Assembly (NCBI GenBank): GCA_010093995.1
Contig: ML992502.1
Span: 1,047,001-1,111,000 of the forward strand
From: Elsinoe ampelina
Taxonomy: Eukaryota
Direction of reading: 5' to 3'
DNA length: 64,000 nt
Under the pieces are notes generated by a model. It did not search any database. It worked only from the letters and a program-made list of their open reading frames with translations, and was not told the DNA's origin. The translations under genes and the position numbers were made by a program. Below are positions 1-64,000 of this stretch, one piece after another; the first letter of the stretch is position 1; each line of letters starts with the position of its first letter.

Positions 1-573
1 CAAGCACTCCATCTCGTCTTCCCGGATCACGTCCACGCCCCCGAGCCGCGACCGTATGCGGTCGTAGTACTTGAACGCCCCGCCGCCCGTGGCCATGACG
101 CAGAGTTTCTCCCGCTTGGAGGACGAGGACGAGGTGCGCCCGGCGCGGCGGCGTTGTTGCTCTTCCAGCCCGCGGAGGAACTCGATGCAAGCGTCGATTT
201 TGTCGGTTTCGAAGCGGAGGAAGTGGAGCCGGCCGCCTTTTCCTTTGGACTTGGACTTGCTCTTTCCGTTGGCCGGCTCTTCCGTTTCTGGCGCAAAGTA
301 GACGACTTTGGCCAGGCTGCCGCCTATGTCGGCTGCCACGTGGGAGACGAGGCCCGTGTGGTTGGGGAGCCGGATGTCGCGCTTGTCTTGCTCGAAGGCG
401 GGTTCTTCGCTCGAGGAGGTGGGGGAGGATGCGCCGGAGGAGGGAGGGGAGGAGGTGGTGATGTAGGCTCCCGAGACGTTGATTTTGATGCTGCCTGGTT
501 CGAGGATGGCCGTGGCCATTTCGCTGGCCGTGGAGGAGAGGCGGCGGCGTTTGGAGGGGCGGGGGGAGGGCAT
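1..573 (-). CDS. panK: Pantothenate kinase, type II (5' part; runs off window start)
   Basis: Manual translation from ATG at 573: MPSPRPSKRRR...DIRLPNHTGLVSHVAADIGGSLAKVVYF...GGRLHFLRFETDKIDACIEFL...VMATGGGAFKYY. The DIGGSLAK and ATGGGA motifs are typical of eukaryotic PanK/Cab1. Confidence 0.9.
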   Translation of the reverse strand, partial: MPSPRPSKRRRLSSTASEMATAILEPGSIKINVSGAYITTSSPPSSGASSPTSSSEEPAFEQDKRDIRLPNHTGLVSHVAADIGGSLAKVVYFAPETEEPANGKSKSKSKGKGGRLHFLRFETDKIDACIEFLRGLEEQQRRRAGRTSSSSSKREKLCVMATGGGAFKYYDRIRSRLGGVDVIREDEMECL

Positions 574-948
574 GGTTGTTGGGTTTGGTGGGGTAGGTAT
601 GGGGAGTTCAGATGGGCATTGAGGTTGGGGAGGTAGGCATTGGGTTTGGTGAGCGTAAATAGGAGAAGGAGGGAGGATCGTGGAAGGGTTTCAACAGGTG
701 CAGATGGCAGACGGAGTGGATTTGAAGTGGTCGCGTGGGCTGATGATAGCTTGAGCTGGTCTGCCCCATTGGCCCGAGATTTTGGTCGGGCCTCGGGAGT
801 GGGTTGATGTAATTTTAACAGGAGCCGGGATGTAGGGCCGGTCTGCCGCTCATGCCATATACCAGTGCATTGCTTACAAGTTATAAGCTTACGATCATCG
901 GTTGGATCAGAAATTCTAAGTATTATAATGGTATCATCTGTCTCTCAT

Positions 949-2505
949 CTAGAACCCCGTGTCATACCCTTGGCCGATCGTGCTCAAGCTCTTCTGGTCG
1001 GCACTGACGAGATTACCGACATGCTGACCCGGCGCTCCAGCCATGTACCAGGCATACTTCTCGACGAAAGTTGCTTGAGTATCGAGGTGGGCAAACACAT
1101 TTGTCACAAAAGCATTCACCTCCGCATCAGTCCCAGAGTTGAGGCCGAATTCAGTGATCCAGATGGGGTAATTTCCGCCGCCGACAGTGTCGTGCGTGTA
1201 GTACAGTTGGCTGTAAAAGCTGTCGAAATCGTTGGGTCCGCCGTACCAGTGGATAGGAATGAAGTCGATCTTGCAGTCCGAGCACGCTGCCAGGAACTTG
1301 ACCAGCCAGTCATTGCCAATGTTGAGACCTTGTCCATTGGTCACGGCGGGGGCACCAAGTCTGAACCCTTGCGCCTTGAGCGGAGTGATATACTGGCGGT
1401 AAGCTGTCACTGCATCAGCGACGCTCATACACGAAGAACCAGCGCCATCAACGCAGAGATCTGGTTCGTTGAATCCGAGAACTTCGGTCCATCCTTTTGC
1501 CTTGGCGGCAGCAACGTTCGTGGCCCACACATCGGTGAGGTCAGACGCTGCGCTCCACAACATAGGCACGAACTGCAGGTTGGGATGGAGGGGCGCTTGC
1601 TGGGCGCCGAGCTTGGGATCATGAGGCGCACTGAACCAGTTGTATGCCCAGCTGACTTTGGATGTGCCAGCCGAACATGTGGTTGAAAAGAAATTCGTGA
1701 CGGGCGTGTAGTTGTAGGCGAGGCCTCGTTTGCCACTACCAGCAGTTGGACGACAGCTGGAGCTTGTGGTCGTTGTGGTGCTTGAAGTAGTTGTTGTGGT
1801 CGTTGTGGTCGTCGTTGGTGGACTTGTGGTTGTCGTTGTGGTTGTCGTAGTTGTAGGGCGAGTCGTGGTCGTTGTGGTGCGCGAAGTAGTTGTTGTGGTC
1901 GTCGTAGTGGTCGTCGTTGGTGGACGTGTGGTTGTCGTTGTGGTTGTCGTAGTTGTAGGGCGGGTCGTGGTCGTACTGGTAGTCGTCGAAGAGCTGGTAG
2001 CAGTGGTGGTACGAGTGGTTGTTGGAGTCGTGGTCGTTGTCGTGGTGCTAGTTGACGAGGTGGTGGGGGGACGAGTAGTCGTGGTCGTAGTTGTCGTAGC
2101 TCTGGGTGTTGTCGTCGTGGTCGTGCTTCGAGTAGTTGTGGCTGCGGGTGTTGTTGATCTGGTCGTCGTGGTAGATACAATAGCGCATGACTTGTGGTAG
2201 AACTTCCACGGCGATGATGCGTTCGCATTAAAGTTGTTCTTGACCGCTGCAGCGTACAGTAGACACCCCTGACTCCCTACTGCATAGCTTATGCATTGCG
2301 ATTGGCCATTGCAGCGATTTGCACAATTCGCCTGCGCCTTGATATTCGGAAAAGAAGTAAATGCCGCTGGGTTACTCCTATCATAGCCAGCCTGGCCGCA
2401 TATGGTGGTGGAAGTCTGTCGTCTGCTCTGGCGGTGACCAATTGGTTCAGCAAGGGTCAAGCACGCCAGCAGTAGAAGACTGGACAGGGGGCAAGGCAAA
2501 TGCAT
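949..2505 (-). CDS. Secreted GH128 beta-1,3-glucanase-like protein with N-terminal Cys-rich (PAN/apple-like) module and Thr-rich linker
   Basis: ATG at 2505 followed by a signal peptide (MHLPCPLSSLLLLACLTLA). Motifs KRGLAYN, WAYNW, FVPMLW, LGFNEPD, FIPIHWY and IWITEFG include both putative catalytic Glu. Intronless. Confidence 0.85.
   Translation of the reverse strand: MHLPCPLSSLLLLACLTLAEPIGHRQSRRQTSTTICGQAGYDRSNPAAFTSFPNIKAQANCANRCNGQSQCISYAVGSQGCLLYAAAVKNNFNANASSPWKFYHKSCAIVSTTTTRSTTPAATTTRSTTTTTTPRATTTTTTTTRPPTTSSTSTTTTTTTPTTTRTTTATSSSTTTSTTTTRPTTTTTTTTTTRPPTTTTTTTTTTTSRTTTTTTRPTTTTTTTTTTSPPTTTTTTTTTTSSTTTTTSSSCRPTAGSGKRGLAYNYTPVTNFFSTTCSAGTSKVSWAYNWFSAPHDPKLGAQQAPLHPNLQFVPMLWSAASDLTDVWATNVAAAKAKGWTEVLGFNEPDLCVDGAGSSCMSVADAVTAYRQYITPLKAQGFRLGAPAVTNGQGLNIGNDWLVKFLAACSDCKIDFIPIHWYGGPNDFDSFYSQLYYTHDTVGGGNYPIWITEFGLNSGTDAEVNAFVTNVFAHLDTQATFVEKYAWYMAGAPGQHVGNLVSADQKSLSTIGQGYDTGF
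1760..2175 (-). repeat. Thr-rich coding low-complexity tract with an internal ~100-bp tandem duplication
   Basis: (TTTTTTTTRPP)n-like repeats; the units starting near 1784 and 1883 are near-identical. Confidence 0.85.
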
Positions 2506-3133
2506 GATGCTAGAAACGAGCGACTGACGGGATAGCAAAGTTGCCAAAGGAAATGTCTAAACTGTGTAGAAAGGGTCAAAGACGACGACAAGAAGGAGAA
2601 ACATGCTCCTTTTGAAGTGGGATCATGCTTGGGGATTTCTCAGCACCGAAGCACTTACGGTAGACTTCACCAATAGTCGGTAGAGGCGTCTGCAGATTGG
2701 TGAGAAGATCCGGTGCATTGCGCGTGCAAAAGGAGGCGAAAAACAGCCATAAGCCACCGGCGGTGGGTGAAGTGAAACATCGATGCACTCTGGAAGGTGT
2801 CGTGCCTGCCAAGTCAGTACGTTTTGCGCTCACCATACCTCGCTTCCCCCTACCAGGGCGCTGGAAGACCCGACAGTGAGATAAGGGTCTCGCGGCTTCG
2901 TGAACCAGTTGACTTGAGGCTGGCTGAAGGTAGCGCTAAGGGGGTAAGTCGACCAGAGTTTACGCTGAAGAACGAAGAATGGGAACCCCAAGAGGTGCAT
3001 CCAGAACCCCTTTTGGACGCGCACAGTCCTCCCACGGCGCGTGGCAGCACGGATTTGAGCGCTGCCAATTCCCACCTTGCCACTCTAGTCGACCTTTGCT
3101 GCGCCGACGACTCCCCTTCGACGGTTGATAATT

Positions 3134-6100
3134 GTGACCCTTGTATCAAAACTCCTCAGGCCTAACCCCTTTTCGGCGTCACCCTTCTTAATGCGGAGAA
3201 CTCCACCAATTCTTTATGTAATCTTATATAATTAATACTATTAAATTTCTCTCGTCAAGACGAGTTTATGAATATATAAATTATATAGTTCAGTGGTTGT
3301 AGTAGTAGTAATGTCATCGCTGTAGCAACTGCCCTAGAGGGGCAACTAGGCAAGTTAAGTACTATAACATTAACCTCTGTTAATTCGAGCCGCACGTATA
3401 CCTTATGCCTTTTTTAGCCCCTTAGCACACATTCAGATTAAATACCTTACTATCCTCTTACAAATTCGATTATATAATTACTATTAGCATGTCTAGGAAA
3501 GGCCTCTATAATATAGTAGCAAGGTAAGCACGTTAGTAAGCTAAGCAAGCGTAGGTCGCTACTTAGGCTATAGTATAAGCAGTAAAGACTATAGAAGAGC
3601 AGTAAAGACTATAAGAGTAAGTACTAGATTGTCTAATCTTAGAGTTATAATTTCGCCTACGATTCTAGCGATTTAGGGGCTAACTATTATAGGTTTAATA
3701 ACAAATAGCGCTATCTAACTACTACGAATAATTAAGACTTCTAGCACGTTACGGACGACAAGTAGTAAAGCCTCTATCTTACTCTAGAAGCTATAGAAGC
3801 TAGCGACAATACTAAGGCAAAGAAGATTACCTTAATAAGCCTCCGCTATATCGTTTATACTAGCGAGATTATAGAGATAAAGAAGAGAGAGCTAGCACTA
3901 GCACCGTGCCGCTAGTGTAGTTATAAGGCTAAGGGGGATAATAGGGTAGATAGAGACTTAGGGGTTTATTGCGTTTAGAAGGAGAAGAGTAAGAGCAAGT
4001 TATATAGATACTATATAAGGGAGAGTAAGAATTATTGCTTAGCGCTAGCTAGAGAATTGTCGTTAGAATTGTAGGTTAAATTGTAAGATCCGGCGGAGTT
4101 AAAGACACGTATTAAGCTTCTAGAAGCTACCTTATCGAAAGCTATAGATACTATCTAGCAGTAAGAGAAGAGGATCCGCTAGCTAGAGGGCGTAGTCTTT
4201 AGTAAGGAGGAGAAGGAGGGAGAGGTTAATAAGATAGAGAGGGTAGAGGAGGGGGAGATAGTAGTAGAGAACAAGGTACTACTAGAGGATAAGGCCGAGG
4301 AGTTGTAATTATAAACCTATAATTATTAGCGAGGCGTTTAGTTATATTATAATACCTAATAGAGCAAGGTATACCTTTTTAACTATTAATACTACTCCTT
4401 ATTAAGTCTTCTTAGTTAGCCTAGTCCTCCTTCTACTTCTCTATATACTAACTAACTACCTCTTTTACTTAGCACTAGTTATAAAGTCTTCCGGCTAAAT
4501 AATATCTATATCTAGTAGTTAGTCTTAATAAGTTAAAGAAGCCTAGCGCCTTTCCGGAGCTTAAGATTGCCGTGTTATAGTAGTAGAAGACTTTTTAGCC
4601 CCTTAAGTTATTACTAGTAGTAGGTTAAATTTAACCGACCTAAAGACATCTCTATAGTCGGAAGGGGTTAGAGTAGGTAAAGCACTCTAGCTACGCCTCT
4701 TTAAAGCCTCCGGTAGATTAAACTATCGAAACTCGCTAGTTAACAAGTCTATAATACATATTAAGGTTAGTAGTTAGTATAGATCGATCGTCTATAACGT
4801 CTAACTACGCTTATCCTTAATAGCTACCTTAGTAGTAGGTGGACTAGTTATTACAGCCGTCGGTGCTCGCATAAATAATAGAGGACTATTAGCATTATAA
4901 TTAATAAAGTCTACTTCGAATTAGGTAACGCCTCTAAGGGAAGACTTATGCTACGATTTAGGAGGTGTAAATCGCTACTCGATTCGCTAAAGCCTTATAT
5001 TAATAACAGATCGTATATATGCGTAATATGCCGCGTTAGTCTTCTTAATTAAGCAAACTAGATTATTAGCTAAATTGTAAGATGTATCGTAAGATAGATT
5101 ATAAGATAGATTATAAGATAGATTATAAGCTAGAGTTATACAAGATAGAGGCTAAGTTAAAGGCCGAGATAGACGCCGAGATGTAACACTAGTTCGAGGT
5201 TGCAATTTACGCGCGATTAAGCTACGATTCGACGCTAGGGGATAGCTAGTCTTCGTACGTTTATAGAAGATAGAAACCTCCTCGATAGCTTAGTCTAATA
5301 TCTTATTAGTTTTGCATTTATAAACTAGCTTAATATACCTCCTTTTGTTTAATCCGGCGCCGCTAGTGCTAAAAGCCTTAAGTAGCTCTTCTAGAGAGTC
5401 GTAGTAGAGTGCGTACTACATTAGTGTAATCGGCCTATTATCTATATTAAAGTTGTCGACGAGGTAGTAATCTACGTAACTATTAAACATCTCTTTACTA
5501 TACTGCTCTAGATTAAAGAAGGCCTAGTTCTCCGTGTAGAAAGCGATTAAATTACGTAAGTGATACTAATAGTTTAAATCGCTAGGGGCAATTATAGGTA
5601 GAGCAATATCCGGCGCAAGAGTACTCTAGAGCGTAACGATATGTTGTCTCTTATAGACTATAACTCTATTATAGTTTAAACTATGCGTAATCTTAAAGAT
5701 GTCGACGAGGATACATATTAACGCCTTCTAACTCTTTACGTACTAAGTTAGTAGCCTCGTAGCCTTAGATTTTAAGGTAGTAGTATAGGTGGCCGCTAGC
5801 GGCTTAAAGCTAGAGCGATATAGATCGGCAGTAGTTATAGAACGGCTAGATTACTAAGGCGGCGGCAGTAACGACGAGGGCTATATAGTCGAAGTTAAAG
5901 GGACTAGAGGAGGTAGTATAACTAGGGCAAGTTAATGTAAGTCGCTAAGAATCGTAGGGGCGACTCGCTTATAGGCGACTAATAGCTAACATAACGACGA
6001 GGCTATCGATTCTTGTTAAAAAGGCCTTCTATTACTACAATAGTAAGGATTAACTACATTGCACTAGCCGCATCTAGTATATCTCTCTAGTATGTCGACG

Positions 6101-8150
6101 TAGCTAAGAGACATTAGAGCCTTAGTATAGAGAGTAATCTAACAATTAATAATTAAAGCTATAATAACTAGAAAGCAAAAGGGATAAGATTAGAAGGATA
6201 AATAAGCAGGGGAAATGCGTTTTTATAATAGTAATTACCGCGGTAGGTCGCCGAGTCGTTAGTGTAATTCACTTAGCAATTCTAGTAGCCTTCTCCCTCT
6301 AAACATGTTAAAATTTGTCCGATGGCGTAAAAGACTCTAGCTAATTATCTTCGTGCACGTACGGCCTTATTAATTTAGTTAGGAGAGGCTTAGCTCCTAT
6401 AGTAACATAAAATCGAGCCTAGTTATAGAGAAGCTAATATATAGCTATATAAACTTTGTTACTATTGTCGAAGATAGTATAACTATTAAAATTGGTAAAT
6501 CCTCTAGCTATAAGTATAGTTTTACACTACTAAAGAGTATTAGCTAGCAGATATTCGTTAGGATCTAGAAATTTATTAATCTATAATTCGGCAGCAATTT
6601 ATACTATAATTTATATACTAAAATTTTATAAGTTTATCTAGTACTCTTCGATTAGTAGTAGCAGTACTTTAACTCTAGAGTAAACTCCTCTACGGCGCTC
6701 TAGATAGCTATAATTTAGCTCTAGCACTCTAGAGACTGTCTATAGCCTCCTCCTTGTCTAATTCTAGATAGCTCTATAATTGTAGGTCTAGGTAAAGGTC
6801 TCTACCTCTTATTAAATAATTAGTATATAGACGGCAAGGAAGGTAACTCTATTAGGCAAGGAGCTTACTATAAATCCTTAATCGGCTATAAGATTAGTAA
6901 AGTAAGCTCTCTAAGGATCTAGCTACTTCGCCTACTAACCCTAGTATATCTTAATCTACTAGTTTAAACAAGAGGTGCTATACTAGAAGTAATTCTCGAA
7001 GTGTAAGAGGGCTAAGTAATTACCTCTAGGTAGCCGGATAGCTTAACTTAGTTCGTAATAGAGGTTAGCGACTTAGATAGTCTCTATACTACGATCTATA
7101 ATAAGTTAGTATAGTATTATACTACTAGCTGTAATTGCTGCTAGGTATTAGACTACTACGGATCGTTAAGTATGTCTAGAGATACTATAGTAGATCCAGA
7201 TAACCTGTCGTAACTACGTATCGATTGCTCTATATATCTATAGCCCCTAATACTCAAATTTGTAATAAGTATCTATATGCTATATAAAATCTAGACTAGT
7301 AGGATAATTAACTAGCTAGTCGACTCGAAGGCGTTGTCTACAATGCTTAAAGTCCTCTAGATAAAGGAAACAAGATATAGTAGTTATATAGTAACTACGT
7401 GTAGTATTAGCAATTCTCTCGGCAATTCTGCCCCCTTAAATTACACTTATATTCCGACAAGATTATACTACTACCTTATATAGGTATATATTATACTTCG
7501 TCTATATGCCTTAATATTGCCTTACTTGTACTTATACTATAATACCTCGAGCATTGTAGTATCTCTATACTCCTTATTGCTCTTGCTTAACTCTATCTAC
7601 TTCTAGAGACCTATATTATAGTAGATACATTAGAGGCCTTTAAGGCTAAGTTCGTAGCTGTCCTCTTAGAGGAGCTCGAGTATATAGCTATCTATAATAC
7701 AGTAGTCGAAGAAGAGCTACTAGATACGCTCTTATAGCTTAGGGGTGTTATTAGCCTTAGGGCAAGCTAATACTCCCTAATCCTTTAAGCGTCTTACTAG
7801 AGTAATATAGCTTATTATAATACTATACTCTTAAAGGATCTTAACTATGTTGTCTCTAGTATAGCGCTCTAAGGTTATCTAGTCGGTAATACTCTCTTGC
7901 TAGCTATCGATGTTAATCCCTAGTTAAGGCATTATTTATTCGAGCGGAGGAAAAGTTTAAAGAGTAATTACACAAGGATAGTTATAGTTATAATTATAAA
8001 AATTGAAGAAAATGATAGCGCTAATAGTTCTCTACCACTTACTGTTAATCCGATAATTTAATAATCAGTGTTAGTAAAGTTGGCCATTTTAGGAAGGATA
8101 ATAATCCTTATTGAGAAGTGGAGTTGGAAGAGTTTTGATACAAGGGTCAC
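3134..8150. mobile_element. RIP-inactivated 5.0-kb TIR DNA transposon with an integrase-like DDE transposase relic
   Basis: Perfect 21-bp TIRs GTGACCCTTGTATCAAAACTC (3134-3154 and 8130-8150). AATT flanks both ends (3130-3133, 8151-8154). The interior is AT-rich and TpA-enriched. Confidence 0.9.
6269..7932 (-). pseudogene. RIP-degraded transposase: N-terminal HTH (Clr5-like) plus retroviral-integrase/IS3-IS481-like DDE core
   Basis: Reversing C>T/G>A changes gives MP.PGIDID...TLVRRLKDWG...GPDFVWHVD(7271-3)...WGLQIYGAIDAWSRQVIWIY...QYL...TD(7094-6)RGVET...YGTS.LNQ.IE(6950-2)...EYLPADTLQWC. Many TAG/TAA stops. Boundaries are approximate. Confidence 0.75.
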
Positions 8151-8689
8151 AATTTACACCCATACCTTCTAGCTTTTCTGAGACCCAGACTTCCACTACC
8201 AGACGCCACCAAAACCTGAGTACATCTCGATACCGCATGGTCGGTGAGAGTGATTACTACGCGTGATTGCGAATGCGACCTAGTTTGCAGTGTTTGTCTG
8301 AGGTCTCCACGCCGACATCGGCAGTCGAGGAACTTCACCGCCCGGCATCAATTGTAGATGAGGTGATCTCCATGTCAAGAACATGACTCGTGATGGACTT
8401 TGGGCGGCCAGCTTTACTTGTGCAGATGTGACAATCAACCTCAACATCACGGAATACTCGACTCAAGGATCGCAAGTCGCCATCAATGCTTAGTCACGGA
8501 GGGGGGGGATCCGTGCACAAGAGATCCCCTCGCCGAGGCTATGCTCAAGGTGTCACGTCGCAGCACTCACGGATCTGGCACGAGGGATGTCAAGTAGTAC
8601 AAAAGATGCATGTTTCGGGAACGATTACGTTTGCTTGAAAACCATGCGACTGGCGATAGTCAATGTGAAACCCTGCCTGGGTAGAGCCC

Positions 8690-9838
8690 TCACCACAGCC
8701 TATTGAATCGATCCAAATAGACCAGATCGTCGCTGTCGAAGACGTCAAACCTGATGTATCTTGAGCGCTCCGGAACTCTGAGAATCTCAATCGCCAGCTC
8801 ATCGAAGGCTGACAAAGGTGGCTGACTCAGTAAAGTGTTGTATTGGCTGAAGATCCTCCATGGGTCGTTGGCATTGGCAATGGCGCGGAACGTCACCCCA
8901 TTTCTTTGGGAAGCCATCGAGGTGAGGGCGAGAAGCTGCTCAATGTCCAAGAAACTAGGGCTGGCTTCTTCGTAGGAGACCGCAGGCGTCGTCAAAGTGA
9001 TAACCTTCATTATAGCAATTAGGAAGTTCACATTGGATGAAGGGGTGTTCGCTTCTGTCGCGACTGCCTTCAAGGACCTCAGCGCCTGTTGCATCATGAG
9101 ATGGGGCAAAGCGAAGGCAGTCGTGACATTCCGGGCCTGCGTCTGACTATCTCCGTCAACGATCCGCTGCCGAAGCTCGACGTCTGTGGCGCGAAGGAAG
9201 CGAGCGACCTGTTCGTGCTGTAGAATCGACGCTCGGAGGACCCCCGTGACATCGTCAGGGCGCAATACATTGGCTTCTTGCGTTTGCGGGTAATTTTTCC
9301 AGACGATCGAACATGGTCCACTGGGTGGGCAGCCAGGCTTACCAGTACCAGTGGCAATTGTGAACGATTCGTCTCCACGAGTGAGCCAGTCCGAAGGCAC
9401 CCCGAAGTCCATTGCCATGGAATTCTCGAAGGCTACTTCGTTGGTCAATGTCCAATTGGTGACGTTGCCGTACTGAATGGTGTCCCGACGCGGGCAAACG
9501 ATCGTCGTATTTCCAGTGTCGCCCCATGTACATGACCAGTGTTGACTCCCAAGTCTTTGAAAGTAGCTGGAAATTCTTTCGCCGACAACGTTGCGGAGTG
9601 CCAGACCATATCTTTCATTGATTTGGTCTTCGTAGGTTGCCAGCAAACGTCGGTACTCGGCAACATTCTGACTGTAGGAATCGGCCATAACTTTGATGAG
9701 TGAGGTGTCGAGACATTCAGGGGTTAGGACGTTGACTTGGGCATTCCAGATCTGTTGGAAGCTGTCGTGTGGCCATTGGCAGCTAGCGGAAACATATGCA
9801 AGAAGCATTGAGCTCGCAAGAAGGGCTTTAAGATCCAT
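8690..9838 (-). CDS. Secreted 382-aa protein resembling the C-terminal helical domain of subgroup C GH18/GH71 proteins
   Basis: Signal peptide MDLKALLASSMLLAYVSA. Pattern C..Y..LL..Y....Y...V...I..YF...C, WTLT..F...DFGVPSDW and LP.LMMQQAL.SL...NFLIAIMKVITLTTPAV. TATAAA on the minus strand near 9898-9905. Confidence 0.7.
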   Translation of the reverse strand: MDLKALLASSMLLAYVSASCQWPHDSFQQIWNAQVNVLTPECLDTSLIKVMADSYSQNVAEYRRLLATYEDQINERYGLALRNVVGERISSYFQRLGSQHWSCTWGDTGNTTIVCPRRDTIQYGNVTNWTLTNEVAFENSMAMDFGVPSDWLTRGDESFTIATGTGKPGCPPSGPCSIVWKNYPQTQEANVLRPDDVTGVLRASILQHEQVARFLRATDVELRQRIVDGDSQTQARNVTTAFALPHLMMQQALRSLKAVATEANTPSSNVNFLIAIMKVITLTTPAVSYEEASPSFLDIEQLLALTSMASQRNGVTFRAIANANDPWRIFSQYNTLLSQPPLSAFDELAIEILRVPERSRYIRFDVFDSDDLVYLDRFNRLW

Positions 9839-11403
9839 GATAGTACTGAGCGGAAATTGAATGTACCAATATCCAGTATATGAGAAGGGAAAACCGGCTT
9901 TATATGTAGCGCCGTCAGCTACTGTCCCAATATGAGTGAACAGCTCAAGCGCTGCGTGTGACAGCGCCTCGGCACCACAGCTCGTTCCCCCTCATGGCCG
10001 GTGAAGACTTTGCCATGGTAGCGAGGCGACGCTTTCCTCCCGTCTCAAGCTGAAGTGGAGTTTAGCTACCAATTGCATCTCCAAGCAAAGTCTGGATGAT
10101 CCGGCGGACAGTGACCACGACCTTGCACAACTGGGCAGGGTCTGATAGTCTGCCTGGATGCTGTTTCCACCAGTTATGCTTCAACGATTGCTCTATAGCC
10201 GACATTGTCTGATGCCGAGCGCAGCTGAGCTACCTCAATAGATTGGCCAAGATTTGTCAAATGTAAGCGCTCTGCGCCGCACGAACAATCGACCGGTCTA
10301 TGGTCTCCAGGCGCGATTGAAGCCAAGGACACTAGCGGAGGAGGGGTGAAGTAGTATCGCATAAAGCTCGGCAGCATTGGCTGGGGCTATCATGACAGCT
10401 GACCATGGTCGAAAATACCACCAACGTTCTCGCGCACGGCCATAGTACCCACGGTATGTTTGACCGCCCCGCCAGCTTGACCGGATGGACAAGACGTCCT
10501 GCCGGATCTAGCGGGACCAGTTTGATGCGCACTCAATGGATGTGCTTGGCTGTCTTTATCAAGAAGGGTCGTGCTTGATCGCCGCCGAACGCTTGGTGGG
10601 GATTTCAGCTCCATACCGGTGAGGATCTCAGCTCTATACCGGTGAAAGGTGGGTCCGCCGTGGTGAAGTGTTATCTGTACGCGACCTCGGAACCGGTCAT
10701 CCTATTGAACACGTATGCGAATGTGGACCTCGCGCGAGATGAACATTTACCAGACCGGTTGCGTAGCAAGTAAGGGTGCTCGGTGCTAATGCCCACCTTG
10801 CCACTCCGGTCAACCTTTGCTGCGCCGACGACTCTGTCTCTAGATTTTCTCAGCACTAGACTTCCACTACCAGACGCCATTAGAACGTGGTCCAACCTTG
10901 AGATATTGTGTGGTGGTAGTAGGCGGTGGCATCAGATGTTGATGGATAGGAGCATGGAGCGTCATTTACCGAGGGCTTCTGAAGTCCGATATCGGTCACA
11001 CCACGGCAGTTGTCTCAACGTCGCTCCATTGTTTTGTACCACAAGCTCGATATCAGTGATAGAGAAGTCGATGCGAGTCCGAATATCAGCCCCAAGATGT
11101 CTTATCAGGATGGCACCGACGTTTCGGCTCGTTTAGCAATCCCTTTCCCGAGCTGATACAATCTTTTCTCACATGAGATGTTCCATACTGACTCGACCGA
11201 GAATCGCATGATCTGCACCAGCAAGCTTCAGATGACCACTGCGATCTCAGCTTGGGAAGAAGCAATGCAGCCAGTCATCGCAATTTGACTTGGACTCTTG
11301 CAAGACTACGATTCCAGTATGACCATATTGGCAACGTATCTACGGGAGATGAAAGATATGAATTCTACAAAGTTCGTACGACATACGCCCCCTTCCATCC
11401 CGT

Positions 11404-14400
11404 TCACACACCTGCAGGCTGGGGAGCAGCAGGCTGTGGAGCAGGTCCTCGGTAGTTGTATGGTGGTGCCTGTCCACCATAGTAAGGATCATAGGTCAGT
11501 AATGCGAATCCAGGATCTTTAGGCGCAAGATCGCTTGGCCAGCAGCGATTGATATTCAAGCCCGCATTAGCCGGTGCCTGGGGATAGCTGGACCAGTAGA
11601 ACTGTGGTCTCTTGGACATGGTCACAGCTACAAAGGTCTGTGTCGTCAAATGTTGCTTGACATCGTCCTTCTGTTGAGCTGTGACTCGCTTATTGGCTGG
11701 TACAGCGTTGACCATCTTCGTGAAGTCGTCATTAGACATGGCGTTGGTATCGAACATTGGGTGGAAGCATTTACCGCGAAGGTAGCTACCCGCACCCTCA
11801 TTCATTCCTCCCTCGATGTATCGGACCAGTTGACCTTTGGAGTTCTTTCCGCTTTGCTCGAGGGCTTCGAATCCTTGATAGAGCAACATTGCGGGTGGCC
11901 ACTCGTCTCTCTGACACCTCAGCGGATGTGGTTTGGGTGTCCAGCCTTGCCCGTTATGCTGCCAGCTCCACGTGGACGTCGCCCCAGCTGGCACTCGGTC
12001 GGCCATGCTGGTGGTGGCTGCGTCGACCGGGCAGTCTAGTGTCTTCCAGTGTGGGTTCACACTAGCCGCCGAGCTGTAGTGCCAGCAAGCCTGGGACCAT
12101 TTCGGCCGGCACGAGTGACCAATTGCTGTAGGTTCGGCATTGGCCGGCCAGCCCAATGATGTAATGATCATGTCTGTAGCGTGTAGTGTCTCGTCTTTGC
12201 AGCTTTGTCTTCGTAGAGTGTGTCCACCACCCATGCGTCGGGTCGACTGACCCGGTCTGACGGTGCATTTTTTCTTGGGTTTCTTCTTATCAGTCCCACC
12301 ATTATTGTTGCCGCTGCCGTTACCACTGCTGTTATCCTTCTCACTGCGCTTCTTGCTACGATCTGTTGGATTGCCACGATCGCCCTTTTTACCACTACCC
12401 TTTTTGATGTTCTGAGGAGGTTTGAAACGAGTAACTCCATCTGCAACACTGCTAAGGATGTCGAAAACTTGGCGCATCTCGGCAGGCACAAGAGACGTGT
12501 CGCCGCATGGGCTCAGCCACCACTCGAATGCGCCTTGGGGATCGTTGTCCCCATCGTAAGCGTAGGCTGCGAGTTGAGCTGCCGTGGTGGCCATCTCTGT
12601 GGCAATGAGTCAGCTCGCGTGTCTCCGATATTTGCACCATCATACCTAAGCCAGCATCGAGTACCTTCCCGGGACCGGGGATAAATTCCAGACCAATGTC
12701 GAGCACCAGTTTGAGAGCTGACATGATGGCGTAACATCCGATCTAGCAGGACTTGTTAGTATACTTCGGCAATGCTCTCACGAACGACATACCTGAGCGA
12801 TGATAGGAATAGCCTCCAGAAATGCAGAAGCCAGCTCGTTGATTAACCAGCTGTCACATATGCACTTGCCGTCAGCCACCCTACCACGAATGGTAGGCTC
12901 GCTGACCCATGGGATTTGATTGCCCGGAGCGTTGGGCCACCATCCAAGACAGCCGTAATTCGTGATTAGATCTTGGGATTTGGCCTCCTCAACGATGTCT
13001 TTGCAAAAGTTGTAGCATTGCAGAGCACCATTCTGTCTGTTCCTCCTGTCTTCGTAGATGATACAACCTTCGTTATTCTTTCGCCTAGCTTCGTATGTGT
13101 CAAAGTAATTGGGCTCCTCGCCGACTTGTAAGGGCAGATCATCCCACTGAGGGACCTCCGGACAGACGTCTGTAGGGCAGTCGTAGTATTTGCAAGCGAA
13201 TTTGCAAAGGCGCTCAATCTCAGGCACATTTCCATCCTCTGCTTGGACATCTACGCCGCTCCGCTCCGGTGGAAGTTCGAGAACTGGTCCAGTCTCGATG
13301 CAAAAGCAAAGGCTTTCTGGACATACCCCGTAAGAGCAGGAAAAGGCGCAAAGATCACCAGTATTCAATGTAGAATCTTCGCCTTGTATGCAACCCTCTG
13401 CTCCTGTGTCGGGCCGCTTAGACGGTCGCGATGAGTCGTCAGGTCCAAATGCTTGTAGATCCACGGCCCAGTCAATGCTCCCACCAAAGTTGAACCCTTT
13501 GAAATATTCACGTCGGGTATCTTTGGTGGTCGGTGTCATGTAACTGACATAGTCGCCTAAACATAGTCATCAGCGAGATTGCCAAGTGTGGTAGCATTCA
13601 GGATTTCCACCCACCTTTGTAGAGCATGATGTCTGAATTGGACGCTGCATCGTGGAAAGTGCTCACGCCTGATTGAGTGCGTGCAAGCTCGGTAATCTCG
13701 GCATATCCGAGATACCCTCCTGTCTTTGTGCACCTTCCTGGCCGCGCATCGGAAATCTCTCGAGATCCAGTGAAGTCGCACATAGGCCCCCAGCAGCCGT
13801 CACGCGCCATGTGGAACGATCTGCCATAACTGGCTTCACCTACAAAAACCTGGTAGTTTGGCACACCAGCCTTTACAACTGCAATGAGCTTAGTATTACG
13901 CATACATTGCGTTGACAGCGGAGGCAACTCACTCATTCCCAAGGCATTCCTTGTTTCTGTAAGATTCACTACACTTTATTAGATTTGAAGAAGTATAAAC
14001 AGGTGTTGGCATACCATGACTGCGAATACATTTACCAGAGGGGCAAGAGTCGAATGCATTAGGGTTGCCGTAATCCCATTGGCCATGTAGGTCGTATGTC
14101 ATATAGACAATGTAATCAACAACGGTACCGATCTGAGCGATGGGAAAGTTTTTGAGATACCAGTATGAAGCGGGTGCTGCAATGGAGGTCGATTTGCCAG
14201 GGGCCATTTGCCGCTTGAGTTCCTGGAGAAACCTGAAGTAGTAAATTCCGTCGAATCTATCGCCAATGGGGACACCATTGGCAAAGATGTCAGTTGCCTA
14301 TCGAAGTGTTAGATGTCTGCACGAGGTTGAAAGGGGCGCTGCTTACGCCGGGATATTCCCAGTCGATATCGATTCCATCGATGCCTTCGTTAGCAGCAAA

Positions 14401-16173
14401 TTGTGCTAGATTCTTCGCAAAAACCAGGTAGTTGTCGATAATGGCCGATCGAATGATCTTGTAGGTAGCTGGCTCGGTCGAATACGCCCAACCTCCGAAG
14501 GATACTATACGCTTCATTTCAGGAAGTCGCTTGAAATCGTTCCATTGATTGTGTGGGTCCTTTATGATCGGCTTCCAGGTATTCGGATCAATGTCTGCAA
14601 AGCCCCAGTGCATGTGTGTATAAGTCCCATCTGTATTGGCATTCTTGGCAGAGAGGTAGAGGCATTCTCGATCGAAGTTCCATGATTCGTAATAACCGAT
14701 ACGTCCAAACGATGGTGGTGGAGGTCCATTGACTTTGAGCTCGACGCCACAATTAGAGACGCAAGTGCTCGCGGCACCGGGTAGCTTCGAGCCAGGTCCG
14801 CCTCCTTCAGGAGCGTTTATATTACAATGAGCAGGGAACACCCCGCAGAAGCCCCAATTACTACAGCAGGCTTTGATGGGGCATTCGTTGAGGTTTGCAA
14901 GGGAGAAAGATCCTCCCGCAGGTCTTGGCGTTCCCGGTACTGTTGGCCCACACTCAGTCCCCTGTTGTGCCGGTGGTAAGGGGACGTAGCCGGATGAGAT
15001 GCACATGCTGTTGCCAACCAGGATGTCCTTACACTCGGTCCATGCCCAAGTACGTCCTTTGTTCCACTGTTCGATACTAGCAACAGTGATTCCGTAAAGT
15101 CGAGCGATGGCGTCACAGGTGTCACCATTCTTGATAATATGCGTTGCACAGACCCCATCAGACCCAGGCACCGGCACAGCTCGCTTCGTAAGAGGACCGA
15201 CTGTTCCGAAAACTGAATCGCCTCCCACTGCAGAGGTTGTTGAATTAGAATGCGTCGTGGTGTTTGAGGACAAGATTGGGAAGAGTTGGACATCAGGAAT
15301 GTCATCTCCGCGACGTAGATCGCCCTGGATGGCGCATGCTCCTTGATGCCAAGTGACCGCAGCTCTCTGGACAGCGGCAAGATCGTCTCCAGTGGTATCA
15401 AGCACGATGCCAAAATGGTTACCGAATGACAGTCCTGATGCACAGTACTCCGCAACAGTGTGATTGGTGACTATGCCCTCGGTCTGGATGCGGTTCCTGA
15501 ATGCGCCAAGTGCTGAGTCCACAGAACTCTTCCCGACGTAGTCGCCAATCGCAAGACCAGCGATAACACCTTTGTTGTAGGCAAAGACGAATCTTTCGTC
15601 ACAGTTGTCTGGCTCCTCGAAAAAGGCCTGTATCCCATCCAAAAGTGGCATGATGGCCTCAACATTGGTAGCGACGTCACCAAATTTGGCATACCTCAGT
15701 GTCGTCTCTTGTGATGTACCCCTGCTCGAACAGGCAGAAGGCAACTGATAGTCTTGAGGGAACAGATCCGCAGCCTTCTTCGGATTGTCGACTGGCACGA
15801 GCATCGTCGGGATTCCGCCAGTAGCGTTCTGCAGGCCTCTAGCAGCATCATCGCTCTGGCCTGTGAGAGAACAAGCTCGAATCAATGCGTTGTTCCCAGC
15901 ATCGCTGATTGGTACTGTTACGGAGAATTGCAACAGCAAGGGTTTTTCGCAGCGGTGTAGCCTATCTACGGACGTGTACGGGATCCAACTGTGTATGTTG
16001 GCGAGATCTGAACATGGCAGAGGACAGGCATGTTGCTCCGGGTTGTAGACATCGGGGTCTGCGAAGGGAACAGTTCCGTTGTCGACTGGCAGTACCACAC
16101 GATTACCATCGAGATCGATAGCGGAATGCACGAGACCTGGTAGTAAGAAGGATGGTATATGAGAGAGCTTCAT
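11404..16173 (-). CDS. Killer-toxin-like subgroup C chitinase (~1487 aa): SP, N-domain, KR site, LysM, CBM18, GH18, Cys-rich region, hydrophobic helices, basic patch, NucA/NucB-like nuclease domain
   Basis: Exons 16173-14347, 14297-14015, 13968-13933, 13878-13615, 13556-12793, 12742-12646, 12596-11404. All introns are GT-AG; total 4464 nt, in frame. LysM GDTCDAIARLYGIT, hevein CCSNWGFCG, GH18 SFGGW and DGIDIDWEYP, YMTYDLHGQW, C-terminal RDEWPPAM...VRYI...NEGAGS. Confidence 0.92.
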
Positions 16174-18930
16174 GGTGCAAAGAATGTACTTTGGACAAGA
16201 AAGGGGGACAGGAGTGACGCGAGCAAGTGACTTTGCCTGGACGACAACTCGTATAAATTATCAAGGGAACTGCACTTTACCACTCCATCTGTACCCCATG
16301 AAGAAATGCAATCATCCAGGAGGTCCCACCAGCACCTGCTCGATTGAACCCTCCTGGGCGGGCAATGGTTCAAACTCGTGTCCACCACTGTTCACAGCTT
16401 CCGACCAGGTACAGCAGAGATTTTCGAAACGAGGGTTCCGCACTGAACTTCGGCCCCTCATGTCGGTGGAGATCTCACCGGAAGACAGTGTATTGATTAA
16501 GGGTGCCGACCTGACTTTTTTCAGGCAGGACCGGTGAAGAAGAGAAGCGATGTAACCGAGCTGAATGTTGACTTGTGTGTGGGGAGGGAAAGAGATTTAT
16601 TACTGCCTGATCCACCAAGGTTAGGTGGATTCTCACTATATAAATACTTAACCTGATAAACTAAGAGATAACTAAATTGACAGAACTCCTAAGTTTTAAC
16701 AGAATAAGACAATAACTGTCTAAATTAATCATGAATTGGTATAACTGTTGATAAGTGCTTAGTTTAGCCTTAGGTGCACTAAATTAGGGTCCTTCTTAGC
16801 ACTATAGCTCTTGCCGAGGTTAACACACCCCTTTACTAAATAGCTATAAGTCTATTATAGCTAGTTAGTGGACTACTAACTCGAGGGATAGCTATTGTAA
16901 GAAGGCCTTATACCTCCCTAGAGGAAGTGACTTAGTAAGTCTATCTACTAGTGTATCTACTAAGAGAGTCTAGTCTATAGAGATAGAGCCTCCTAGAGTG
17001 ATCTCTTGCCTTAGCTAGTAATAGTGGATATCTATATAGCGTAGATGTATGTTAAGCTTCTTAATTAGATTAGTAATAAGGCTAATAGTTTACTAGTTGT
17101 TATACTAAATACTAACATTCCTTAGTGGATAGATAGTAGCTATTAGCCTCCTCTACTATATAGCTTGCTTAGTAGTCTCTACAAGAGTAAGTAGTTTAGC
17201 TTCTATACTAGAAGTAGTAATAGTTAGCTACTTTATAGCCTTCTAATCTATAGAGCCTTAGAATAGCTTAAATAGATACCCCTAAAGGCTCTTTCTTAAA
17301 GGGTAACTTCTAAAGCTAGCATCTAATAAGGCTTAGAAGATTAGTAGTAGTATTAAGCTATTAAAGGTAAGAGCTAGATCTCTAGTCTTATAGAGATACT
17401 AGATTACTCTATTTACTATCCTTTAATAAGTTAGTAAAGGGTTTATTAGATACTCTAACAACCTAGAAGTAGCAAAGGTAACATTAGGCCTAGTAATAAC
17501 AGCTGCAAAATTAATAGATTCTATCTTCTGCTAATATAGATAGATCTCCTATAGTAATACTTAGCCTTTAGAGGGCTAGAGTATTTCAACTAGAAGTAGT
17601 AATAAGACTAGCCTTATTAGTTCTATAATAAACTTGCTATACATCTACTGGATATACTAAGCTTAACTAAGCTATAGCTTCTTAGTTGGCCTATCCCTTA
17701 TAATTTAGATAGCTAGGAACTAGCTTAGATTCCCTAGAACCTTTATCTTATACTTAGCATATAGAGCTATAATAATAGCATTAGCCTTGCCCTTGTGCTT
17801 CTTAAGGTACATAATAGTGATATTATCTACAAAGAAGAAGATTATTACCTTAGGGGTTAGCTAGAGGCATAGAGCCTTAGGGGCCTAAGTAAATCTAAGA
17901 TTCTTTAGTATAGTAGTAAATTCTATATACTAGAGAGCTAGTACTTGTTTAAGGCTATAGAGTGCCTTCTTTAGTAGGAGGATTGTATTAGATAATGCTA
18001 TACTAGGATAGTCCTTTATAAGCACCTCTAGTATAAGCTTAAACCTAGGTAGGATAGTGTAGTAGGTTGTCTTATTAATAGGACTATTAACATAAGCATT
18101 AACAATATCTATCTAGATAGCCTCTATATCCTTGTAAGCAAGGAGGGCTATAAGTATTCTAAAAATCTTAGTAGCTAATATAGCTATATAAGTCTCTAAA
18201 TCTATAGATTAAAGATTACCTCTTATATAAAGCCTTACCTTGTGTTTAATAACTTCTCCTTTGTTATTAGTCTTATATATAAAGACCTAGGTTAGTAGCA
18301 CTAGCTTCTCTATAGCTTAAGATGTAAGTATAATAGTCTAAGTGTCTTTTAAATAGAGAGTAAGTAATTCTACCTTTATTGCTTATTAGAATTACTCCCT
18401 ATAAGGATAAGCTTATAGCTCCCTAATATTAGCTAGTAGTAGAGGTAGATTATCCCTTAGTTCTAGCTTTAGCTAGATTAGCTTTATTAATAGATAAGCA
18501 TTAAAAGCTTAATGATATCTAGGAGCCTCCTAAGGCTATATAAGACTAGTAATATAGGCCTACCTTCTTAGTTTTCTAGTCCTTCTTATAGTAAGGATAT
18601 ACTTAGGCAATAGGTTAGCTAACCTTATAGTAATTCTTCTTCTAGGCTGTTTAGGCTCCTTAGTTACCCCTTTAGCTAGGGCTTCTATCTTACTTCTTAT
18701 AGTTTTAGCTTTAGATAGAGGTAAAGGCTATATAGCTATTAAGGGTAGAGAGGCTAGAGCATTATAGAACTACTCTAGTGATGTAGCCTCCTAGATCTAA
18801 GCTAGGTTTAGCTCTAGGGTCTATAACTGTAATAGTAGACTATAATTATCTAGTAGAGGTAATAGAGCCTATTAAGCCTATAACTGTAATAATAAACTAT
18901 AATTATTTAGTTCCTTAGTTAGAATCTACT

Positions 18931-19013
18931 AAACTAGATTCTAAGCTGAATTCTAAACTAGATTCTAAACTAGATTCTAAACTAGATTCTAAACTGGATT
19001 CTAAACTAGATTC
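18931..19013. repeat. 12-bp tandem repeat (AAACTAGATTCT) x~7 in the Copia IN-RT linker
   Basis: Seen directly; the second Copia copy has ~4 units near 50744-50790. Confidence 0.85.
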
Positions 19014-20279
19014 TGTAGTATAGATAGGCCTTTAGTTACCCCTTTAGTTTAAGGTATATTCTCCTTAACTTCCTATAGTAGTCTTAGTAGATTAAGTAGT
19101 CTAATAGACTAAGGCTAAGGCTACTCCTCTAGCTTGTAGAACTAAGTCTTATTAAATCTAACATCCCTTGTTCTAATAACCTTCTTTAAGGCTAGTATAA
19201 AGATCCTAAATATGTTAGTTAAGTTATATCTAACTAGATAAATAATGTATGCTCTTAGTATAAGCTTATTACTACTTATAACATAATAATCTAGTGTATA
19301 GGCCTTATAACTAATTAGCCTAAGATAGGAGATTAATAGAGGACATCTATAAACTAGCTTAAAGAGAGTCTTCTAGTTAAGCTTCTTAAGTAGAGTTCTA
19401 TTTATTAGATAGGCTACTAATCTATATAGTTTAGAGTATAGTTCCCTTAGAAGATTAGTAAAGATAGCTACTACCCTTACTCTCCTTAATAGTATAGACC
19501 CTATCCTTTTACTATAACTATTCTATGCTAGAGTATATAGAGTAGATAGCTCTCTTTAAATACCTTTACTATCTAGGAAGATAGTAAATCTAAGGCTAAA
19601 AGCCCCTTTATTATTACTCCTAACAAATCTAACCTTAAAGCTAAGATTGCTTTTAATATAAGTAATTATCTTAATATAGATTTTATTAATCTTATATCTA
19701 TAAGCATAACTGCTTACAAGGTAATAGTTAGTAGCTCTATAGGCAAAATAGCTTATATACCTTGCCTTATTATAGCTAGTAAACCTATTAATAATAATGT
19801 TAAAGGTGATCCTTTTAAAGAGCTTAGTTATAATAATCTTAGTGTTAGAGCTCCTTAAGATAAGCTTCTAAGTATTTAATAGCTTATAAGTCTAATATAG
19901 TAACCTAAGGTAGATTAGCTAAACTAAGTTAGGCTTAGTTAAAGTTAGTTTACTACTAACTATAGTAGTTAGGAGGTAATTAATAGACTCTATACTTAGA
20001 TAGCCTATAACTTTATACTAGAATTAATTAGTCCTTGTTATAACTAAGGTAAATACTAATAGATAAGGATCTCTAGTGCCTCCTATAGCTATAGTAATAG
20101 TATAAGGAGCTTTAGAGTTATTCTCTACTATATATTAATTGTGCTTTAGAGTTACTAAGAAGAGTACTTTCCCTTTATAATTAATCTCTATAGTTTAAGT
20201 GTTCTAGTGGACTTTACCCTTTAGGAATCTCCTAAGGCTAACTAGATTAGTTATTATTAATAGTACATAAGCTACCTAT

Positions 20280-20384
20280 NNNNNNNNNNNNNNNNNNNNN
20301 NNNNNNNNNNNNNNNNNNNNNNNNNNNNNNNNNNNNNNNNNNNNNNNNNNNNNNNNNNNNNNNNNNNNNNNNNNNNNNNNNNNN
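20280..20384. other. Assembly gap (105 N) inside the Copia gag-protease region
   Basis: Run of N. Confidence 1.
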
Positions 20385-21741
20385 ATATATCTAGGCTCCC
20401 TAGTAGAACTAGGCTTCTCTTATAAGGAGTCCTTAGTAGCTATAGGGAATGCTATTACTCCCTTACTAGCCTTTGTGCTACTATATAGCTTATAAAGTTT
20501 GTAAAACTGTCTAAACTTAGTAATTAACTTAAGTATTAATAGCAGGGTTAGTAAATCTAGATTAATAAGATATTTATTAGCAAATACTAGTTTAGTCCTT
20601 AAGATAGAGAGTAAGAAGTCTCTCTATAGCCTTAAGCCTTAAGCTTCTAGTAGGTTGTAATTCCTAGCCTTATCTATAACCTCTTCCTATTACTAAAGCT
20701 AATAGTCTATGTTCTGTGATAATAGACTAGAGAGTTGTCTCCTCTAGAGAGCTTTAACTTCTAACTAGATTATAGTATTAGATAGTACAAATCTGTTCTT
20801 TAATGCTCTAAGGATAGCCTATAGATAGAAATCTCCCTCTAGTTAGATAACTATAAGAACTTATAGTGCAATTAATAACTAAATAAGGCTAGCTAGATCT
20901 GCTAAGACCTTATGCTGTTTGTTATGCTAAGCTTGCTCCTCCTTATATATCTAGAAGAGTGCTAAGAAGTTAAAATCTAATATATCTAGCCTCTAAGGCT
21001 TAGGGAGCTCTTCTAGCTTAACTATCTCCTAGGGATTAATAATGTACTAGATCTTAGTGTTTAAAGCTCTAGTCTTAATAATATATAGCTAGCTAGCCTA
21101 TTTAGCTGATGTAGCAAGAATAATAGGTGTTCTAGCTATTAGTGTGTTAGTATCTATAGTTGTTTATCTCTTTGTTAACACCTAAATCCTATAGTAGTAG
21201 ATAAGGTAGTACTTAACAGATTCTAGTGCTTAAAAAGCGAGATGATAGAGAATGAACTAATAAATCAAGTAGAGAAGCTACTAAATAATATACTTATACA
21301 GGGGTAGTTATACCGGGCTTATAACTATTGACTTGTATATAGGGAGGGAAAGAGATTTATTACTACCTAATCCACTAAGGTTAGGTGGATTCTCACTATA
21401 TAAATACTTAACCTAATAAACTAAGAGATAACTAAATTAACAGAACTTCTAAGTTTTAACAGAATAAGACAATAACTGTCTAAATTGATCATGAATTGGT
21501 GTAACCGTTGATAAGTGCTCAGTTCAGCCTTGGGTGCACTGAATCAGGGTCCTTCTTGGCACTACAGCTCTTGCCGAGGTTGACACTGAAGATGGTGGAG
21601 CTAAGGGCGGCGTGGCAAATTCTTGGCTATATAATAAGCGGGCATCAACCGAGGCTAATATTTCACGCCTTCACACTTCTTCCTTCAGCGGGACTCTTCA
21701 TTCTGCCAACCTCCTACACGGCACGAACTCAAACATTCGAG

Positions 21742-22518
21742 ATGCCTGATCTGGAAGACGTTTCTTACTCGCGCGAAGAGACCATTGAAGCCGTCCGGGG
21801 GTTCTACCGGTTCTTGGCTGACATGTATCTCGACCCATCTGCTATTGCAGAACCCCCTCCTGAAGGCTGGCCGGAGATCACTACATGCCCGGAAGGTTTC
21901 GACAAGACTGAGGAAGTCATGGCACTTCTGAAACATCTTCCCTACCTGAAGGGAGAACCGCAAGCTGGCCCGTATACGCTCATGGCGGATTGGCAATGGT
22001 TGCTGTCGACTATCGACGATGCTGCTAGACTCAGAGATATCTCGTGGGGCCCGGAGCTTTACGAAAAGGAAGTCCCGCCCCATTGCATCGGTCTCACCGA
22101 AGCCTACGCCAACATGCATACCTTCCTCCTTGATACAGAGCTCGGCATAATCTACTGGACCTACATGTACAGCGCACCGTTGGATAATGCTACTAAGGAA
22201 CGAATCAGCCATGACCCAGAAGCTTACGCACCGGACGAGGAGGTGGAGTGGAGATCCGAATTTCCCGCTTTCGCCGTGACAGACCTGTTCGAGGCTTTGA
22301 AAGACCATTTCAGGCAGCTCAATTATGTACCCATCACTTCAGAGAAGATCTACGACATTTGGACCAAGTTTCCAAGCAGCCGCGATGGCATGGTGGAGAT
22401 GGTCCAGAGCATCTACCGGGAGCATGGCTGGCCTGATCTGACCACTTACCGGAAAGCAGATTGCATGGCTGCGATCAGCAGGGCAATGCAGGAACGCTAT
22501 CCGATGGATGCCGAGTAA
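21742..22518 (+). CDS. Uncharacterised acidic cytosolic 258-aa fungal protein (candidate immunity protein)
   Basis: MPDLEDVSYSREETIEAVRGFYRFLADMYL...EPPPEGWPEI...LLKHLPYL...FLLDTELGIIYW...YREHGWPD. No signal peptide. TATA-like TATATAA near 21628. The track's longer 21508 start lies inside the LTR. Confidence 0.8.
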   Translation: MPDLEDVSYSREETIEAVRGFYRFLADMYLDPSAIAEPPPEGWPEITTCPEGFDKTEEVMALLKHLPYLKGEPQAGPYTLMADWQWLLSTIDDAARLRDISWGPELYEKEVPPHCIGLTEAYANMHTFLLDTELGIIYWTYMYSAPLDNATKERISHDPEAYAPDEEVEWRSEFPAFAVTDLFEALKDHFRQLNYVPITSEKIYDIWTKFPSSRDGMVEMVQSIYREHGWPDLTTYRKADCMAAISRAMQERYPMDAE

Positions 22519-22785
22519 ATTGCACTATCCAGCTCTTGACATGAAGATCCCCTGCTCTCGAGGCCCTGTGGGGCCAAAAGTATCTAGCAACCGGTGAAGA
22601 GCTGAACAATGGATCATCGCTAGCTCCTTGGCAATCCCCTGTCCTTCTGCCATTTCCATACCCTCTCTTGGATTTATGGCAAGCTCGTACGGGCTGGTTT
22701 TCGAAGCGGACTTCTCTCTTCCTACGCTCACCTCTGCTCTATTGTAGTTTCATTCTACCAACGAGATCTGACTTTCGCAGCCATC

Positions 22786-23397
22786 ATGAAGGGTCGTGCC
22801 GTCTTCGCAATCGCCCTCAGCACGACTATGGCTCAACTTCATGCCACGCTGCTTCCGACAGAGGGGCCATTGATCACCAGAGATCCGTGGCAATGTGTCC
22901 TGGATAACATGACTTCCTACTTCCGACCTCCTCAACCAACAGGCAACCTGGCTACTGCGCTGGTGTCCTATGGAGGAGTACTTCTCGATGAGATCTGTCC
23001 ACCAGAACAGCCTATCTGTCCCTTTCCTGCCCAATCCAGATGGTGCGCCTTCACGGACGTCGCGCCTCGGACACTTCTCGCTGATTGGAGCTCCTACGGC
23101 AGCATGGCGAACGAGTGGATCGCCTCTCGAAGTTCGACGATGATCGAACTTGCGGTACAATGTCCGAACTACTGGTACAAAGCTATGAATCAGGTCCCAT
23201 TGGGCAAGAACCACCTGAACAGTACTATCACCTTTGCAGGCTGCTATGCAGAGGCTCAAACTACCAGCGTGCCGGACTCGCAGAGGCAGGCAGCACCTGC
23301 AACACCGGCATCGGGAATACAATCGGAGGAGCCTAGGGAAACAGGAAGTCTAGCTGTTCGTAGCTATCAAACCGACGGAGTTGTCGCTGGTCTCTGA
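22786..23397 (+). CDS. Secreted Cys-containing protein, GPI-anchor-like if the stop is read through (to 23430)
   Basis: Signal peptide, 6 Cys (DPWQC, CPFP..RWC, QCPNYW, FAGCY) and a Ser/Thr/Pro tail. The stop TGA-CTAG is followed in frame by LAGFMSMVYG*. Confidence 0.75.
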   Translation: MKGRAVFAIALSTTMAQLHATLLPTEGPLITRDPWQCVLDNMTSYFRPPQPTGNLATALVSYGGVLLDEICPPEQPICPFPAQSRWCAFTDVAPRTLLADWSSYGSMANEWIASRSSTMIELAVQCPNYWYKAMNQVPLGKNHLNSTITFAGCYAEAQTTSVPDSQRQAAPATPASGIQSEEPRETGSLAVRSYQTDGVVAGL

Positions 23398-24245
23398 CTA
23401 GCCGGCTTTATGTCCATGGTTTATGGGTAGAGGATATTGCGGAGAAAAACTACATGGCGGGCATGGCACAGATTGTTCACATTCATTATCTTCTGCTTAT
23501 CATCACAACGAAATACCTCTATACGATCGTGCAGCTGCCTAGTTTCTGCGCGCTCTTAGAATCTTGCTCTTTGCGATATTTCTACATCCTACCCGGTCGT
23601 CTCTACAGACTCGGAGCCAGTAAACGCACGGCCAAGCTTACACCCCTGTAGCACGGTCTTTGTGTTTCTGATCTGCGGTGGATCACCCAAGCCAGGGTTT
23701 GACCTGCTCACCGGTGAAGGTGTTGGGTCACACCGGTCCATGCCTTGGCGTGCCAACACTTCACCGAGATGCTACAGTCACTTCAGCTGAGCGGATTCAG
23801 CCTCACTAGCGGCACGAGTCTCTCTTAAGGTTGTATGTCTCACCGGATGCCTGGTTGCTAGGAACCAGGCGTCGAGGCACGTTATCGGACAATCTCATTT
23901 CCACGAAAGCTGGCTAACGATCTTGGCTTCTATACCATCAATATTGCTGCAACTCGACTGACCGGGAGCCCCACACCATTGACGGCCGGAGTGCCCCTTC
24001 AGGTGAGTCATTTTGAATTGATGCAGAGGTTATTGTGGATAACACAAACTATTGTTTAGCCAAGCTGGTCCTTCCTGCTTGGGTCAAGCATAGGGGTAAG
24101 GTACGGCCGACGTCGACACGACATGTCTTTTCAGCGACTATATCTCAAATGCGTTGCCCATGCGAGCGCCCTGTTGCATCCGGTTTCCGTATCGGCCAGA
24201 GTTTCTTTCTTTCATCTTTGTACTTCCATTAGATCATAACCTATC

Positions 24246-25634
24246 ATGGGGAACCTTATTCGATTGTTCGGCGTGGTAGCACTACTCAGTACCGTCGTTT
24301 CAGGGGCCCTCATGAGGCGAGACTGCGCCTTCACTATCTCTGCACAATCAGGTGATACGTGTGGGTCCCTTGCTACATCGTTTGGTATCTCTGTCAATGA
24401 ATTCATCAGCTACAACACTGGAGTCGATTGCACGCTTCCTTTGACAGCCAACAAGGAATACTGCATCCTGTGGTCAGGCGAAGCTCCTCCGATGCCTTCT
24501 TCGTCCTCGACAGCGACCACAGCGTCGAGCCAGTCATCCTCGCCCACAGCAGCGCCCACTGGACCAGCTCCGCCGTCACCTACACAAGCTGGTCTTGATT
24601 CTCAATGTATGATGTTCAATTGGTGGCATAGCGGAAATTCTGACTGGTGCCACAGGCCAAAGATTCCACCTCGCTACAGACGGGGATACTTGCCAAGGCA
24701 TCATTGACAAATATCGCACGTTCAGCTTGCAGCAATTGTAAGTTCCGAATTGTTGAATGCACCACAAATATTGATCCATTCGACAGCTACGCGTGGAATC
24801 CTGCCGTTGGCACTTCCTGCTCTGGTCTTTGGTTGGGCTATTACTACTGCATCGGAACGGCCAGTACCCCTACCTCCCCACCGTCAACGACTACAGTAGC
24901 GCCCACACCTACTCCATCGAACGGCTTTCCCTCAGTCAGTCCTTCCTGGCAAGACCTTCTACACAGAGTACTGATTCGTTTGTTAGCCCGTCCAACCCAA
25001 TATCATCAGCACCTGCAAGCGATTCTACCAGGTTCAGTCCGGCGACTTCTGCCAGAAGATCGTCGATCAATACCGGACCTTCACACTCTCTGACTTTTAC
25101 AATTGGAACCCCTCCGTGGGTAACACCTGCGCCTCACTCCAAGCTGGCTACTTCGTCTGCGTTGGCGTCGACGGCACGCCTACCAGCCCAAGTCCTACTA
25201 GCAACCCAATCCCTTCCCCGACCCAGACCGGCATCATCAAGACCTGCACCAAGTACGACCGCACCAACCCCGGCGCTTTCTGCGAAGCCTTCTCCAATCG
25301 AATCGGCATTTCTCTTCCACAGCTGTACGCCTGGAACTCTATCCTCGGCACTCGCGGGGAGAATTGCGCCAGAAATTTCCTACCAGAGACATATTACTGT
25401 ACCGGAGTGTCGGGCCCGCTGCCCGCGCCTGGACCGACTCAGGGGGGTATCGTGGATATTTGCACCGGCTATGTAATGGCTAATCCAGGCGGATCATGCC
25501 CGGTTTTCGCAAACAGAGTAGGCATAAGTCTGCAGCAGCTGTATGCGTGGAATCCGGTGTTGGGCCGGAATGGGGAGAATTGTCAGACGTCGTTCTGGGC
25601 AAATACCTGGTACTGTACCTCTGTGGCCGGGTAA
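24246..25634 (+). CDS. Secreted LysM effector-like protein with five fungal-type LysM domains (412 aa)
   Basis: Exons 24246-24606, 24656-24737, 24787-24934, 24987-25634 (1239 nt, in frame). Five C..GDxC..WNP..C..YC-type modules joined by P/T/S linkers; signal peptide present. Confidence 0.9.
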
Positions 25635-25894
25635 GTAGCAAGGTCGCAGGCACGCTGCCAGCACTGTTTGGCACAGCGATCCTGAGATGTCAGGACTTCG
25701 TTGACTGAAGTCACGCACTGGGGAAGACAGAATGCAACAGTATCACAGTGATCGCTGGTGAAATTCGAAGCATCATTTATATTCATGGCAGGCTTAACAT
25801 CAAAGGAGATACATTTGATATTTCCATCAACTATTAATACAACTTGTTAAATCCTGCCTCCTCTCCACCTTCATCTTTCGCTTATTATTCCTTC

Positions 25895-27043
25895 TTACAC
25901 TAACGAAGCGTACACCAATGCCATCGTCGCCGAGATATGATAAGTAAGACGGTAATCGATCTGAGTCGATGCCTTGAAGGGACCACTCCAGTTCAAGCCC
26001 AACATATTGTTCTTCGTATTGCGAGCATTGTTCCAAATACTATCCGCATTGTTCTTCAACAACTGCGGAATGCCTCCACCACCCACACTCGGCCTAGCCT
26101 TGTAGACCTCGTAGAAGCCACGCATCATGATACCCTTGAACATGCCCGTGTCGCCATTGCAGCTAAAGTCAGCATCGCAGTACTCCTGCGCAATACCGTT
26201 GACGATCATGCCGTATTGACCCGAGGCGGTCTTCTCGGCGATGGACTGTGCGATGTCGAGCCATTCTGCGTTGCCGGTGGCGTCAGCCATGGCCACCATG
26301 GCTGCCATCGCGGCACCTTCTTGGTAGGTGAGGAAGGCGTAGTTGTTGCTGCAGGTGTCTTGGCCATTGCGCTTCTGGAGACCGTCGCCTTGGATCAGGC
26401 CGTCGATGTACATGTCGGCCTTGAGTTCTTTCCAGGCGGCGCGGGCCTTGTTGAGGTAGTTGGCTTTCTGCTTGGGGGTGCGCTTGGCGAGGAGGGCTGC
26501 GGCCTCGATGTAGAGGGTTTGGGTGATGACGCTGCTACCGCGCGGGGTGCCGGGGTAGGCGTTGTTGAAGAGACCGCAGGCGTCCTTGTCGATGTCGGCG
26601 GCGATACGGGCGAACGTTCGTCGGGCGCTGACGAGGTATTGGTTGTTCTTGGTGACGTCGAAGACCTTGATCATGGCGACGGTCCACCAGAGACGGTCGT
26701 CGAAGTAGCTGGTGTAGGTGAAAGCCTTGTCGCTGTCGACTGCTTGGTCGCGCCAGGTGACGTTGAAGACACCTTGCTCGCCATCTGTGATCTGTCTCAA
26801 GAATTGGGAGTTGTCGCCCTCGCGTAGATCAGCGAGTAGAGTTACAGCTTGAGCGCAGTTCCACCATCCGATCGTCCATGCGGCTGGTGAGGGGGTTCTG
26901 TAGTACATCGGTTGCTGCATCTTCTTGACGGCAGTGTGTGCATTTTGACGGTACTGGTTGGCCCGGCGCTCCAAGGTAGGAGTGGCAGAAGTGCATTGTG
27001 AGAAGGCAAGACTGGCAAGGCCAGCCAATGCTGTGAAATACAT
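25895..27043 (-). CDS. Secreted GH76 alpha-1,6-mannanase/transglycosidase-like protein
   Basis: Signal peptide and KR-like ERR site; WWNCAQ, catalytic YFDD.LWW, TYQEG, FKGIMMR and GLNWSGP motifs. No GPI tail. Confidence 0.88.
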   Translation of the reverse strand: MYFTALAGLASLAFSQCTSATPTLERRANQYRQNAHTAVKKMQQPMYYRTPSPAAWTIGWWNCAQAVTLLADLREGDNSQFLRQITDGEQGVFNVTWRDQAVDSDKAFTYTSYFDDRLWWTVAMIKVFDVTKNNQYLVSARRTFARIAADIDKDACGLFNNAYPGTPRGSSVITQTLYIEAAALLAKRTPKQKANYLNKARAAWKELKADMYIDGLIQGDGLQKRNGQDTCSNNYAFLTYQEGAAMAAMVAMADATGNAEWLDIAQSIAEKTASGQYGMIVNGIAQEYCDADFSCNGDTGMFKGIMMRGFYEVYKARPSVGGGGIPQLLKNNADSIWNNARNTKNNMLGLNWSGPFKASTQIDYRLTYHISATMALVYASLV

Positions 27044-27778
27044 GATGGATGAGATATAGCCTGGAAATAATGTGTTGTGGGGGGCGTGAAAGGATATTGT
27101 TTACCGGATGTCCTTGACATTATATATAATCTCCTTCAAATCTTAGCCTGCTTCCAAGCATCAACGGTAGCTGAGGTGGAAATACGGTGACGCCGCATTC
27201 TTCCGCCCAGAAGACAGCACAACGGGGATCGCATGGTGATCAAACCTGGTCTAACGGATATGACATCGCTGATAGGGTGCTCTACTTCGCTGTTCTGGAG
27301 CGTAAAGACAAGACCGACTGTGAACTATTTGCGCCCAGCTGGGCTGGAGTTTGACCTACCTGCCAGACGTTGGGATGTTATATAACGGCTCGCCACAGCG
27401 GCCAGAAGTAGATGAGAGGAGGAAAAGATTGGCAGCAAACACGTGCGGAACATCATGCTGCCACTCTAGATGATGACATTGTGGTCTCCGGTGCAGACAC
27501 ATCGCAAACGCCTGCCGAGGAGATGACCGCATTGTGGATATATCAGTCTTCGATGTAGTCGGATGACCAGACCTCGATATCAAACAGCCAAGACGCGTCT
27601 GATACCGGGCTGTCAATAGGCCGCGGATCGCCTCCACCACGAAGTAGCGCAGTCAATAGTAGATGCGGGAGCATTAGACCGTGTTCGAGTGCAGTGGCGA
27701 GCCTTGTAACCAGGGTAAAAGACATTGGAGATTGAATTTGAGAACGGTTGATGTGTGAAACAGGACGCGTAATTTGCA

Positions 27779-27835
27779 GAGTCATGTAGAACTCGAGTCA
27801 TGCGATCTCGAGTCAAGCAATCTCGAGTCAAGCAT
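27779..27835. repeat. 15-bp tandem repeat containing four GAGTCA (TGACTC) cores in the GH76/RTF2 divergent promoter
   Basis: GAGTCA at 27779, 27795, 27810 and 27825. Confidence 0.7.
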
Positions 27836-27911
27836 AATTCTGGTCGTGCCGGCACGCCGATCTGAGCAGGTCACTGCAACCAATTCGTATTCAGTCTATG
27901 GTGAGCTAGAC

Positions 27912-28855
27912 ATGGGTAATGACGGTGGGAGGTGAGCAGTTCATCACTCAAGGCGTATCTCTGTCTGACAGTTAGCAGTATTCCCAAGCGCCGCGAACTT
28001 GTAAAGGAAGCAGCCCGCAACCCCACCACAGCGCAGATCAAGGAAACCCAGCACGAGCAGCAGGAGTACTACTGGAGCACCGATCCTCTCTCACGAAGAC
28101 CACTTGCGCGGCCCATAGTCTCGGACTCGAACGGAAAGTTATACAACAAGGATAGCATCCTCGAGCACCTCCTTTCCGCCTCCGACCCAGACGCCAACAC
28201 CGCAGAAGCAGAACTCATCCTTCAAGGTTCAGTCAAAAGCCTCAAGGATGTTGTAGAGCTACAACTCAACGTCTCTGAGCAGGAAAAGGAAGAGAAGAAC
28301 GAGACCTGGATCTGCCCCGTCACAAGCGACAAGCTCGGCCCAGGCAGCAAAGCCGTCTATCTCGTTCCCTGCGGCCATGTCTTCGCCGGAGTCGCGATCA
28401 AGGAAGTCGCCGGTGACAAGTGCGTAGTATGCGACATAGCATTTGCGGAGAACGACGTCATCCCCATTCTGCCCACAGCAAAGGAGGACATCGCCCGACT
28501 ACAGCTCAGAGTCAAGACGCTCAAAGAGCAAGGCCTCACGCACAGCCTAAAGAAAGCCGGCAAGGAGAAGAAAAAGAAGAAGCGGGATCGAGAAGAGGAC
28601 GATAGCCAGGCCACGGAGAAGAACGGCAATGGAGCGAAGAAAGCGAATGGCGAGAACGGGCACGGTATCAAGAACTCGAGCACGAAGGCATTGACGGACA
28701 AGGTGATGCAGGAGCAGGAGAGGCGAAAGAAGTCGCGGATGGACAATGACAACTTGAAGAGTCTATTCAGCTCGCGTGATCAGGGGAAGCCGACGGGGAA
28801 GAGCAGTGACTTTATGACGAGGGGTTATGAGATTCCGGCCGGTACGAAGAGATGA
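27912..28855 (+). CDS. RTF2: Replication termination factor 2 (Rtf2 RING-like)
   Basis: MGNDGG|SIPKRRELVK after a short intron (27932-27978); GKLYNKD, WICPVT and LVPCGHVF motifs; Lys-rich tail. Confidence 0.92.
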
Positions 28856-29383
28856 GGTCTGGTCGTTCCTTGCTTGGATATCGTCTCTATACGAGCTCCT
28901 TTCACGAGCTGCTATAGGCATGCACTCCCGCGTCTTGCTACCCTTGGACCCGAGGAGTCAAGCAGATACCGCTGCTACATGCGCGTCCACCAGGTCGGTG
29001 CAGACAGCGGAGATGGTCAGGAAGCAGTCCGCAGTAGTGCGTCATCCTACGGTCCCGGTAGATAGGACTGAGTGGTCACCACTCTCGAGCTGCGGTTTGA
29101 ACAAGGACGAAATCGTGATCTGGCCACGTAGAGAAGTGAGCTGATCTACGGATGGGCTTCGTCCTGTATTACTACATCACTAGGCGGTCTGATATTGACA
29201 GCTAGGCCTGGAAATGACATCTAGGCCTTGTAATATCATTCGCACTGTACAGCAGTCGAAGCAGCCTTGACATCAAAACAAATAATAATTTTTGGTATCT
29301 TTATCTACTCCCATCCAATAGTAAATCGCCCAATATCGCCAAACGCTTGCGCGTGGTAAACAGATCCATCATGTACCTCATCT

Positions 29384-31012
29384 CTACAACCTCGCCCCCT
29401 CCAGACCCCTCCACCCATGCTCCTGCGCAATCATCTCGGCACACCTCTCCCCAATCGCCAACACAGTCAACATGGGATTGATCGTCGGCATCTCGGGGAA
29501 AACACCGGCATCCGCGATCCTCACATTCTTCAACCCCTTGATCTTCAATTCGTGATCCACAACCGCCTTGTCGTCCTTGTTCACGTCGCCCATCTTCGTG
29601 GTTCCAGCGGGGTGGTACACCGTGTGCGCTACCCTGCGGCCGTACTCGCTCAGATCCTCGTCGGACTGGCATTGTGGACCGGGCGCCACCTCGCGCTTGA
29701 GCCATGATTTGAAAGGCTCTTCTTGGGCGATTTCTCGGGCCGCTTTGAGGCCTGCGACGATGGTGGCGGCGTCGTAGCCTTCTGGGTCGGTGAAGTAGCG
29801 GAAGTCGAGGGCGGGTTTGACACTGGGGTCGGAGGAGGTGAGGTAGAGGCGGCCTCGTGAGCGGGGGCGCGGGATGTTTGGGGTCATGCAGAAGGCGTCC
29901 TTCGGTTCGTCGTAGCCGAGGCGCTTGGTGTTGAGGCTGAAGGGGATTTGGTAGCAGTGCATCATGACGTCGGCGATGTCGCCGTCCTTGCCGGCTGCGT
30001 TGGGGATCTCGCGGCGGAGGAAGATGCCGGCGTCGCTGTCCATGGTGGTCTGGTTGGGAGGCACGGGGCGGTTGAGCTCCCACATGATAATGGATTCGGG
30101 GTGGTCGAGGAGGTTCTCACCTACACCAGGCAGGTTGACGAGCGGCTTGATGCCAAGGGATGAGAGCTGGTCGGCCGGGCCCAGACCGGAGAGCAGCATA
30201 AGACGAGGAGTGTCAACCGCGCCGGCGGAGAGGATAGTCTCGGCCTTTGCGCGGAGGGTGAGGGCAGTCTTATCCTGGAGTGTGATGTTCACGCCGGTCA
30301 CGCGATCGCCGCTGAGGTTGATTTTGCTGACCCAGGCGTTGGTCAGGACAGTCAAGTTGGGTCGCTTCTCCTCCCCGCGCAAGATGGGGTGGATGTATGC
30401 CACGCTTGCACTGCTGCGGTGGCCGGTATCTGGGTTGTAGGAGACGGAGAAGAAGCCTACGGTGGGTTTGAGAGCCCCGTTGCTGCGGATCTCCTTGTTG
30501 AAGTCATGGCAGATGGGGATGTTCATTTTGGTCGAGCAGGACTTTACCCAGTCAAGGCAGAGCTGGTTCCTGTGGCGTTCGTGGACTGGCTGGACAGTAT
30601 TCCTCAGATTGTCCAGCACTCGTGTAAAGGTCTTGAAGTCCCAGCCCTTGCATCCCTGAGCCTCCCATCTCTTGCAGTCGTACTCGAAAGGCCGGAAGCT
30701 GATCAAAGTGTTGTGGGAGGAGCAACCTCCGAGGACTTTGGCGCGGGAGTGTCTGATATACGAATTGCCCATGGGCTGCTCGGTAGTTCCATAGTCGTAG
30801 TCGAGCTCTCCGCCGAGGAGGTTGAGCCATTCCTTGAGAAGCAAGACACGGTCATCCATGTAATCCGAGGGACCAGCCTCGATGAGGAGCACCTTCTTGT
30901 TGGGCAGGTACTCGGACAGACGACTGGCAATGACACAGCCAGCTGTGCCACCACCGACGATGATGAAGTCATAAGAGTCCTTTGCGGACGCAGGTAGCTG
31001 CGTAGTCGTCAT
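29384..31012 (-). CDS. codA: Choline oxidase (GMC oxidoreductase), C-terminal ARL
   Basis: GGGTAG FAD motif; RAKVLGGCSSHN (covalent-FAD His context of choline oxidases), HTVYHP and INP motifs. Divergent from BADH. Confidence 0.88.
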   Translation of the reverse strand: MTTTQLPASAKDSYDFIIVGGGTAGCVIASRLSEYLPNKKVLLIEAGPSDYMDDRVLLLKEWLNLLGGELDYDYGTTEQPMGNSYIRHSRAKVLGGCSSHNTLISFRPFEYDCKRWEAQGCKGWDFKTFTRVLDNLRNTVQPVHERHRNQLCLDWVKSCSTKMNIPICHDFNKEIRSNGALKPTVGFFSVSYNPDTGHRSSASVAYIHPILRGEEKRPNLTVLTNAWVSKINLSGDRVTGVNITLQDKTALTLRAKAETILSAGAVDTPRLMLLSGLGPADQLSSLGIKPLVNLPGVGENLLDHPESIIMWELNRPVPPNQTTMDSDAGIFLRREIPNAAGKDGDIADVMMHCYQIPFSLNTKRLGYDEPKDAFCMTPNIPRPRSRGRLYLTSSDPSVKPALDFRYFTDPEGYDAATIVAGLKAAREIAQEEPFKSWLKREVAPGPQCQSDEDLSEYGRRVAHTVYHPAGTTKMGDVNKDDKAVVDHELKIKGLKNVRIADAGVFPEMPTINPMLTVLAIGERCAEMIAQEHGWRGLEGARL

Positions 31013-31930
31013 GGCGGGCGTTGCTATGTGCAGATGGGTATGTACTGGTGGAGGGATCTGCGAATGTAAAGAATGTCTGGAGGGGAGGACACTATGTGCG
31101 AGGAGATAAGAGCAAGGATGGATGGAAAGGTAGTTGCACGAAGGTTTGAAGGAGTGGAGGAAGCTTTAAAGTCTGCTTACCACCGTTGCGATTGATGGAA
31201 CCGACCTGACAGAGACCATCCTGTGGATCTAGAGCGCGTTGCTTCGTCGGCAGGGAGGGGCACGAGATGCGCTACCAGAAGCCACAATTGGTCGGCAATC
31301 GATCCACAGCAAGGCTGCCTCTACGACCCGGTCCTCGTTCGCGGATAGGGCGGGATCAGATTTTTCATAGAAGCCACTCCATGTTGATGAACGTTTCAAG
31401 GCAGGTTAAGCTTTGGCAAAGGTCTCGTGGTGGCACAGACAATGTGTGAGCTCGAGGACATGGACATGCACCTCTGACGCTGCCGAGCCCCCATCCAAAT
31501 GCCGATTAACGAATCGTGGCCGCAAGAGTTTGAAAATTGGGGCTTTCAATCGGGGCCTACTACGGGCAAACTGCGGCGGACTGTAACTTTGCCATTCGAC
31601 TGCGGGGCTCTCTCGGACTCTCTCGACCTTGCGAGCATTCATACCATTCGACAGCAATCTGACTTGAGCGATCTCAACAAAGTACAACGAACGACCAGCA
31701 TAGATATCAACATTGACAGCACTCTACCTCAATAGTGCTTGGACGCCACCTGGATTCACATACCAGATCTGGACCCTAAATCCAAGGTTTAGCTCGGGCT
31801 GATAAGCATCCTCCACGACGCCTCCAGCAATCGGGAATAAGATCGCCTATAACCACATAGTCACTGGTCTATCGAGTATACCAAAGGACGTACGAGGCGC
31901 AGGCTGCATCACCATCGAGCAAACCACAAC

Positions 31931-33436
31931 ATGGCTCATCATTCATCACCTCGATATACCATCTATGATGGCAAACCACAGTCCTCGGCCTCATCTTCTG
32001 GATCCTTCAAATCAATAAATCCTGCCACTGCACAACCCATTTGTGACATCCACCCCTCTTCGCCACGGGACATTGACGCTGCCATCTCCTCTGCCTCCAA
32101 AGCCTTCAAATCCTGGTCACAAACCCCACCTATTGAGCGATCGCGCATCCTCCTGAAAGCCGTCGCCCTCCTCCGCGCTCGTAACGATGACCTCGCCAAA
32201 GTCGAAACTCTCGACACTGGCAAGCCCTTCTCTGAGACCTCTACCGTCGACATCATCACAGGTGCCGATGTCCTAGAATACTACGCCAACCTCATCGCCT
32301 CTGGCGGTCTCAATGGCGAGACCACCCAGCTCCGCCCCGATGCCTGGGTCTACACCACCAAATGCCCCCTCGGCGTCTGCGCCGGCATAGGCGCATGGAA
32401 CTACCCCATCCAAATCGCCCTCTGGAAATCCGCCCCCTGCCTCGCTGCGGGCAACACCATGGTCTACAAACCCAGCGAAGTAACCCCTCTCCACGCCGAA
32501 CTCCTCTCCTCCATCTACCACGAAGCCGGCCTGCCCGCCGGCGTCTTCAACGTCATCTACGGCGCCGGCGACGTAGGCGCCTACCTCACCTCGCACCCCA
32601 CGATCCAAAAAGTCAGCTTCACAGGCCAAGTGTCCACCGGCAGCAAAGTCGCCCAATCCGCCGCGTCAGGCATGAAATACATCACCATGGAACTGGGCGG
32701 CAAATCCCCCCTCCTCGTCCTCCCGGACTGCCCCGTCCCCCTCGCCGTCGACGGCGCCATGATGGCCAACTTCTTCAGCACAGGCCAAGTCTGCACGAAC
32801 GGGACCCGCGTCTTCGTCCCCCGCCCCATGAAAGCGGCCTTCGAAGCCCATCTCCTCTCCAAGATGCCGCACGTCCGCGCGGGCGACGTCATGGATCCAA
32901 GCGTCAATTTCGGCCCCTTGGTCAGCGAGCCGCACTACAAGAAAGTCCTCTCGTACATCCGCCACGGCATCGAGAGCGATCGCGCCCGGCTCCTCTGCGG
33001 CGGTCCCGACGCGCCGGCTTCTACTCCTGGCGTCGACGAGAGGGGTTTCTGGGTCCGCCCGACTGTTTTCACGGACTGCACGGACGACATGAAGATCACG
33101 ACCGAGGAGATCTTCGGGCCTGTGTTGTGTATCCTCTACTACGACAGTGTGGACGAGGCGATTCGGCGTGCGAACAAGACGGAGCTAGGCCTGGCCGCGG
33201 GTGTCTTCACTAGGGATGTGGATCTGGCGCATAAAGTGGTGGCGAGGCTGGAGGCGGGCATTACGTGGGTGAACACGTGGGGAGAGTCGCCGGCGGAGAT
33301 GCCGGTGGGTGGGTGGAAGTTGAGTGGGGTGGGTGTGGAGAATGGGAGGAAGGGTTTGGAGAATTGGGTGCAGAATAAGAGTACGTTGGTCGAGATGGGA
33401 GGGGTGGTGGGGACTGTGTTTACTAGTAAGCTGTAG
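31931..33436 (+). CDS. badA: Betaine aldehyde dehydrogenase, C-terminal SKL
   Basis: [35 protein letters not shown] and EEIFGPV motifs, BetB-like. Confidence 0.9.
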
Positions 33437-33619
33437 CGTCATGAAAGGATGTATATGATTAGTGCATGGGTGGTAGGGTGTCTTGTACTTTTTTGCTCAT
33501 TACCGAACTACAAGAAGGGGATTGCAAGAGGAGGCTGAGCCAGCAGTCTCCTCCATACTCCAAGGAAAGCTTCACTTTTGAACCAAAACCACCCTCGCTC
33601 GAAACATCCATCGCTCGTC

Positions 33620-36437
33620 TCACTCGATATCGCCAAAGCGGCGACTCTGACGCTGCCTAACCTGAACATACGTTGCCCTGATGTGCTCCGGCAACTTCTC
33701 AATCTCCTTCTTCCCCAAAGGAACATCTTCGAATCCCGGAGGCATAGCATCTGGACCTGGACCCCTGAATCAAATTAGCGCAAGATCAACGAAAGTCAGC
33801 CACGGCACTTACTGAAGCACGGTCAATTTGATGTTACGCGCCTTGAAACGAATATCCTCGGCAGTACGAAGACTCAACGTGTTGCTGCCAGACTGGTCGG
33901 CCTTCTTGATCTCCGACCAAGCGCAACCGTAAATGGCCATCAAATCCATGAGAGCCTGATTCTCATCATTGCTCCAACCCGTTCGAGGACGAGGCTGACG
34001 AGGGGTGGCTCGCATTGGGGCATTCTGCCTGGCTACCTGTGTCGCATGCTCAAGGAATCCAGCGCCCGAGAGATGGGTGCCATTGGGATTGTAAGGTGGG
34101 ATGGCTTGGCCGGGATTGGTCCTCTGAAGCTCGGGCACTCTGCCTTGAGACGCATCCGTCATGCCGGCAGTACGTGGGCGGGTATCTCTGTTGCCAGCGG
34201 CTGATGAAGCTGTCATGTTGGCTGCTGGGGCTCGCTGAGGTGCCCCATGAACACGTGGATCGGTCTGGAATGACTGATCTTGTGATACCTCTGGAGAGTC
34301 CATCTCGTCGTAAGTACGTCGGCTGCGGGCTGGAGAAACTACCGGATAGGTGGCAGGATAGCTGTTTTGAGGGGACGTGTTTTGTTGCGCTTGACTCTGT
34401 TGGGTATCTGTCCAGGTGGGTCGAGTCGCATTTGGTTGTCGATCGACGAAGCGGCGATTTTCCTGGCCCGCTCTATTCTGCTGAGCATCGCTGATCAGAC
34501 GTTCGCGTCGTGCAAGGTCAATGCCAGAACCGCCTCTACCATTGACTGCCTGGGGTGGATCATTGTCGACAGGAAAGACGTCTGCTCCACCAGCATTGTA
34601 ATTTCGCAGATCTGCGATGAATTGTGGGTGCATTTCCTCGCCGTCATCAACAATGACTTGAGGCTGATTTGGTTCGGATTGGGACTGTTGGGCCTGCGCC
34701 GGTGCTGGCTGTGAAGGAGGAGTTGGCTGTTGCACGGCACGTCGCATTCTCTGTTTCAGCGCCGCAATGCCGTTCCTTGTGGCTCCGCTAGAATTTGGTT
34801 AGAACGATGAATCCCCGTAGAATTGCTACCGACTGACCTGGATCTTGGACCACCGGTACCACCAATGGCTGGATCCAAAGCAGGATCATTCTGGTTCTGT
34901 ACGGACTCGACTTCTCTTCGCAGCTGTTCAGCGATACTTTCAGTACCGCCGCGTTCGTCAATCATGCGGTTGAGCTCTTGGTGACGCATCTGTACCCAGC
35001 TAAGCGCCCGTCCACAAAAGGCATCCCACGAATTCTCCTCCCGCAATGTAGACAGCGCCAAGTCAAGATCATCATGGCAAGAAGCGATGAGCATTCGAAG
35101 ACCATTGACGTGTTTGACGACGGATTCATAGAAGTCCTGCGAATTGCCAGCATCGACAGCATTGTCCCAAGTGCGAATGTCGCTGATGCTAATCTCGTCT
35201 GGGAAGCCAGGCTCGCCGTTGTCGAGATCGTAAAGGAAAATTCTTGCCAAAGTCTTCTCGAGAGGCTCGTCATAGAATCCTTGCATGATGGTGTGGATGA
35301 ACAGCTGGATGCGAATCTCAAGAGCCAAACTACAAGTGGCATCGACGAGCTGACTTTCTCCAAGCAAGCCCATGAAGTTTGACTCGGATTTTAAAGAAGC
35401 TAGCAGATCATTGATGCCTTGAGAATCCATGGTTGTCATGGTCTGAATGATCTTGTCTGTAGTCCTGCTCTCGAAGATGATCTGCAAAAAGGAGACCAGA
35501 TTCGCTTTATACAGCACATCATCAGGTCTCCACGCAGCATTCTCAAGGACCGAGCCCGGAGCAAGGTCCAAAAGTGCCCTCAGGACGTGCTCGGGGTTGA
35601 TGAAGGTCTGCTTGCCGAAATCGCCTTGCATGCGACTGAATGTTCGCACACGACCGAGCAGATATTTGCGGGCAGCGCTGTTTTCGTCGTTCAATCGCTG
35701 GACTTGTTGCATGAGATCTTCCAGTGATGCGTCGGGAGGGGCAGCGGTCGCCAGGATGGCATCCGCCATACTGTCAAGATCTGGCAACGAGCCGAGCACT
35801 GCGTCTAGATCCAGGTTCTCGACCTCTTCTTGAGAGAAGGTGGTCGAGTACATGGAGGCAGCACCGACGCTGAAGCGGCCATGCTGAGACGGTCTGCCAG
35901 ATGGCTCATCGTTGAGAGGTGCGATGGTCGTCTGTGGTTGCTCGACCTCTTCGGCGACCGGCTGGAGACCTGCCTATTGGTTAGTATGGTATGCTAACCA
36001 ATGGATCCCCCGTTCTATCCCTAACCCTAACGCCAAGAGGTCGCGTCTTTCGACATCAACATGAATGACAATGATCTCTGTAGAAGACCATAGCAATGCA
36101 TGATGGTGAAGACGATGACACTCTTAGAAGACTTGGGGGCTATCGGGTGGAGGTGAATTGGATTGTGATTTCTTGGCTTGGCAAAGAAGGGTAGCATACC
36201 ACGACCGATGTCAAGAGCACCTTGGGCAAGAGCCATGCTGCTCAAACCTTCAGCAGCATCCTGACGTGCATCTTCAGGTTGACGGGAAGATGCACGCGTG
36301 TTTCTAGTTGGTAACTGAGTGACTGCTTGAGGTTCACGACTCTGACTTCTGGTGGACCTGCGAGGCGCGGTCGCGCCGCCGGGCGCACTCGCAGAAGGAC
36401 CACCTGGTGCAGGCGACGCGCTGGCGAGCCTTGCCAT
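33620..36437 (-). CDS. Telomere-repeat-binding factor-like protein (Tbf1/TRF type) with C-terminal telobox Myb domain
   Basis: Four exons (36437-36200, 35969-34838, 34787-~33813, ~33764-33620). C-terminal WSNDENQALMDLMAIYGCAWSEIKKAD...LSLRTAEDIRFKARNIK. Confidence 0.75.
36019..36031 (-). promoter_or_regulatory. (TTAGGG)2 telomeric repeat within intron 1 of the telobox gene
   Basis: CCCTAACCCTAAC on the + strand; regulatory function is inferred. Confidence 0.45.
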
Positions 36438-36742
36438 TGGAGGCCGCTGACTTGTGCAAATGTCTCGTGTACTAATTACTGGTAGTTCACGTTGAAAGAG
36501 TCGTGCGGAAGAGGACTGAAAATGGACAATCACAAGACTGATGTGATGGAAAGAAAAGAAGAGTGAGAAGCAGAGAAGGGGGAGAGGAAATCAAGCAACA
36601 TGTGGTCCAAGCTCGGCATGTGGCCTTGGCCAAAATTTACCTGATACCTCAGAACCCCAGTCGAGTACATCTAAGTCAGTCAAATCTGTACTGGTCAGAG
36701 TCATCGAACGCAGTCCGGGAGCATCAATACCAGCGCGCAGCC

Positions 36743-37483
36743 ATGATATGTCATCGCTGCATACGTGCAGCATCATGGAGTAGCAGAGTCACTCAGAACC
36801 GATCGATATCGCGAACAGCGTACCTTGCTACGACACCAATCTCGCCAAATGCCGCTACACAAGCCTCACCTCGTCCTGCACCCCCAGGATCGCCGCATCA
36901 GCCTCCGGCAGCGACTTCGACGTCTGCAGCGCAACCCTTCTCGACGCCATTGATGCCCGCGCGACCCAAAGCGAAAAAGGAAAAAGCCCCAAATATACCG
37001 AAGTCTTCGATTCCAGCTGGAATGCCGCTCAAAGGTCTCAATCTGATCAAGGGCAAGCAAGATCCAATTGCTATGGAAGATAAGGACTATCCCGCCTGGT
37101 TGTGGACCTTGCTAGTGGATAACAAGTCTTCTGGATCAGGCGCAGCAGAGGGAGAAGGAGATCTATACGGTATGTATGCCGCTTGCGATCATGTCTAGAT
37201 CTAATGTGTAATAGCTAAATCTGCGAAACAAAGACGAAAGGCAGCAAAGGCGCTGCGGAAACGGGAAGCGGCTCTTGCAGCATCTGGAGAATCATTAGCA
37301 CCGCCAGTGCCGATAGAGGAGCAAAGTGTTGATCTACCAGCTGGAGACAGTCTCGGCACAAGTGAAGCAGCGGTGCAACTGAACATAGAAGCGACGAGCG
37401 CGCGGCAGGACGTGACCAAAGCATTGAGGAAGAAGAGGCGGGCGAAGATCAAGGAGATGAACTTCCTCAAGAGCATGTCGTAG
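36743..37483 (+). CDS. MRPL37: Mitochondrial ribosomal protein mL54 (L37)
   Basis: Arg/Ser-rich presequence; SSIPAG.PLKGLN.IKGKQDPIA.ED.DYPAWLWTLL; intron 37170-37214; ends RRAKIKEMNFLKSMS. Confidence 0.88.
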
Positions 37484-37634
37484 GAGGCGGCGCAAGCATA
37501 TTTGTAAGATACCCTGGTGGCTGTACAGGTTGGGTCAATTATGAGGAGGGTATATACAGGTCATTAGAACGAGGTCATGAATGTGGTCGTCGAAGAAAGA
37601 GGGACACTGCAGGTCACCACTCTCTAATCGGCCA

Positions 37635-38183
37635 TCAATCAAGCCAGCCCTCCACCCATCCATCCTTGTCTCGCATGGCGGTGCATACGGACTCTCTTCT
37701 TCCACTTTCCAAGTCAGCCTCTCTTTGGACCTCTTCCTCCTCTCCGGACGTGTCGAGCAAGATTCCCGCCGATTTTACAATCAGCTCTTCAGACTTGAGG
37801 ATGAATGTCTCCAGCGATGTAAAGGCAAAGTCAAGGACTTGCGATATCCTCTTTCCGGAAATCATGGGCTCCTCTGACCTTGTGGAATCAGTCGCAGATG
37901 GGGCGGATTGTGAAGCTTCGGGACTGCCGCTCGTCACTGGTGCTCCAGTGCTGTGTGATATGAAGATGGGTAGACCCATGGTCTCCTTAGCTAGTGCGTC
38001 CATTGTCCAGCTGAAATCCGACTTTTGGTCTCCGAGAATTGGCGAGAAGCAGGAGCCAACAGAGCTTGTCGAATTAATTGTACCAATCGACTCGACCGAA
38101 TTTGACCGTGAGTGAATCCGTAGTGCAGGCCGTGTATGATCCGACGGACCAGCAAAATATATCGAGTCCACCATAACCTCCAT
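37635..38183 (-). CDS. Hypothetical Ser-rich protein (182 aa)
   Basis: ATG-initiated ORF in an otherwise empty interval, convergent with MRPL37; no recognisable domain. Confidence 0.45.
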   Translation of the reverse strand: MEVMVDSIYFAGPSDHTRPALRIHSRSNSVESIGTINSTSSVGSCFSPILGDQKSDFSWTMDALAKETMGLPIFISHSTGAPVTSGSPEASQSAPSATDSTRSEEPMISGKRISQVLDFAFTSLETFILKSEELIVKSAGILLDTSGEEEEVQREADLESGRRESVCTAMRDKDGWVEGWLD

Positions 38184-38912
38184 TATGTGTGCTTATTGAA
38201 CTTCTTGGTTCTGCGTCTAAAGCGTCCGGATGCGGTGTCGAGGTAAAAATGACCAAAGAGGAGAACAAAGAAATGTGCACAGCGATTGCGCCAGGACTTA
38301 CCTTTCTATCGCATGCAGCACGAGACATTAATCAAATCAGATGTCATAGTTGGCTTGACCAGCCTTGGGTAATGTGCGAGAGTCTGCTGATGCGTTTGGC
38401 ACTGAGACTGGGAGCGGGAGGCTGGGTGGGGGCCACGGCTGTCACGAGACCAGGCCATTTCAGATTGAAGCCGTTGCCATGCGGTGAAGAATGGAGGAAC
38501 CCGTTGCGTGACCTCACCGCTTGAAAATGGTAATAAAGTACATGCACATCACTTGTGTAGAAGTGTTGTAATTGTAGTGTACGAGAACATGACAAGACTT
38601 CCTGGTTCGGTCACGTCGAGACGTGTCGCTTCCGAAAATGAAGGGTCTGTATTTATTTGTTTATTCCGCGGCTATACCGAGGGACGATGTTGGACACAGG
38701 GGGAAGCAGCCATTGGCTCTGGCTTCAGCTTTGATGAAACACCGACAATTTCACTCCCCCAGGCTGTCTCTTCCTTATACCATAGACACGACAGCAAGAC
38801 ACATCGGTAAAGCCTTCTACGATCGTCCTCACTCATTCCCTCCTTTTGCTACACGCGCATATCCGACACGTCGTGATACACCTGTTCATTCCTTCAGCGC
38901 AATTGATTCACC

Positions 38913-40486
38913 ATGGCCAGCATTTATCAGTCCTTCCTTCGCGCTCCGAGAATCGAACAGCTAGCTGCCAATGCCTCGATCCACTATATTACCACAACCA
39001 CCACCATCCTGAAGCCGGATGCCATCATCAAACATCTAGAAGTGCAGTCCCGAGCTGTGGAGAAGAAGGAAGAGAAGATCTTGAATGTGACTGAAGCAAG
39101 CAATGGCCTCTGCATTGAGACGGAGACAGTTCTTCAATTCAGAAATGGCGGAGGAGTCATCCTCCCCGGAATGGACATCAACATGCTGGCAGACATGACC
39201 GTCGTCTGTCCAATGGTAGGTGACCACTGCCCAGCAGTCGAAATGGTCTAACGATACAGGTCCACGTCGTGACCCTGGACTCGGACGGAAAAATTGCCCA
39301 GATTCGTCTCTACTGGGACCAGGCAACGCTGCTCAAGCAAGTCGAGGCTATTGGCAAGACCGGACGCAACTGGCCCATCCGTGATGGCAAGGCACAGGTG
39401 AAGCTCGTGCAGGACAGCATCAAGACCCCCGGACAAGCTGCAGCAGGCGCCCAAAGTGACATCGCTTTGCGCACCACAAGTGGCCGTGTCGAGGAAGATT
39501 ATACCAAGCGTTTATTCGCGACCGCGGAAGAGCCGGAAAGGAGCAGGAGCACATCAGGCGTAGCTCCTCGAGAGTCGGCAAAGCCAGGTCAGCGCCAATG
39601 GGGAGAGCTTTTCGTCAGTGAGCAGACAGCTGGCGATGCCGTATCGGACATCGGTAGTCCCAATGTTCGCAGCCCATACCAACCAGTACTGAAAGCCGGA
39701 GCTGGGAAAAACTACACTTCAAATCGACTGTTCGACGAGAAGGACGGAACGCAGCGTGAGCGATCGCCAGAACGCAAGCACGTAGATCCCAACAGGTACG
39801 ATCATTTCGAGTTTGGTGCAGGAGATGAGGTACCGAGCAAGCTCAATAAAGCTCTTGGACTTGCAGGAAAGAAGCAAACAAGTAATTGGGACTTTGAAGA
39901 CTTTGCGACTCCGGCGAAGCATGTTCCAAAGCCGCAAAAAGAACATGAACGTCACTTCGGTTATGGGATCGATGACGATGATAACACACCACACAAGCGC
40001 AATCCAACGCACTTACCTCGTCCCGACGCAAAGACTAACTTTGAGATGACCGAGGACATTTCTCCTCAGAAAGGACCTTTGAGCACCAAGACTAACATCA
40101 ACACCAGTCGCCGCCATGATGATTACGATCCGCAATTCCAGATGAAGAATGCATCCAGCCCCGCGGGAGAGAATGCCCCCAAGCCGAAGAGCAACACCAA
40201 TGCCCCACTGAAGCCCAGGGATGACATGAGGTCGAACTGGTCGCTGGCTGAAATGGGTTCTGACGATGCGCCGGGTGTTCAGAACAAGAAGATCTACAAG
40301 ACCGCAGGCGACGGCATGGGTGGACGAGCAGGGACCAGATTCTGGGACGTCTCAGCTGACGACGCGCCGGCGAATTATGGTGGCAAGGGTGGCCAGAAGC
40401 AAGTGTACAAGACTGCTGGTAATGGCATGGGTGGCAGGAAAGGTCACGGACTGGAGTGGAGCATCGGTGATCCTGATGCTATGTAG
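38913..40486 (+). CDS. Fungal NTF2-like domain protein with disordered C-terminus and two YKTAGxGMGGR repeats
   Basis: Intron 39216-39259 joins the ORFs; KIAQIRLYWDQATLLKQVEAIG..RNWPI motif. Confidence 0.75.
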
Positions 40487-41291
40487 GATGATGGCGGCCG
40501 AAGGTGGCCATGGACGACCGCTGCCAAAAGGTAGTTGGCGATTGAGTGATGATACTGATGAGTTTGATACCTGGTCGCGCGGAGCACGGAGGCAGCTTGT
40601 CTAGGTGGTAGTACCTTTCAGCTCTATGGTTCCTGTTGTCGATACCACATTGCTATAGCAAGACATGCATGAATGGGTTCCTCATAGCAGTGTTTCTGGG
40701 TGATGTGCCATTATCAAATAGGATCAGTGATGACATTTCACCTCTTGACCATCATCCGCAGGCGAGAATACCGAGAAGAAGAGCTGCGAGAGCCGTCTGT
40801 AGAGATGGACTTGACCAGACTTTTGAAGGCGTCTAATAAGTGACCAGCATGCCATGTTATATCCGGGGCTAGTCGTCGATTTATGCTTGACGTGATGCGG
40901 ATCTGGAGATGACCCCCAGGACCGAGTCTATGGGGCATTATCCGCACATGGGAATACACCGGACATAGGAGCCTTGAACCAAAATGACGCTCCTTGATTG
41001 GCTATCGGGGACAGGTCGGCTTTCACGCGGAGAGCTCTGGAGGACGCGCGGGGTACCAGGTCTCACCTTGTCGATTTGAAGACCAAAATTGCCCTACACC
41101 ACTGTCGTCGGTTTCTAGATTTGCCAAGAACGGCTTCAAGAGCCCTCGCTCGAGCCAGAAGATATAACCGCCTTCGTCCGGCTCGCAGGTCTTTGATACA
41201 AGGTGTGTTCAGAACATCGACCAGGTGGGAAGCTCAACTCTCATTTTTACTTTTCACAACCTCAGCAATCTTGTACAAGAGTACAAACGTC

Positions 41292-42908
41292 ATGGCTATT
41301 GTCGATTTCCTCATCTCGCCTTGGGCACTTCTCGCTCTGCCCATTGTTCTCTATATCCTTCCTTACGTCAAGAACAAAGCTATCTTGGATATACAAGGAC
41401 CCTTCCCTGCTCCTTTCACGAACCTATGGCTCATGTACCAGTGCCGACGAGGGAGGAGGTATCAAGCCGTGGACGAGGCGCATAAGAAGTACGGCAAATT
41501 GGTACGCCTGCAACCACATCATGTGTCGATCGCGGATGCGTCTGCAATCAATGCTGTCTACGGACATGGCAATGGATTCCTCAAGAGGTATGTACGTTGC
41601 GGCTACGGCAGAAATCCAGATCTGACCTAGGTACAGCGAGTATTATGACGCCTTTGTGAGCATCCACCGCGGACTTTTCAACACCAGAGACCGAGCAGAG
41701 CACAGCCGAAAGAGGAAGACGGTGGCACACACATTCAGCGCGAAGAGTGTCCTTCAATTTGAGCAGTATATGCATCACAACTTGGAGCAATTGACCAAGC
41801 AATGGGACAGCTTCTCGAAGTTGGCACATGGTGGTTTCTCCAAGTTGGATGCATTGAATTGGTTCAACTATACCGCTTTTGACATTATTGGAGATCTCGC
41901 CTTTGGTCAGCCTTTTGGTATGCTTGAGAAGGGACGCGATATCGCAGAGGTCAGGGCCACTCCAGACTCACCACCAAAGTATGCGCCTGCTATCGAGGTA
42001 TTAAATCGGAGAGGAGAGGTCTCGGGTACTATCGGTTGCTGGCCATGGATTCGTCCCTACGCAAAGTATCTCCCCGATCCATTCTTCAGCAGTAAGTCTT
42101 GCCCGTACCATGCGAGGGTGTCACTGACACAGAAGTAGAGGGCATCAAAGCCGTCGAGAACCTTGCCGGTATCGCCATTGCCCGCGTCAACTACCGCCTC
42201 GCCAACGCAGACAGTATCGACCGTGTGGATCTGCTGGCAAGGCTCATGGAAGGCAAAGACGAAAAGGGCGAGAAGCTTGGTCGAGCAGAGCTGACCGCTG
42301 AAGCTCTTACTCAGCTCATCGCTGGTAGCGATACCACTTCCAACACTTCCTGCGCAATTGCTTACTACACCCTGAAGCACCCTCAGGTCTGCAAGAAACT
42401 CCAAACAGAGCTCGACAAGGCCATCCCTGCCGACATTGCTGTCCCAACCTACGAAATGGTCAAGGATCTGCCATATCTCGATTCCGTGATCAAGGAGACG
42501 ATGAGGATCCACTCCACATCATCACTCGGTTTGCCACGAATGGTCCCCGATGGACCAGGCATTGACCTTCTCGGCCACCACTTCCCTCCTGGCTCCGTCC
42601 TCAGCGTTCCTGCTTACACCATCCACCACTCCAAGGAGATCTGGGGCTCAGACGCCGACGAATTTGTCCCAGAACGTTGGGAAAGGGTAACGGAGAAGCA
42701 GAAGGAGGCTTTTATCCCCTTCAGCACAGGTCCACGTGCATGCGTTGGCCGCAACGTTGCTGAGATGGAGCTTGCTCTGATCATCAGTACTGTCTTCCAC
42801 CGCTATGAGTTTGAGCTGTATCAAGACAAGCTCGAGACAAGAGAGGGATTCCTACGAAAGCCCCTAGAATGCTGGGTCGGTCTGAAGAAAAGACCCAACG
42901 TTGCATGA
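41292..42908 (+). CDS. bphA: Cytochrome P450 CYP53, benzoate 4-hydroxylase
   Basis: Three exons; HRGLFNTRDRAEHSRKRK, AEALTQLIAGSDTTS, ETMR, PERW and FSTGPRACVG heme motif. Confidence 0.9.
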
Positions 42909-43031
42909 ACAATGAGAGGATGTCCTTTGGAAAGCAATGATCTATACCACCTCCACGCTATGTACAGAATTGTATAATGTCATACCACACTCGTAGACCT
43001 CTCGTGCCTCCTATAGCTTTACCACGGGTAG

Positions 43032-43844
43032 TCACGCTCTCGCTTCCACAGCTTCTCTCAGCTTCTTGATGACTTCACCCGGATCCTTTGCCCCAAACAC
43101 CGCCGACCCAGCCACAATGACATTCGCACCCGCTTCCGCCGCAACATCGATCGTCTTCTCCGACAGCCCGCCATCGACCTCAATGTTCAGCTCAGGATAT
43201 CGTTTCCGTAGCGCCTCGACCTTGGGCATCATCTCCGGCATGAACTTTTGCCCGCCGAAACCGGGCTCGACTGTCATGATAAGCACCATCTAGTCAGATC
43301 AGCTTTAGGCACTGATATACAGTCAGGCTTGACGAGACAATAGAGGACTCACATCAGGTACCTCCTCCTTACTCTCACTATCCAACAAGGGATAGAGCAC
43401 ATCCACCTTCGTCCCCGGCTTGATCGCCACCCCCGCCCTCAGCCCCAAAGAATGCACATACTTCACCATATCCCTCGAACTCGTTTTCTCATTCGACGTC
43501 CCCGCCGGCTCCACCGCCCCCGTCGATCCCTCCGCCGCCTCATAGTGGAAGCAATACAAATCACACCCCGCATCCGCGAACGACTTCACCCACTTCTTCG
43601 GCTCCGCGATCATCATGTGGCAATCGAATGTTCCCTTGCCGAATGCTTGCGTCGGTTTGTCCACGTGTGGTCGGATCATGGTCACCACGGGGGCGCCGAA
43701 GGTCATGTTCGGGACGAAGTGCCCGTCCATGATGTCGATGTGCAGCCAGTCGGCGCCGTGGGCTATGGTATCGGAGCATGCTTTACCTAGGGCGCCGAAG
43801 TCGGCGGAGAGAATGGAGGGGGCGATTATGGCTGGTGGTGGCAT
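43032..43844 (-). CDS. RPE1: Ribulose-5-phosphate 3-epimerase
   Basis: [38 protein letters not shown] and EVDGG motifs; one intron ~43290-43352. Confidence 0.95.
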
Positions 43845-44777
43845 GGTGGAATTGAGGGTAGTGGATTGGCTTGGGTGGAATCTGTTCGGGGCGTGATTGC
43901 GCTGCTGCAGGTACGGTGAAAGGCGGGAAGATCAGCAACCAATGCCGAGAGGATCAATTGACTATCCGAATTGATCACGTAGATTGAGTGGGTGATGTCG
44001 TCGTCGGAAGAGCTCCGGAGATGGTGGCGTCACCGCACAAAGCTTTCGGAGCCGCATCGCCGTCATCTCTTCTGCATCAACATCACCAAACTCACGACTA
44101 GAACAGCCAAGCTATCAAGCTCAAGCTATTGAATGCTGCAGACGAGAGCTATCGATTCCAATGCATGACTAGGTCAATGACAGGCCAGTCATGTATGCTG
44201 CTGTGGTGGAACCTCATCCCGGACTTCTTATTGGCTTCCTCTAAGCGCCCATGCAGCGCGTACACGATACCAAGTTTGCTACAACCAACCAGCACAAGAA
44301 TAGTTCCAACCTCTCTGACAGTCTAAGCCTCGGTCGTACTAGCTGAGCTCGATGACCTTGATCCATTCACGACCAGACCGATTTCCAGGTCCGGCCCGCA
44401 GACCGTGCGATGTCCTGCATCAATGGCGGCAGAAGGCGCCGTTCAACCAGGATGCAGACGTAGTATGCACGAGACCAATGCGACCTCTCCGCAACCGTGC
44501 CCGAATTCGGCATCTAATCTTACAGCCACCATGCAAGCGCCAGAGGTAAGGCGCGTATATACTCACCGGTCCTCTGCCGATTCTTCCCTCTTCTCCCTTT
44601 CCTGCATCAGCCTTAGTTTCTTTGCGTGTGCCATTCTGTATCTCCTAACTGCTTTTTGGCGTTTATCGATTCTCCGCTGGTCGGATTGCATAGCAAAGCA
44701 CTAATAATCCCGACTTTACAAGAACATCAAGCAATTCACAGTATCTAGTTTGAAACGAAACACAAAATCGAAACAAC

Positions 44778-47486
44778 ATGGCCTACCAACGGCCGACCTA
44801 TTCTAGATCGGACCCGCTGGCTCGGGACGATCATAGAGACACGATCATTGATATGGAACCACAAACAGGATTCTACGAAAGGCCGATGGCGAGACTGAAG
44901 CAGATCAGTACACACGACCAGGGAAGGGAAGGAGGCGGGACATGCTCGCCACCGCTCGATAAGACACCATCCTCGGATGCAACGTCACAACGATCGTCCT
45001 TGTGGAGCAAGCCGCATTCGATCGATTCGGATGACGAGCTATATACTCTGACCGATGATGAGTCGGTGGAGGTGCCATTGATATGTTCCGACTCGGTCAA
45101 GAAAAGAGCAGCCAAACCCATCAAGGCTAGATACCCTTCGCTGGTCATACCGTCACCGTCGCACTGGCCCATGCCACCTTCGGCATGCAAGCAGTCCGCC
45201 TGCAGCATTGGTATCTCGCCAGCATCCAAGCTCGCCCCCAGTCCTGCACGACTTGCGACATTCAATGCCCGACAACACCTTCGTATACCGAGTCGAACAT
45301 CGACACCCTCTTTGGATGGTAGCTTGACATCCGAAGAACTCGCAGCGTCCAGCGACAGTTGTCCGTCGACACCGGATCGAGGTTCTGGTTCGCCACGGCC
45401 TGGGGATTGGGAACCACCTGCTCAGCTTGGACCTGAAGCGATCGCGTTGCTCAAGTCTCTAGCACCAGACACAGGTGGCGGATCGGATACCGAAGATGTG
45501 GATGTGCCCGATGATGCCTTGCATGAGATGCGACAGATTGTTCGTGACCCACCAGTCCGGCGGCAATTGATACCTGGAAGTGATCTTACAGTCCAGAACT
45601 TGGTACCCGGTAGTGAACCAGTCTCGGCTCTGACGGTCCCTTCACCTGGTGGCTTCTTCGCATCACTTCATAATTCGGCTCGTCAGACGTGGTGTGTCAG
45701 CACGCCACCTGCGCCCTCAACAGGAACAGCTGAGCAGTTTTACGGCGTGCCGTGGCGGAACAACAGTCGCAGCAATAGCCCTCAGCGGAACCTTGGACTC
45801 AGACTGGACATTGAACGAGCTGTGACACCACCCATTGTTCAGAGGAAAGACTCCATGTTCTCGCCGATCGACGGAGCGGGCATTGAAGCTATCGAGATCA
45901 CAGAGAGTGCCTTTCAAGCTGCTGCTCTCCACGGATCAGAGTCTCAATCGGAAAGAACAAGAAATTGGCTGTTTGCTCAATGGACAGTTCTGTCCACTCT
46001 GGCGACAGAATCACCAAAGACTCCCGAGAACCAGATCAAGTCCTGCTTCTCACCTGATACCCCGTCATCATCAGGCACCGCCGGTCGAGTCAATCCACTC
46101 GAGGACTCACCTTCCAAGAAATCCGTCCGCTTCCTCGAATCCGTACCCGAATCAGAAGAAGCATCCTTCACCCACCGCAGCGCCGAAGTCGAGCCTCTCT
46201 TCTACCAAGGCTTCAAATACATCAACCGCCGCTTCCGCGGCATGGACGCCTTCCTCCACTCCCAAGCACGCGCCGAAGCCGCCCACGTCTCGTCCTCTTC
46301 CCTCCCACAATCCCACATCTCCCACCTCTCAGGCTCCTACACCCTCACCTCCCCCACCCGCCCACACCCCTCCCGCCCCATCTCCGCCCTCGTCCCCATC
46401 CCCGACGAAGAAGACCACTCCAAACTCATCACCCTCGCCGAACGCGAACGCCAAGCCCTCACCCAACTCCTCCCCTCCATCCACACCCTTCACGCCAGCA
46501 CGCACATCTTCGGCTCCACCCTCATCGCCTCCCCAGTGATAACCCACCTCCGCACCTCCCCGAACCGGCGCATCCTCGACTACGGCGGCACGCCCACCTG
46601 CGACTGGGGCTGGGCCGTCGCGCTCCAATTCCGGCACGTCGAAGTCGTCACCGTCCCTCTCCCCTCACCCGCCGTCCCCAGCACCAACCCCGTCCTCTCC
46701 GGCCCACCCAACCACGTCGTCGCCATCCCCGACTCCCCCATCCGCCTCCCCTTCCCGGACGCCAGCTTCGACCTCATCTCCGCCCGCACCCTGCACGTGC
46801 TCCTCCGCACGCGCCGTTGCCCCGACCCCACTTCCTCCTCCCCGGGCAAAGACGAATTCGACGCCGTGCTCGCCGAGTTTATGCGCGTGCTCAAGCCCGG
46901 CGGGTACGTCGAGTTCAACCTGCTAGACGCGGAGATGCTGCACCCTGGACCGCTGGCGCGGGCGTTGGGTGTGGAGTTCGCCTTCACCCTCAGGCAGAGG
47001 GGGTATGATCCCCAGGCGTCGAGGTATTTCCTCCCTCGGCTCAGGAAGGCCGGGTTCGACGAGGTGAAGCGTGCGTGGTTGGTGCTGCCTGCTGCGGATG
47101 TGGTGCCGACGTGGGTGGATAGGGGGAAGATGGCGTCGGGAGGGGGCCACGGGAGGAAGGATAGTGCGGTTGGTGTGGGGCCGGAAGTGGAGAGGAGGGA
47201 GACGATGAGGTTCTTTGAGGTGGAGAAGGGGGAGCGGCGGAGAGGGAGGGACGAGGGGAGGAGGGAGATGTATGAGAGGCCGGTGGTGGGGAGTACGGGG
47301 GATGTGAAGGCTATGACGGGGTTGGTGGGGGCGAGGGCGTGGGAGATGTGGGTGTTGAAGGTGCAGAGAGAGACGGGTGGGAGTGAGGAGAAAATGTTGG
47401 AGAGGGTGAATCGGGCGTTGGAGGAGGCAGGGAGGGGAAAGGCTGGGTGGAGGTGTTTGATGGGGTGGGCGAGGAAGGCGGGATAG
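44778..47486 (+). CDS. Large Ser/Pro-rich protein with C-terminal class I SAM-methyltransferase-like domain
   Basis: 902-aa ORF; RILDYGG, LPFPDASFDLISAR and RVLKPGGYVEF motifs. An upstream exon cannot be excluded. Confidence 0.75.
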   Translation: MAYQRPTYSRSDPLARDDHRDTIIDMEPQTGFYERPMARLKQISTHDQGREGGGTCSPPLDKTPSSDATSQRSSLWSKPHSIDSDDELYTLTDDESVEVPLICSDSVKKRAAKPIKARYPSLVIPSPSHWPMPPSACKQSACSIGISPASKLAPSPARLATFNARQHLRIPSRTSTPSLDGSLTSEELAASSDSCPSTPDRGSGSPRPGDWEPPAQLGPEAIALLKSLAPDTGGGSDTEDVDVPDDALHEMRQIVRDPPVRRQLIPGSDLTVQNLVPGSEPVSALTVPSPGGFFASLHNSARQTWCVSTPPAPSTGTAEQFYGVPWRNNSRSNSPQRNLGLRLDIERAVTPPIVQRKDSMFSPIDGAGIEAIEITESAFQAAALHGSESQSERTRNWLFAQWTVLSTLATESPKTPENQIKSCFSPDTPSSSGTAGRVNPLEDSPSKKSVRFLESVPESEEASFTHRSAEVEPLFYQGFKYINRRFRGMDAFLHSQARAEAAHVSSSSLPQSHISHLSGSYTLTSPTRPHPSRPISALVPIPDEEDHSKLITLAERERQALTQLLPSIHTLHASTHIFGSTLIASPVITHLRTSPNRRILDYGGTPTCDWGWAVALQFRHVEVVTVPLPSPAVPSTNPVLSGPPNHVVAIPDSPIRLPFPDASFDLISARTLHVLLRTRRCPDPTSSSPGKDEFDAVLAEFMRVLKPGGYVEFNLLDAEMLHPGPLARALGVEFAFTLRQRGYDPQASRYFLPRLRKAGFDEVKRAWLVLPAADVVPTWVDRGKMASGGGHGRKDSAVGVGPEVERRETMRFFEVEKGERRRGRDEGRREMYERPVVGSTGDVKAMTGLVGARAWEMWVLKVQRETGGSEEKMLERVNRALEEAGRGKAGWRCLMGWARKAG

Positions 47487-47573
47487 GGGTTTGCATGGAT
47501 CAGGTGTTTGTCCTTTGGTATATAGTTGATTAATCCTCTTGAATTCATCGTCGCTCCTTTGGATCTGTTGTTC

Positions 47574-49533
47574 TCAACGCATGAGTATACCTGGAACCGC
47601 ACCCTTCAGAACGATCGACTTTGGCTTTGCAATGAACGGTCGCCACTGCTCGTCCAACATCGCCTCAACCTGAGACATCACTACCCTCGCCAGACCATTG
47701 ATCCACCAGAAACCGCTCATCATGTGAAGCATCACGGCATAGTAAGACAGCATCACCAACACAAAAGAGTCCGGTGCCGGCGAGCCATTCCGCCGCTTCT
47801 TTATGAGCATGTTGGTAAGCGTCTGATCCCACAGTGTCGGCCAGGTAATCAATAGCCGCAAGCTATCAGCCGAGTGGCCTCCGTCCATGACGAGCCAAAC
47901 GCACAGGAACGTGTCTTCGAGGATCTGCTGACATGACGCTCGCTCTGCTGCGTCTGTCTTTGACCTCGCGATGGCCCTTAGCCCAGTCAGAGCAGGAAAT
48001 CTGTTGTTCAACGTCGCCCTCACGTTTGAGAAGGAATCGCGGAGGCCAACAAAAGGAGTCATGAGATCGTGGCGATAAGCCATAGCGAGACCTTCCACTT
48101 GATTCCGCAGGATGTCCAATCGCAGCTTCATCGACAACAAGTCCCCAATCAAGTCTGGGGGACGCACCTCCTGATAGGATATGGCGCGGTCTGCCAAGAT
48201 GAGGGTGGCAGCGAGAGAGGCAATCTCCATCGCAGAGAAAGCGTTGTCCTGAGGACCAGGAGTGCCAAAGTTGCGCGGATTGTTGAGGTAGTGACGAGCA
48301 AGCGCCAACACTTCCGGTCCGCGAGCCCGGCTTGAATACATATGCAATGCTGACAGTGCTATGATTCCGGGGTAGATACCTATGGCTTGTAGAGGAGCAG
48401 TAGGGTAAGTTCTTCGCCATGCATCGACCCGGGTCGAGTCAAGCATCAGTGGCTGCAAATCATGAGTGCGCCAGTGATTAAGTACCTCTGCTTCCAATGC
48501 TCCCAGGACAGAGATTGAGGATGTTCCTGAAGGCGACGATGTATCTGCGGTCGACTGTGCTGGCAAGAGCATTCTCTGTGTAGATGAAGGCATGTCAGAT
48601 CCAGTGGGTTGCGTAGAGGCAAGTCTAGCAGGTCCAGCAGATTGTGTCGAGGAAGTCCTAGCAGATCTAGCAGGCTGCGTCGAGGAAGGTCTTGCAGGTC
48701 TAGTAGGTTGCGTCGATGAGGGTCCGGCAGGTCTTGTAGATTGTGTCGAGGACGACCTAGCAGGACTAGCAGGCCCGAACCTGACATCCACCACACCTCT
48801 GGCATAGGTGTTTATATCAACATGGAATTCATTTACTGGTTCAGCAATTGGAGTGAGCGGCGAAGGAATTGGCGTGTCCGGTACAGCAATCGTCCCTTCC
48901 GATGATGTGGGCGAACCGAGCGATATGACTTCCGGCTGTGAAGCGTGGTCCAGATCCTCGTGTGAATGGCCCACAGCGGGAGCGTCCTCAATTTGGAAGT
49001 CCGTGACATCTTCACCCTCGAAAGGAACGGCACTCGCTGCCTCAGGAGCGCTCGGTATGACTGATTGTTGTAGTGTGTCCGGTTGTTCTGATCGATGAGG
49101 AGATTCCGTACTACGCTCTTCGGCGAATCTCACGTGAGCCCGTCGGACTCTAGACCTTGCAGAAACCTTGACTGCCGGGATCGAAGCTTGATGCGGGACT
49201 TGAGCAGGTTGAGGATCAGGTACCGTGACAGGTCTTACATATTCAGTCGGTTCAACTACGGGTTGTGTGCTGTTCAAGTTCGTAGTACCGGTTTCGGGCA
49301 CAAGGTTCGCCGGAGGTCCTTGCTGGGTGTTTTGAGCAAGTAGATACTGACAGCCCGAATATGACAACCTGCATCGATTGCATTTTGGGAGCACACGATC
49401 ACACTAGCTTGCTTGTCAGTTTCGAGATCGGCAAGATATTCCAAGACAGACCCTCGGTCCGTGGCGCTCATACCTCGAACTTGTTCCTGCTGCACTGCTG
49501 GCAAGCATTCGGGTGTAAGTTCTTTGAATCCAT
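47574..49533 (-). CDS. Zn(II)2Cys6 transcription factor, Upc2-like C-terminal domain
   Basis: Exon 1 49533-49474 (MDSKNLHPNACQQCSRNKFE) plus exon 2 49403-47574 (CDRVLPKCNRCRLSYSGC) gives C-x2-C-x6-C-x6-C-x2-C-x6-C. C-terminal ALSALH and LSYYAVMLH..WW motifs. Confidence 0.8.
48578..48772 (-). repeat. 33-bp (11-aa) coding tandem repeat x~6, PARxSSTQPTR
   Basis: Seen in the translation: PARSSSTQSTR PAGPSSTQPTR PARPSSTQPAR SARTSSTQSAG PARLASTQPTG SDMPSSTQ. Confidence 0.85.
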
Positions 49534-49863
49534 GGCCGGACTCGTCCTGCTCGATGTGCTATCAAAATAATCCCAAGGACGCTTGTATTTACATTAAAGA
49601 AGGAGCAAGGCAGAGATGGTTGGCTCACTTGATATGTACCTACCACGAACGGACATCACGCTTCACGACTTGCACTTGCACTACGAGAAGTCCACGTATG
49701 ATTGGAGCACATGGTGACACACAATGACCCAAAGGAATCCCGATGCAGCACAAGGGATCATAGAACAAGAACGACTGGCTGGTGAGGCGCTGGTGGGAAA
49801 ATTGTGTTGCACAGACGTTGATGAGGGAGGTGATGGAAAGAGCGAAGATGGGATTGACAACTA

Positions 49864-52800
49864 TGTTGACTTGTGTGGGGAGAGAAAGAGATTGATTACT
49901 GCCTGATCCACCCAAATTAGGTGGATTGTAACTACATATATACTTAACCTGATGAACTGAGACATAGCTGAATCAGAGAACTCCTGAATAGTAACAGATT
50001 GAGACAATAACCATCCAAATTGATCATGAACTGGTAAAGTTGTTAAAGAGTGCTCAGTTCAACCTTGGGTGAACTAAATCAGGGTCCTTCTTGGCACCAC
50101 AGCTCTTGCCGAGGTTGACACACCCCTTCACTGAATAGCTATGAGTCTATCATAGCTAGTTAGTGGACTACTAACTCGAGGGATAGCTGTTACAAGAAGA
50201 CCTTATGCCTCCCTAGAGGAAGAGCTTATAGCTCCCTAATGTTAGCTAGTGGTAGAGGTAGATTATCCCTCAGTTCCAGCTTTGGCTAGATTGGCTTCAT
50301 CAATAGATAAGCATTGAAAGCTTGATGATATCCAGGAGCCTTCTAAGGCTGTGCAAGACTAGCAATATAGGCCTACCTTCTTAGTTTCCTAGTCCTTCTT
50401 GTAGTAAGAATATGCTTAGGCAATAGGTCAGCTAACCTTGTAGTAATCCTTCTTCTAGGCTGTTTAGGCTCCTTAGTCACCCCTTTAGCTAGGGCTTCTA
50501 CCTCACTCCTTACAGTTTTAGCTTTAGATAGAGGTAAAGGCTATACAGCTGTCAAGGGTAGAGAGGCTAGAGCATTATAGAACTACTCTACTAATGTAGC
50601 CTTCTAGATCTAAGCCGGGTTCAGCTCTAGGGTCTATGACTGTAATAATAGACTATGATTATCTAGTGGAGGTGATAGAGCCTATTAAGCCTATAACTGT
50701 GATAATAAACTATAATTATTTAGTTCCTTAGTTAGAATCTGCTAAACTAGATTCTAAGCTAGATTTTAAACTGAATTCTAAACTGGATTCTACAGTATAG
50801 ATAGGCCTTTAGTCACCCCTTTAGTTTGAGGTATATTCTCCTTAACTTCCTATAGCAGTCTTAGTAGATTAAGTAGTCTAATAGGCTAAGGCTAAGGCTG
50901 CTCCTCTAGCTTGTAGAACTAAGTCTTATTAAATCTAATATCCCTTGTTCTAATAACCTTCTTTAAGGCTAGTATAAAGATCCTAAATATGTTAGTTAAG
51001 TTATATCTAACTAGATAACTAATGTGTACTCTTGGTATAGGCTTATTACCACTTATAATATAATAATCTAGGGCATAAGCCTTATATCTAAGTAGTCTAA
51101 GATAGGAGATTAATAGAGGGCATCTATAAACTAGCTTAAAGGGAGTCTTCTAGTTAAGCTTCTTAAGTAGAGTTCTATTTATTAGATAGGCTACTAATCT
51201 ATATAGTTTAGAGTGTAGTTCCCTTAGAAGATTAGTAAAGATAGCTACTACCCTTGCTCTCCTTAATAGTATAGACCCTATCCTTTTACTGTGACTATTC
51301 TATACTAGAGTATATAGAGTAGATAGCTCTCTTTAGATACCTTTACTATCTAGGAAGATAGTGAATCTAAGGCTAAAGGCCCCTTTATTGTTACTCCTAA
51401 CGAATCTAACCTTAAAGCTAAGATTACTTTTAATGTAAGTAATTATCTTAATACAGATTTTATTAATCTTATATCTATAAGCATAACTGCTTACAAGGTA
51501 ATAGTTAGTAGCCCTATAGGCAAAATGGCTTATATACCTTGCCTTATTATAGCTAGTAAACCTATTAATAATAATGTTAAAGGTAATCCTTTTAAAGGGC
51601 TTAGTTATAACAATCTTAGTGTTAGAGCTCCTTAAGATAAGCTTCTAAGTATTTAATAGCTTACAAGTCTAATATAGTAACCTAAGATAAATTAGCTAAA
51701 ACAAGTTAGACTTAGTTAAAGTTAGTTCACTACTAACTATAGTAGTTAGGAGGTGATTAATAGACTCTATACTTAGATAGCCTATAACTTTATACTAGGA
51801 TTAATTAGTCCTTGTTATAACTAAGATAAATACTAATAGATAAGGATCTCTAGTGCCTCCTATAGCTATAGTAACAGCATAAGGAGCTTTAGAGTTATTC
51901 TCTACTATATATTAATTATGCTTTGGAGTTACTAAGAAAAGTACCTTCCCTTTGTAATTAATCTCTATAGTTTAAGTGTTCTAGTAGACTCCACCCTTTA
52001 GGAATCTCCTAAGGCTAACTAGATTAGTTATTATTAATAGTATATAAGCTACCTATGTAAGTTAGATAGTCACTAGCTTTCCCCTATAGATCGCTATAAT
52101 AGTGATTAATCTCTAACTCTTAATAGTAAGTAAGGTATTACTATAGAATATTTGCTTATAAGGTTCTACAAGTCTAGTGACCTTATATCTATCCTTTATA
52201 GTGTAATTATAGATGTAATTAGTTACTCTAGAATCTAGAATCTATAAACTTAAGATGTTGCTAGTGGCTAAGATAAATGCTAAGTGTAATCTAATAGTTA
52301 TAGCTATGTTAATTAGCACTAGTAGGGATAACCCCTTATAAAGGTAAGCTTCCTTAGCAAGGATAGCTTTAACCTTCTCCCTTAAGGCCTTGTTATTAAG
52401 CCTTTACTTAACCTCCTTAAGGGTTTATTAGTTTAGTAACTATCCTTCTAGCCTTAGATACTTATTTAAGTAATAGCACTTGCTCTACTTATGCCGCTTC
52501 TAGTACATATATCTAGGCTCCCTAGTAGGGCTAGGCTTCTCTTATAAGGAGTCCTTAGTAGCTATAGGGAATGCTATTACTCCCTTACTAGCCTTTGTGC
52601 TACTATATAGCTTATAAAGTTTATAAAACTGTCTAAACTTAGTAATTAACTCGAGCATTAATAATAGGGTTAGTAAATCTAGATTAATAAGATATTTGTT
52701 AGTAAATGCTAGTTTAGTTCTTAAGATAGAGAGTAAGAAGTCTCTCTATAGCCTTAAGCCTTAAGCTTCTAGTAGGTTATAATTCCTAGCCTTATCTATA

Positions 52801-53704
52801 ACCTCTTCCTATTACTAAAGCTAATAGTCTATATTCTATAATAATAGACTAGAGAGTTATCTCCTCTAGAGAGCTTTAACCTTAAGCTAGATTATAGCAT
52901 TAGATAGTGCAAATCTGTTCTTTAATGCTCTAAGGATAGCCTATAGATAGGGATCTCCCTCTAGTTAGATAACTATAAGAACTTATAGTGCAATTAATAA
53001 CTAAATAAGGCTAGCTAGATCTGCTAAGGCCTTATGCTGTTTGTTATGCTAAGCTTACTCCTCCTTGTATATCTAGAAGAGTGCTAAGAAGTTAGAATCT
53101 AATATATCTAGCCTCTAAGGCTTAGGGAGCCCTTTAGGCTTAATAGTCTATTAAGGATTAATAAGATTCTATATCTTAGTGTTTGATGCTCTTATCTTGA
53201 TAATATATAGCTAGCTAGCCTATTTAGCTAATATAGCAAGAATAATAGGTGTTCTAGCTATTAGTGTGTTAGTATCTATAGTTGTTTATCTCTTTGTTAA
53301 CACCTGAATCCTGTGGTAGTAGATAAGGCAGTACTTGACAGATTCTAGTGCTTAAAAAGCAAGATGATAGAGAATTGACCAATAAATAGAGTAGAAAGAC
53401 AACTGAATACTCTACTTGTGTAGGGGTAGTTATACTAGGCTTATAACTATTAACTTGTGTAGGGAGAGAAAGAGATTAATTACTGCCTGATCCACCAAAA
53501 TTAGGTAGATTGTAACTATATATATACTTAACCTAATAAACTAAGACATAGCTAAATTAGAGAACTCCTAAATAGTAATAGATTAAGATAATAACTATCT
53601 AAATTGATCATGAACTAGTAAAGTTGTTAAAGAGTGCTTAGTTCAACCTTAGGTGAACTGAATCAGGGTCCTTCTTGGCACCACAGCTCTTGCCGAGGTT
53701 GACA
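49864..53704 (-). mobile_element. RIPed Copia element, internally deleted (lacks RT and most of RNase H)
   Basis: 257-bp LTRs (49864-50120, 53448-53704) and TSD AACTA (49859-63, 53705-09). The interior is collinear with the 16.6-21.6 kb element except for a ~1.48-kb deletion at ~50222. Relics of the gag Zn knuckle and protease WILDSGAT remain. Confidence 0.95.
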
Positions 53705-54089
53705 AACTAAGCCAGTCACGTGACAGCCGTTCCCCAAAAATTCTTTGACCTAGGAAGAGCTCGGACCCCCTTCAGGTTCTCCAAAAACACCCGACTCTTC
53801 TTGTTCCACTTTGGAAAGCAGTGTGGGGTCGGCCATGGACAACGGCAGTCGTCCGTGTCAATAATTATCCTGTACAGTGTCCAACTTGAATCTTGTAGGT
53901 ATCCTTAGCAATCTTTGCACTCCTTTCTTCACTTGCATTTCCATCCCCACGTCCTTGACTTTCGCTGCAAACACTGCGAGGTCTAGCAAAGCTCGCGACC
54001 TTCCCGCCGTCCTCCACCTCCCTCCCGAGCTTTGACATCGACGTCACAGAACAAAACATCCCCAGGCCATTGCTATCGAGGCCATAACA

Positions 54090-55337
54090 ATGTCGACTCC
54101 GGGCTTCATCCAGCGCGGCCTCAAGTCTATCCTGTCAAAGCAACCTCACGATGTCGTCATCCTCTCCGCCCTCCGTACTCCAGTTACTCGCGCAAAGAAG
54201 GGTGGCTTCAAAGACGCCTACGACCATGAGCTACTCGCATCAGTCCTGAAGGCGACTCTCGCCGCGAACCCGAATCTGCCTCCCTCCGCGATCAACGACG
54301 TCATGATTGGGACCGTCCTCTCGGAGCTCGGTGGCAGCAAAGCAGGCCGCATGGCCGCCAACCACGTCGGGTACCCGGAGACCGCAGCCTTCCAAACAGT
54401 CAATCGAGCTTGCTCATCCGGTCTAGCAGCCATAACAGGAATCGCGCACTCGATCGCAATCGGAGCCATCGACGTCGGCGTCGGCGGCGGTATGGAGAGC
54501 ATGACCCGCAACTACGGCTCCCGCGCCATCCCCACCCAACTCTGGGACGAACTCAAGAACAGCCCGGTCAAAGAAGCAAAAGACTGCATCATGAGCATGG
54601 GAATAACCGCCGAAAACGTCGCCGAGCGCTACGGAGTCAGCCGCTCCGACCAAGACGCCTTCGCCGCCTCTTCGCACCAAAAAGCCCACAAAGCGCAAAC
54701 CACCGGCCTCTTCGACGCCGAAATTGTCCCTACAGAAGTCACCTTCCTCCTCGACCCGGAAGACCCCTCCAAATCCGAACGTCGCACCATCACAAAAGAC
54801 GACGGCATCCGTCCCAAATCCACCCCTGAATCCCTCGCCTCGATGAAACCCGCCTTCAAACCCGACGGCGCCAGCACAGCCGGCAACAGCTCCCAAGTCA
54901 GCGACGGCGCGGCGGCAGCGCTGCTCATGCGACGCAGCACCGCCACCGCGTTGGGGCTGGAGAAGAACATCATCGGGAAATGGGCGGGGACGCAGACGGT
55001 GGGGTGCAAGCCGGATGAAATGGGCGTGGGGCCGGCGATCGCGATACCCAAGCTGCTGGAGTACACGGGGGTCAAGACGGAGGAGGTCGGGGTGTGGGAG
55101 ATCAACGAGGCGTTTGCGAGTCAGGCGCTGTATTGCGTGCGGAAATTGGGCATTGATGAGGGCAAGGTGAACCCCAAGGGCGGGGCGATTGCGTTGGGGC
55201 ATCCCCTCGGTGCGACGGGGGCGAGGCAGTTGGCGACGTTGTTGCCGGAACTGGAGAGGCAGGGGCAGCAGGTTGGGGTGGTGAGTATGTGTATCGGGAC
55301 GGGCATGGGGATGGCGAGTTTGTTCGTTCGGGAGTAG
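54090..55337 (+). CDS. 3-ketoacyl-CoA thiolase
   Basis: VNRACSSGL, NEAFASQ, GHPLGATG and SMCIGTGMG motifs; intronless; no canonical PTS2 seen. Confidence 0.92.
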   Translation: MSTPGFIQRGLKSILSKQPHDVVILSALRTPVTRAKKGGFKDAYDHELLASVLKATLAANPNLPPSAINDVMIGTVLSELGGSKAGRMAANHVGYPETAAFQTVNRACSSGLAAITGIAHSIAIGAIDVGVGGGMESMTRNYGSRAIPTQLWDELKNSPVKEAKDCIMSMGITAENVAERYGVSRSDQDAFAASSHQKAHKAQTTGLFDAEIVPTEVTFLLDPEDPSKSERRTITKDDGIRPKSTPESLASMKPAFKPDGASTAGNSSQVSDGAAAALLMRRSTATALGLEKNIIGKWAGTQTVGCKPDEMGVGPAIAIPKLLEYTGVKTEEVGVWEINEAFASQALYCVRKLGIDEGKVNPKGGAIALGHPLGATGARQLATLLPELERQGQQVGVVSMCIGTGMGMASLFVRE

Positions 55338-55570
55338 ACGGTACATGTACATGGGCATGTCAAGTTCATTTAGCGATCAAAGGCCAGGTAGAGGACAAAA
55401 TGTACAGATTTGATACCGCGACAAAGCTACATGCTATGGCCACTGATGCCGACTGCGCCCTCCGAGGAGTATACTGGACGAAAAATGTGGGACTAGGCTC
55501 GAGGTCGCTGGATGGAATTAGCTCGCAGGGTGTGAGTATACGACGAAAATGTGCCATCTGGTTCAAAGGC

Positions 55571-57082
55571 TCAAATACCGAGCGTGAACTCGACGCCAAT
55601 GTCAATATCCCGTGCTTGCTTGACAATCTTGGAGAGTTGAACTGCCTTGGTGGCAGCTTCTTGGAGATCGTCGATGGAGAAGATCTTGAGACCGGACTCG
55701 TTGATCTGAAAGTGTTAGTCGACGGACAGGATAAATCGAAGTGTGACACTGACCAGCTTGTGGGCCTGCTCGCCGTTTGTGCCTTGAAGACGAGCGATGA
55801 CAGGTACGCGGAGATTCATACTCTCGACGACCTGGATGAGACCCTTGGCAATAGCATCGCATCGTACGATACCACCGAAGATGTTGACGAAGATGGCGGT
55901 AACCTTGGGATCGCTGGTGATGAGGTCAAAGGCCTGCTTGATCGCCTCTGGGGTAGCACCACCACCGACATCCAAGAAGTTGGCGGGTTGACCTCCGTTG
56001 AGCTTGATAATATCCATGGTCGCCATGGCCAATCCAGCACCGTTCACGAGGCAGCCAATGTCACCATCGAGCTTGATGAAGTTCAGTCCGTGCTCGGCAG
56101 CCTTGACCTCGTCCGCATCCTCTTGCGTGGTGTCGCGCCATTGGAAGACCTCCTTCTGTCTGAAGTCGGCATTGTCGTCAAAATTAAGCTTGGCATCCAT
56201 GCAGAGCACCTTGTGGTCGGATGTCTCGGACAGAGGGTTGATCTCGATCTGGGTGGCATCCTTCTCCATGAAGACCTTGTACAGCTTCTGAATGGTAGAC
56301 ATTGCCTCATCGATGCACTGCTCCGAGAAGCCAATGTCGGTCGCGATCTTGCGGGCGATATCGTCGGTCACTCCCTCGCTGATCTTGATCGGTGTGGTGA
56401 TAATCGCTTCTGGGTTCTCCTTTGCAACACCCTCGATATCCATACCACCTTGTGACGAAGAGACAATGACGGGCGATTGTGATTGACGGTCCATGAGAAC
56501 AGCCAGGTAGAACTCTCTGCGGGCGAACTTGCGCTCGACGATGTATACCGAGTTGCAGATCCTTCCACGCTCGCCGGTCTGCTTGGTGATGAGCTTGTGT
56601 CCGATCATCTCGTTGGCCAGAATCTTCGCTTCTTGAGGTCTGCGCCAGTGTCAATCCTCCATAACCTCTCTTTGCATGGTCGATACATACGAGTATACAA
56701 TGCGTACACCTCCTTTGAAGCCATTATCGAAGTGACCCTTTCCACGACCTCCGGCAAGAACCTGAGCCTTGATAACCATATCATTGTCGGCTGGAACCAG
56801 TCAGATAATATCTCCCAGCTCATTGATCACCACATACAGATCGTCTTCGCCACCTGCTCAGCTTCTGCTCCAGAGTAAGCTACACCACCCTTTGGCACCC
56901 CAATGCCATACTGTGCCAGGTCAGCTGCATGTTTCGGGAAAGATAGGAAGCGTTCCAGGACGTACGGATTCGAGCAATTGCGCCGAGCGGTACTCATGAA
57001 CGCTGAGGAACCTCTGCTGAGTCCGAGGCACGGCGGCCTTCAAAGAGGCAGCCAAACGGCCGCTGCGTGCGAGCTTGAACAT
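55571..57082 (-). CDS. LSC2: Succinyl-CoA ligase beta subunit, mitochondrial
   Basis: Presequence [50 protein letters not shown] and [10 protein letters not shown] motifs; three introns. Confidence 0.95.
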
Positions 57083-57259
57083 GACCGGCGCGAAGATGTG
57101 TTTACGGGATCGTCAAAGTCCCTGCAAGAACTTGAGATGAGCTTCGGGCGAGCTCGCGACCATGCCGAGGATCAGCCGATGGGCGACGGTCACGTTCTGT
57201 TCGCAGCCTCGACTATTTTTTATTTTCGTACAAGGACGAGTAATTTTTGGCATGATGAT

Positions 57260-57940
57260 ATGTCAGCGCCATCTGATGATGCAGAGGTGATATTCAACAA
57301 GGCGAATGTCGCGCTGGCACGCAGTCAAAGGGTGATCGAATCATGGCTTGGTCCGACCACGAATGGTCAAGCTGGGGGGAGTCTGTGGGAGGAGGGAGAT
57401 GATGAAGAGGACTTCAAGGCCGAACCCGATACGTAATTAGAGCCTTACTAGTGACACACTCGGCCACGTCTGACATTGGACAGTTTGGGTGTTGGGGCAA
57501 AGGCTCCAGAAGAAGACATGGGATTTGGATTGAGGCGAAAGCAACCCACATCAAACGACAACCTGCTCGAACAGATCATGGGGAAGAAAGCTGCCAAGGA
57601 GCACCAAGCAAAGGTCGCTGCCCAGAAGGCTAGCAAGTCTCAAGCGAATCCATCTGCTGTTCCAGACAGGAAGCAAGCAGTGCCTGTGGCTGTCGAAGAA
57701 GACTCTGAGGAAGAAGGCAGGGCTAGCAGATTCACGTCCAAAGCGTCGCGGAAGCGTGCTCGACTTGAAGATGCCCTTGGAGATGGTGCTGGCTCGGATG
57801 GCTCAGAAGGGGAAGCCGAAGAGTCTCAGCGAGGAGGCAGTGGCAAAGCCAGAAAGCAGAGCAGGGGCGCAAAGGGGACTTCGTATCTCGATCAGATTCT
57901 GGCTGAGAAGTCAAAGAAGAAGCAGAAGAGGAAGTGTTGA
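57260..57940 (+). CDS. Conserved fungal hypothetical nuclear protein (DUF3245-like)
   Basis: NKANVALARSQRVIESWL; intron 57433-57483; LGVGA motif; C-terminal SYLDQILAEKSKKKQKRK. Confidence 0.7.
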
Positions 57941-58121
57941 GCACAGGTTCGAGGAACGACCATGTGACTCCAGTCCCAATGAATCCTTTGCCTTGTTCTG
58001 CGCTCAGCTTTAAGATGGTTTCAGTATGGTACGTGGCAGATGGGGTGTGTTGCATCCTTTACATGGCAATACATATCCTAAGCTGATACATCCCAATGAA
58101 CAAACAACCATGTCAGACCGC

Positions 58122-60116
58122 TCATACTGTCTCCTTCTTCTCCCCATTGCTGTCGGTGTCATCGCCTTTCGGGACGGCCACGGAGCTCTTCCTTCGAGTG
58201 GTGTATTCCTCCGTCTCCTCGTAATTGATCAGAAGCTCGCCATTCTTGCCATACCTGTGTGGCTGCTTCTTTGCAACCTTCACGACATCAAAAATGTTGG
58301 TAGTCTTGTGGAAGATCTCATCCATCTCCTCCAAACTGCGATAGGCGGTCTCTGGGAAGAAGAAATAGACTGACGGAACCATGAAGGCGTTGATCACCGC
58401 GAAGATGATGTAGGTGCGGTTTCGGATATTAGCAAATGCGGGTGGTGTGACCCTGTGAACTTGATCAGCACTCTGATAGGTACATCGTCATCAGAACACT
58501 TACATGACAACCATGAAGTTGAAGATCCAGTTTGCTGTGGTCGAGATAGCGTTGGCAGGGGCACGAATCGAAAGTGGAGTAATTTCCTATATGCTTGTCA
58601 GACTTCCACTCGCTCACATATTGCTCATTGGAACATACCGCTGGATACAACCATGTCATTCCGAGCCATCCAATAGCGAAGAATGAGTTGAATAGGAACA
58701 ACATTGACGCCGCTGCTATACCAGTATCTCGTCTTCCCTCATACTCAGGCCGTGTGGTGACGGCTAGTACGATCATGCACAGACTTTGTCCGGCAGCTCC
58801 AAACAGCATGAGCTTCCTCCTGCCGAACTTTTCGATCGTGAAGATCGCTATCAGTGAAGCAATGAAGTATTCTGTGCCGTTACACGCTGCCAAAAGTCGA
58901 CTGGTAAAACCATCGAGTCCGATGTTGTTCTCAAAGACTGGGTCATTGTTAGGAATTGATCATACAGCCTCAGGGCATGCTAATACTCACTGGTAGCTGC
59001 GTAATATGTTATAATATTAATTCCAGAGATCTGTTGAAACATCTGGTTGACGTATCCAAGAGCAGTACGATGAAAGTTCCTGTTGCGGTTCATCTTGAAG
59101 CAATCGCTGAAGCGTCCTTGTGACATCTCTTCCACAGTATCCTTGACAGCCTGGAACTCGGACTTGATCTTAGGGTCCTCGGGCGGTAGATCGCTCAATG
59201 CGCAAAGTACATCGAGAGCTTCCTCATCGTGACCCTTGAGAACGAGCCAACGAGGAGACTCGGGAAGACCGAGGACAAAGGTGCAGATGATGATGGCTAG
59301 TACGATCTGGAAAGCGATAGGAAACCTCCAGGAGACTTCGCTTGGCTCAGCAAAGGATAGACCAAGATCGATCCAGTACGAAAGCATAACACCAAAGACG
59401 ATGAGTGACCCCTCGATCATGACCATCTGTCCTCTTCGATGGGACTTGGAGGTTTCTGATTGCCAGGTTGGAACGGTCGAAGTGTTCATGCCATTGCCAA
59501 AACCAGTGATCCATCGAGATACTACCAGTTGTGGGAGGTTAAAAGATGCTGCTTGTATGGTTGCTCCAATAATCATGATGAAGGAGCCGATAAAGATCGT
59601 ACGACGACGACCCAGGATGTTACCCAGCCAGATAGTCGCAACAGCACCGAAGAAGCATCCCAATGTGTACCTGGATCGTCAGTAGGGAGCAAACGAGAGA
59701 TATGGCGAACTTGCCCGCCAACTGTGATTGCTTGAATGTTCGACGCCCATGATTCATCACGGCCAGGTGGTGGGTTCTGCGTGTCGATTTCGGGAAATTT
59801 GCTACTGCTGCTTAGTTCAAAGTCTTGGATTCATCGTGTTCGACGTACGTGAGGAAGGATGGGAGTGTAAGTAGTCCACCCAATACACCCTGATCATAAC
59901 CGAACAGAGCAAAGTCCTTTGGTAGAGATGTTAGTCCACATGTGTGTAGACAGATTTCTTCGTCGCTTACGATACCCGCAATGACGGCGATAGCAATGTT
60001 CAACTTCAGTCCTCTGTAGTACGTCAGTATGGCACTGGTCTTACAACCATGAGCACTCACCTCAAGCCATAGTACTTCTTTTTAGGATCTTTGTTCTTTG
60101 AGCCGAAGAAACCCAT
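58122..60116 (-). CDS. MFS sugar-porter, STL1-like (glycerol/sugar:H+ symporter), multi-exon
   Basis: FGYDQG, LGRRR, VPTWQSET, PESPRWL, QQISGINIITYY, GWLGMTWLYPAE and PETAYRSLEEMD motifs; many short introns. Confidence 0.9.
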
Positions 60117-61995
60117 CATGCAAGACGATACTGAGTAAATAATACAAACACAGGTATAGCACAGTTGAGGATGAAGGATAGACGTTTAGGAGAGGATGTT
60201 AAAGTCAACTTTGATACATGGAGCAACACCCTACCTAGCTTTCGGATTACCCGAATCTCACATAGCGTGGTATGTGAGGAAGAACACCTACGTAAGAAAG
60301 GCAGATCGATCCACCAGAAACCGAGCGCCGAACGGATGTTGTCAGTGGCGCCCTGAGACAAACCAGCATGGGCGCTGCGGGGATGGATGCGGAGAAACAA
60401 GCAATTTCTGGGGAGCATGGGGTCTTGCATGAAGGGTTTTGGCAAGTGAGCCGAAGGTTTGGAAAGTGAGGAGGTCTTTGGTCCAGATCGACAGCCTTGT
60501 TCTCCGCAAAACATTTGCTCGGGTTGCCTGATTGGGACTTCCGTCGAGCACTCCATGATGCACCCAGGATTGCCATGCTTGTAGACACAATTTCCCCATC
60601 CTTGATCTTTGCGCCGGTCAGATGTGCGCCGACAGTTAGTCGAACTTTAGTCAATAGTCATAGCTCAGCCGTGCACGATCAAGGCGTCTGACGTGATAAG
60701 ATTTGACCCAGCGTAACAAGATTCAACACCCAAGTTGCATAGTGAGACATGTTCGGTACGCATCATTGAAGCGTGATCAGCTTCTACTGTATGTTTCCAT
60801 GTTATTACAAGTCCCATCAATAGCCTGATTGGTGCCCACTGTCAAGACTTCTACGCAATCCAGCCGGAGCGGCGTATCCTCAGAGCGCCCTGCATCTGTA
60901 GTGCTGCGCCTCAGGTTTGAGCAGATGCGAACCATTATGTTCCAGCACACAGTCTGCCGATATGATGAGATATTCGCATAATTGTAGGCCTCCGTGCAAT
61001 GCTGTGACAGAGCCGATCTTGTTGACGACGGTGGGGGGCACAGCAATCCGGCGGGCTCCTGGCGTCTGCTACTACCACAATCGGTGTCTGCTGACGTGGG
61101 CTACGCATGTCGAGTCAACCATTACTCGCTACTCTGGCACGAGGCTGACAGATTTTGCTGTTCCATATGACGCCGGAAGTGGAGTGGAGAGGCACGCCTG
61201 AGTGTAGAGTCTAGTCTTCGCAAGATCCCAAGTCCTCTCAGACCACGCCTAACATTGTACTCATTGCACTTGCTTCCCGGCGGAGGTATTCGTGGTCGTG
61301 TGAGGAGCTTGTGCGGGCTGGACTGGTGCATCAGGAATGGGGACATCGTCGAAGTCGTCCTGAGCGACTGCTTTGATTGTGAAGACATCTGGTCGAATCA
61401 GTACCTGTGACTACCCACATGTCTCCGCAAACTCACAAACTCCGATGGCGAAGCCAAAGACACCCAATCCAGTCAAGGCATTCTTCACAAGGTATGGTCT
61501 CCGTGCTCTTTGCAAAGCTGCAGTAGGACGGTTGTACCTGTCGTAGTACGAGGATTGCGGTACTCTGTCAGTCGTCAGTAAGATAGTTCACATCGAGGGT
61601 TGCGCAGACTAGCCTTGATCCGAGAGTCATGATTGTGTCTTCGATATGCTGATAGTGTCTGCAACTTTGCGGTTGTCTGCAAGATCTGAGGTCATGGATC
61701 AAGATCGGCAAAAGCTCGGCCGAATGCGGCTCAAATGGAGCTCGAGTCAGTTCCACGTGCAACTTTGGAGCTTCACTTCACGTTACAAGTCCTTGGAAGA
61801 ACGATAGCGACCAACTCCTCTCTGAACAATTTCCCGCCCAGCAATTCCGCCACTAGCATACTACGAGCACCATTTCACCGATAATGAGGGAGCGCTGATT
61901 GTCTATTATGGTGGAAGCGGTCTCTAGCAGTAGTTAGCTGTCTCCTGGTCGCGTGAAGCCTTGTAGCTCCAATCCATCACCTCCACGTCCTCAAG

Positions 61996-64000
61996 ATGGC
62001 GGCCAGCACCAACGCCGCCGACACCATTAAGCAATTGAATCAAGCAAGGAATTTTTGCCTCGCCGATCCCAACAACCTATACCCTCAAATCGTTCCTGGC
62101 CTCGCTCCCATAATCAACGCAAACGCTGAACTCGAATTGAGAAGATGGGGGACAGACTTTTTGGCCGAGACCTTCGCGTCCCCAGTGCTAGCAGGAGAAC
62201 ACAAGCAGAAGCTGGCAACACATGTGCTGGACGCGCTGAAGAGCTATCTGGACAAGCCCGACGAGGATGCCATGGTTGTGAAGAGTGTCGTGCAGATCGC
62301 CTCCAGCATATACCAATTCGTGTTTCGTCAGATGTGAGTATTCCCCTATCCATCCTGTAGATAGCGTGGAGTGCTTCGTACGACTGCTTGTAGATCATTG
62401 CCATGTACTCCCCGGCATTCGCGGCAATGAAGAAGCCATATTCTTACCATGAACACAGAATCGCAAACCCTGGTGATGCACAATCATGGCAGAAGATGGC
62501 CGACATCAAATCAGCCATATTGAGGAGGATGGACTCAAGCCCTGCTGGTGTCAAAGTGTGCTGCATCAAGTTCGTGCAAAGAGTAGTCCAGGTCCAGACA
62601 CCAGGTTTGATCGCTGATCCAAGAGTGCGTGTATTCCTACCAGATGTTCCGCATGTCCTAGAGTTGACAATCGTCCAGCGTCCCGACCAAAATGAGATCT
62701 CCCTCGCTCTGGTACCTCGAGATCACCCTATTATGCATCCTTCGAACCTCGAAGCAGAAGCATCTGGTCTTCTCGACCGCCTCTTGGACGTGCTCCAAGA
62801 CAACAGCAGGTACGTCTTCGCACAGAGGTCTAGCAGAAAGACTACCGCTGACTATCTCCCAGTGACGCACTACTCGTGACAGCCGCTTTGAACAGTTTGA
62901 GCTCCTTGGTACGGGGTAGAGCCTCGATATCAAACAAGATCATTTCCGCTATCGTGAACTTCAACCCGTTCACGCTTGCACAAGCACAACATCCAATGAC
63001 GATCAAGAATAAGATTCTGATCAGGTCAATGACGAGGACGACAATGTCATTCCTCGCCAACATCCTCAAGAAGTACGGCAATCCGGAAATGGGGGAGAGC
63101 TTGTGTGCTGATATTAATTAGGAACCCCCAACACCCACTCGCTGGACGCATACATGGCACGTTGGATAGGCTCAAACAGAGTCTGATTGAAGTGTTTGAC
63201 GAGACGAGACGCAAGAGACCAGCTCCAGAGGAGCCCACAGATGGTCTGTCGGATGCGAAGCGACAGAGACTCGGCGCCGAAGTCCCTGTCCGACAGCCTG
63301 CTGCTCTTCAGCCTCCCCCCTTCCCCACCAATGGTCCCGTGACATATGCTCAACTCTATACATTGACACCTGATCCGAGCGCTCAGGGGTTCGATGTCAA
63401 GGGCATCCCTATTGACATGGTGTCTCGTATACTTCCGCCTCTGCTTGCTTCTATTGAGTCATCACGACTTGACAGCGCCATAAATGTACGTTACAAAGTC
63501 TTTTCTTCCACGCATCCTCTATAGTGCCGTGGCCATGTTTTCGATACAAGAAATGCTGACATCTCGCTCAGACCATTCGTGCGCGCTTTCTGAGCTTATC
63601 ACAACCAAAACCGAAAGATGCTTACGGCGCCGCCCGAGTTGCTGTAGGCGCCGAAGAAGAAGACGACTACGAGCCAGACGGACCCACAGAAACAGCCGAG
63701 CAAGTCCTCAACGCTCTCGACCAGACATCAGGCGACCCTCCCTCATCAGCTCCACCCGATATCGCCCTTGGGCCCTTTCACCTGCCCCCTCCACCTCCAC
63801 TAACAGAAGAAAACACCCTCGACCTCAGCAAAGGCACCATCACCCGCGTCTTCTCCGCCCTCGCCACTCTCGACAGGCTCCCCGCCAGCAAACCCAAACC
63901 CACCGCCTTCACCCCTCTCCCACCCACGTCGCACGATCGGCAAACCTGGCTCACAACCCTCACCCGCCTCGCCACCCGCGCCCCCGCCGGCCTCGACCCC
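61996..64000 (+). CDS. PTA1: mRNA cleavage/polyadenylation factor subunit Pta1/symplekin (5' part; runs off window end)
   Basis: LNQAR..LAD..YPQIVPG, GVKVCCIKFVQRVVQVQTPG, LEAEASGLLDRLL and EEEDDYEP motifs; several introns. Confidence 0.88.

Follow-up and report, generated by a model that had tools for sequence, protein, structure and literature searches.

The locus described here, which lies in a 64,000-nucleotide stretch of the Elsinoe ampelina genome (the window), looks like a conserved gene cluster encoding an antifungal weapon together with its own antidote, because a chitinase ends in a DNA-cutting domain of bacterial type and adjoins an acidic protein with the fold of an immunity protein. 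The fungus itself is a Dothideomycete. Our best explanation, on which the balance stands about even, is a conserved fungal conflict cluster in which a killer-toxin-like GH18 chitinase carries its own NucB-type endonuclease and the SUKH-fold protein serves as the inhibitor.

The cluster and its chitinase

All five genes described in an earlier note on this DNA stand, with the boundaries given in Table 1. Their linkage elsewhere, also expected there, holds in part: the chitinase, SUKH, DUF7735, and LysM genes co-occur in other fungi, with DUF7735 and LysM genes as frequent companions of SUKH relatives in metagenome contigs, but gene 8690-9838 is absent. Gene order and orientation vary among related loci. 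The proposal that gene 8690-9838 encodes an accessory subunit is abandoned, as a search for relatives returned only the protein itself, 0 of 54 related loci carry the gene, and no subunit hallmark was found in it. DUF7735, present in 18 of these 54 loci, is a recurrent member of the cluster, and its protein finds Atlas clusters at 0.93-0.94 that are large, widespread, and labelled as infection-structure proteins. For the LysM-only protein, about five LysM-like repeats were counted by eye in the translation, in agreement with the five modules once assigned to it, while Pfam gave the best stretches only; LysM matches also occur in related loci.

Table 1. Features of the cluster, in window positions
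Feature	Position	Strand	Basis or remark
Secreted 382-aa orphan protein gene	8690..9838	-	Transcribed (contig coverage); has upstream 9-mer
CCGGTGAAG copy	9998..10006	+	160 nt upstream of gene 8690-9838
Chitinase gene, secreted, killer-toxin-like, 1487 aa, 7 exons	11404..16173	-	Splice sites, public model P0175, Pfam, spliced contigs
NucB-like beta-beta-alpha-metal endonuclease domain	11425..12267	-	N-terminal beta-sheet part; C-terminal NPCWP..DPGFALL extension
Nuclease Asn codon	11800..11802	-	
Nuclease Asp-Glu codons	11902..11907	-	
Helical region (WWLSPCG motif) and disordered basic linker (GSGKKGD motif)	12268..12596	-	AF2 pLDDT 44-73, alignment
Most hydrophobic protein segment, about residues 1049-1085	12646..12840	-	End of exon 5 and exon 6; Kyte-Doolittle, alignments
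GH18 catalytic domain, P0175 residues 492-836	13459..14700	-	Pfam PF00704, E 6e-36; 4 introns within
CBM18 chitin-binding module (Chitin_bind_1), P0175 residues 428-451	14821..14892	-	Pfam PF00187, E 8e-7
LysM module, P0175 residues 345-372	15058..15141	-	Pfam PF01476, E 1.5e-6
CCGGTGAAG copy	16531..16539	+	358 nt upstream of chitinase start
RIP-mutated LTR-retroelement relic	16600..21400		Splits divergent chitinase/SUKH promoter region; GC 0.30-0.39, RIP indices
Gene for 258-aa acidic cytosolic SUKH-fold (Smi1/Knr4-like) protein	21742..22518	+	Candidate nuclease inhibitor/immunity protein; AF2, structural matches, linkage, pI
CCGGTGAAG copy	22591..22599	+	187 nt upstream of DUF7735 gene
Secreted DUF7735 protein gene	22786..23397	+	Pfam E 6e-51; family label 'infection structure specific protein'
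CCGGTGAAG copy	23711..23719	+	527 nt upstream of LysM gene
Secreted LysM-only protein gene, with introns	24246..25634	+	Pfam LysM, two pieces

The chitinase gene is assembled from exons 16173-14347, 14297-14015, 13968-13933, 13878-13615, 13556-12793, 12742-12646, and 12596-11404 (- strand), which total 4464 nt, equal to 1487 codons and a stop, and are identical to the public model P0175. Its protein begins with a signal-like N-terminus and an unknown domain of about 320 aa, followed by LysM, CBM18, and a GH18 domain with the motif DGIDIDWE intact; beyond GH18 come a Cys-rich region, a hydrophobic segment, a helical region, a basic linker, and the NucB-like nuclease. The Kyte-Doolittle maximum of 1.7 falls at residues 1049-1061, and alignments show the hydrophobic segment to be kept in relatives with other carriers, while the dibasic KR at residues 1173-1174 of the basic linker is a candidate processing site. 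The fusion of chitinase and nuclease tail is real, because spliced contigs bridge the exons and one related locus (L036) holds GH18 and tail within a single uninterrupted frame of 1585 codons. In contigs of run X1 the stretches 12743-12792 and 13879-13932 are spliced out, their ends reading CT..AC on the + strand and hence GT..AG on the gene strand, and one contig passes from 12598 to the end of exon 6, linking the last exon to those before it.

The insertion between the chitinase and SUKH genes, formerly called a Copia element, is an LTR-retroelement relic, strongly RIP-mutated (TpA/ApT 1.98; (CpA+TpG)/(ApC+GpT) 0.38), in which one of 17 scanned ORF fragments (19145-19372, - strand) matches SH3_retrovirus, a retroviral-polymerase SH3 domain, at E 8e-7; a Copia type is plausible. 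The upstream motif said to be shared by four genes is the exact 9-mer CCGGTGAAG, found upstream of the 8690-9838, chitinase, DUF7735, and LysM genes and not of the SUKH gene. Its four exact copies in the window, against about 0.5 expected from length alone, are all on the + strand and all intergenic, and when the five upstream regions were shuffled 100 times, an 8-mer common to at least four of them arose 0.02 times on average. No enrichment was found in the clusters of other species, where 4 matches in 54 loci are about what chance would give.

The nuclease tail and its SUKH-fold neighbor

The suggestion of a nuclease-like tip on the chitinase has been borne out by the AF2 fold, Foldseek matches to NucB, and conserved catalytic motifs, whereas the analogy to a zymocin-type tRNase has not, the tail having instead the fold of a NucB-type DNase. 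The AF2 model, with pLDDT above 90 over last-exon residues 110-390, predicts a beta-beta-alpha-metal fold superposable on NucB, and the best two rows of a Foldseek search against the PDB are both NucB (5omt, probability 0.80, E 0.058). In the NucB paper, the catalytic motifs are given as DRDE, with the metal-binding Asp93 and the general base Glu94, and DNRG, with the metal ligand Asn117, and His53 is described as positioning Asp93. Across the alignment of the tail family, 132 of 137 members have the Asp and 136 of 137 the Glu (QRDE in the Elsinoe ampelina protein), and 146 of 149 have the Asn (MNEG in that protein); the His of a CxHYSS motif, which may correspond to His53, is present in 125 of 134. 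A profile of the family core searched against the PDB had NucB as its sole match (2 distinct sequences, E 1.2); the alignment covers the Asn motif, with HMMER pairing the family's GQlvRYlp..NqgAGs with GasVRYVsssDNRGAGS of NucB at that same E-value. Pfam PF14040 (NucA/NucB) gave no match to the tail of this chitinase even at E up to 10, and the family as a whole misses its threshold, with two of 48 members giving an E-value of 1 or less, the lowest being 0.054. The nuclease domain has a pI of 8.98. On the strength of the model and the motifs, the tail is predicted to be a catalytically intact, non-specific endonuclease of NucB type.

The tail family comprises 305 representative matches, and tail-bearing chitinases are known from Fusarium, Trichoderma, and Colletotrichum. 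The same tail is also found on GH55-like, GH71, and enzyme-free carriers, and in all of them, the enzyme-free ones included, the hydrophobic and helical cassette lies upstream of the nuclease in the protein. Swapping of tips among homologues, as had been anticipated, is not what was found: 45 of 53 chitinases with the shared post-GH18 region carry the identical tail type, and of the eight without it, six are short models of 601-1055 aa and two are proteins of 1372 aa whose C-terminal region is a different one. The sole alternative tip found, P0124, sits on a GH71 carrier. In this respect the family departs from the polymorphic toxin systems of bacteria, in which tips differ between otherwise homologous carriers.

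SUKH is the commonest bacterial superfamily of nuclease-immunity proteins. The protein encoded head-to-head with the chitinase is acidic and apparently cytosolic, as previously noted, with a pI of 4.46, 48 D+E against 22 K+R, and no N-terminal signal-like stretch. Its AF2 model reaches a pLDDT of 92.5, and in a structure search all top matches were SUKH, including all 11 entries among the matches listed, the best being the core domain of Saccharomyces cerevisiae Knr4/Smi1 (PDB 5j1b). The family is patchy and rare (19 proteins and 54 metagenome loci), apparently much rarer than the tail, and one of its UniRef records is named Knr4/Smi1-like. The proposal that this gene is an immunity candidate is upheld by the fold, which is predicted to be SUKH as in bacterial immunity proteins, but not by sequence models, since none of the 19 family members matches the SUKH Pfam families at E up to 1; a profile of the family found nothing in the PDB. 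On the best reading, the SUKH protein would be an inhibitor of the chitinase's nuclease.

Linkage was assessed in the 54 metagenome loci that contain a relative of the neighbor, which fall into 38 groups at 90% identity. A chitinase lies on the same contig in 14 of the 38, and of the 13 groups in which the SUKH gene is flanked by 3 kb or more on each side, seven have a chitinase nearby and six have none. Wherever the 3' end of the chitinase is on the contig, the nuclease tail is present (8/8 groups). One locus, L045, pairs a SUKH protein of 26% identity with a nuclease tail of 28-30% identity on another chitinase type. Some loci (L001, L020, L024, and L043) have a SUKH gene with a chitinase remnant or none, and these resemble orphan immunity genes. 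SUKH adjoins DUF7735 about as often, including in loci where an intact chitinase is missing (L001, L013, and L021), and the DUF7735 protein could be its partner. Nuclease and SUKH identities are correlated across 28 pairs (Spearman 0.875), a value confounded by shared descent.

Readings of the cluster

Under the conflict-cluster explanation, the LysM, CBM18, and GH18 modules would attach to the chitin wall of a competitor fungus and breach it, and the conserved Cys-rich region, the hydrophobic/helical cassette, and the dibasic linker would serve processing and membrane passage, after which the basic nuclease domain would cut the target's DNA. Inside the producer, the acidic cytosolic SUKH protein encoded head-to-head would bind and block the nuclease, and the secreted LysM-only and DUF7735 proteins would shield the producer's own wall. 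The analysis establishes the exon structure with its fusion, the two predicted folds, the conservation of the catalytic motifs, the repeated linkage, and the 9-mer common to four genes, and from these we infer DNase activity, SUKH-nuclease binding, cell entry, wall shielding, and co-regulation. Counted against this explanation are the sub-threshold Pfam score of the tail, the apparent rarity of SUKH relative to the tail, the well-flanked groups without a chitinase, the equally frequent DUF7735 neighbor, and the unconserved 9-mer; additionally, a nuclease produced in the secretory pathway could do without an immunity protein.

A serious though unlikely alternative is an extracellular digestive or matrix enzyme, which would attack wall chitin together with extracellular DNA from dead or lysed fungi, biofilm, or host traps for nutrition or colonization, without entering a target, the SUKH protein being either a barstar-like safety inhibitor of unexported enzyme or unrelated. 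NucB itself is a secreted, biofilm-degrading, non-specific DNase, and the fusion of the tail to further wall hydrolases (GH55-like and GH71), as well as its conservation rather than diversification, would fit a lytic cocktail. However, the cassette that always precedes the nuclease would be superfluous for an extracellular DNase, and the recurrent SUKH neighbor and the chitinase-less SUKH copies are better explained by a conflict system.

It is quite improbable that the chitinase, LysM, DUF7735, and adjacent GH76 genes form a cluster for remodelling the fungus's own wall, with SUKH as a Knr4-like regulator of wall synthesis and no inhibitor: a nuclease with conserved catalytic residues would be left unexplained, the SUKH family is patchy and rare, unlike a housekeeping regulator, and SUKH tracks the nuclease-bearing chitinase across changes of gene order, down to 26% identity. 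A canonical zymocin-like cluster, in which a separate gamma-subunit-like toxin (DUF7735 or gene 8690-9838) is disulfide-linked to the chitinase and SUKH is that toxin's immunity protein, would match the Pezizomycotina clusters of C-II chitinase, small secreted toxin, LysM-only gene, and sometimes ORFs proposed as immunity that are described in the literature, as well as the loci with SUKH and DUF7735 and no intact chitinase, but is very improbable, since the gamma-toxin features given by Heneghan et al. (a Glu as eighth residue of the mature protein and a Cys close to the C-terminus) are absent from both candidates, with signal cleavage guessed by eye, and since DUF7735 belongs to widespread infection-structure clusters and the other gene to none of the related loci.

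Beyond the conflict-cluster explanation, a wider reading, tentative and somewhat doubtful, is that of a fungal counterpart of polymorphic toxins, built on a portable cassette (Cys-rich region, hydrophobic helix, helical region, and dibasic linker) with swappable heads and tips and SUKH immunity. Heads may then be a GH18 chitinase, a GH55-like glucanase, a GH71 mutanase, or a small Cys-rich enzyme-free domain; the usual tip may be the NucB-type DNase, with at least one Fusarium protein bearing an ADP-ribosyl-cyclase-like tip; and cytosolic SUKH proteins may protect producers and bystanders and persist as orphan genes.

Comparison with known systems

Fungal confrontation induces subgroup C chitinases, and their likeness to the alpha/beta subunit of zymocin has long been pointed out. 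To our knowledge, the cargo of most of them is unclear to date. A conserved, predicted-intact DNase in the chitinase and a SUKH-fold neighbor offer a concrete, testable mechanism for these enzymes and, if true, would show the nuclease-plus-SUKH logic of bacterial conflict systems at work in a eukaryote. If the domain is toxic and SUKH protective, they would also open a new way into mycoparasitism, biocontrol, and the competition between plant-associated fungi. A literature search returned no paper that connects subgroup C chitinases, or a fungal SUKH neighbor, with a NucA/NucB-type domain; a brief mention of a GH55 protein with a DNase_NucA_NucB domain occurs in one paper.

Relative to Bacillus licheniformis NucB (PDB 5omt, 6ejs), the fungal domain shares the beta-beta-alpha-metal core, both motifs (DRDE and (D/E)N(R)G), and a Glu as general base where His is usual, yet it is 21% identical, spans about 280 aa, falls below the Pfam threshold, and adds an N-terminal beta-sheet part, a conserved C-terminal extension, and a 1200-aa carrier. 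The SUKH neighbor, like Saccharomyces cerevisiae Knr4/Smi1, is a cytosolic fungal protein. In bacteria, SUKH genes adjoin HNH/His-Me nuclease toxins, according to Zhang, Iyer, and Aravind (2011) and Zhang et al. (2012), and polymorphic toxins share with this locus a large secreted multidomain protein with a nuclease end of His-Me-finger type, a small adjacent SUKH gene, and SUKH copies standing alone elsewhere. The fungal system differs in being eukaryotic, with introns, ER secretion, wall-hydrolase carriers, and variable gene orientation, and in having a conserved tip, with variation mostly in the N-terminal carrier.

The closest likeness is to the zymocin-like clusters of Heneghan et al., which share the LysM, CBM18, and GH18 chitinase (C-II-like by domain content), a small, mobile, and patchy cluster with a LysM-only gene and ORFs proposed as immunity, and a proposed role in antagonism between fungi. 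These authors report no clusters found in Dothideomycetes or Leotiomycetes, and the present locus extends killer-toxin-like clusters to fungal classes without any in the published survey. It also differs in that a gamma-toxin-type gene is not recognized and the nuclease lies inside the chitinase itself, in that this nuclease has a NucB DNase fold and is not the anticodon nuclease of zymocin, and in the SUKH fold of the immunity candidate; the immunity candidates of the published clusters include an Imm-P group. The locus is a variant of the known zymocin-like clusters, novel in the DNase within its chitinase and in its SUKH-fold neighbor.

A nuclease domain joined to the chitinase

The last exon of the chitinase gene, used as a query against 1.84 billion representative proteins, gave 305 matches at E up to 0.001, and this tail had no match in Pfam at E up to 10 or in PDB sequence searches. 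An AlphaFold model built from 48 tail relatives reached pLDDT above 90 at residues 110-390 of the last exon, with the helical N-terminal part and the basic linker poorly ordered, and Foldseek ranked NucB first for this model (5omt, probability 0.80, E 0.058). The motifs given as essential in the NucB structure paper are DRDE (Asp93, Glu94) and DNRG (Asn117). The tail family of fungi carries C-x-R-D-E-[YWF]-P-P and N-x-G-A-G, in which the Asp is conserved in 132 of 137 sequences, the Glu in 136 of 137 and the Asn in 146 of 149; the window's own tail has QRDE and MNEG. A core-only profile searched against the PDB found NucB as its sole match (E 1.2), aligned exactly at the Asn motif. The structural rank, the conserved motifs and the core-profile alignment all point to NucB, so that fold and active site are in agreement. 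Membership of Pfam PF14040 failed by score; this family was the commonest weak match, seen in 2 of 48 tail family members and far below threshold. The nuclease-like tip that the earlier note had proposed, at about residues 1201-1487 of the chitinase, is thus borne out by its NucB fold and its retained catalytic motifs.

The seven exons of the gene read from the sequence total 4464 nt, and their product is exactly the 1487-amino-acid public protein P0175, named by NCBI as an Elsinoe ampelina protein. Pfam recognizes LysM, CBM18 and GH18 domains, with DGIDIDWE intact, and finds no match beyond residue 836. Contigs of sequencing run X1 skip 12743-12792 and 13879-13932, with GT..AG ends on the gene strand, and one contig passes from 12598 directly into the final bases of exon 6; these spliced joints mark the contigs as transcript-derived, though the run is not on record as RNA, and they leave 14888-16197 uncovered, so that they inform on the downstream exons and not on the 5' ones. 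Since the skips have GT..AG ends and the joint into exon 6 is present, transcript-derived sequence links the last exon with the preceding ones. A single intronless open frame of 1585 codons encodes both GH18 and the tail in metagenome locus L036. Among eight related carrier proteins, P0175 included, the Hce2 domain was absent at E up to 0.1.

Carriers and tips among related proteins

The Cys-rich region after GH18 is shared by a collected set of 53 long proteins, with members from Fusarium, Trichoderma, Colletotrichum, Epichloe and Cordyceps. The same tail is present in 45 of them, while the eight tail-less ones are six short models and two 1372-amino-acid proteins whose C-terminal third differs. 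The tip polymorphism expected by analogy with bacterial toxins is therefore contradicted, the tail being identical in kind in 45 of 53 chitinases. The two 1372-amino-acid proteins (P0222 and P0223, one of them from Gaeumannomyces) align with the window chitinase through GH18; the C-terminal region that follows, about 460 residues long, differs and lacks the nuclease tail.

The variable part is instead the head. The nuclease and the cassette that precedes it (a Cys-rich region, a hydrophobic segment, a helical region and a GSGKKGD linker) occur behind heads of three types: the GH55-like glucanase of P0039, N-terminal regions without annotation, and small secreted, enzyme-free Cys-rich domains in P0097, P0109, P0147, P0158, P0103 and P0163. 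The last six are secreted proteins of 580-770 amino acids that hold the cassette and NucB-like domain and no glycoside hydrolase; several of them carry an additional conserved C-terminal extension (SSRRLT...C.DR.C).

One protein departs from this pattern. P0124 of Fusarium decemcellulare, a GH71 carrier, has the cassette followed by a different 131-amino-acid tip (residues ~655-785), which reached E 0.0024 against ADP-ribosyl cyclase, below the Pfam cut-off, and had no match in a PDB sequence search. It may represent a second kind of toxic tip, and it is a single lead for tip exchange. The tail matches covered were the best 150 of 305, and the remainder may include carriers with other tips. 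A profile of the N-region run over the 54 related metagenome loci revealed no additional cassettes bearing other tips.

The SUKH neighbour and the other genes of the cluster

The five genes described by the earlier note are all present and flank an AT-rich block at 16.6-21.4 kb. The window is fungal DNA of normal composition broken by three such blocks, and its remaining genes are metabolic and housekeeping genes of ordinary kind. The Copia insertion claimed for the 16.6-21.4 kb block stands as a mutated LTR-retroelement relic, with RIP indices of 1.98 and 0.38 and a retroviral-polymerase SH3 domain match in one of 17 ORF fragments scanned, though the Copia type is not proven. The wall-related GH76 gene beside the cluster has no match in the 54 related loci.

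Features of the cluster and its surroundings
Feature	Coordinates	Strand	Remark
Glyco_hydro_cc catalytic core gene	952-2556	minus	E 3e-57; cluster 6 kb to its right, with the RIP block in between
AT-rich RIP-like block	4000-8000		TpA/ApT 1.87; left boundary of the cluster
First gene (secreted orphan)	8690-9838
Contig-covered stretch	10214-10926		between first gene and chitinase 3' end; contigs from three runs; no long ORF
Chitinase (P0175)	11404-16173	minus	seven exons
SUKH neighbour	21742-22518		head-to-head with the chitinase
DUF7735 gene	22786-23397
LysM gene	24246-25634
GH76 gene	25895-27100	minus	alpha-1,6-mannanase-like; directly after the LysM gene
AT-rich RIP-like block	50000-54000		TpA/ApT 1.80

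The 258-amino-acid neighbour has only 19 word-search relatives including itself, spread across four classes, and matched nothing in Pfam at E up to 10 or in PDB sequence searches. It is acidic (pI 4.46) against a basic nuclease domain (pI 8.98). In bacteria, SUKH genes next to HNH/His-Me nuclease toxins form the classic immunity arrangement. The view of this gene as an immunity candidate was right, as far as a plausible immunity gene of the SUKH kind goes.

A metagenome scan with an alignment of the neighbour gave 54 loci; clustered at 90% identity, they fall into 38 groups. A chitinase piece lies on the same contig in 21 loci (14 groups), and in 7 of the 13 groups whose flanks each reach 3 kb or more; DUF7735 does so in 18 loci (13 groups), LysM genes likewise recur, and the nuclease tail is found in all eight groups in which the chitinase 3' end is present. 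Gene order varies among divergent (as in the window), tandem and convergent arrangements. In L045, where the chitinase is of a different type, the most distant SUKH (26% identity) accompanies the tail that has diverged most (28-30%). Some results count against the immunity reading. Six of the well-flanked SUKH groups have no nearby chitinase; likewise, L001 and L043 retain only a short chitinase remnant, the SUKH gene is accompanied by DUF7735 only in L013 and L021, and it stands alone in L020 and L024. Such chitinase-less loci fit orphan immunity genes. Possibly, the DUF7735 protein rather than the nuclease is the partner of SUKH, as the pairing in L013 and L021 would suggest. In L020, the nearest neighbour noted for the orphan homologue (11333-13381), at a distance of 0.5 kb, is a HET-domain gene (heterokaryon incompatibility). 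In Pseudogymnoascus, the 1901-amino-acid gene model P0216 joins DUF7735 to a PAN-like stretch, which is followed by CBM18, GH18 and the tail with the nuclease. Adjacent genes have probably been merged in this model, and its sequence shows an independent instance of the adjacency of DUF7735 and chitinase.

The first gene was wrongly counted as a subunit of the cluster, being found in none of the 54 related loci. Among 4061 candidates its protein had no match other than itself, neither Pfam at E up to 10 nor the PDB gave a sequence match, a precomputed PF26794 label was not reproduced by our own Pfam scan, and the Atlas gave only a weak DUF7872 lead (0.85). No small secreted ORF was seen in 9840-11400. 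In X1, the contig-covered stretch of 10214-10926 is joined with the first gene's transcript in one 2.3-kb contig; it may belong to a long 5' UTR or be transcribed separately.

The 9-mer CCGGTGAAG has exactly four copies in the window, and four cluster genes each have one of them upstream; this is rare in shuffles. Allowing at most one mismatch, 21 sites occur against 12.1 expected, a number reached by 2 of 100 shuffles. The related loci of other species hold four matches in 54, which is about chance and no enrichment. Co-regulation through this motif is offered as a hypothesis only.

Relation to known fungal toxin clusters

The most likely mechanism, to which we attach about even confidence, is a chitin-targeted putative DNase built into the chitinase, with a candidate SUKH inhibitor beside it. 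The chief alternative is a chitinase-DNase that would act entirely outside cells.

The clusters that Heneghan, Salzberg and Wolfe describe in Pezizomycotina combine a C-II chitinase with a small secreted gamma-toxin and LysM-only genes, and in some cases also with an Imm gene; ORFs that they could not identify are noted as immunity candidates, and they report no clusters in Dothideomycetes or Leotiomycetes. Term searches of two later papers of this group (mBio mGem and GBE) showed no mention of a fused nuclease: the only fused item in the former is a cytotoxic Hce2-type effector domain, called unrelated to gamma-toxins, and the latter uses "fused" and "fusion" for plasmids and polymerases only. 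Another paper mentions a GH55 protein with a DNase_NucA_NucB domain but does not discuss it. The window cluster resembles those of Heneghan et al. in its LysM gene and in the domain content of its chitinase, which would fit the C-II type. Unlike them, it has no recognisable gamma-toxin, although their supplementary tables may list such loci, or DUF7735 as one toxin group; it carries a putative DNase inside the chitinase itself, and its immunity candidate is of SUKH fold.

Follow-up and report, generated by a model that had tools for sequence, protein, structure and literature searches.

The window analysed here, a stretch of 64,000 nucleotides of contig ML992502.1 from Elsinoe ampelina, which we take to be a Dothideomycete, carries on its minus strand a gene of seven exons (16173..11404) for a chitinase of 1487 amino acids, and all of the features of this gene described below lie on the same strand. 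In the splice model the exons occupy 16173-14347, 14297-14015, 13968-13933, 13878-13615, 13556-12793, 12742-12646 and 12596-11404, and the six introns, all bounded by GT..AG, are 46-58 nt long. The spliced product is identical, letter for letter, to the database protein P0154, whose public name is "hypothetical protein [Elsinoe ampelina]". Contigs of run X1, which is only guessed to be RNA, skip the introns at 12743-12792 and 13879-13932 exactly, and because a loose 9-letter end at 12598 in these contigs runs on into exon 6, the seventh exon, which encodes the putative nuclease, is spliced onto the chitinase exons. Cover by X1 is absent over parts of the gene (for example, 14864-16151) and is uninformative there; run X2 gave no cover.

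The first 18 residues, MKLSHIPSFLLPGLVHSA (16120..16173), were read by eye from the sequence as a probable signal peptide, and we infer that the protein is secreted. They are followed by a LysM (CBM50) domain (residues 345-372, 15058..15141; Pfam PF01476, E = 1.5e-6 with the full protein), a CBM18 (Chitin_bind_1) domain (residues 428-451, 14821..14892; PF00187, E = 8.1e-7) and a GH18 catalytic domain with four introns inside (residues 492-836, 13459..14700; PF00704, E = 6.2e-36). The match to PF00704 spans positions 3-315 of the 317 in the profile, and the catalytic motif of the DxxDxDxE type, DGIDIDWE (residues 599-606, 14379..14356), is intact. A pattern scan located two Cys-rich repeats of the form CxFxCxYxxCPxxxC behind the GH18 domain (residues 873-935, 13162..13350), and the same pair exists in the relative P0163. 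The features of C-II chitinases, namely a GH18 domain with DxxDxDxE and LysM and chitin-binding modules N-terminal to it, are thus present. According to the available text of a recent preprint (bioRxiv 10.1101/2024.10.25.620242), LysM distinguishes subgroup C-II, in which it is present, from subgroup C-I, in which it is absent. Judged by its sequence, the carrier part is a subgroup-C-II-type, 'killer-toxin-like' chitinase with an active-looking GH18 domain.

Comparison of relatives revealed a portable 'delivery' module behind this carrier (residues ~960-1160, 12388..13089), which has two introns inside and bears the motifs EWWLSPCG (12525..12502) and GSGKKGD (12399..12379). Its hydrophobic segment IPIIAQIGCYAIMSALKLV (residues 1053-1071, 12704..12810, across intron 5) is the hydrophobicity maximum over all 1487 amino acids (Kyte-Doolittle 19-residue mean of 1.72) and is kept in relatives. 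The module leads into a low-complexity linker rich in Gly, Asn and Ser (residues 1161-1200, 12268..12387) with a pI of 10.35, which contains SKKR (12357..12346) and ends in DKKKPKKK (12291..12268; predicted at 12268-12290). The remaining 287 amino acids form the C-terminal domain (residues 1201-1487, 11407..12267), which has eight cysteines and is numbered here from Cys1201 of the protein as residue 1. This domain is basic (pI 8.98), whereas the remainder of the protein is acidic (pI 4.3-5.8).

The original prediction, made from the letters of the window alone, had recognised in this domain a NucA/NucB-type DNase at the tip of the chitinase, and the motifs that it quoted are all in place. ACWHYSSAA is seen in the minus-strand translation of 11404-12594, with the codon of its His63 (within CWHYSS) at 12081..12079, exactly as given; CQRDEWPPAML, expected near 11885-11915, is located at 11916..11884, and the third motif, LVRYIEGGMNEGAGS, at 11830..11786. 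A search of 1.84 billion representatives with the 287-aa domain found 244 relatives at E<=1e-3, of which 118 had E<=1e-10 and 51 had E<=1e-30, and in an alignment of 124 rows the residues of the quoted motifs rank among the best-conserved columns. A chance motif is ruled out by conservation across these 244 relatives and 124 rows. In the catalytic region D121 is conserved in 108/113 rows, E122 in 109/113, P125 in 115/116, R149 in 121/122 and N156 in 119/122, and two histidines, H63 (96/105) and H104 (100/107), are conserved as well. Seven of the eight cysteines fall in highly conserved columns. A further motif, G-L-x-x-N-x-C-W-P...D-P-G-F-A-L-L-x-x-D-x-x-Y (11479..11565), is specific to the family, absent from NucB, and lies C-terminally; its N240 (112/118), C242 (111/116), D251 (108/113), G253 (104/111) and D260 (106/110) are well kept. 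Matches of 300-420 aa were considered as stand-alone secreted nucleases and rejected, since none of the 13 N-termini inspected has a signal peptide; most of these 13 start within the module, the linker or the domain, and judging by these starts the short matches are most likely ORF fragments of last exons.

AlphaFold2 gave no usable fold from the single sequence (pLDDT 31.6); with the 124-row alignment it produced a model with a pLDDT of 95.5 and a pTM of 0.88, in which the family-specific C-terminal motif is also modelled with high confidence. NucB came first in two independent structure searches with this model. In VIA-align, NucB (6ejs_A) ranked first of 48,161 chains with 106 of its 109 residues superposed (rmsd 3.1 A), at a Z of 7.1, which lies in the range where a match may, by the tool's own warning, reflect merely a shared arrangement; the match stands out despite this because the gap to the runner-up (Z = 3.9) is large and the coverage of NucB is nearly full. 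In Foldseek, NucB (5omt) ranked first of 350,542 chains (E = 0.04, probability 0.95, TM(target) 0.54). From these two tools the NucB-like core corresponds to domain residues 45-228 (11584..12135), and the predicted fold matches NucB as had been proposed. Other families of His-Me nucleases did not exceed Z = 2 among the VIA-align matches listed, which is no evidence against membership of the superfamily.

Profile searches against the PDB pointed to the same family. A profile of 57 rows matched at the active-site motif with E = 0.4, its only two matches being NucB entries, and a profile of ten short-loop rows reached E = 0.004, with NucB as the top three of five matches. NucB was the one family found in both searches, and the nearest three ESM-Atlas clusters (scores 0.85-0.87, to be taken as leads only) all belong to PF14040. 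The HMM alignment pairs RDEW of the window with DRDE of NucB, and N-E-G-A-G-S with N-R-G-A-G-S. This alignment and DSSP of the model define a beta-beta-alpha-metal motif at 11779..11913, composed of a strand (119-123) with Asp121-Glu122 (11907..11902), a strand (147-151) with Arg149 and a helix (153-163) with Asn156 (11802..11800) near its N-terminus. As single sequence, the last exon found nothing relevant in Pfam, NCBIfam or the PDB (phmmer). The original prediction had also proposed the Pfam model DNase_NucA_NucB as a check, and this gave no support: the window's protein goes undetected by PF14040, both with the last exon and with the full protein. None of 49 closer relatives matched PF14040 at E<=0.01, and four of 25 divergent relatives matched below threshold (best E = 9e-4, 20.2 bits versus a cutoff of 23.8). 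A pattern from the short-loop alignment had 27 matches in prokaryote genomes as candidate bacterial bridge sequences, of which none was confirmed by tblastn. On the strength of the model and the profiles, we regard a NucB-type fold of the domain core as very probable.

The active site had been proposed to conserve the His, Glu and Asn of such nucleases. In NucB, according to the accessible part of its structural description (PMC5758888), mutation of Asp93, Glu94 or Asn117 abolishes activity, and it is Glu94, and no histidine, that acts as catalytic base, His53 merely propping Asp93. These three residues correspond to D121, E122 and N156 of the domain (Asp1321, Glu1322 and Asn1356 of the protein). 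The Glu and Asn are therefore borne out, together with an Asp, whereas the His as a catalytic residue is not; by its sequence offsets (model 45..228 versus chain 34..142), His63 is probably the counterpart of His53. Read from the alignment, the conserved set is Asp/Glu/Asn with a supporting His, and not the canonical 'His-Me' His.

The tail might instead be a non-catalytic binding or structural domain, such as a 'CBM24', that is NucB-like in shape only. The Pfam nuclease model stays sub-threshold, and several of the relatives bear the names 'carbohydrate-binding module family 24 protein' or 'GH18 and CBM24', CBM24 being an alpha-1,3-glucan-binding module. For Metarhizium ChiMaC3 a CBM24 'at the C-terminal region' is reported in the available text of PMC4169460. 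The label CBM24 may refer to the Cys-rich repeats behind GH18. The Asp, Glu and Asn of NucB catalysis are kept in 95-98% of the rows; a non-catalytic tail is less fitting because purifying selection on a mere scaffold needs no catalytic residues. The basic nature of the domain also argues against such a tail, which we consider very improbable.

The domain is at the same time different from NucB and NucA of Bacillus (PF14040; 5OMT, 6EJS) in several respects. Both share the beta-beta-alpha-metal core, the aligned R-D-E-W-P and V-R-Y...N-x-G-A-G-S motifs, the conserved Asp-Glu and Asn with Glu, not His, at the base position, and secretion, which is presumed for the fungal protein. However, the fungal domain has 287 aa against 110 aa of NucB and adds an N-terminal beta-sheet (residues 1-52) and the conserved C-terminal extension. 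Its two catalytic strands are joined by a loop of ~23 residues, against 11 in NucB, and the eight cysteines form another pattern than the single disulfide of NucB. Whereas NucB stands alone, the fungal domain is fused to a carrier of 1200 aa and lies below the Pfam threshold.

The module and the nuclease domain have been reused behind other wall hydrolases. The delivery module is followed by the nuclease in relatives of the GH18 type and in the GH55-like beta-1,3-glucanase P0034, whereas in the GH71 alpha-1,3-glucanase P0190 it is followed by a different, unrelated tail of 130 aa, for which the Pfam match to Rib_hydrolayse is weak and below the cutoff (E = 0.036) and Atlas leads score 0.86-0.89. 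Among 42 long relatives of the pre-linker module, DE[YWF]PP is present in the tail of 38 and GH18 in 38. A protein search with residues 960-1160 returned 20 proteins, all of the same GH18/GH55 carrier types, and C-II chitinases without the nuclease were not reached by it. The GH18, GH55 and GH71 carriers all act on fungal wall polymers.

The original prediction read DKKKPKKK, together with SKKR upstream, as a nuclear localisation signal (NLS) by which the released nuclease would be imported into the nucleus of the target. KKKPKKK (residues 1194-1200) matches what we take to be the classical monopartite NLS pattern (K-K/R-x-K/R type), and a killing DNase would need access to the nucleus. The lysine cluster before the domain is real: a basic cluster is conserved at exactly the linker/domain boundary, where the last eight residues of the linker hold at least three K/R in 45 of 63 rows and a dibasic pair in 47 of 63. 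SKKR is not conserved, and most relatives have S-x-P-R/K at this position. The cluster, moreover, is absent in 18 of the 63 rows; members with the other upstream module, for example P0016 and P0089, show Thr/Ser/Pro linkers without a basic run and carry K-R just past the first Cys instead. The lysines are read equally well as a dibasic site for a protease, several relatives having KKRK, KRRR or KKKR, or as an arm that binds DNA, and we consider nuclear import by this cluster distinctly unlikely.

In filamentous fungi C-II chitinases carry zymocin-like toxins, and the published C-II clusters have a LysM-only gene nearby, according to the available text of Heneghan, Salzberg & Wolfe (bioRxiv 10.1101/2024.10.25.620242), which reports no zymocin-like clusters in Dothideomycetes and names TAC3, Chi18-9, chiC2-1 and chiC2-4 as 'orphan' C-II chitinases. 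The locus described here shares with zymocin of K. lactis and with the Pezizomycotina clusters a secreted C-II carrier composed of LysM, chitin-binding and GH18 domains, an intron-containing nuclear gene, a nuclease as the presumed lethal part, and a LysM-only gene nearby (24240-25631), recognised in ORFs 24240-24704 (E = 4e-7) and 24987-25631 (E = 1.6e-8). The neighbouring P0152 (8690-9838) looks secreted and has no family match. This situation nevertheless differs from that of zymocin, whose toxin is a separate, small tRNA anticodon nuclease; a disulfide links this toxin to the chitinase, and an immunity gene often goes with it. The nuclease of the window has an unrelated, NucB-like fold and resides in the same polypeptide as the chitinase. 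Neither a gamma-toxin gene or other toxin-like ORF nor an immunity or inhibitor gene was recognised by Pfam among the scanned ORFs of the 64-kb window (32 of 187 stop-to-stop ORFs of at least 90 aa). To our knowledge gamma-toxins have no Pfam model, so that their absence from Pfam results is weak evidence. A toxin acting inside cells might need an immunity gene.

The best reading overall, with a probability of roughly 55%, is that the gene encodes an antifungal toxin of the zymocin-like kind in a single chain, with a DNase as cargo. The chitinase part would dock onto the chitin wall of another fungus and open it, and the hydrophobic module would aid the C-terminal part in reaching or crossing the membrane, with the Gly/Asn linker as the likely point of processing. 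Asp1321, Glu1322 and Asn1356 would then hold a divalent metal and activate water, and the predicted nuclease domain would cleave nucleic acid non-specifically. We infer that the domain is active as a nuclease and that the protein is processed; its target would presumably be DNA rather than RNA, in the nucleus rather than the cytosol. For entry into target cells we judge the chances to be even.

A nuclease that is tethered to chitin by the carrier and never enters the target cell would use the same parts in another way, digesting DNA from lysed hyphae (of the prey or its own) or the extracellular DNA of a matrix, and would serve in feeding, phosphate scavenging or the clearing of sticky DNA. 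The eight cysteines, seven of them in highly conserved columns, would be no less at home in an extracellular enzyme than in one acting in the reducing cytosol or nucleus, and count against the toxin reading. The failure to see an immunity gene among the scanned ORFs also favours a purely extracellular role. The characterised homologue, NucB of Bacillus, is itself a secreted degrader of extracellular DNA and not a toxin, according to the available part of PMC5758888, and this too counts against the toxin reading; an abundant PF14040 protein is described from a sclerotial extract of a mushroom in the accessible text of PMC7413093. Such a role, however, leaves unexplained the conserved hydrophobic module and the basic-ended linker between carrier and nuclease, and it does not explain why the module precedes the unrelated, weakly ADP-ribosyl-cyclase-like tail in P0190. 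The carrier, moreover, is of the class used by zymocin-like toxins. We regard a purely extracellular nuclease as rather unlikely, and prefer the single-chain toxin.

The order of parts in such a toxin, from targeting through translocation to a C-terminal nuclease, is that of bacterial polymorphic toxins and nuclease colicins (Zhang et al. 2012, PMC3482391), in which a delivery part likewise occurs on different carriers; the different tail in P0190 is a further likeness. The fungal gene is different in that it is eukaryotic and contains introns, its carriers are wall hydrolases and no adjacent immunity gene was seen among the scanned ORFs. Swapping of the cargo is represented here by one example, P0190, with a weak family match. 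The Hce2-chitinase fusions of Pezizomycotina also join a subgroup-C chitinase to a cytotoxic 'effector' domain, which is, however, of another fold and not a nuclease, as far as the available text of PMC13556262 describes it.

A full-text literature search found no description of a chitinase-nuclease fusion, and the only trace found was an incidental conserved-domain label, DNase_NucA_NucB, on one GH55 gene (PMC12590764). Among the relatives, named records come from Trichoderma, Fusarium, Metarhizium, Epichloe, Colletotrichum, Alternaria and Trichophyton, among others. For some fifteen years, chitinases of subgroup C with 140-170 kDa have appeared in catalogues from mycoparasites, from dermatophytes and from pathogens of plants and insects, and the final ~350 residues of these proteins have carried no annotation or only automatic CAZyme names. 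We tentatively suggest that many of the large subgroup C chitinases in Pezizomycotina are colicin-like toxins against fungi, each a single chain composed of a carrier, a membrane-active module and a swappable killing domain. The carrier would be a wall hydrolase of family GH18, GH55 or GH71, the killing domain would usually be a NucB-like DNase and occasionally another, such as an ADP-ribosyl-cyclase-like domain, and the lysine patch would send the released DNase to the nucleus of the victim. If this is true, the polymorphic toxins of bacteria would have a eukaryotic counterpart in these proteins, and a toxin in cis would explain C-II chitinase genes without an adjacent gamma-toxin gene ('orphans'). 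A built-in nuclease would extend the idea of C-II chitinases as carriers beyond the separately encoded, zymocin-like RNase toxins, and would provide a testable hypothesis for the role of subgroup-C chitinases in antagonism between fungi and in biocontrol.

Five long open frames on the minus strand (11404-16257) are joined via six GT..AG introns into a gene for a chitinase with a putative nuclease domain, with a CDS of 4464 nt, encoding 1487 amino acids. In the splice model, exons 1 to 6 occupy 16173-14347, 14297-14015, 13968-13933, 13878-13615, 13556-12793 and 12742-12646, and exon 7 (12596-11404) holds the nuclease domain. The window is fungal, with GC-rich gene blocks alternating with AT-rich blocks, and the introns of its genes are 46-58 nt long. 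The spliced product agrees at every residue with a database protein (P0154), named 'hypothetical protein BDZ85DRAFT_316064 [Elsinoe ampelina]' by NCBI and 'chitinase' by UniRef. Contigs from a public sequencing run (X1, presumably RNA) precisely omit 12743-12792 and 13879-13932, and one contig ending at 12598 continues with nine further letters that are those of exon 6; thus, the nuclease exon is spliced to the chitinase exons in putatively RNA-derived sequence.

Pfam recognizes a LysM (residues 345-372), a Chitin_bind_1/CBM18 (428-451) and a full-length GH18 domain (492-836; E = 6.2e-36) with an intact DGIDIDWE motif, followed by two Cys-rich repeats (873-935). A conserved putative delivery module of about 200 residues (~960-1160) comes next, with the motifs EWWLSPCG and KKGSGKKGDxGNP, and within it IPIIAQIGCYAIMSALKLV has the highest mean hydropathy (1.72) of any 19-residue segment in the protein. 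A 40-residue Gly/Asn/Ser linker (pI 10.35), ending in DKKKPKKK, leads to the terminal domain (residues 1201-1487), which is basic (pI 8.98), whereas the other parts of the protein are acidic (pI 4.3-5.8).

With the terminal domain as a query against 1.84 billion representative proteins, 244 relatives were found at E<=1e-3, 118 at E<=1e-10 and 51 at E<=1e-30, and alignments of 57 (A1) and 124 rows (A2) were clean across the domain core. The cysteines C1, C23, C53, C61, C79, C118, C167 and C242 (numbered from Cys1201) are the exact eight of the window's protein, and seven of them are at least 88% conserved. Other top-conserved columns are H63-Y64-x-S66, W100, H104, W109, D121-E122-x-P124-P125, Q146, R149 and N156, and G236, L237, N240, C242, W243, P244, D251-P252-G253, L256, L257, D260 and Y263 in a C-terminal block. 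Judged by this conservation, the terminal part is a real, conserved domain.

AlphaFold2 gave a pLDDT of only 31.6 from the single sequence, versus 95.5 (pTM 0.88) with A2, and both structure searches ranked NucB first, in line with the original prediction. In Foldseek against 350,542 PDB chains, where no match fell below E = 1e-3, the top row was NucB 5omt (E = 0.04, probability 0.95, TM 0.54 on the target, 23% identity) and the second a NucB mutant, and all later rows had TM<=0.15 under both normalizations. In VIA-align, a search independent of Foldseek, NucB 6ejs_A came top of 48,161 representative chains, with an rmsd of 3.1 A and a Z of 7.1, although a Z below 8 may reflect a common arrangement. 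Its alignment covers 106 of the 109 chain residues against model residues 45-228, and the next row has a Z of 3.9; this gap of three units, together with an alignment spanning nearly all of NucB, favours a true relationship despite the Z below 8. D121/E122 lie on strand 119-123, R149 on strand 147-151 and N156 near the start of helix 153-163, and in the model this strand-strand-helix arrangement is the unit of beta-beta-alpha-metal nucleases.

Neither Pfam nor NCBIfam matched the window's domain. The family proposed for it, DNase_NucA_NucB (PF14040), was thus not confirmed by Pfam, and none of the 49 closer relatives matched PF14040 at E<=0.01. The A1 profile matched only two of 177,635 distinct PDB sequences, both NucB entries (E = 0.4), with R-D-E-Y-P...Q-L-V-R-Y...N-G-G-A-G-S facing D-R-D-E-W-P...S-V-R-Y...N-R-G-A-G-S of NucB. 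In one subgroup of relatives the inter-strand loop is short, like that of NucB, and the profile of its ten-row alignment (A3) improved the NucB match to E = 0.0039. Four of 25 divergent short-loop relatives gave sub-threshold PF14040 matches, namely, P0117 (E = 9e-4; 20.2 bits against a cutoff of 23.8), P0135 (E = 0.038), P0121 (E = 0.1) and P0122 (E = 0.13), and the other 21 gave none. Because these divergent relatives match the window's domain at E of about 1e-10, the link to PF14040 is transitive. The nearest three ESM-Atlas clusters are all PF14040, with scores of 0.87, 0.86 and 0.85, which lie below 0.9 and serve as leads only. On four partly independent lines, we put the probability that the domain has the nuclease fold of NucB and retains the catalytic Asp, Glu and Asn at roughly 0.9. 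The prediction of a NucA/NucB-type domain is well supported for fold and catalytic residues but does not hold for membership in PF14040 as currently modelled; the domain is better described as a fungal offshoot, remote and elaborated, of the NucB group.

The strings quoted in the original prediction are all present on the minus strand at the positions given there: ACWHYSSAA with its His codon at 12081..12079, CQRDEWPPAML at 11916..11884 and LVRYIEGGMNEGAGS at 11830..11786, as well as SKKR and DKKKPKKK in the linker. The available text of PMC5758888 describes NucB as having Glu94 in place of the usual His general base, its metal being held by Asp93 and Asn117 and Asp93 being positioned by His53; alanine mutants at the equivalents of these four residues abolished activity, and DRDE and DNRG are the conserved motifs. 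By alignment, D121/E122 (residues 1321/1322) correspond to Asp93/Glu94 and N156 (1356) to Asn117, and, from the offset between model 45..228 and chain 34..142, H63 (1263) should sit where His53 is expected. The proposed list of His, Glu and Asn was thus close, but the catalytic roles are unlike those of a canonical His-Me finger.

The fungal domain also differs from NucB in size (287 versus 110 residues), in the loop joining the catalytic strands, which has about 23 residues in the window's subgroup (fewer in NucB), and in a cysteine pattern unlike the single Cys66-Cys100 bond of NucB (PMC5758888, in part). In the confident model it has, in addition, an N-terminal beta-sheet (1-52), more strands at 195-227 and a conserved C-terminal extension. 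Domain residues 228-275 (within 11407-12267, minus strand) carry the strongly conserved NxCWP...DPGFALLxxDxxY, which is without a NucB counterpart and is modelled confidently, mostly as coil.

DKKKPKKK (12291..12268) adjoins the first Cys of the domain (12267). Among 63 rows with a GSGKKGD-type motif, in which the window's protein appears twice (P0001 and P0154), 45 have at least three K/R within the eight residues preceding that Cys and 47 a dibasic pair there, while KR or RR occurs anywhere in the linker in 18. Several relatives have linkers ending in KKRK, KRRR or KKKR, whereas the position of SKKR (12357..12346) is S-x-P-R or S-x-P-K in most. Since the basic cluster recurs among relatives, the patch belongs to the family and did not arise by chance in this gene alone. 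Standing at the edge of a folded domain, it would be equally compatible with a nuclear localization signal, a dibasic processing site or a DNA-binding arm; the localization signal originally proposed is, in our estimate, possible but unlikely.

The 85 residues preceding the linker, used as a query against long proteins only, retrieved 42 proteins, the named records being from Trichoderma, Fusarium, Metarhizium, Epichloe, Colletotrichum, Alternaria, Trichophyton and others. GH18 is found in 38, and DE[YWF]PP, scored in the ~320-420-residue tail C-terminal to WWLSPCG, also in 38; the four without it are two truncated records (P0156 and P0170), P0157, in which the first half of the domain is missing, and P0190. 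P0034, named beta-1,3-glucosidase, has a GH55-like Pect-lyase_RHGA_epim domain with the same module, linker and nuclease. P0190 (GH71, 835 residues, named alpha-1,3-glucanase) has the module and GSGKKGD followed by an unrelated 130-residue tail (~700-835), whose only signals are Pfam ADP-ribosyl-cyclase (E = 0.036, below threshold) and Atlas leads (0.86-0.89); this tail may be a second cargo type on the same module. As read from these sequences, one C-terminal cassette is common to three kinds of fungal-wall-polymer enzyme (GH18, GH55-like and GH71).

A second class of relatives (P0015, P0016, P0055, P0061, P0086, P0089, P0091, P0103, P0105 and P0128) differs upstream, where NWIGDACG is a related motif, and has linkers rich in Thr, Ser and Pro that lack a basic run; in several, K-R or R-R follows the first Cys of the nuclease domain within a few residues, resembling a dibasic cleavage site. 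P0151 has DUF7029/DUF7223 upstream. 'CBM24' appears in the source names of P0159, P0161, P0167, P0172, P0174, P0175, P0180 and P0181, and for Metarhizium ChiMaC3 'CBM24 at the C-terminal region' has been reported (PMC4169460; PMC12954445; both in part); the label may be due to the Cys-rich repeats past GH18 and not to the nuclease domain.

The next gene downstream on the same strand (8690-9838) encodes a secreted-looking protein of 382 residues (P0152) without a Pfam family, which starts with the signal-peptide-like MDLKALLASSMLLAYVSAS and is possibly a functional associate, such as an inhibitor or partner. Among the 32 of 187 window ORFs scanned with Pfam, no gamma-toxin-like or immunity-like gene was recognized; we know of no Pfam models for proteins of these types, so the negative result is weak. 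LysM-only ORFs (E = 4e-7 and 1.6e-8) lie at 24240-25631 on the plus strand, about 8 kb from the chitinase gene, and such genes have been reported to accompany C-II chitinase genes (bioRxiv 10.1101/2024.10.25.620242, in part). Nearby are a DUF7735 ORF (22624-23394) and a GH76 ORF (25898-27100), and the window starts with a Fumble (pantothenate-kinase-like) fragment (within 1-2556, minus strand) and a Glyco_hydro_cc ORF (952-2556, minus strand). These last two are ordinary housekeeping or wall-related genes, and so is most of what remains of the window (aldehyde dehydrogenase, thiolase, P450, GMC oxidoreductase, sugar transporter). An AT-rich repeat (GC 30-39%), present in two direct-orientation copies (16565-21586 and 49863-53704; 91-95% identity between 18395-21585 and 50209-53704), the first flanked by 259-nt direct repeats (16568-16826 and 21328-21586; 92% identity), directly adjoins the chitinase gene's 5' flank and looks like a degraded LTR-type element.

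A full-text literature search found a chitinase-nuclease fusion nowhere described. The available text of one preprint (Heneghan, Salzberg & Wolfe, bioRxiv 10.1101/2024.10.25.620242) reports that in Pezizomycotina C-II chitinase genes adjoin genes for separate zymocin-like gamma-toxins, linked to the chitinase via a cysteine near its C-terminus, that some C-II genes lack an adjacent toxin gene and that no clusters were found in Dothideomycetes; DNase, NucB, fused and fusion are absent from its main text, supplement aside. The available part of the mGem article (PMC13556262) mentions chitinase fusions to Hce2 effector domains only, and the GBE paper (PMC13348850) has nothing on a chitinase-nuclease fusion. 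A possible role as a cytotoxic DNase has been discussed for a mushroom PF14040 protein (PMC7413093, in part). NucB is unmentioned in the His-Me classification (PMC5714182), and Zhang et al. 2012 (PMC3482391, in part) list GH, N, N and E as the conserved residues of 'Tox-NucA', a set unlike the motifs of NucB, and draw a parallel between fungal killer toxins and polymorphic toxins. The main rival reading, in which the protein would be an extracellular DNase tethered to chitin, we regard as rather unlikely. From the architecture and by analogy, the protein may instead be, with a chance that we place near even, a zymocin-like antifungal toxin borne by a chitinase, with the nuclease as its cis-encoded cargo.
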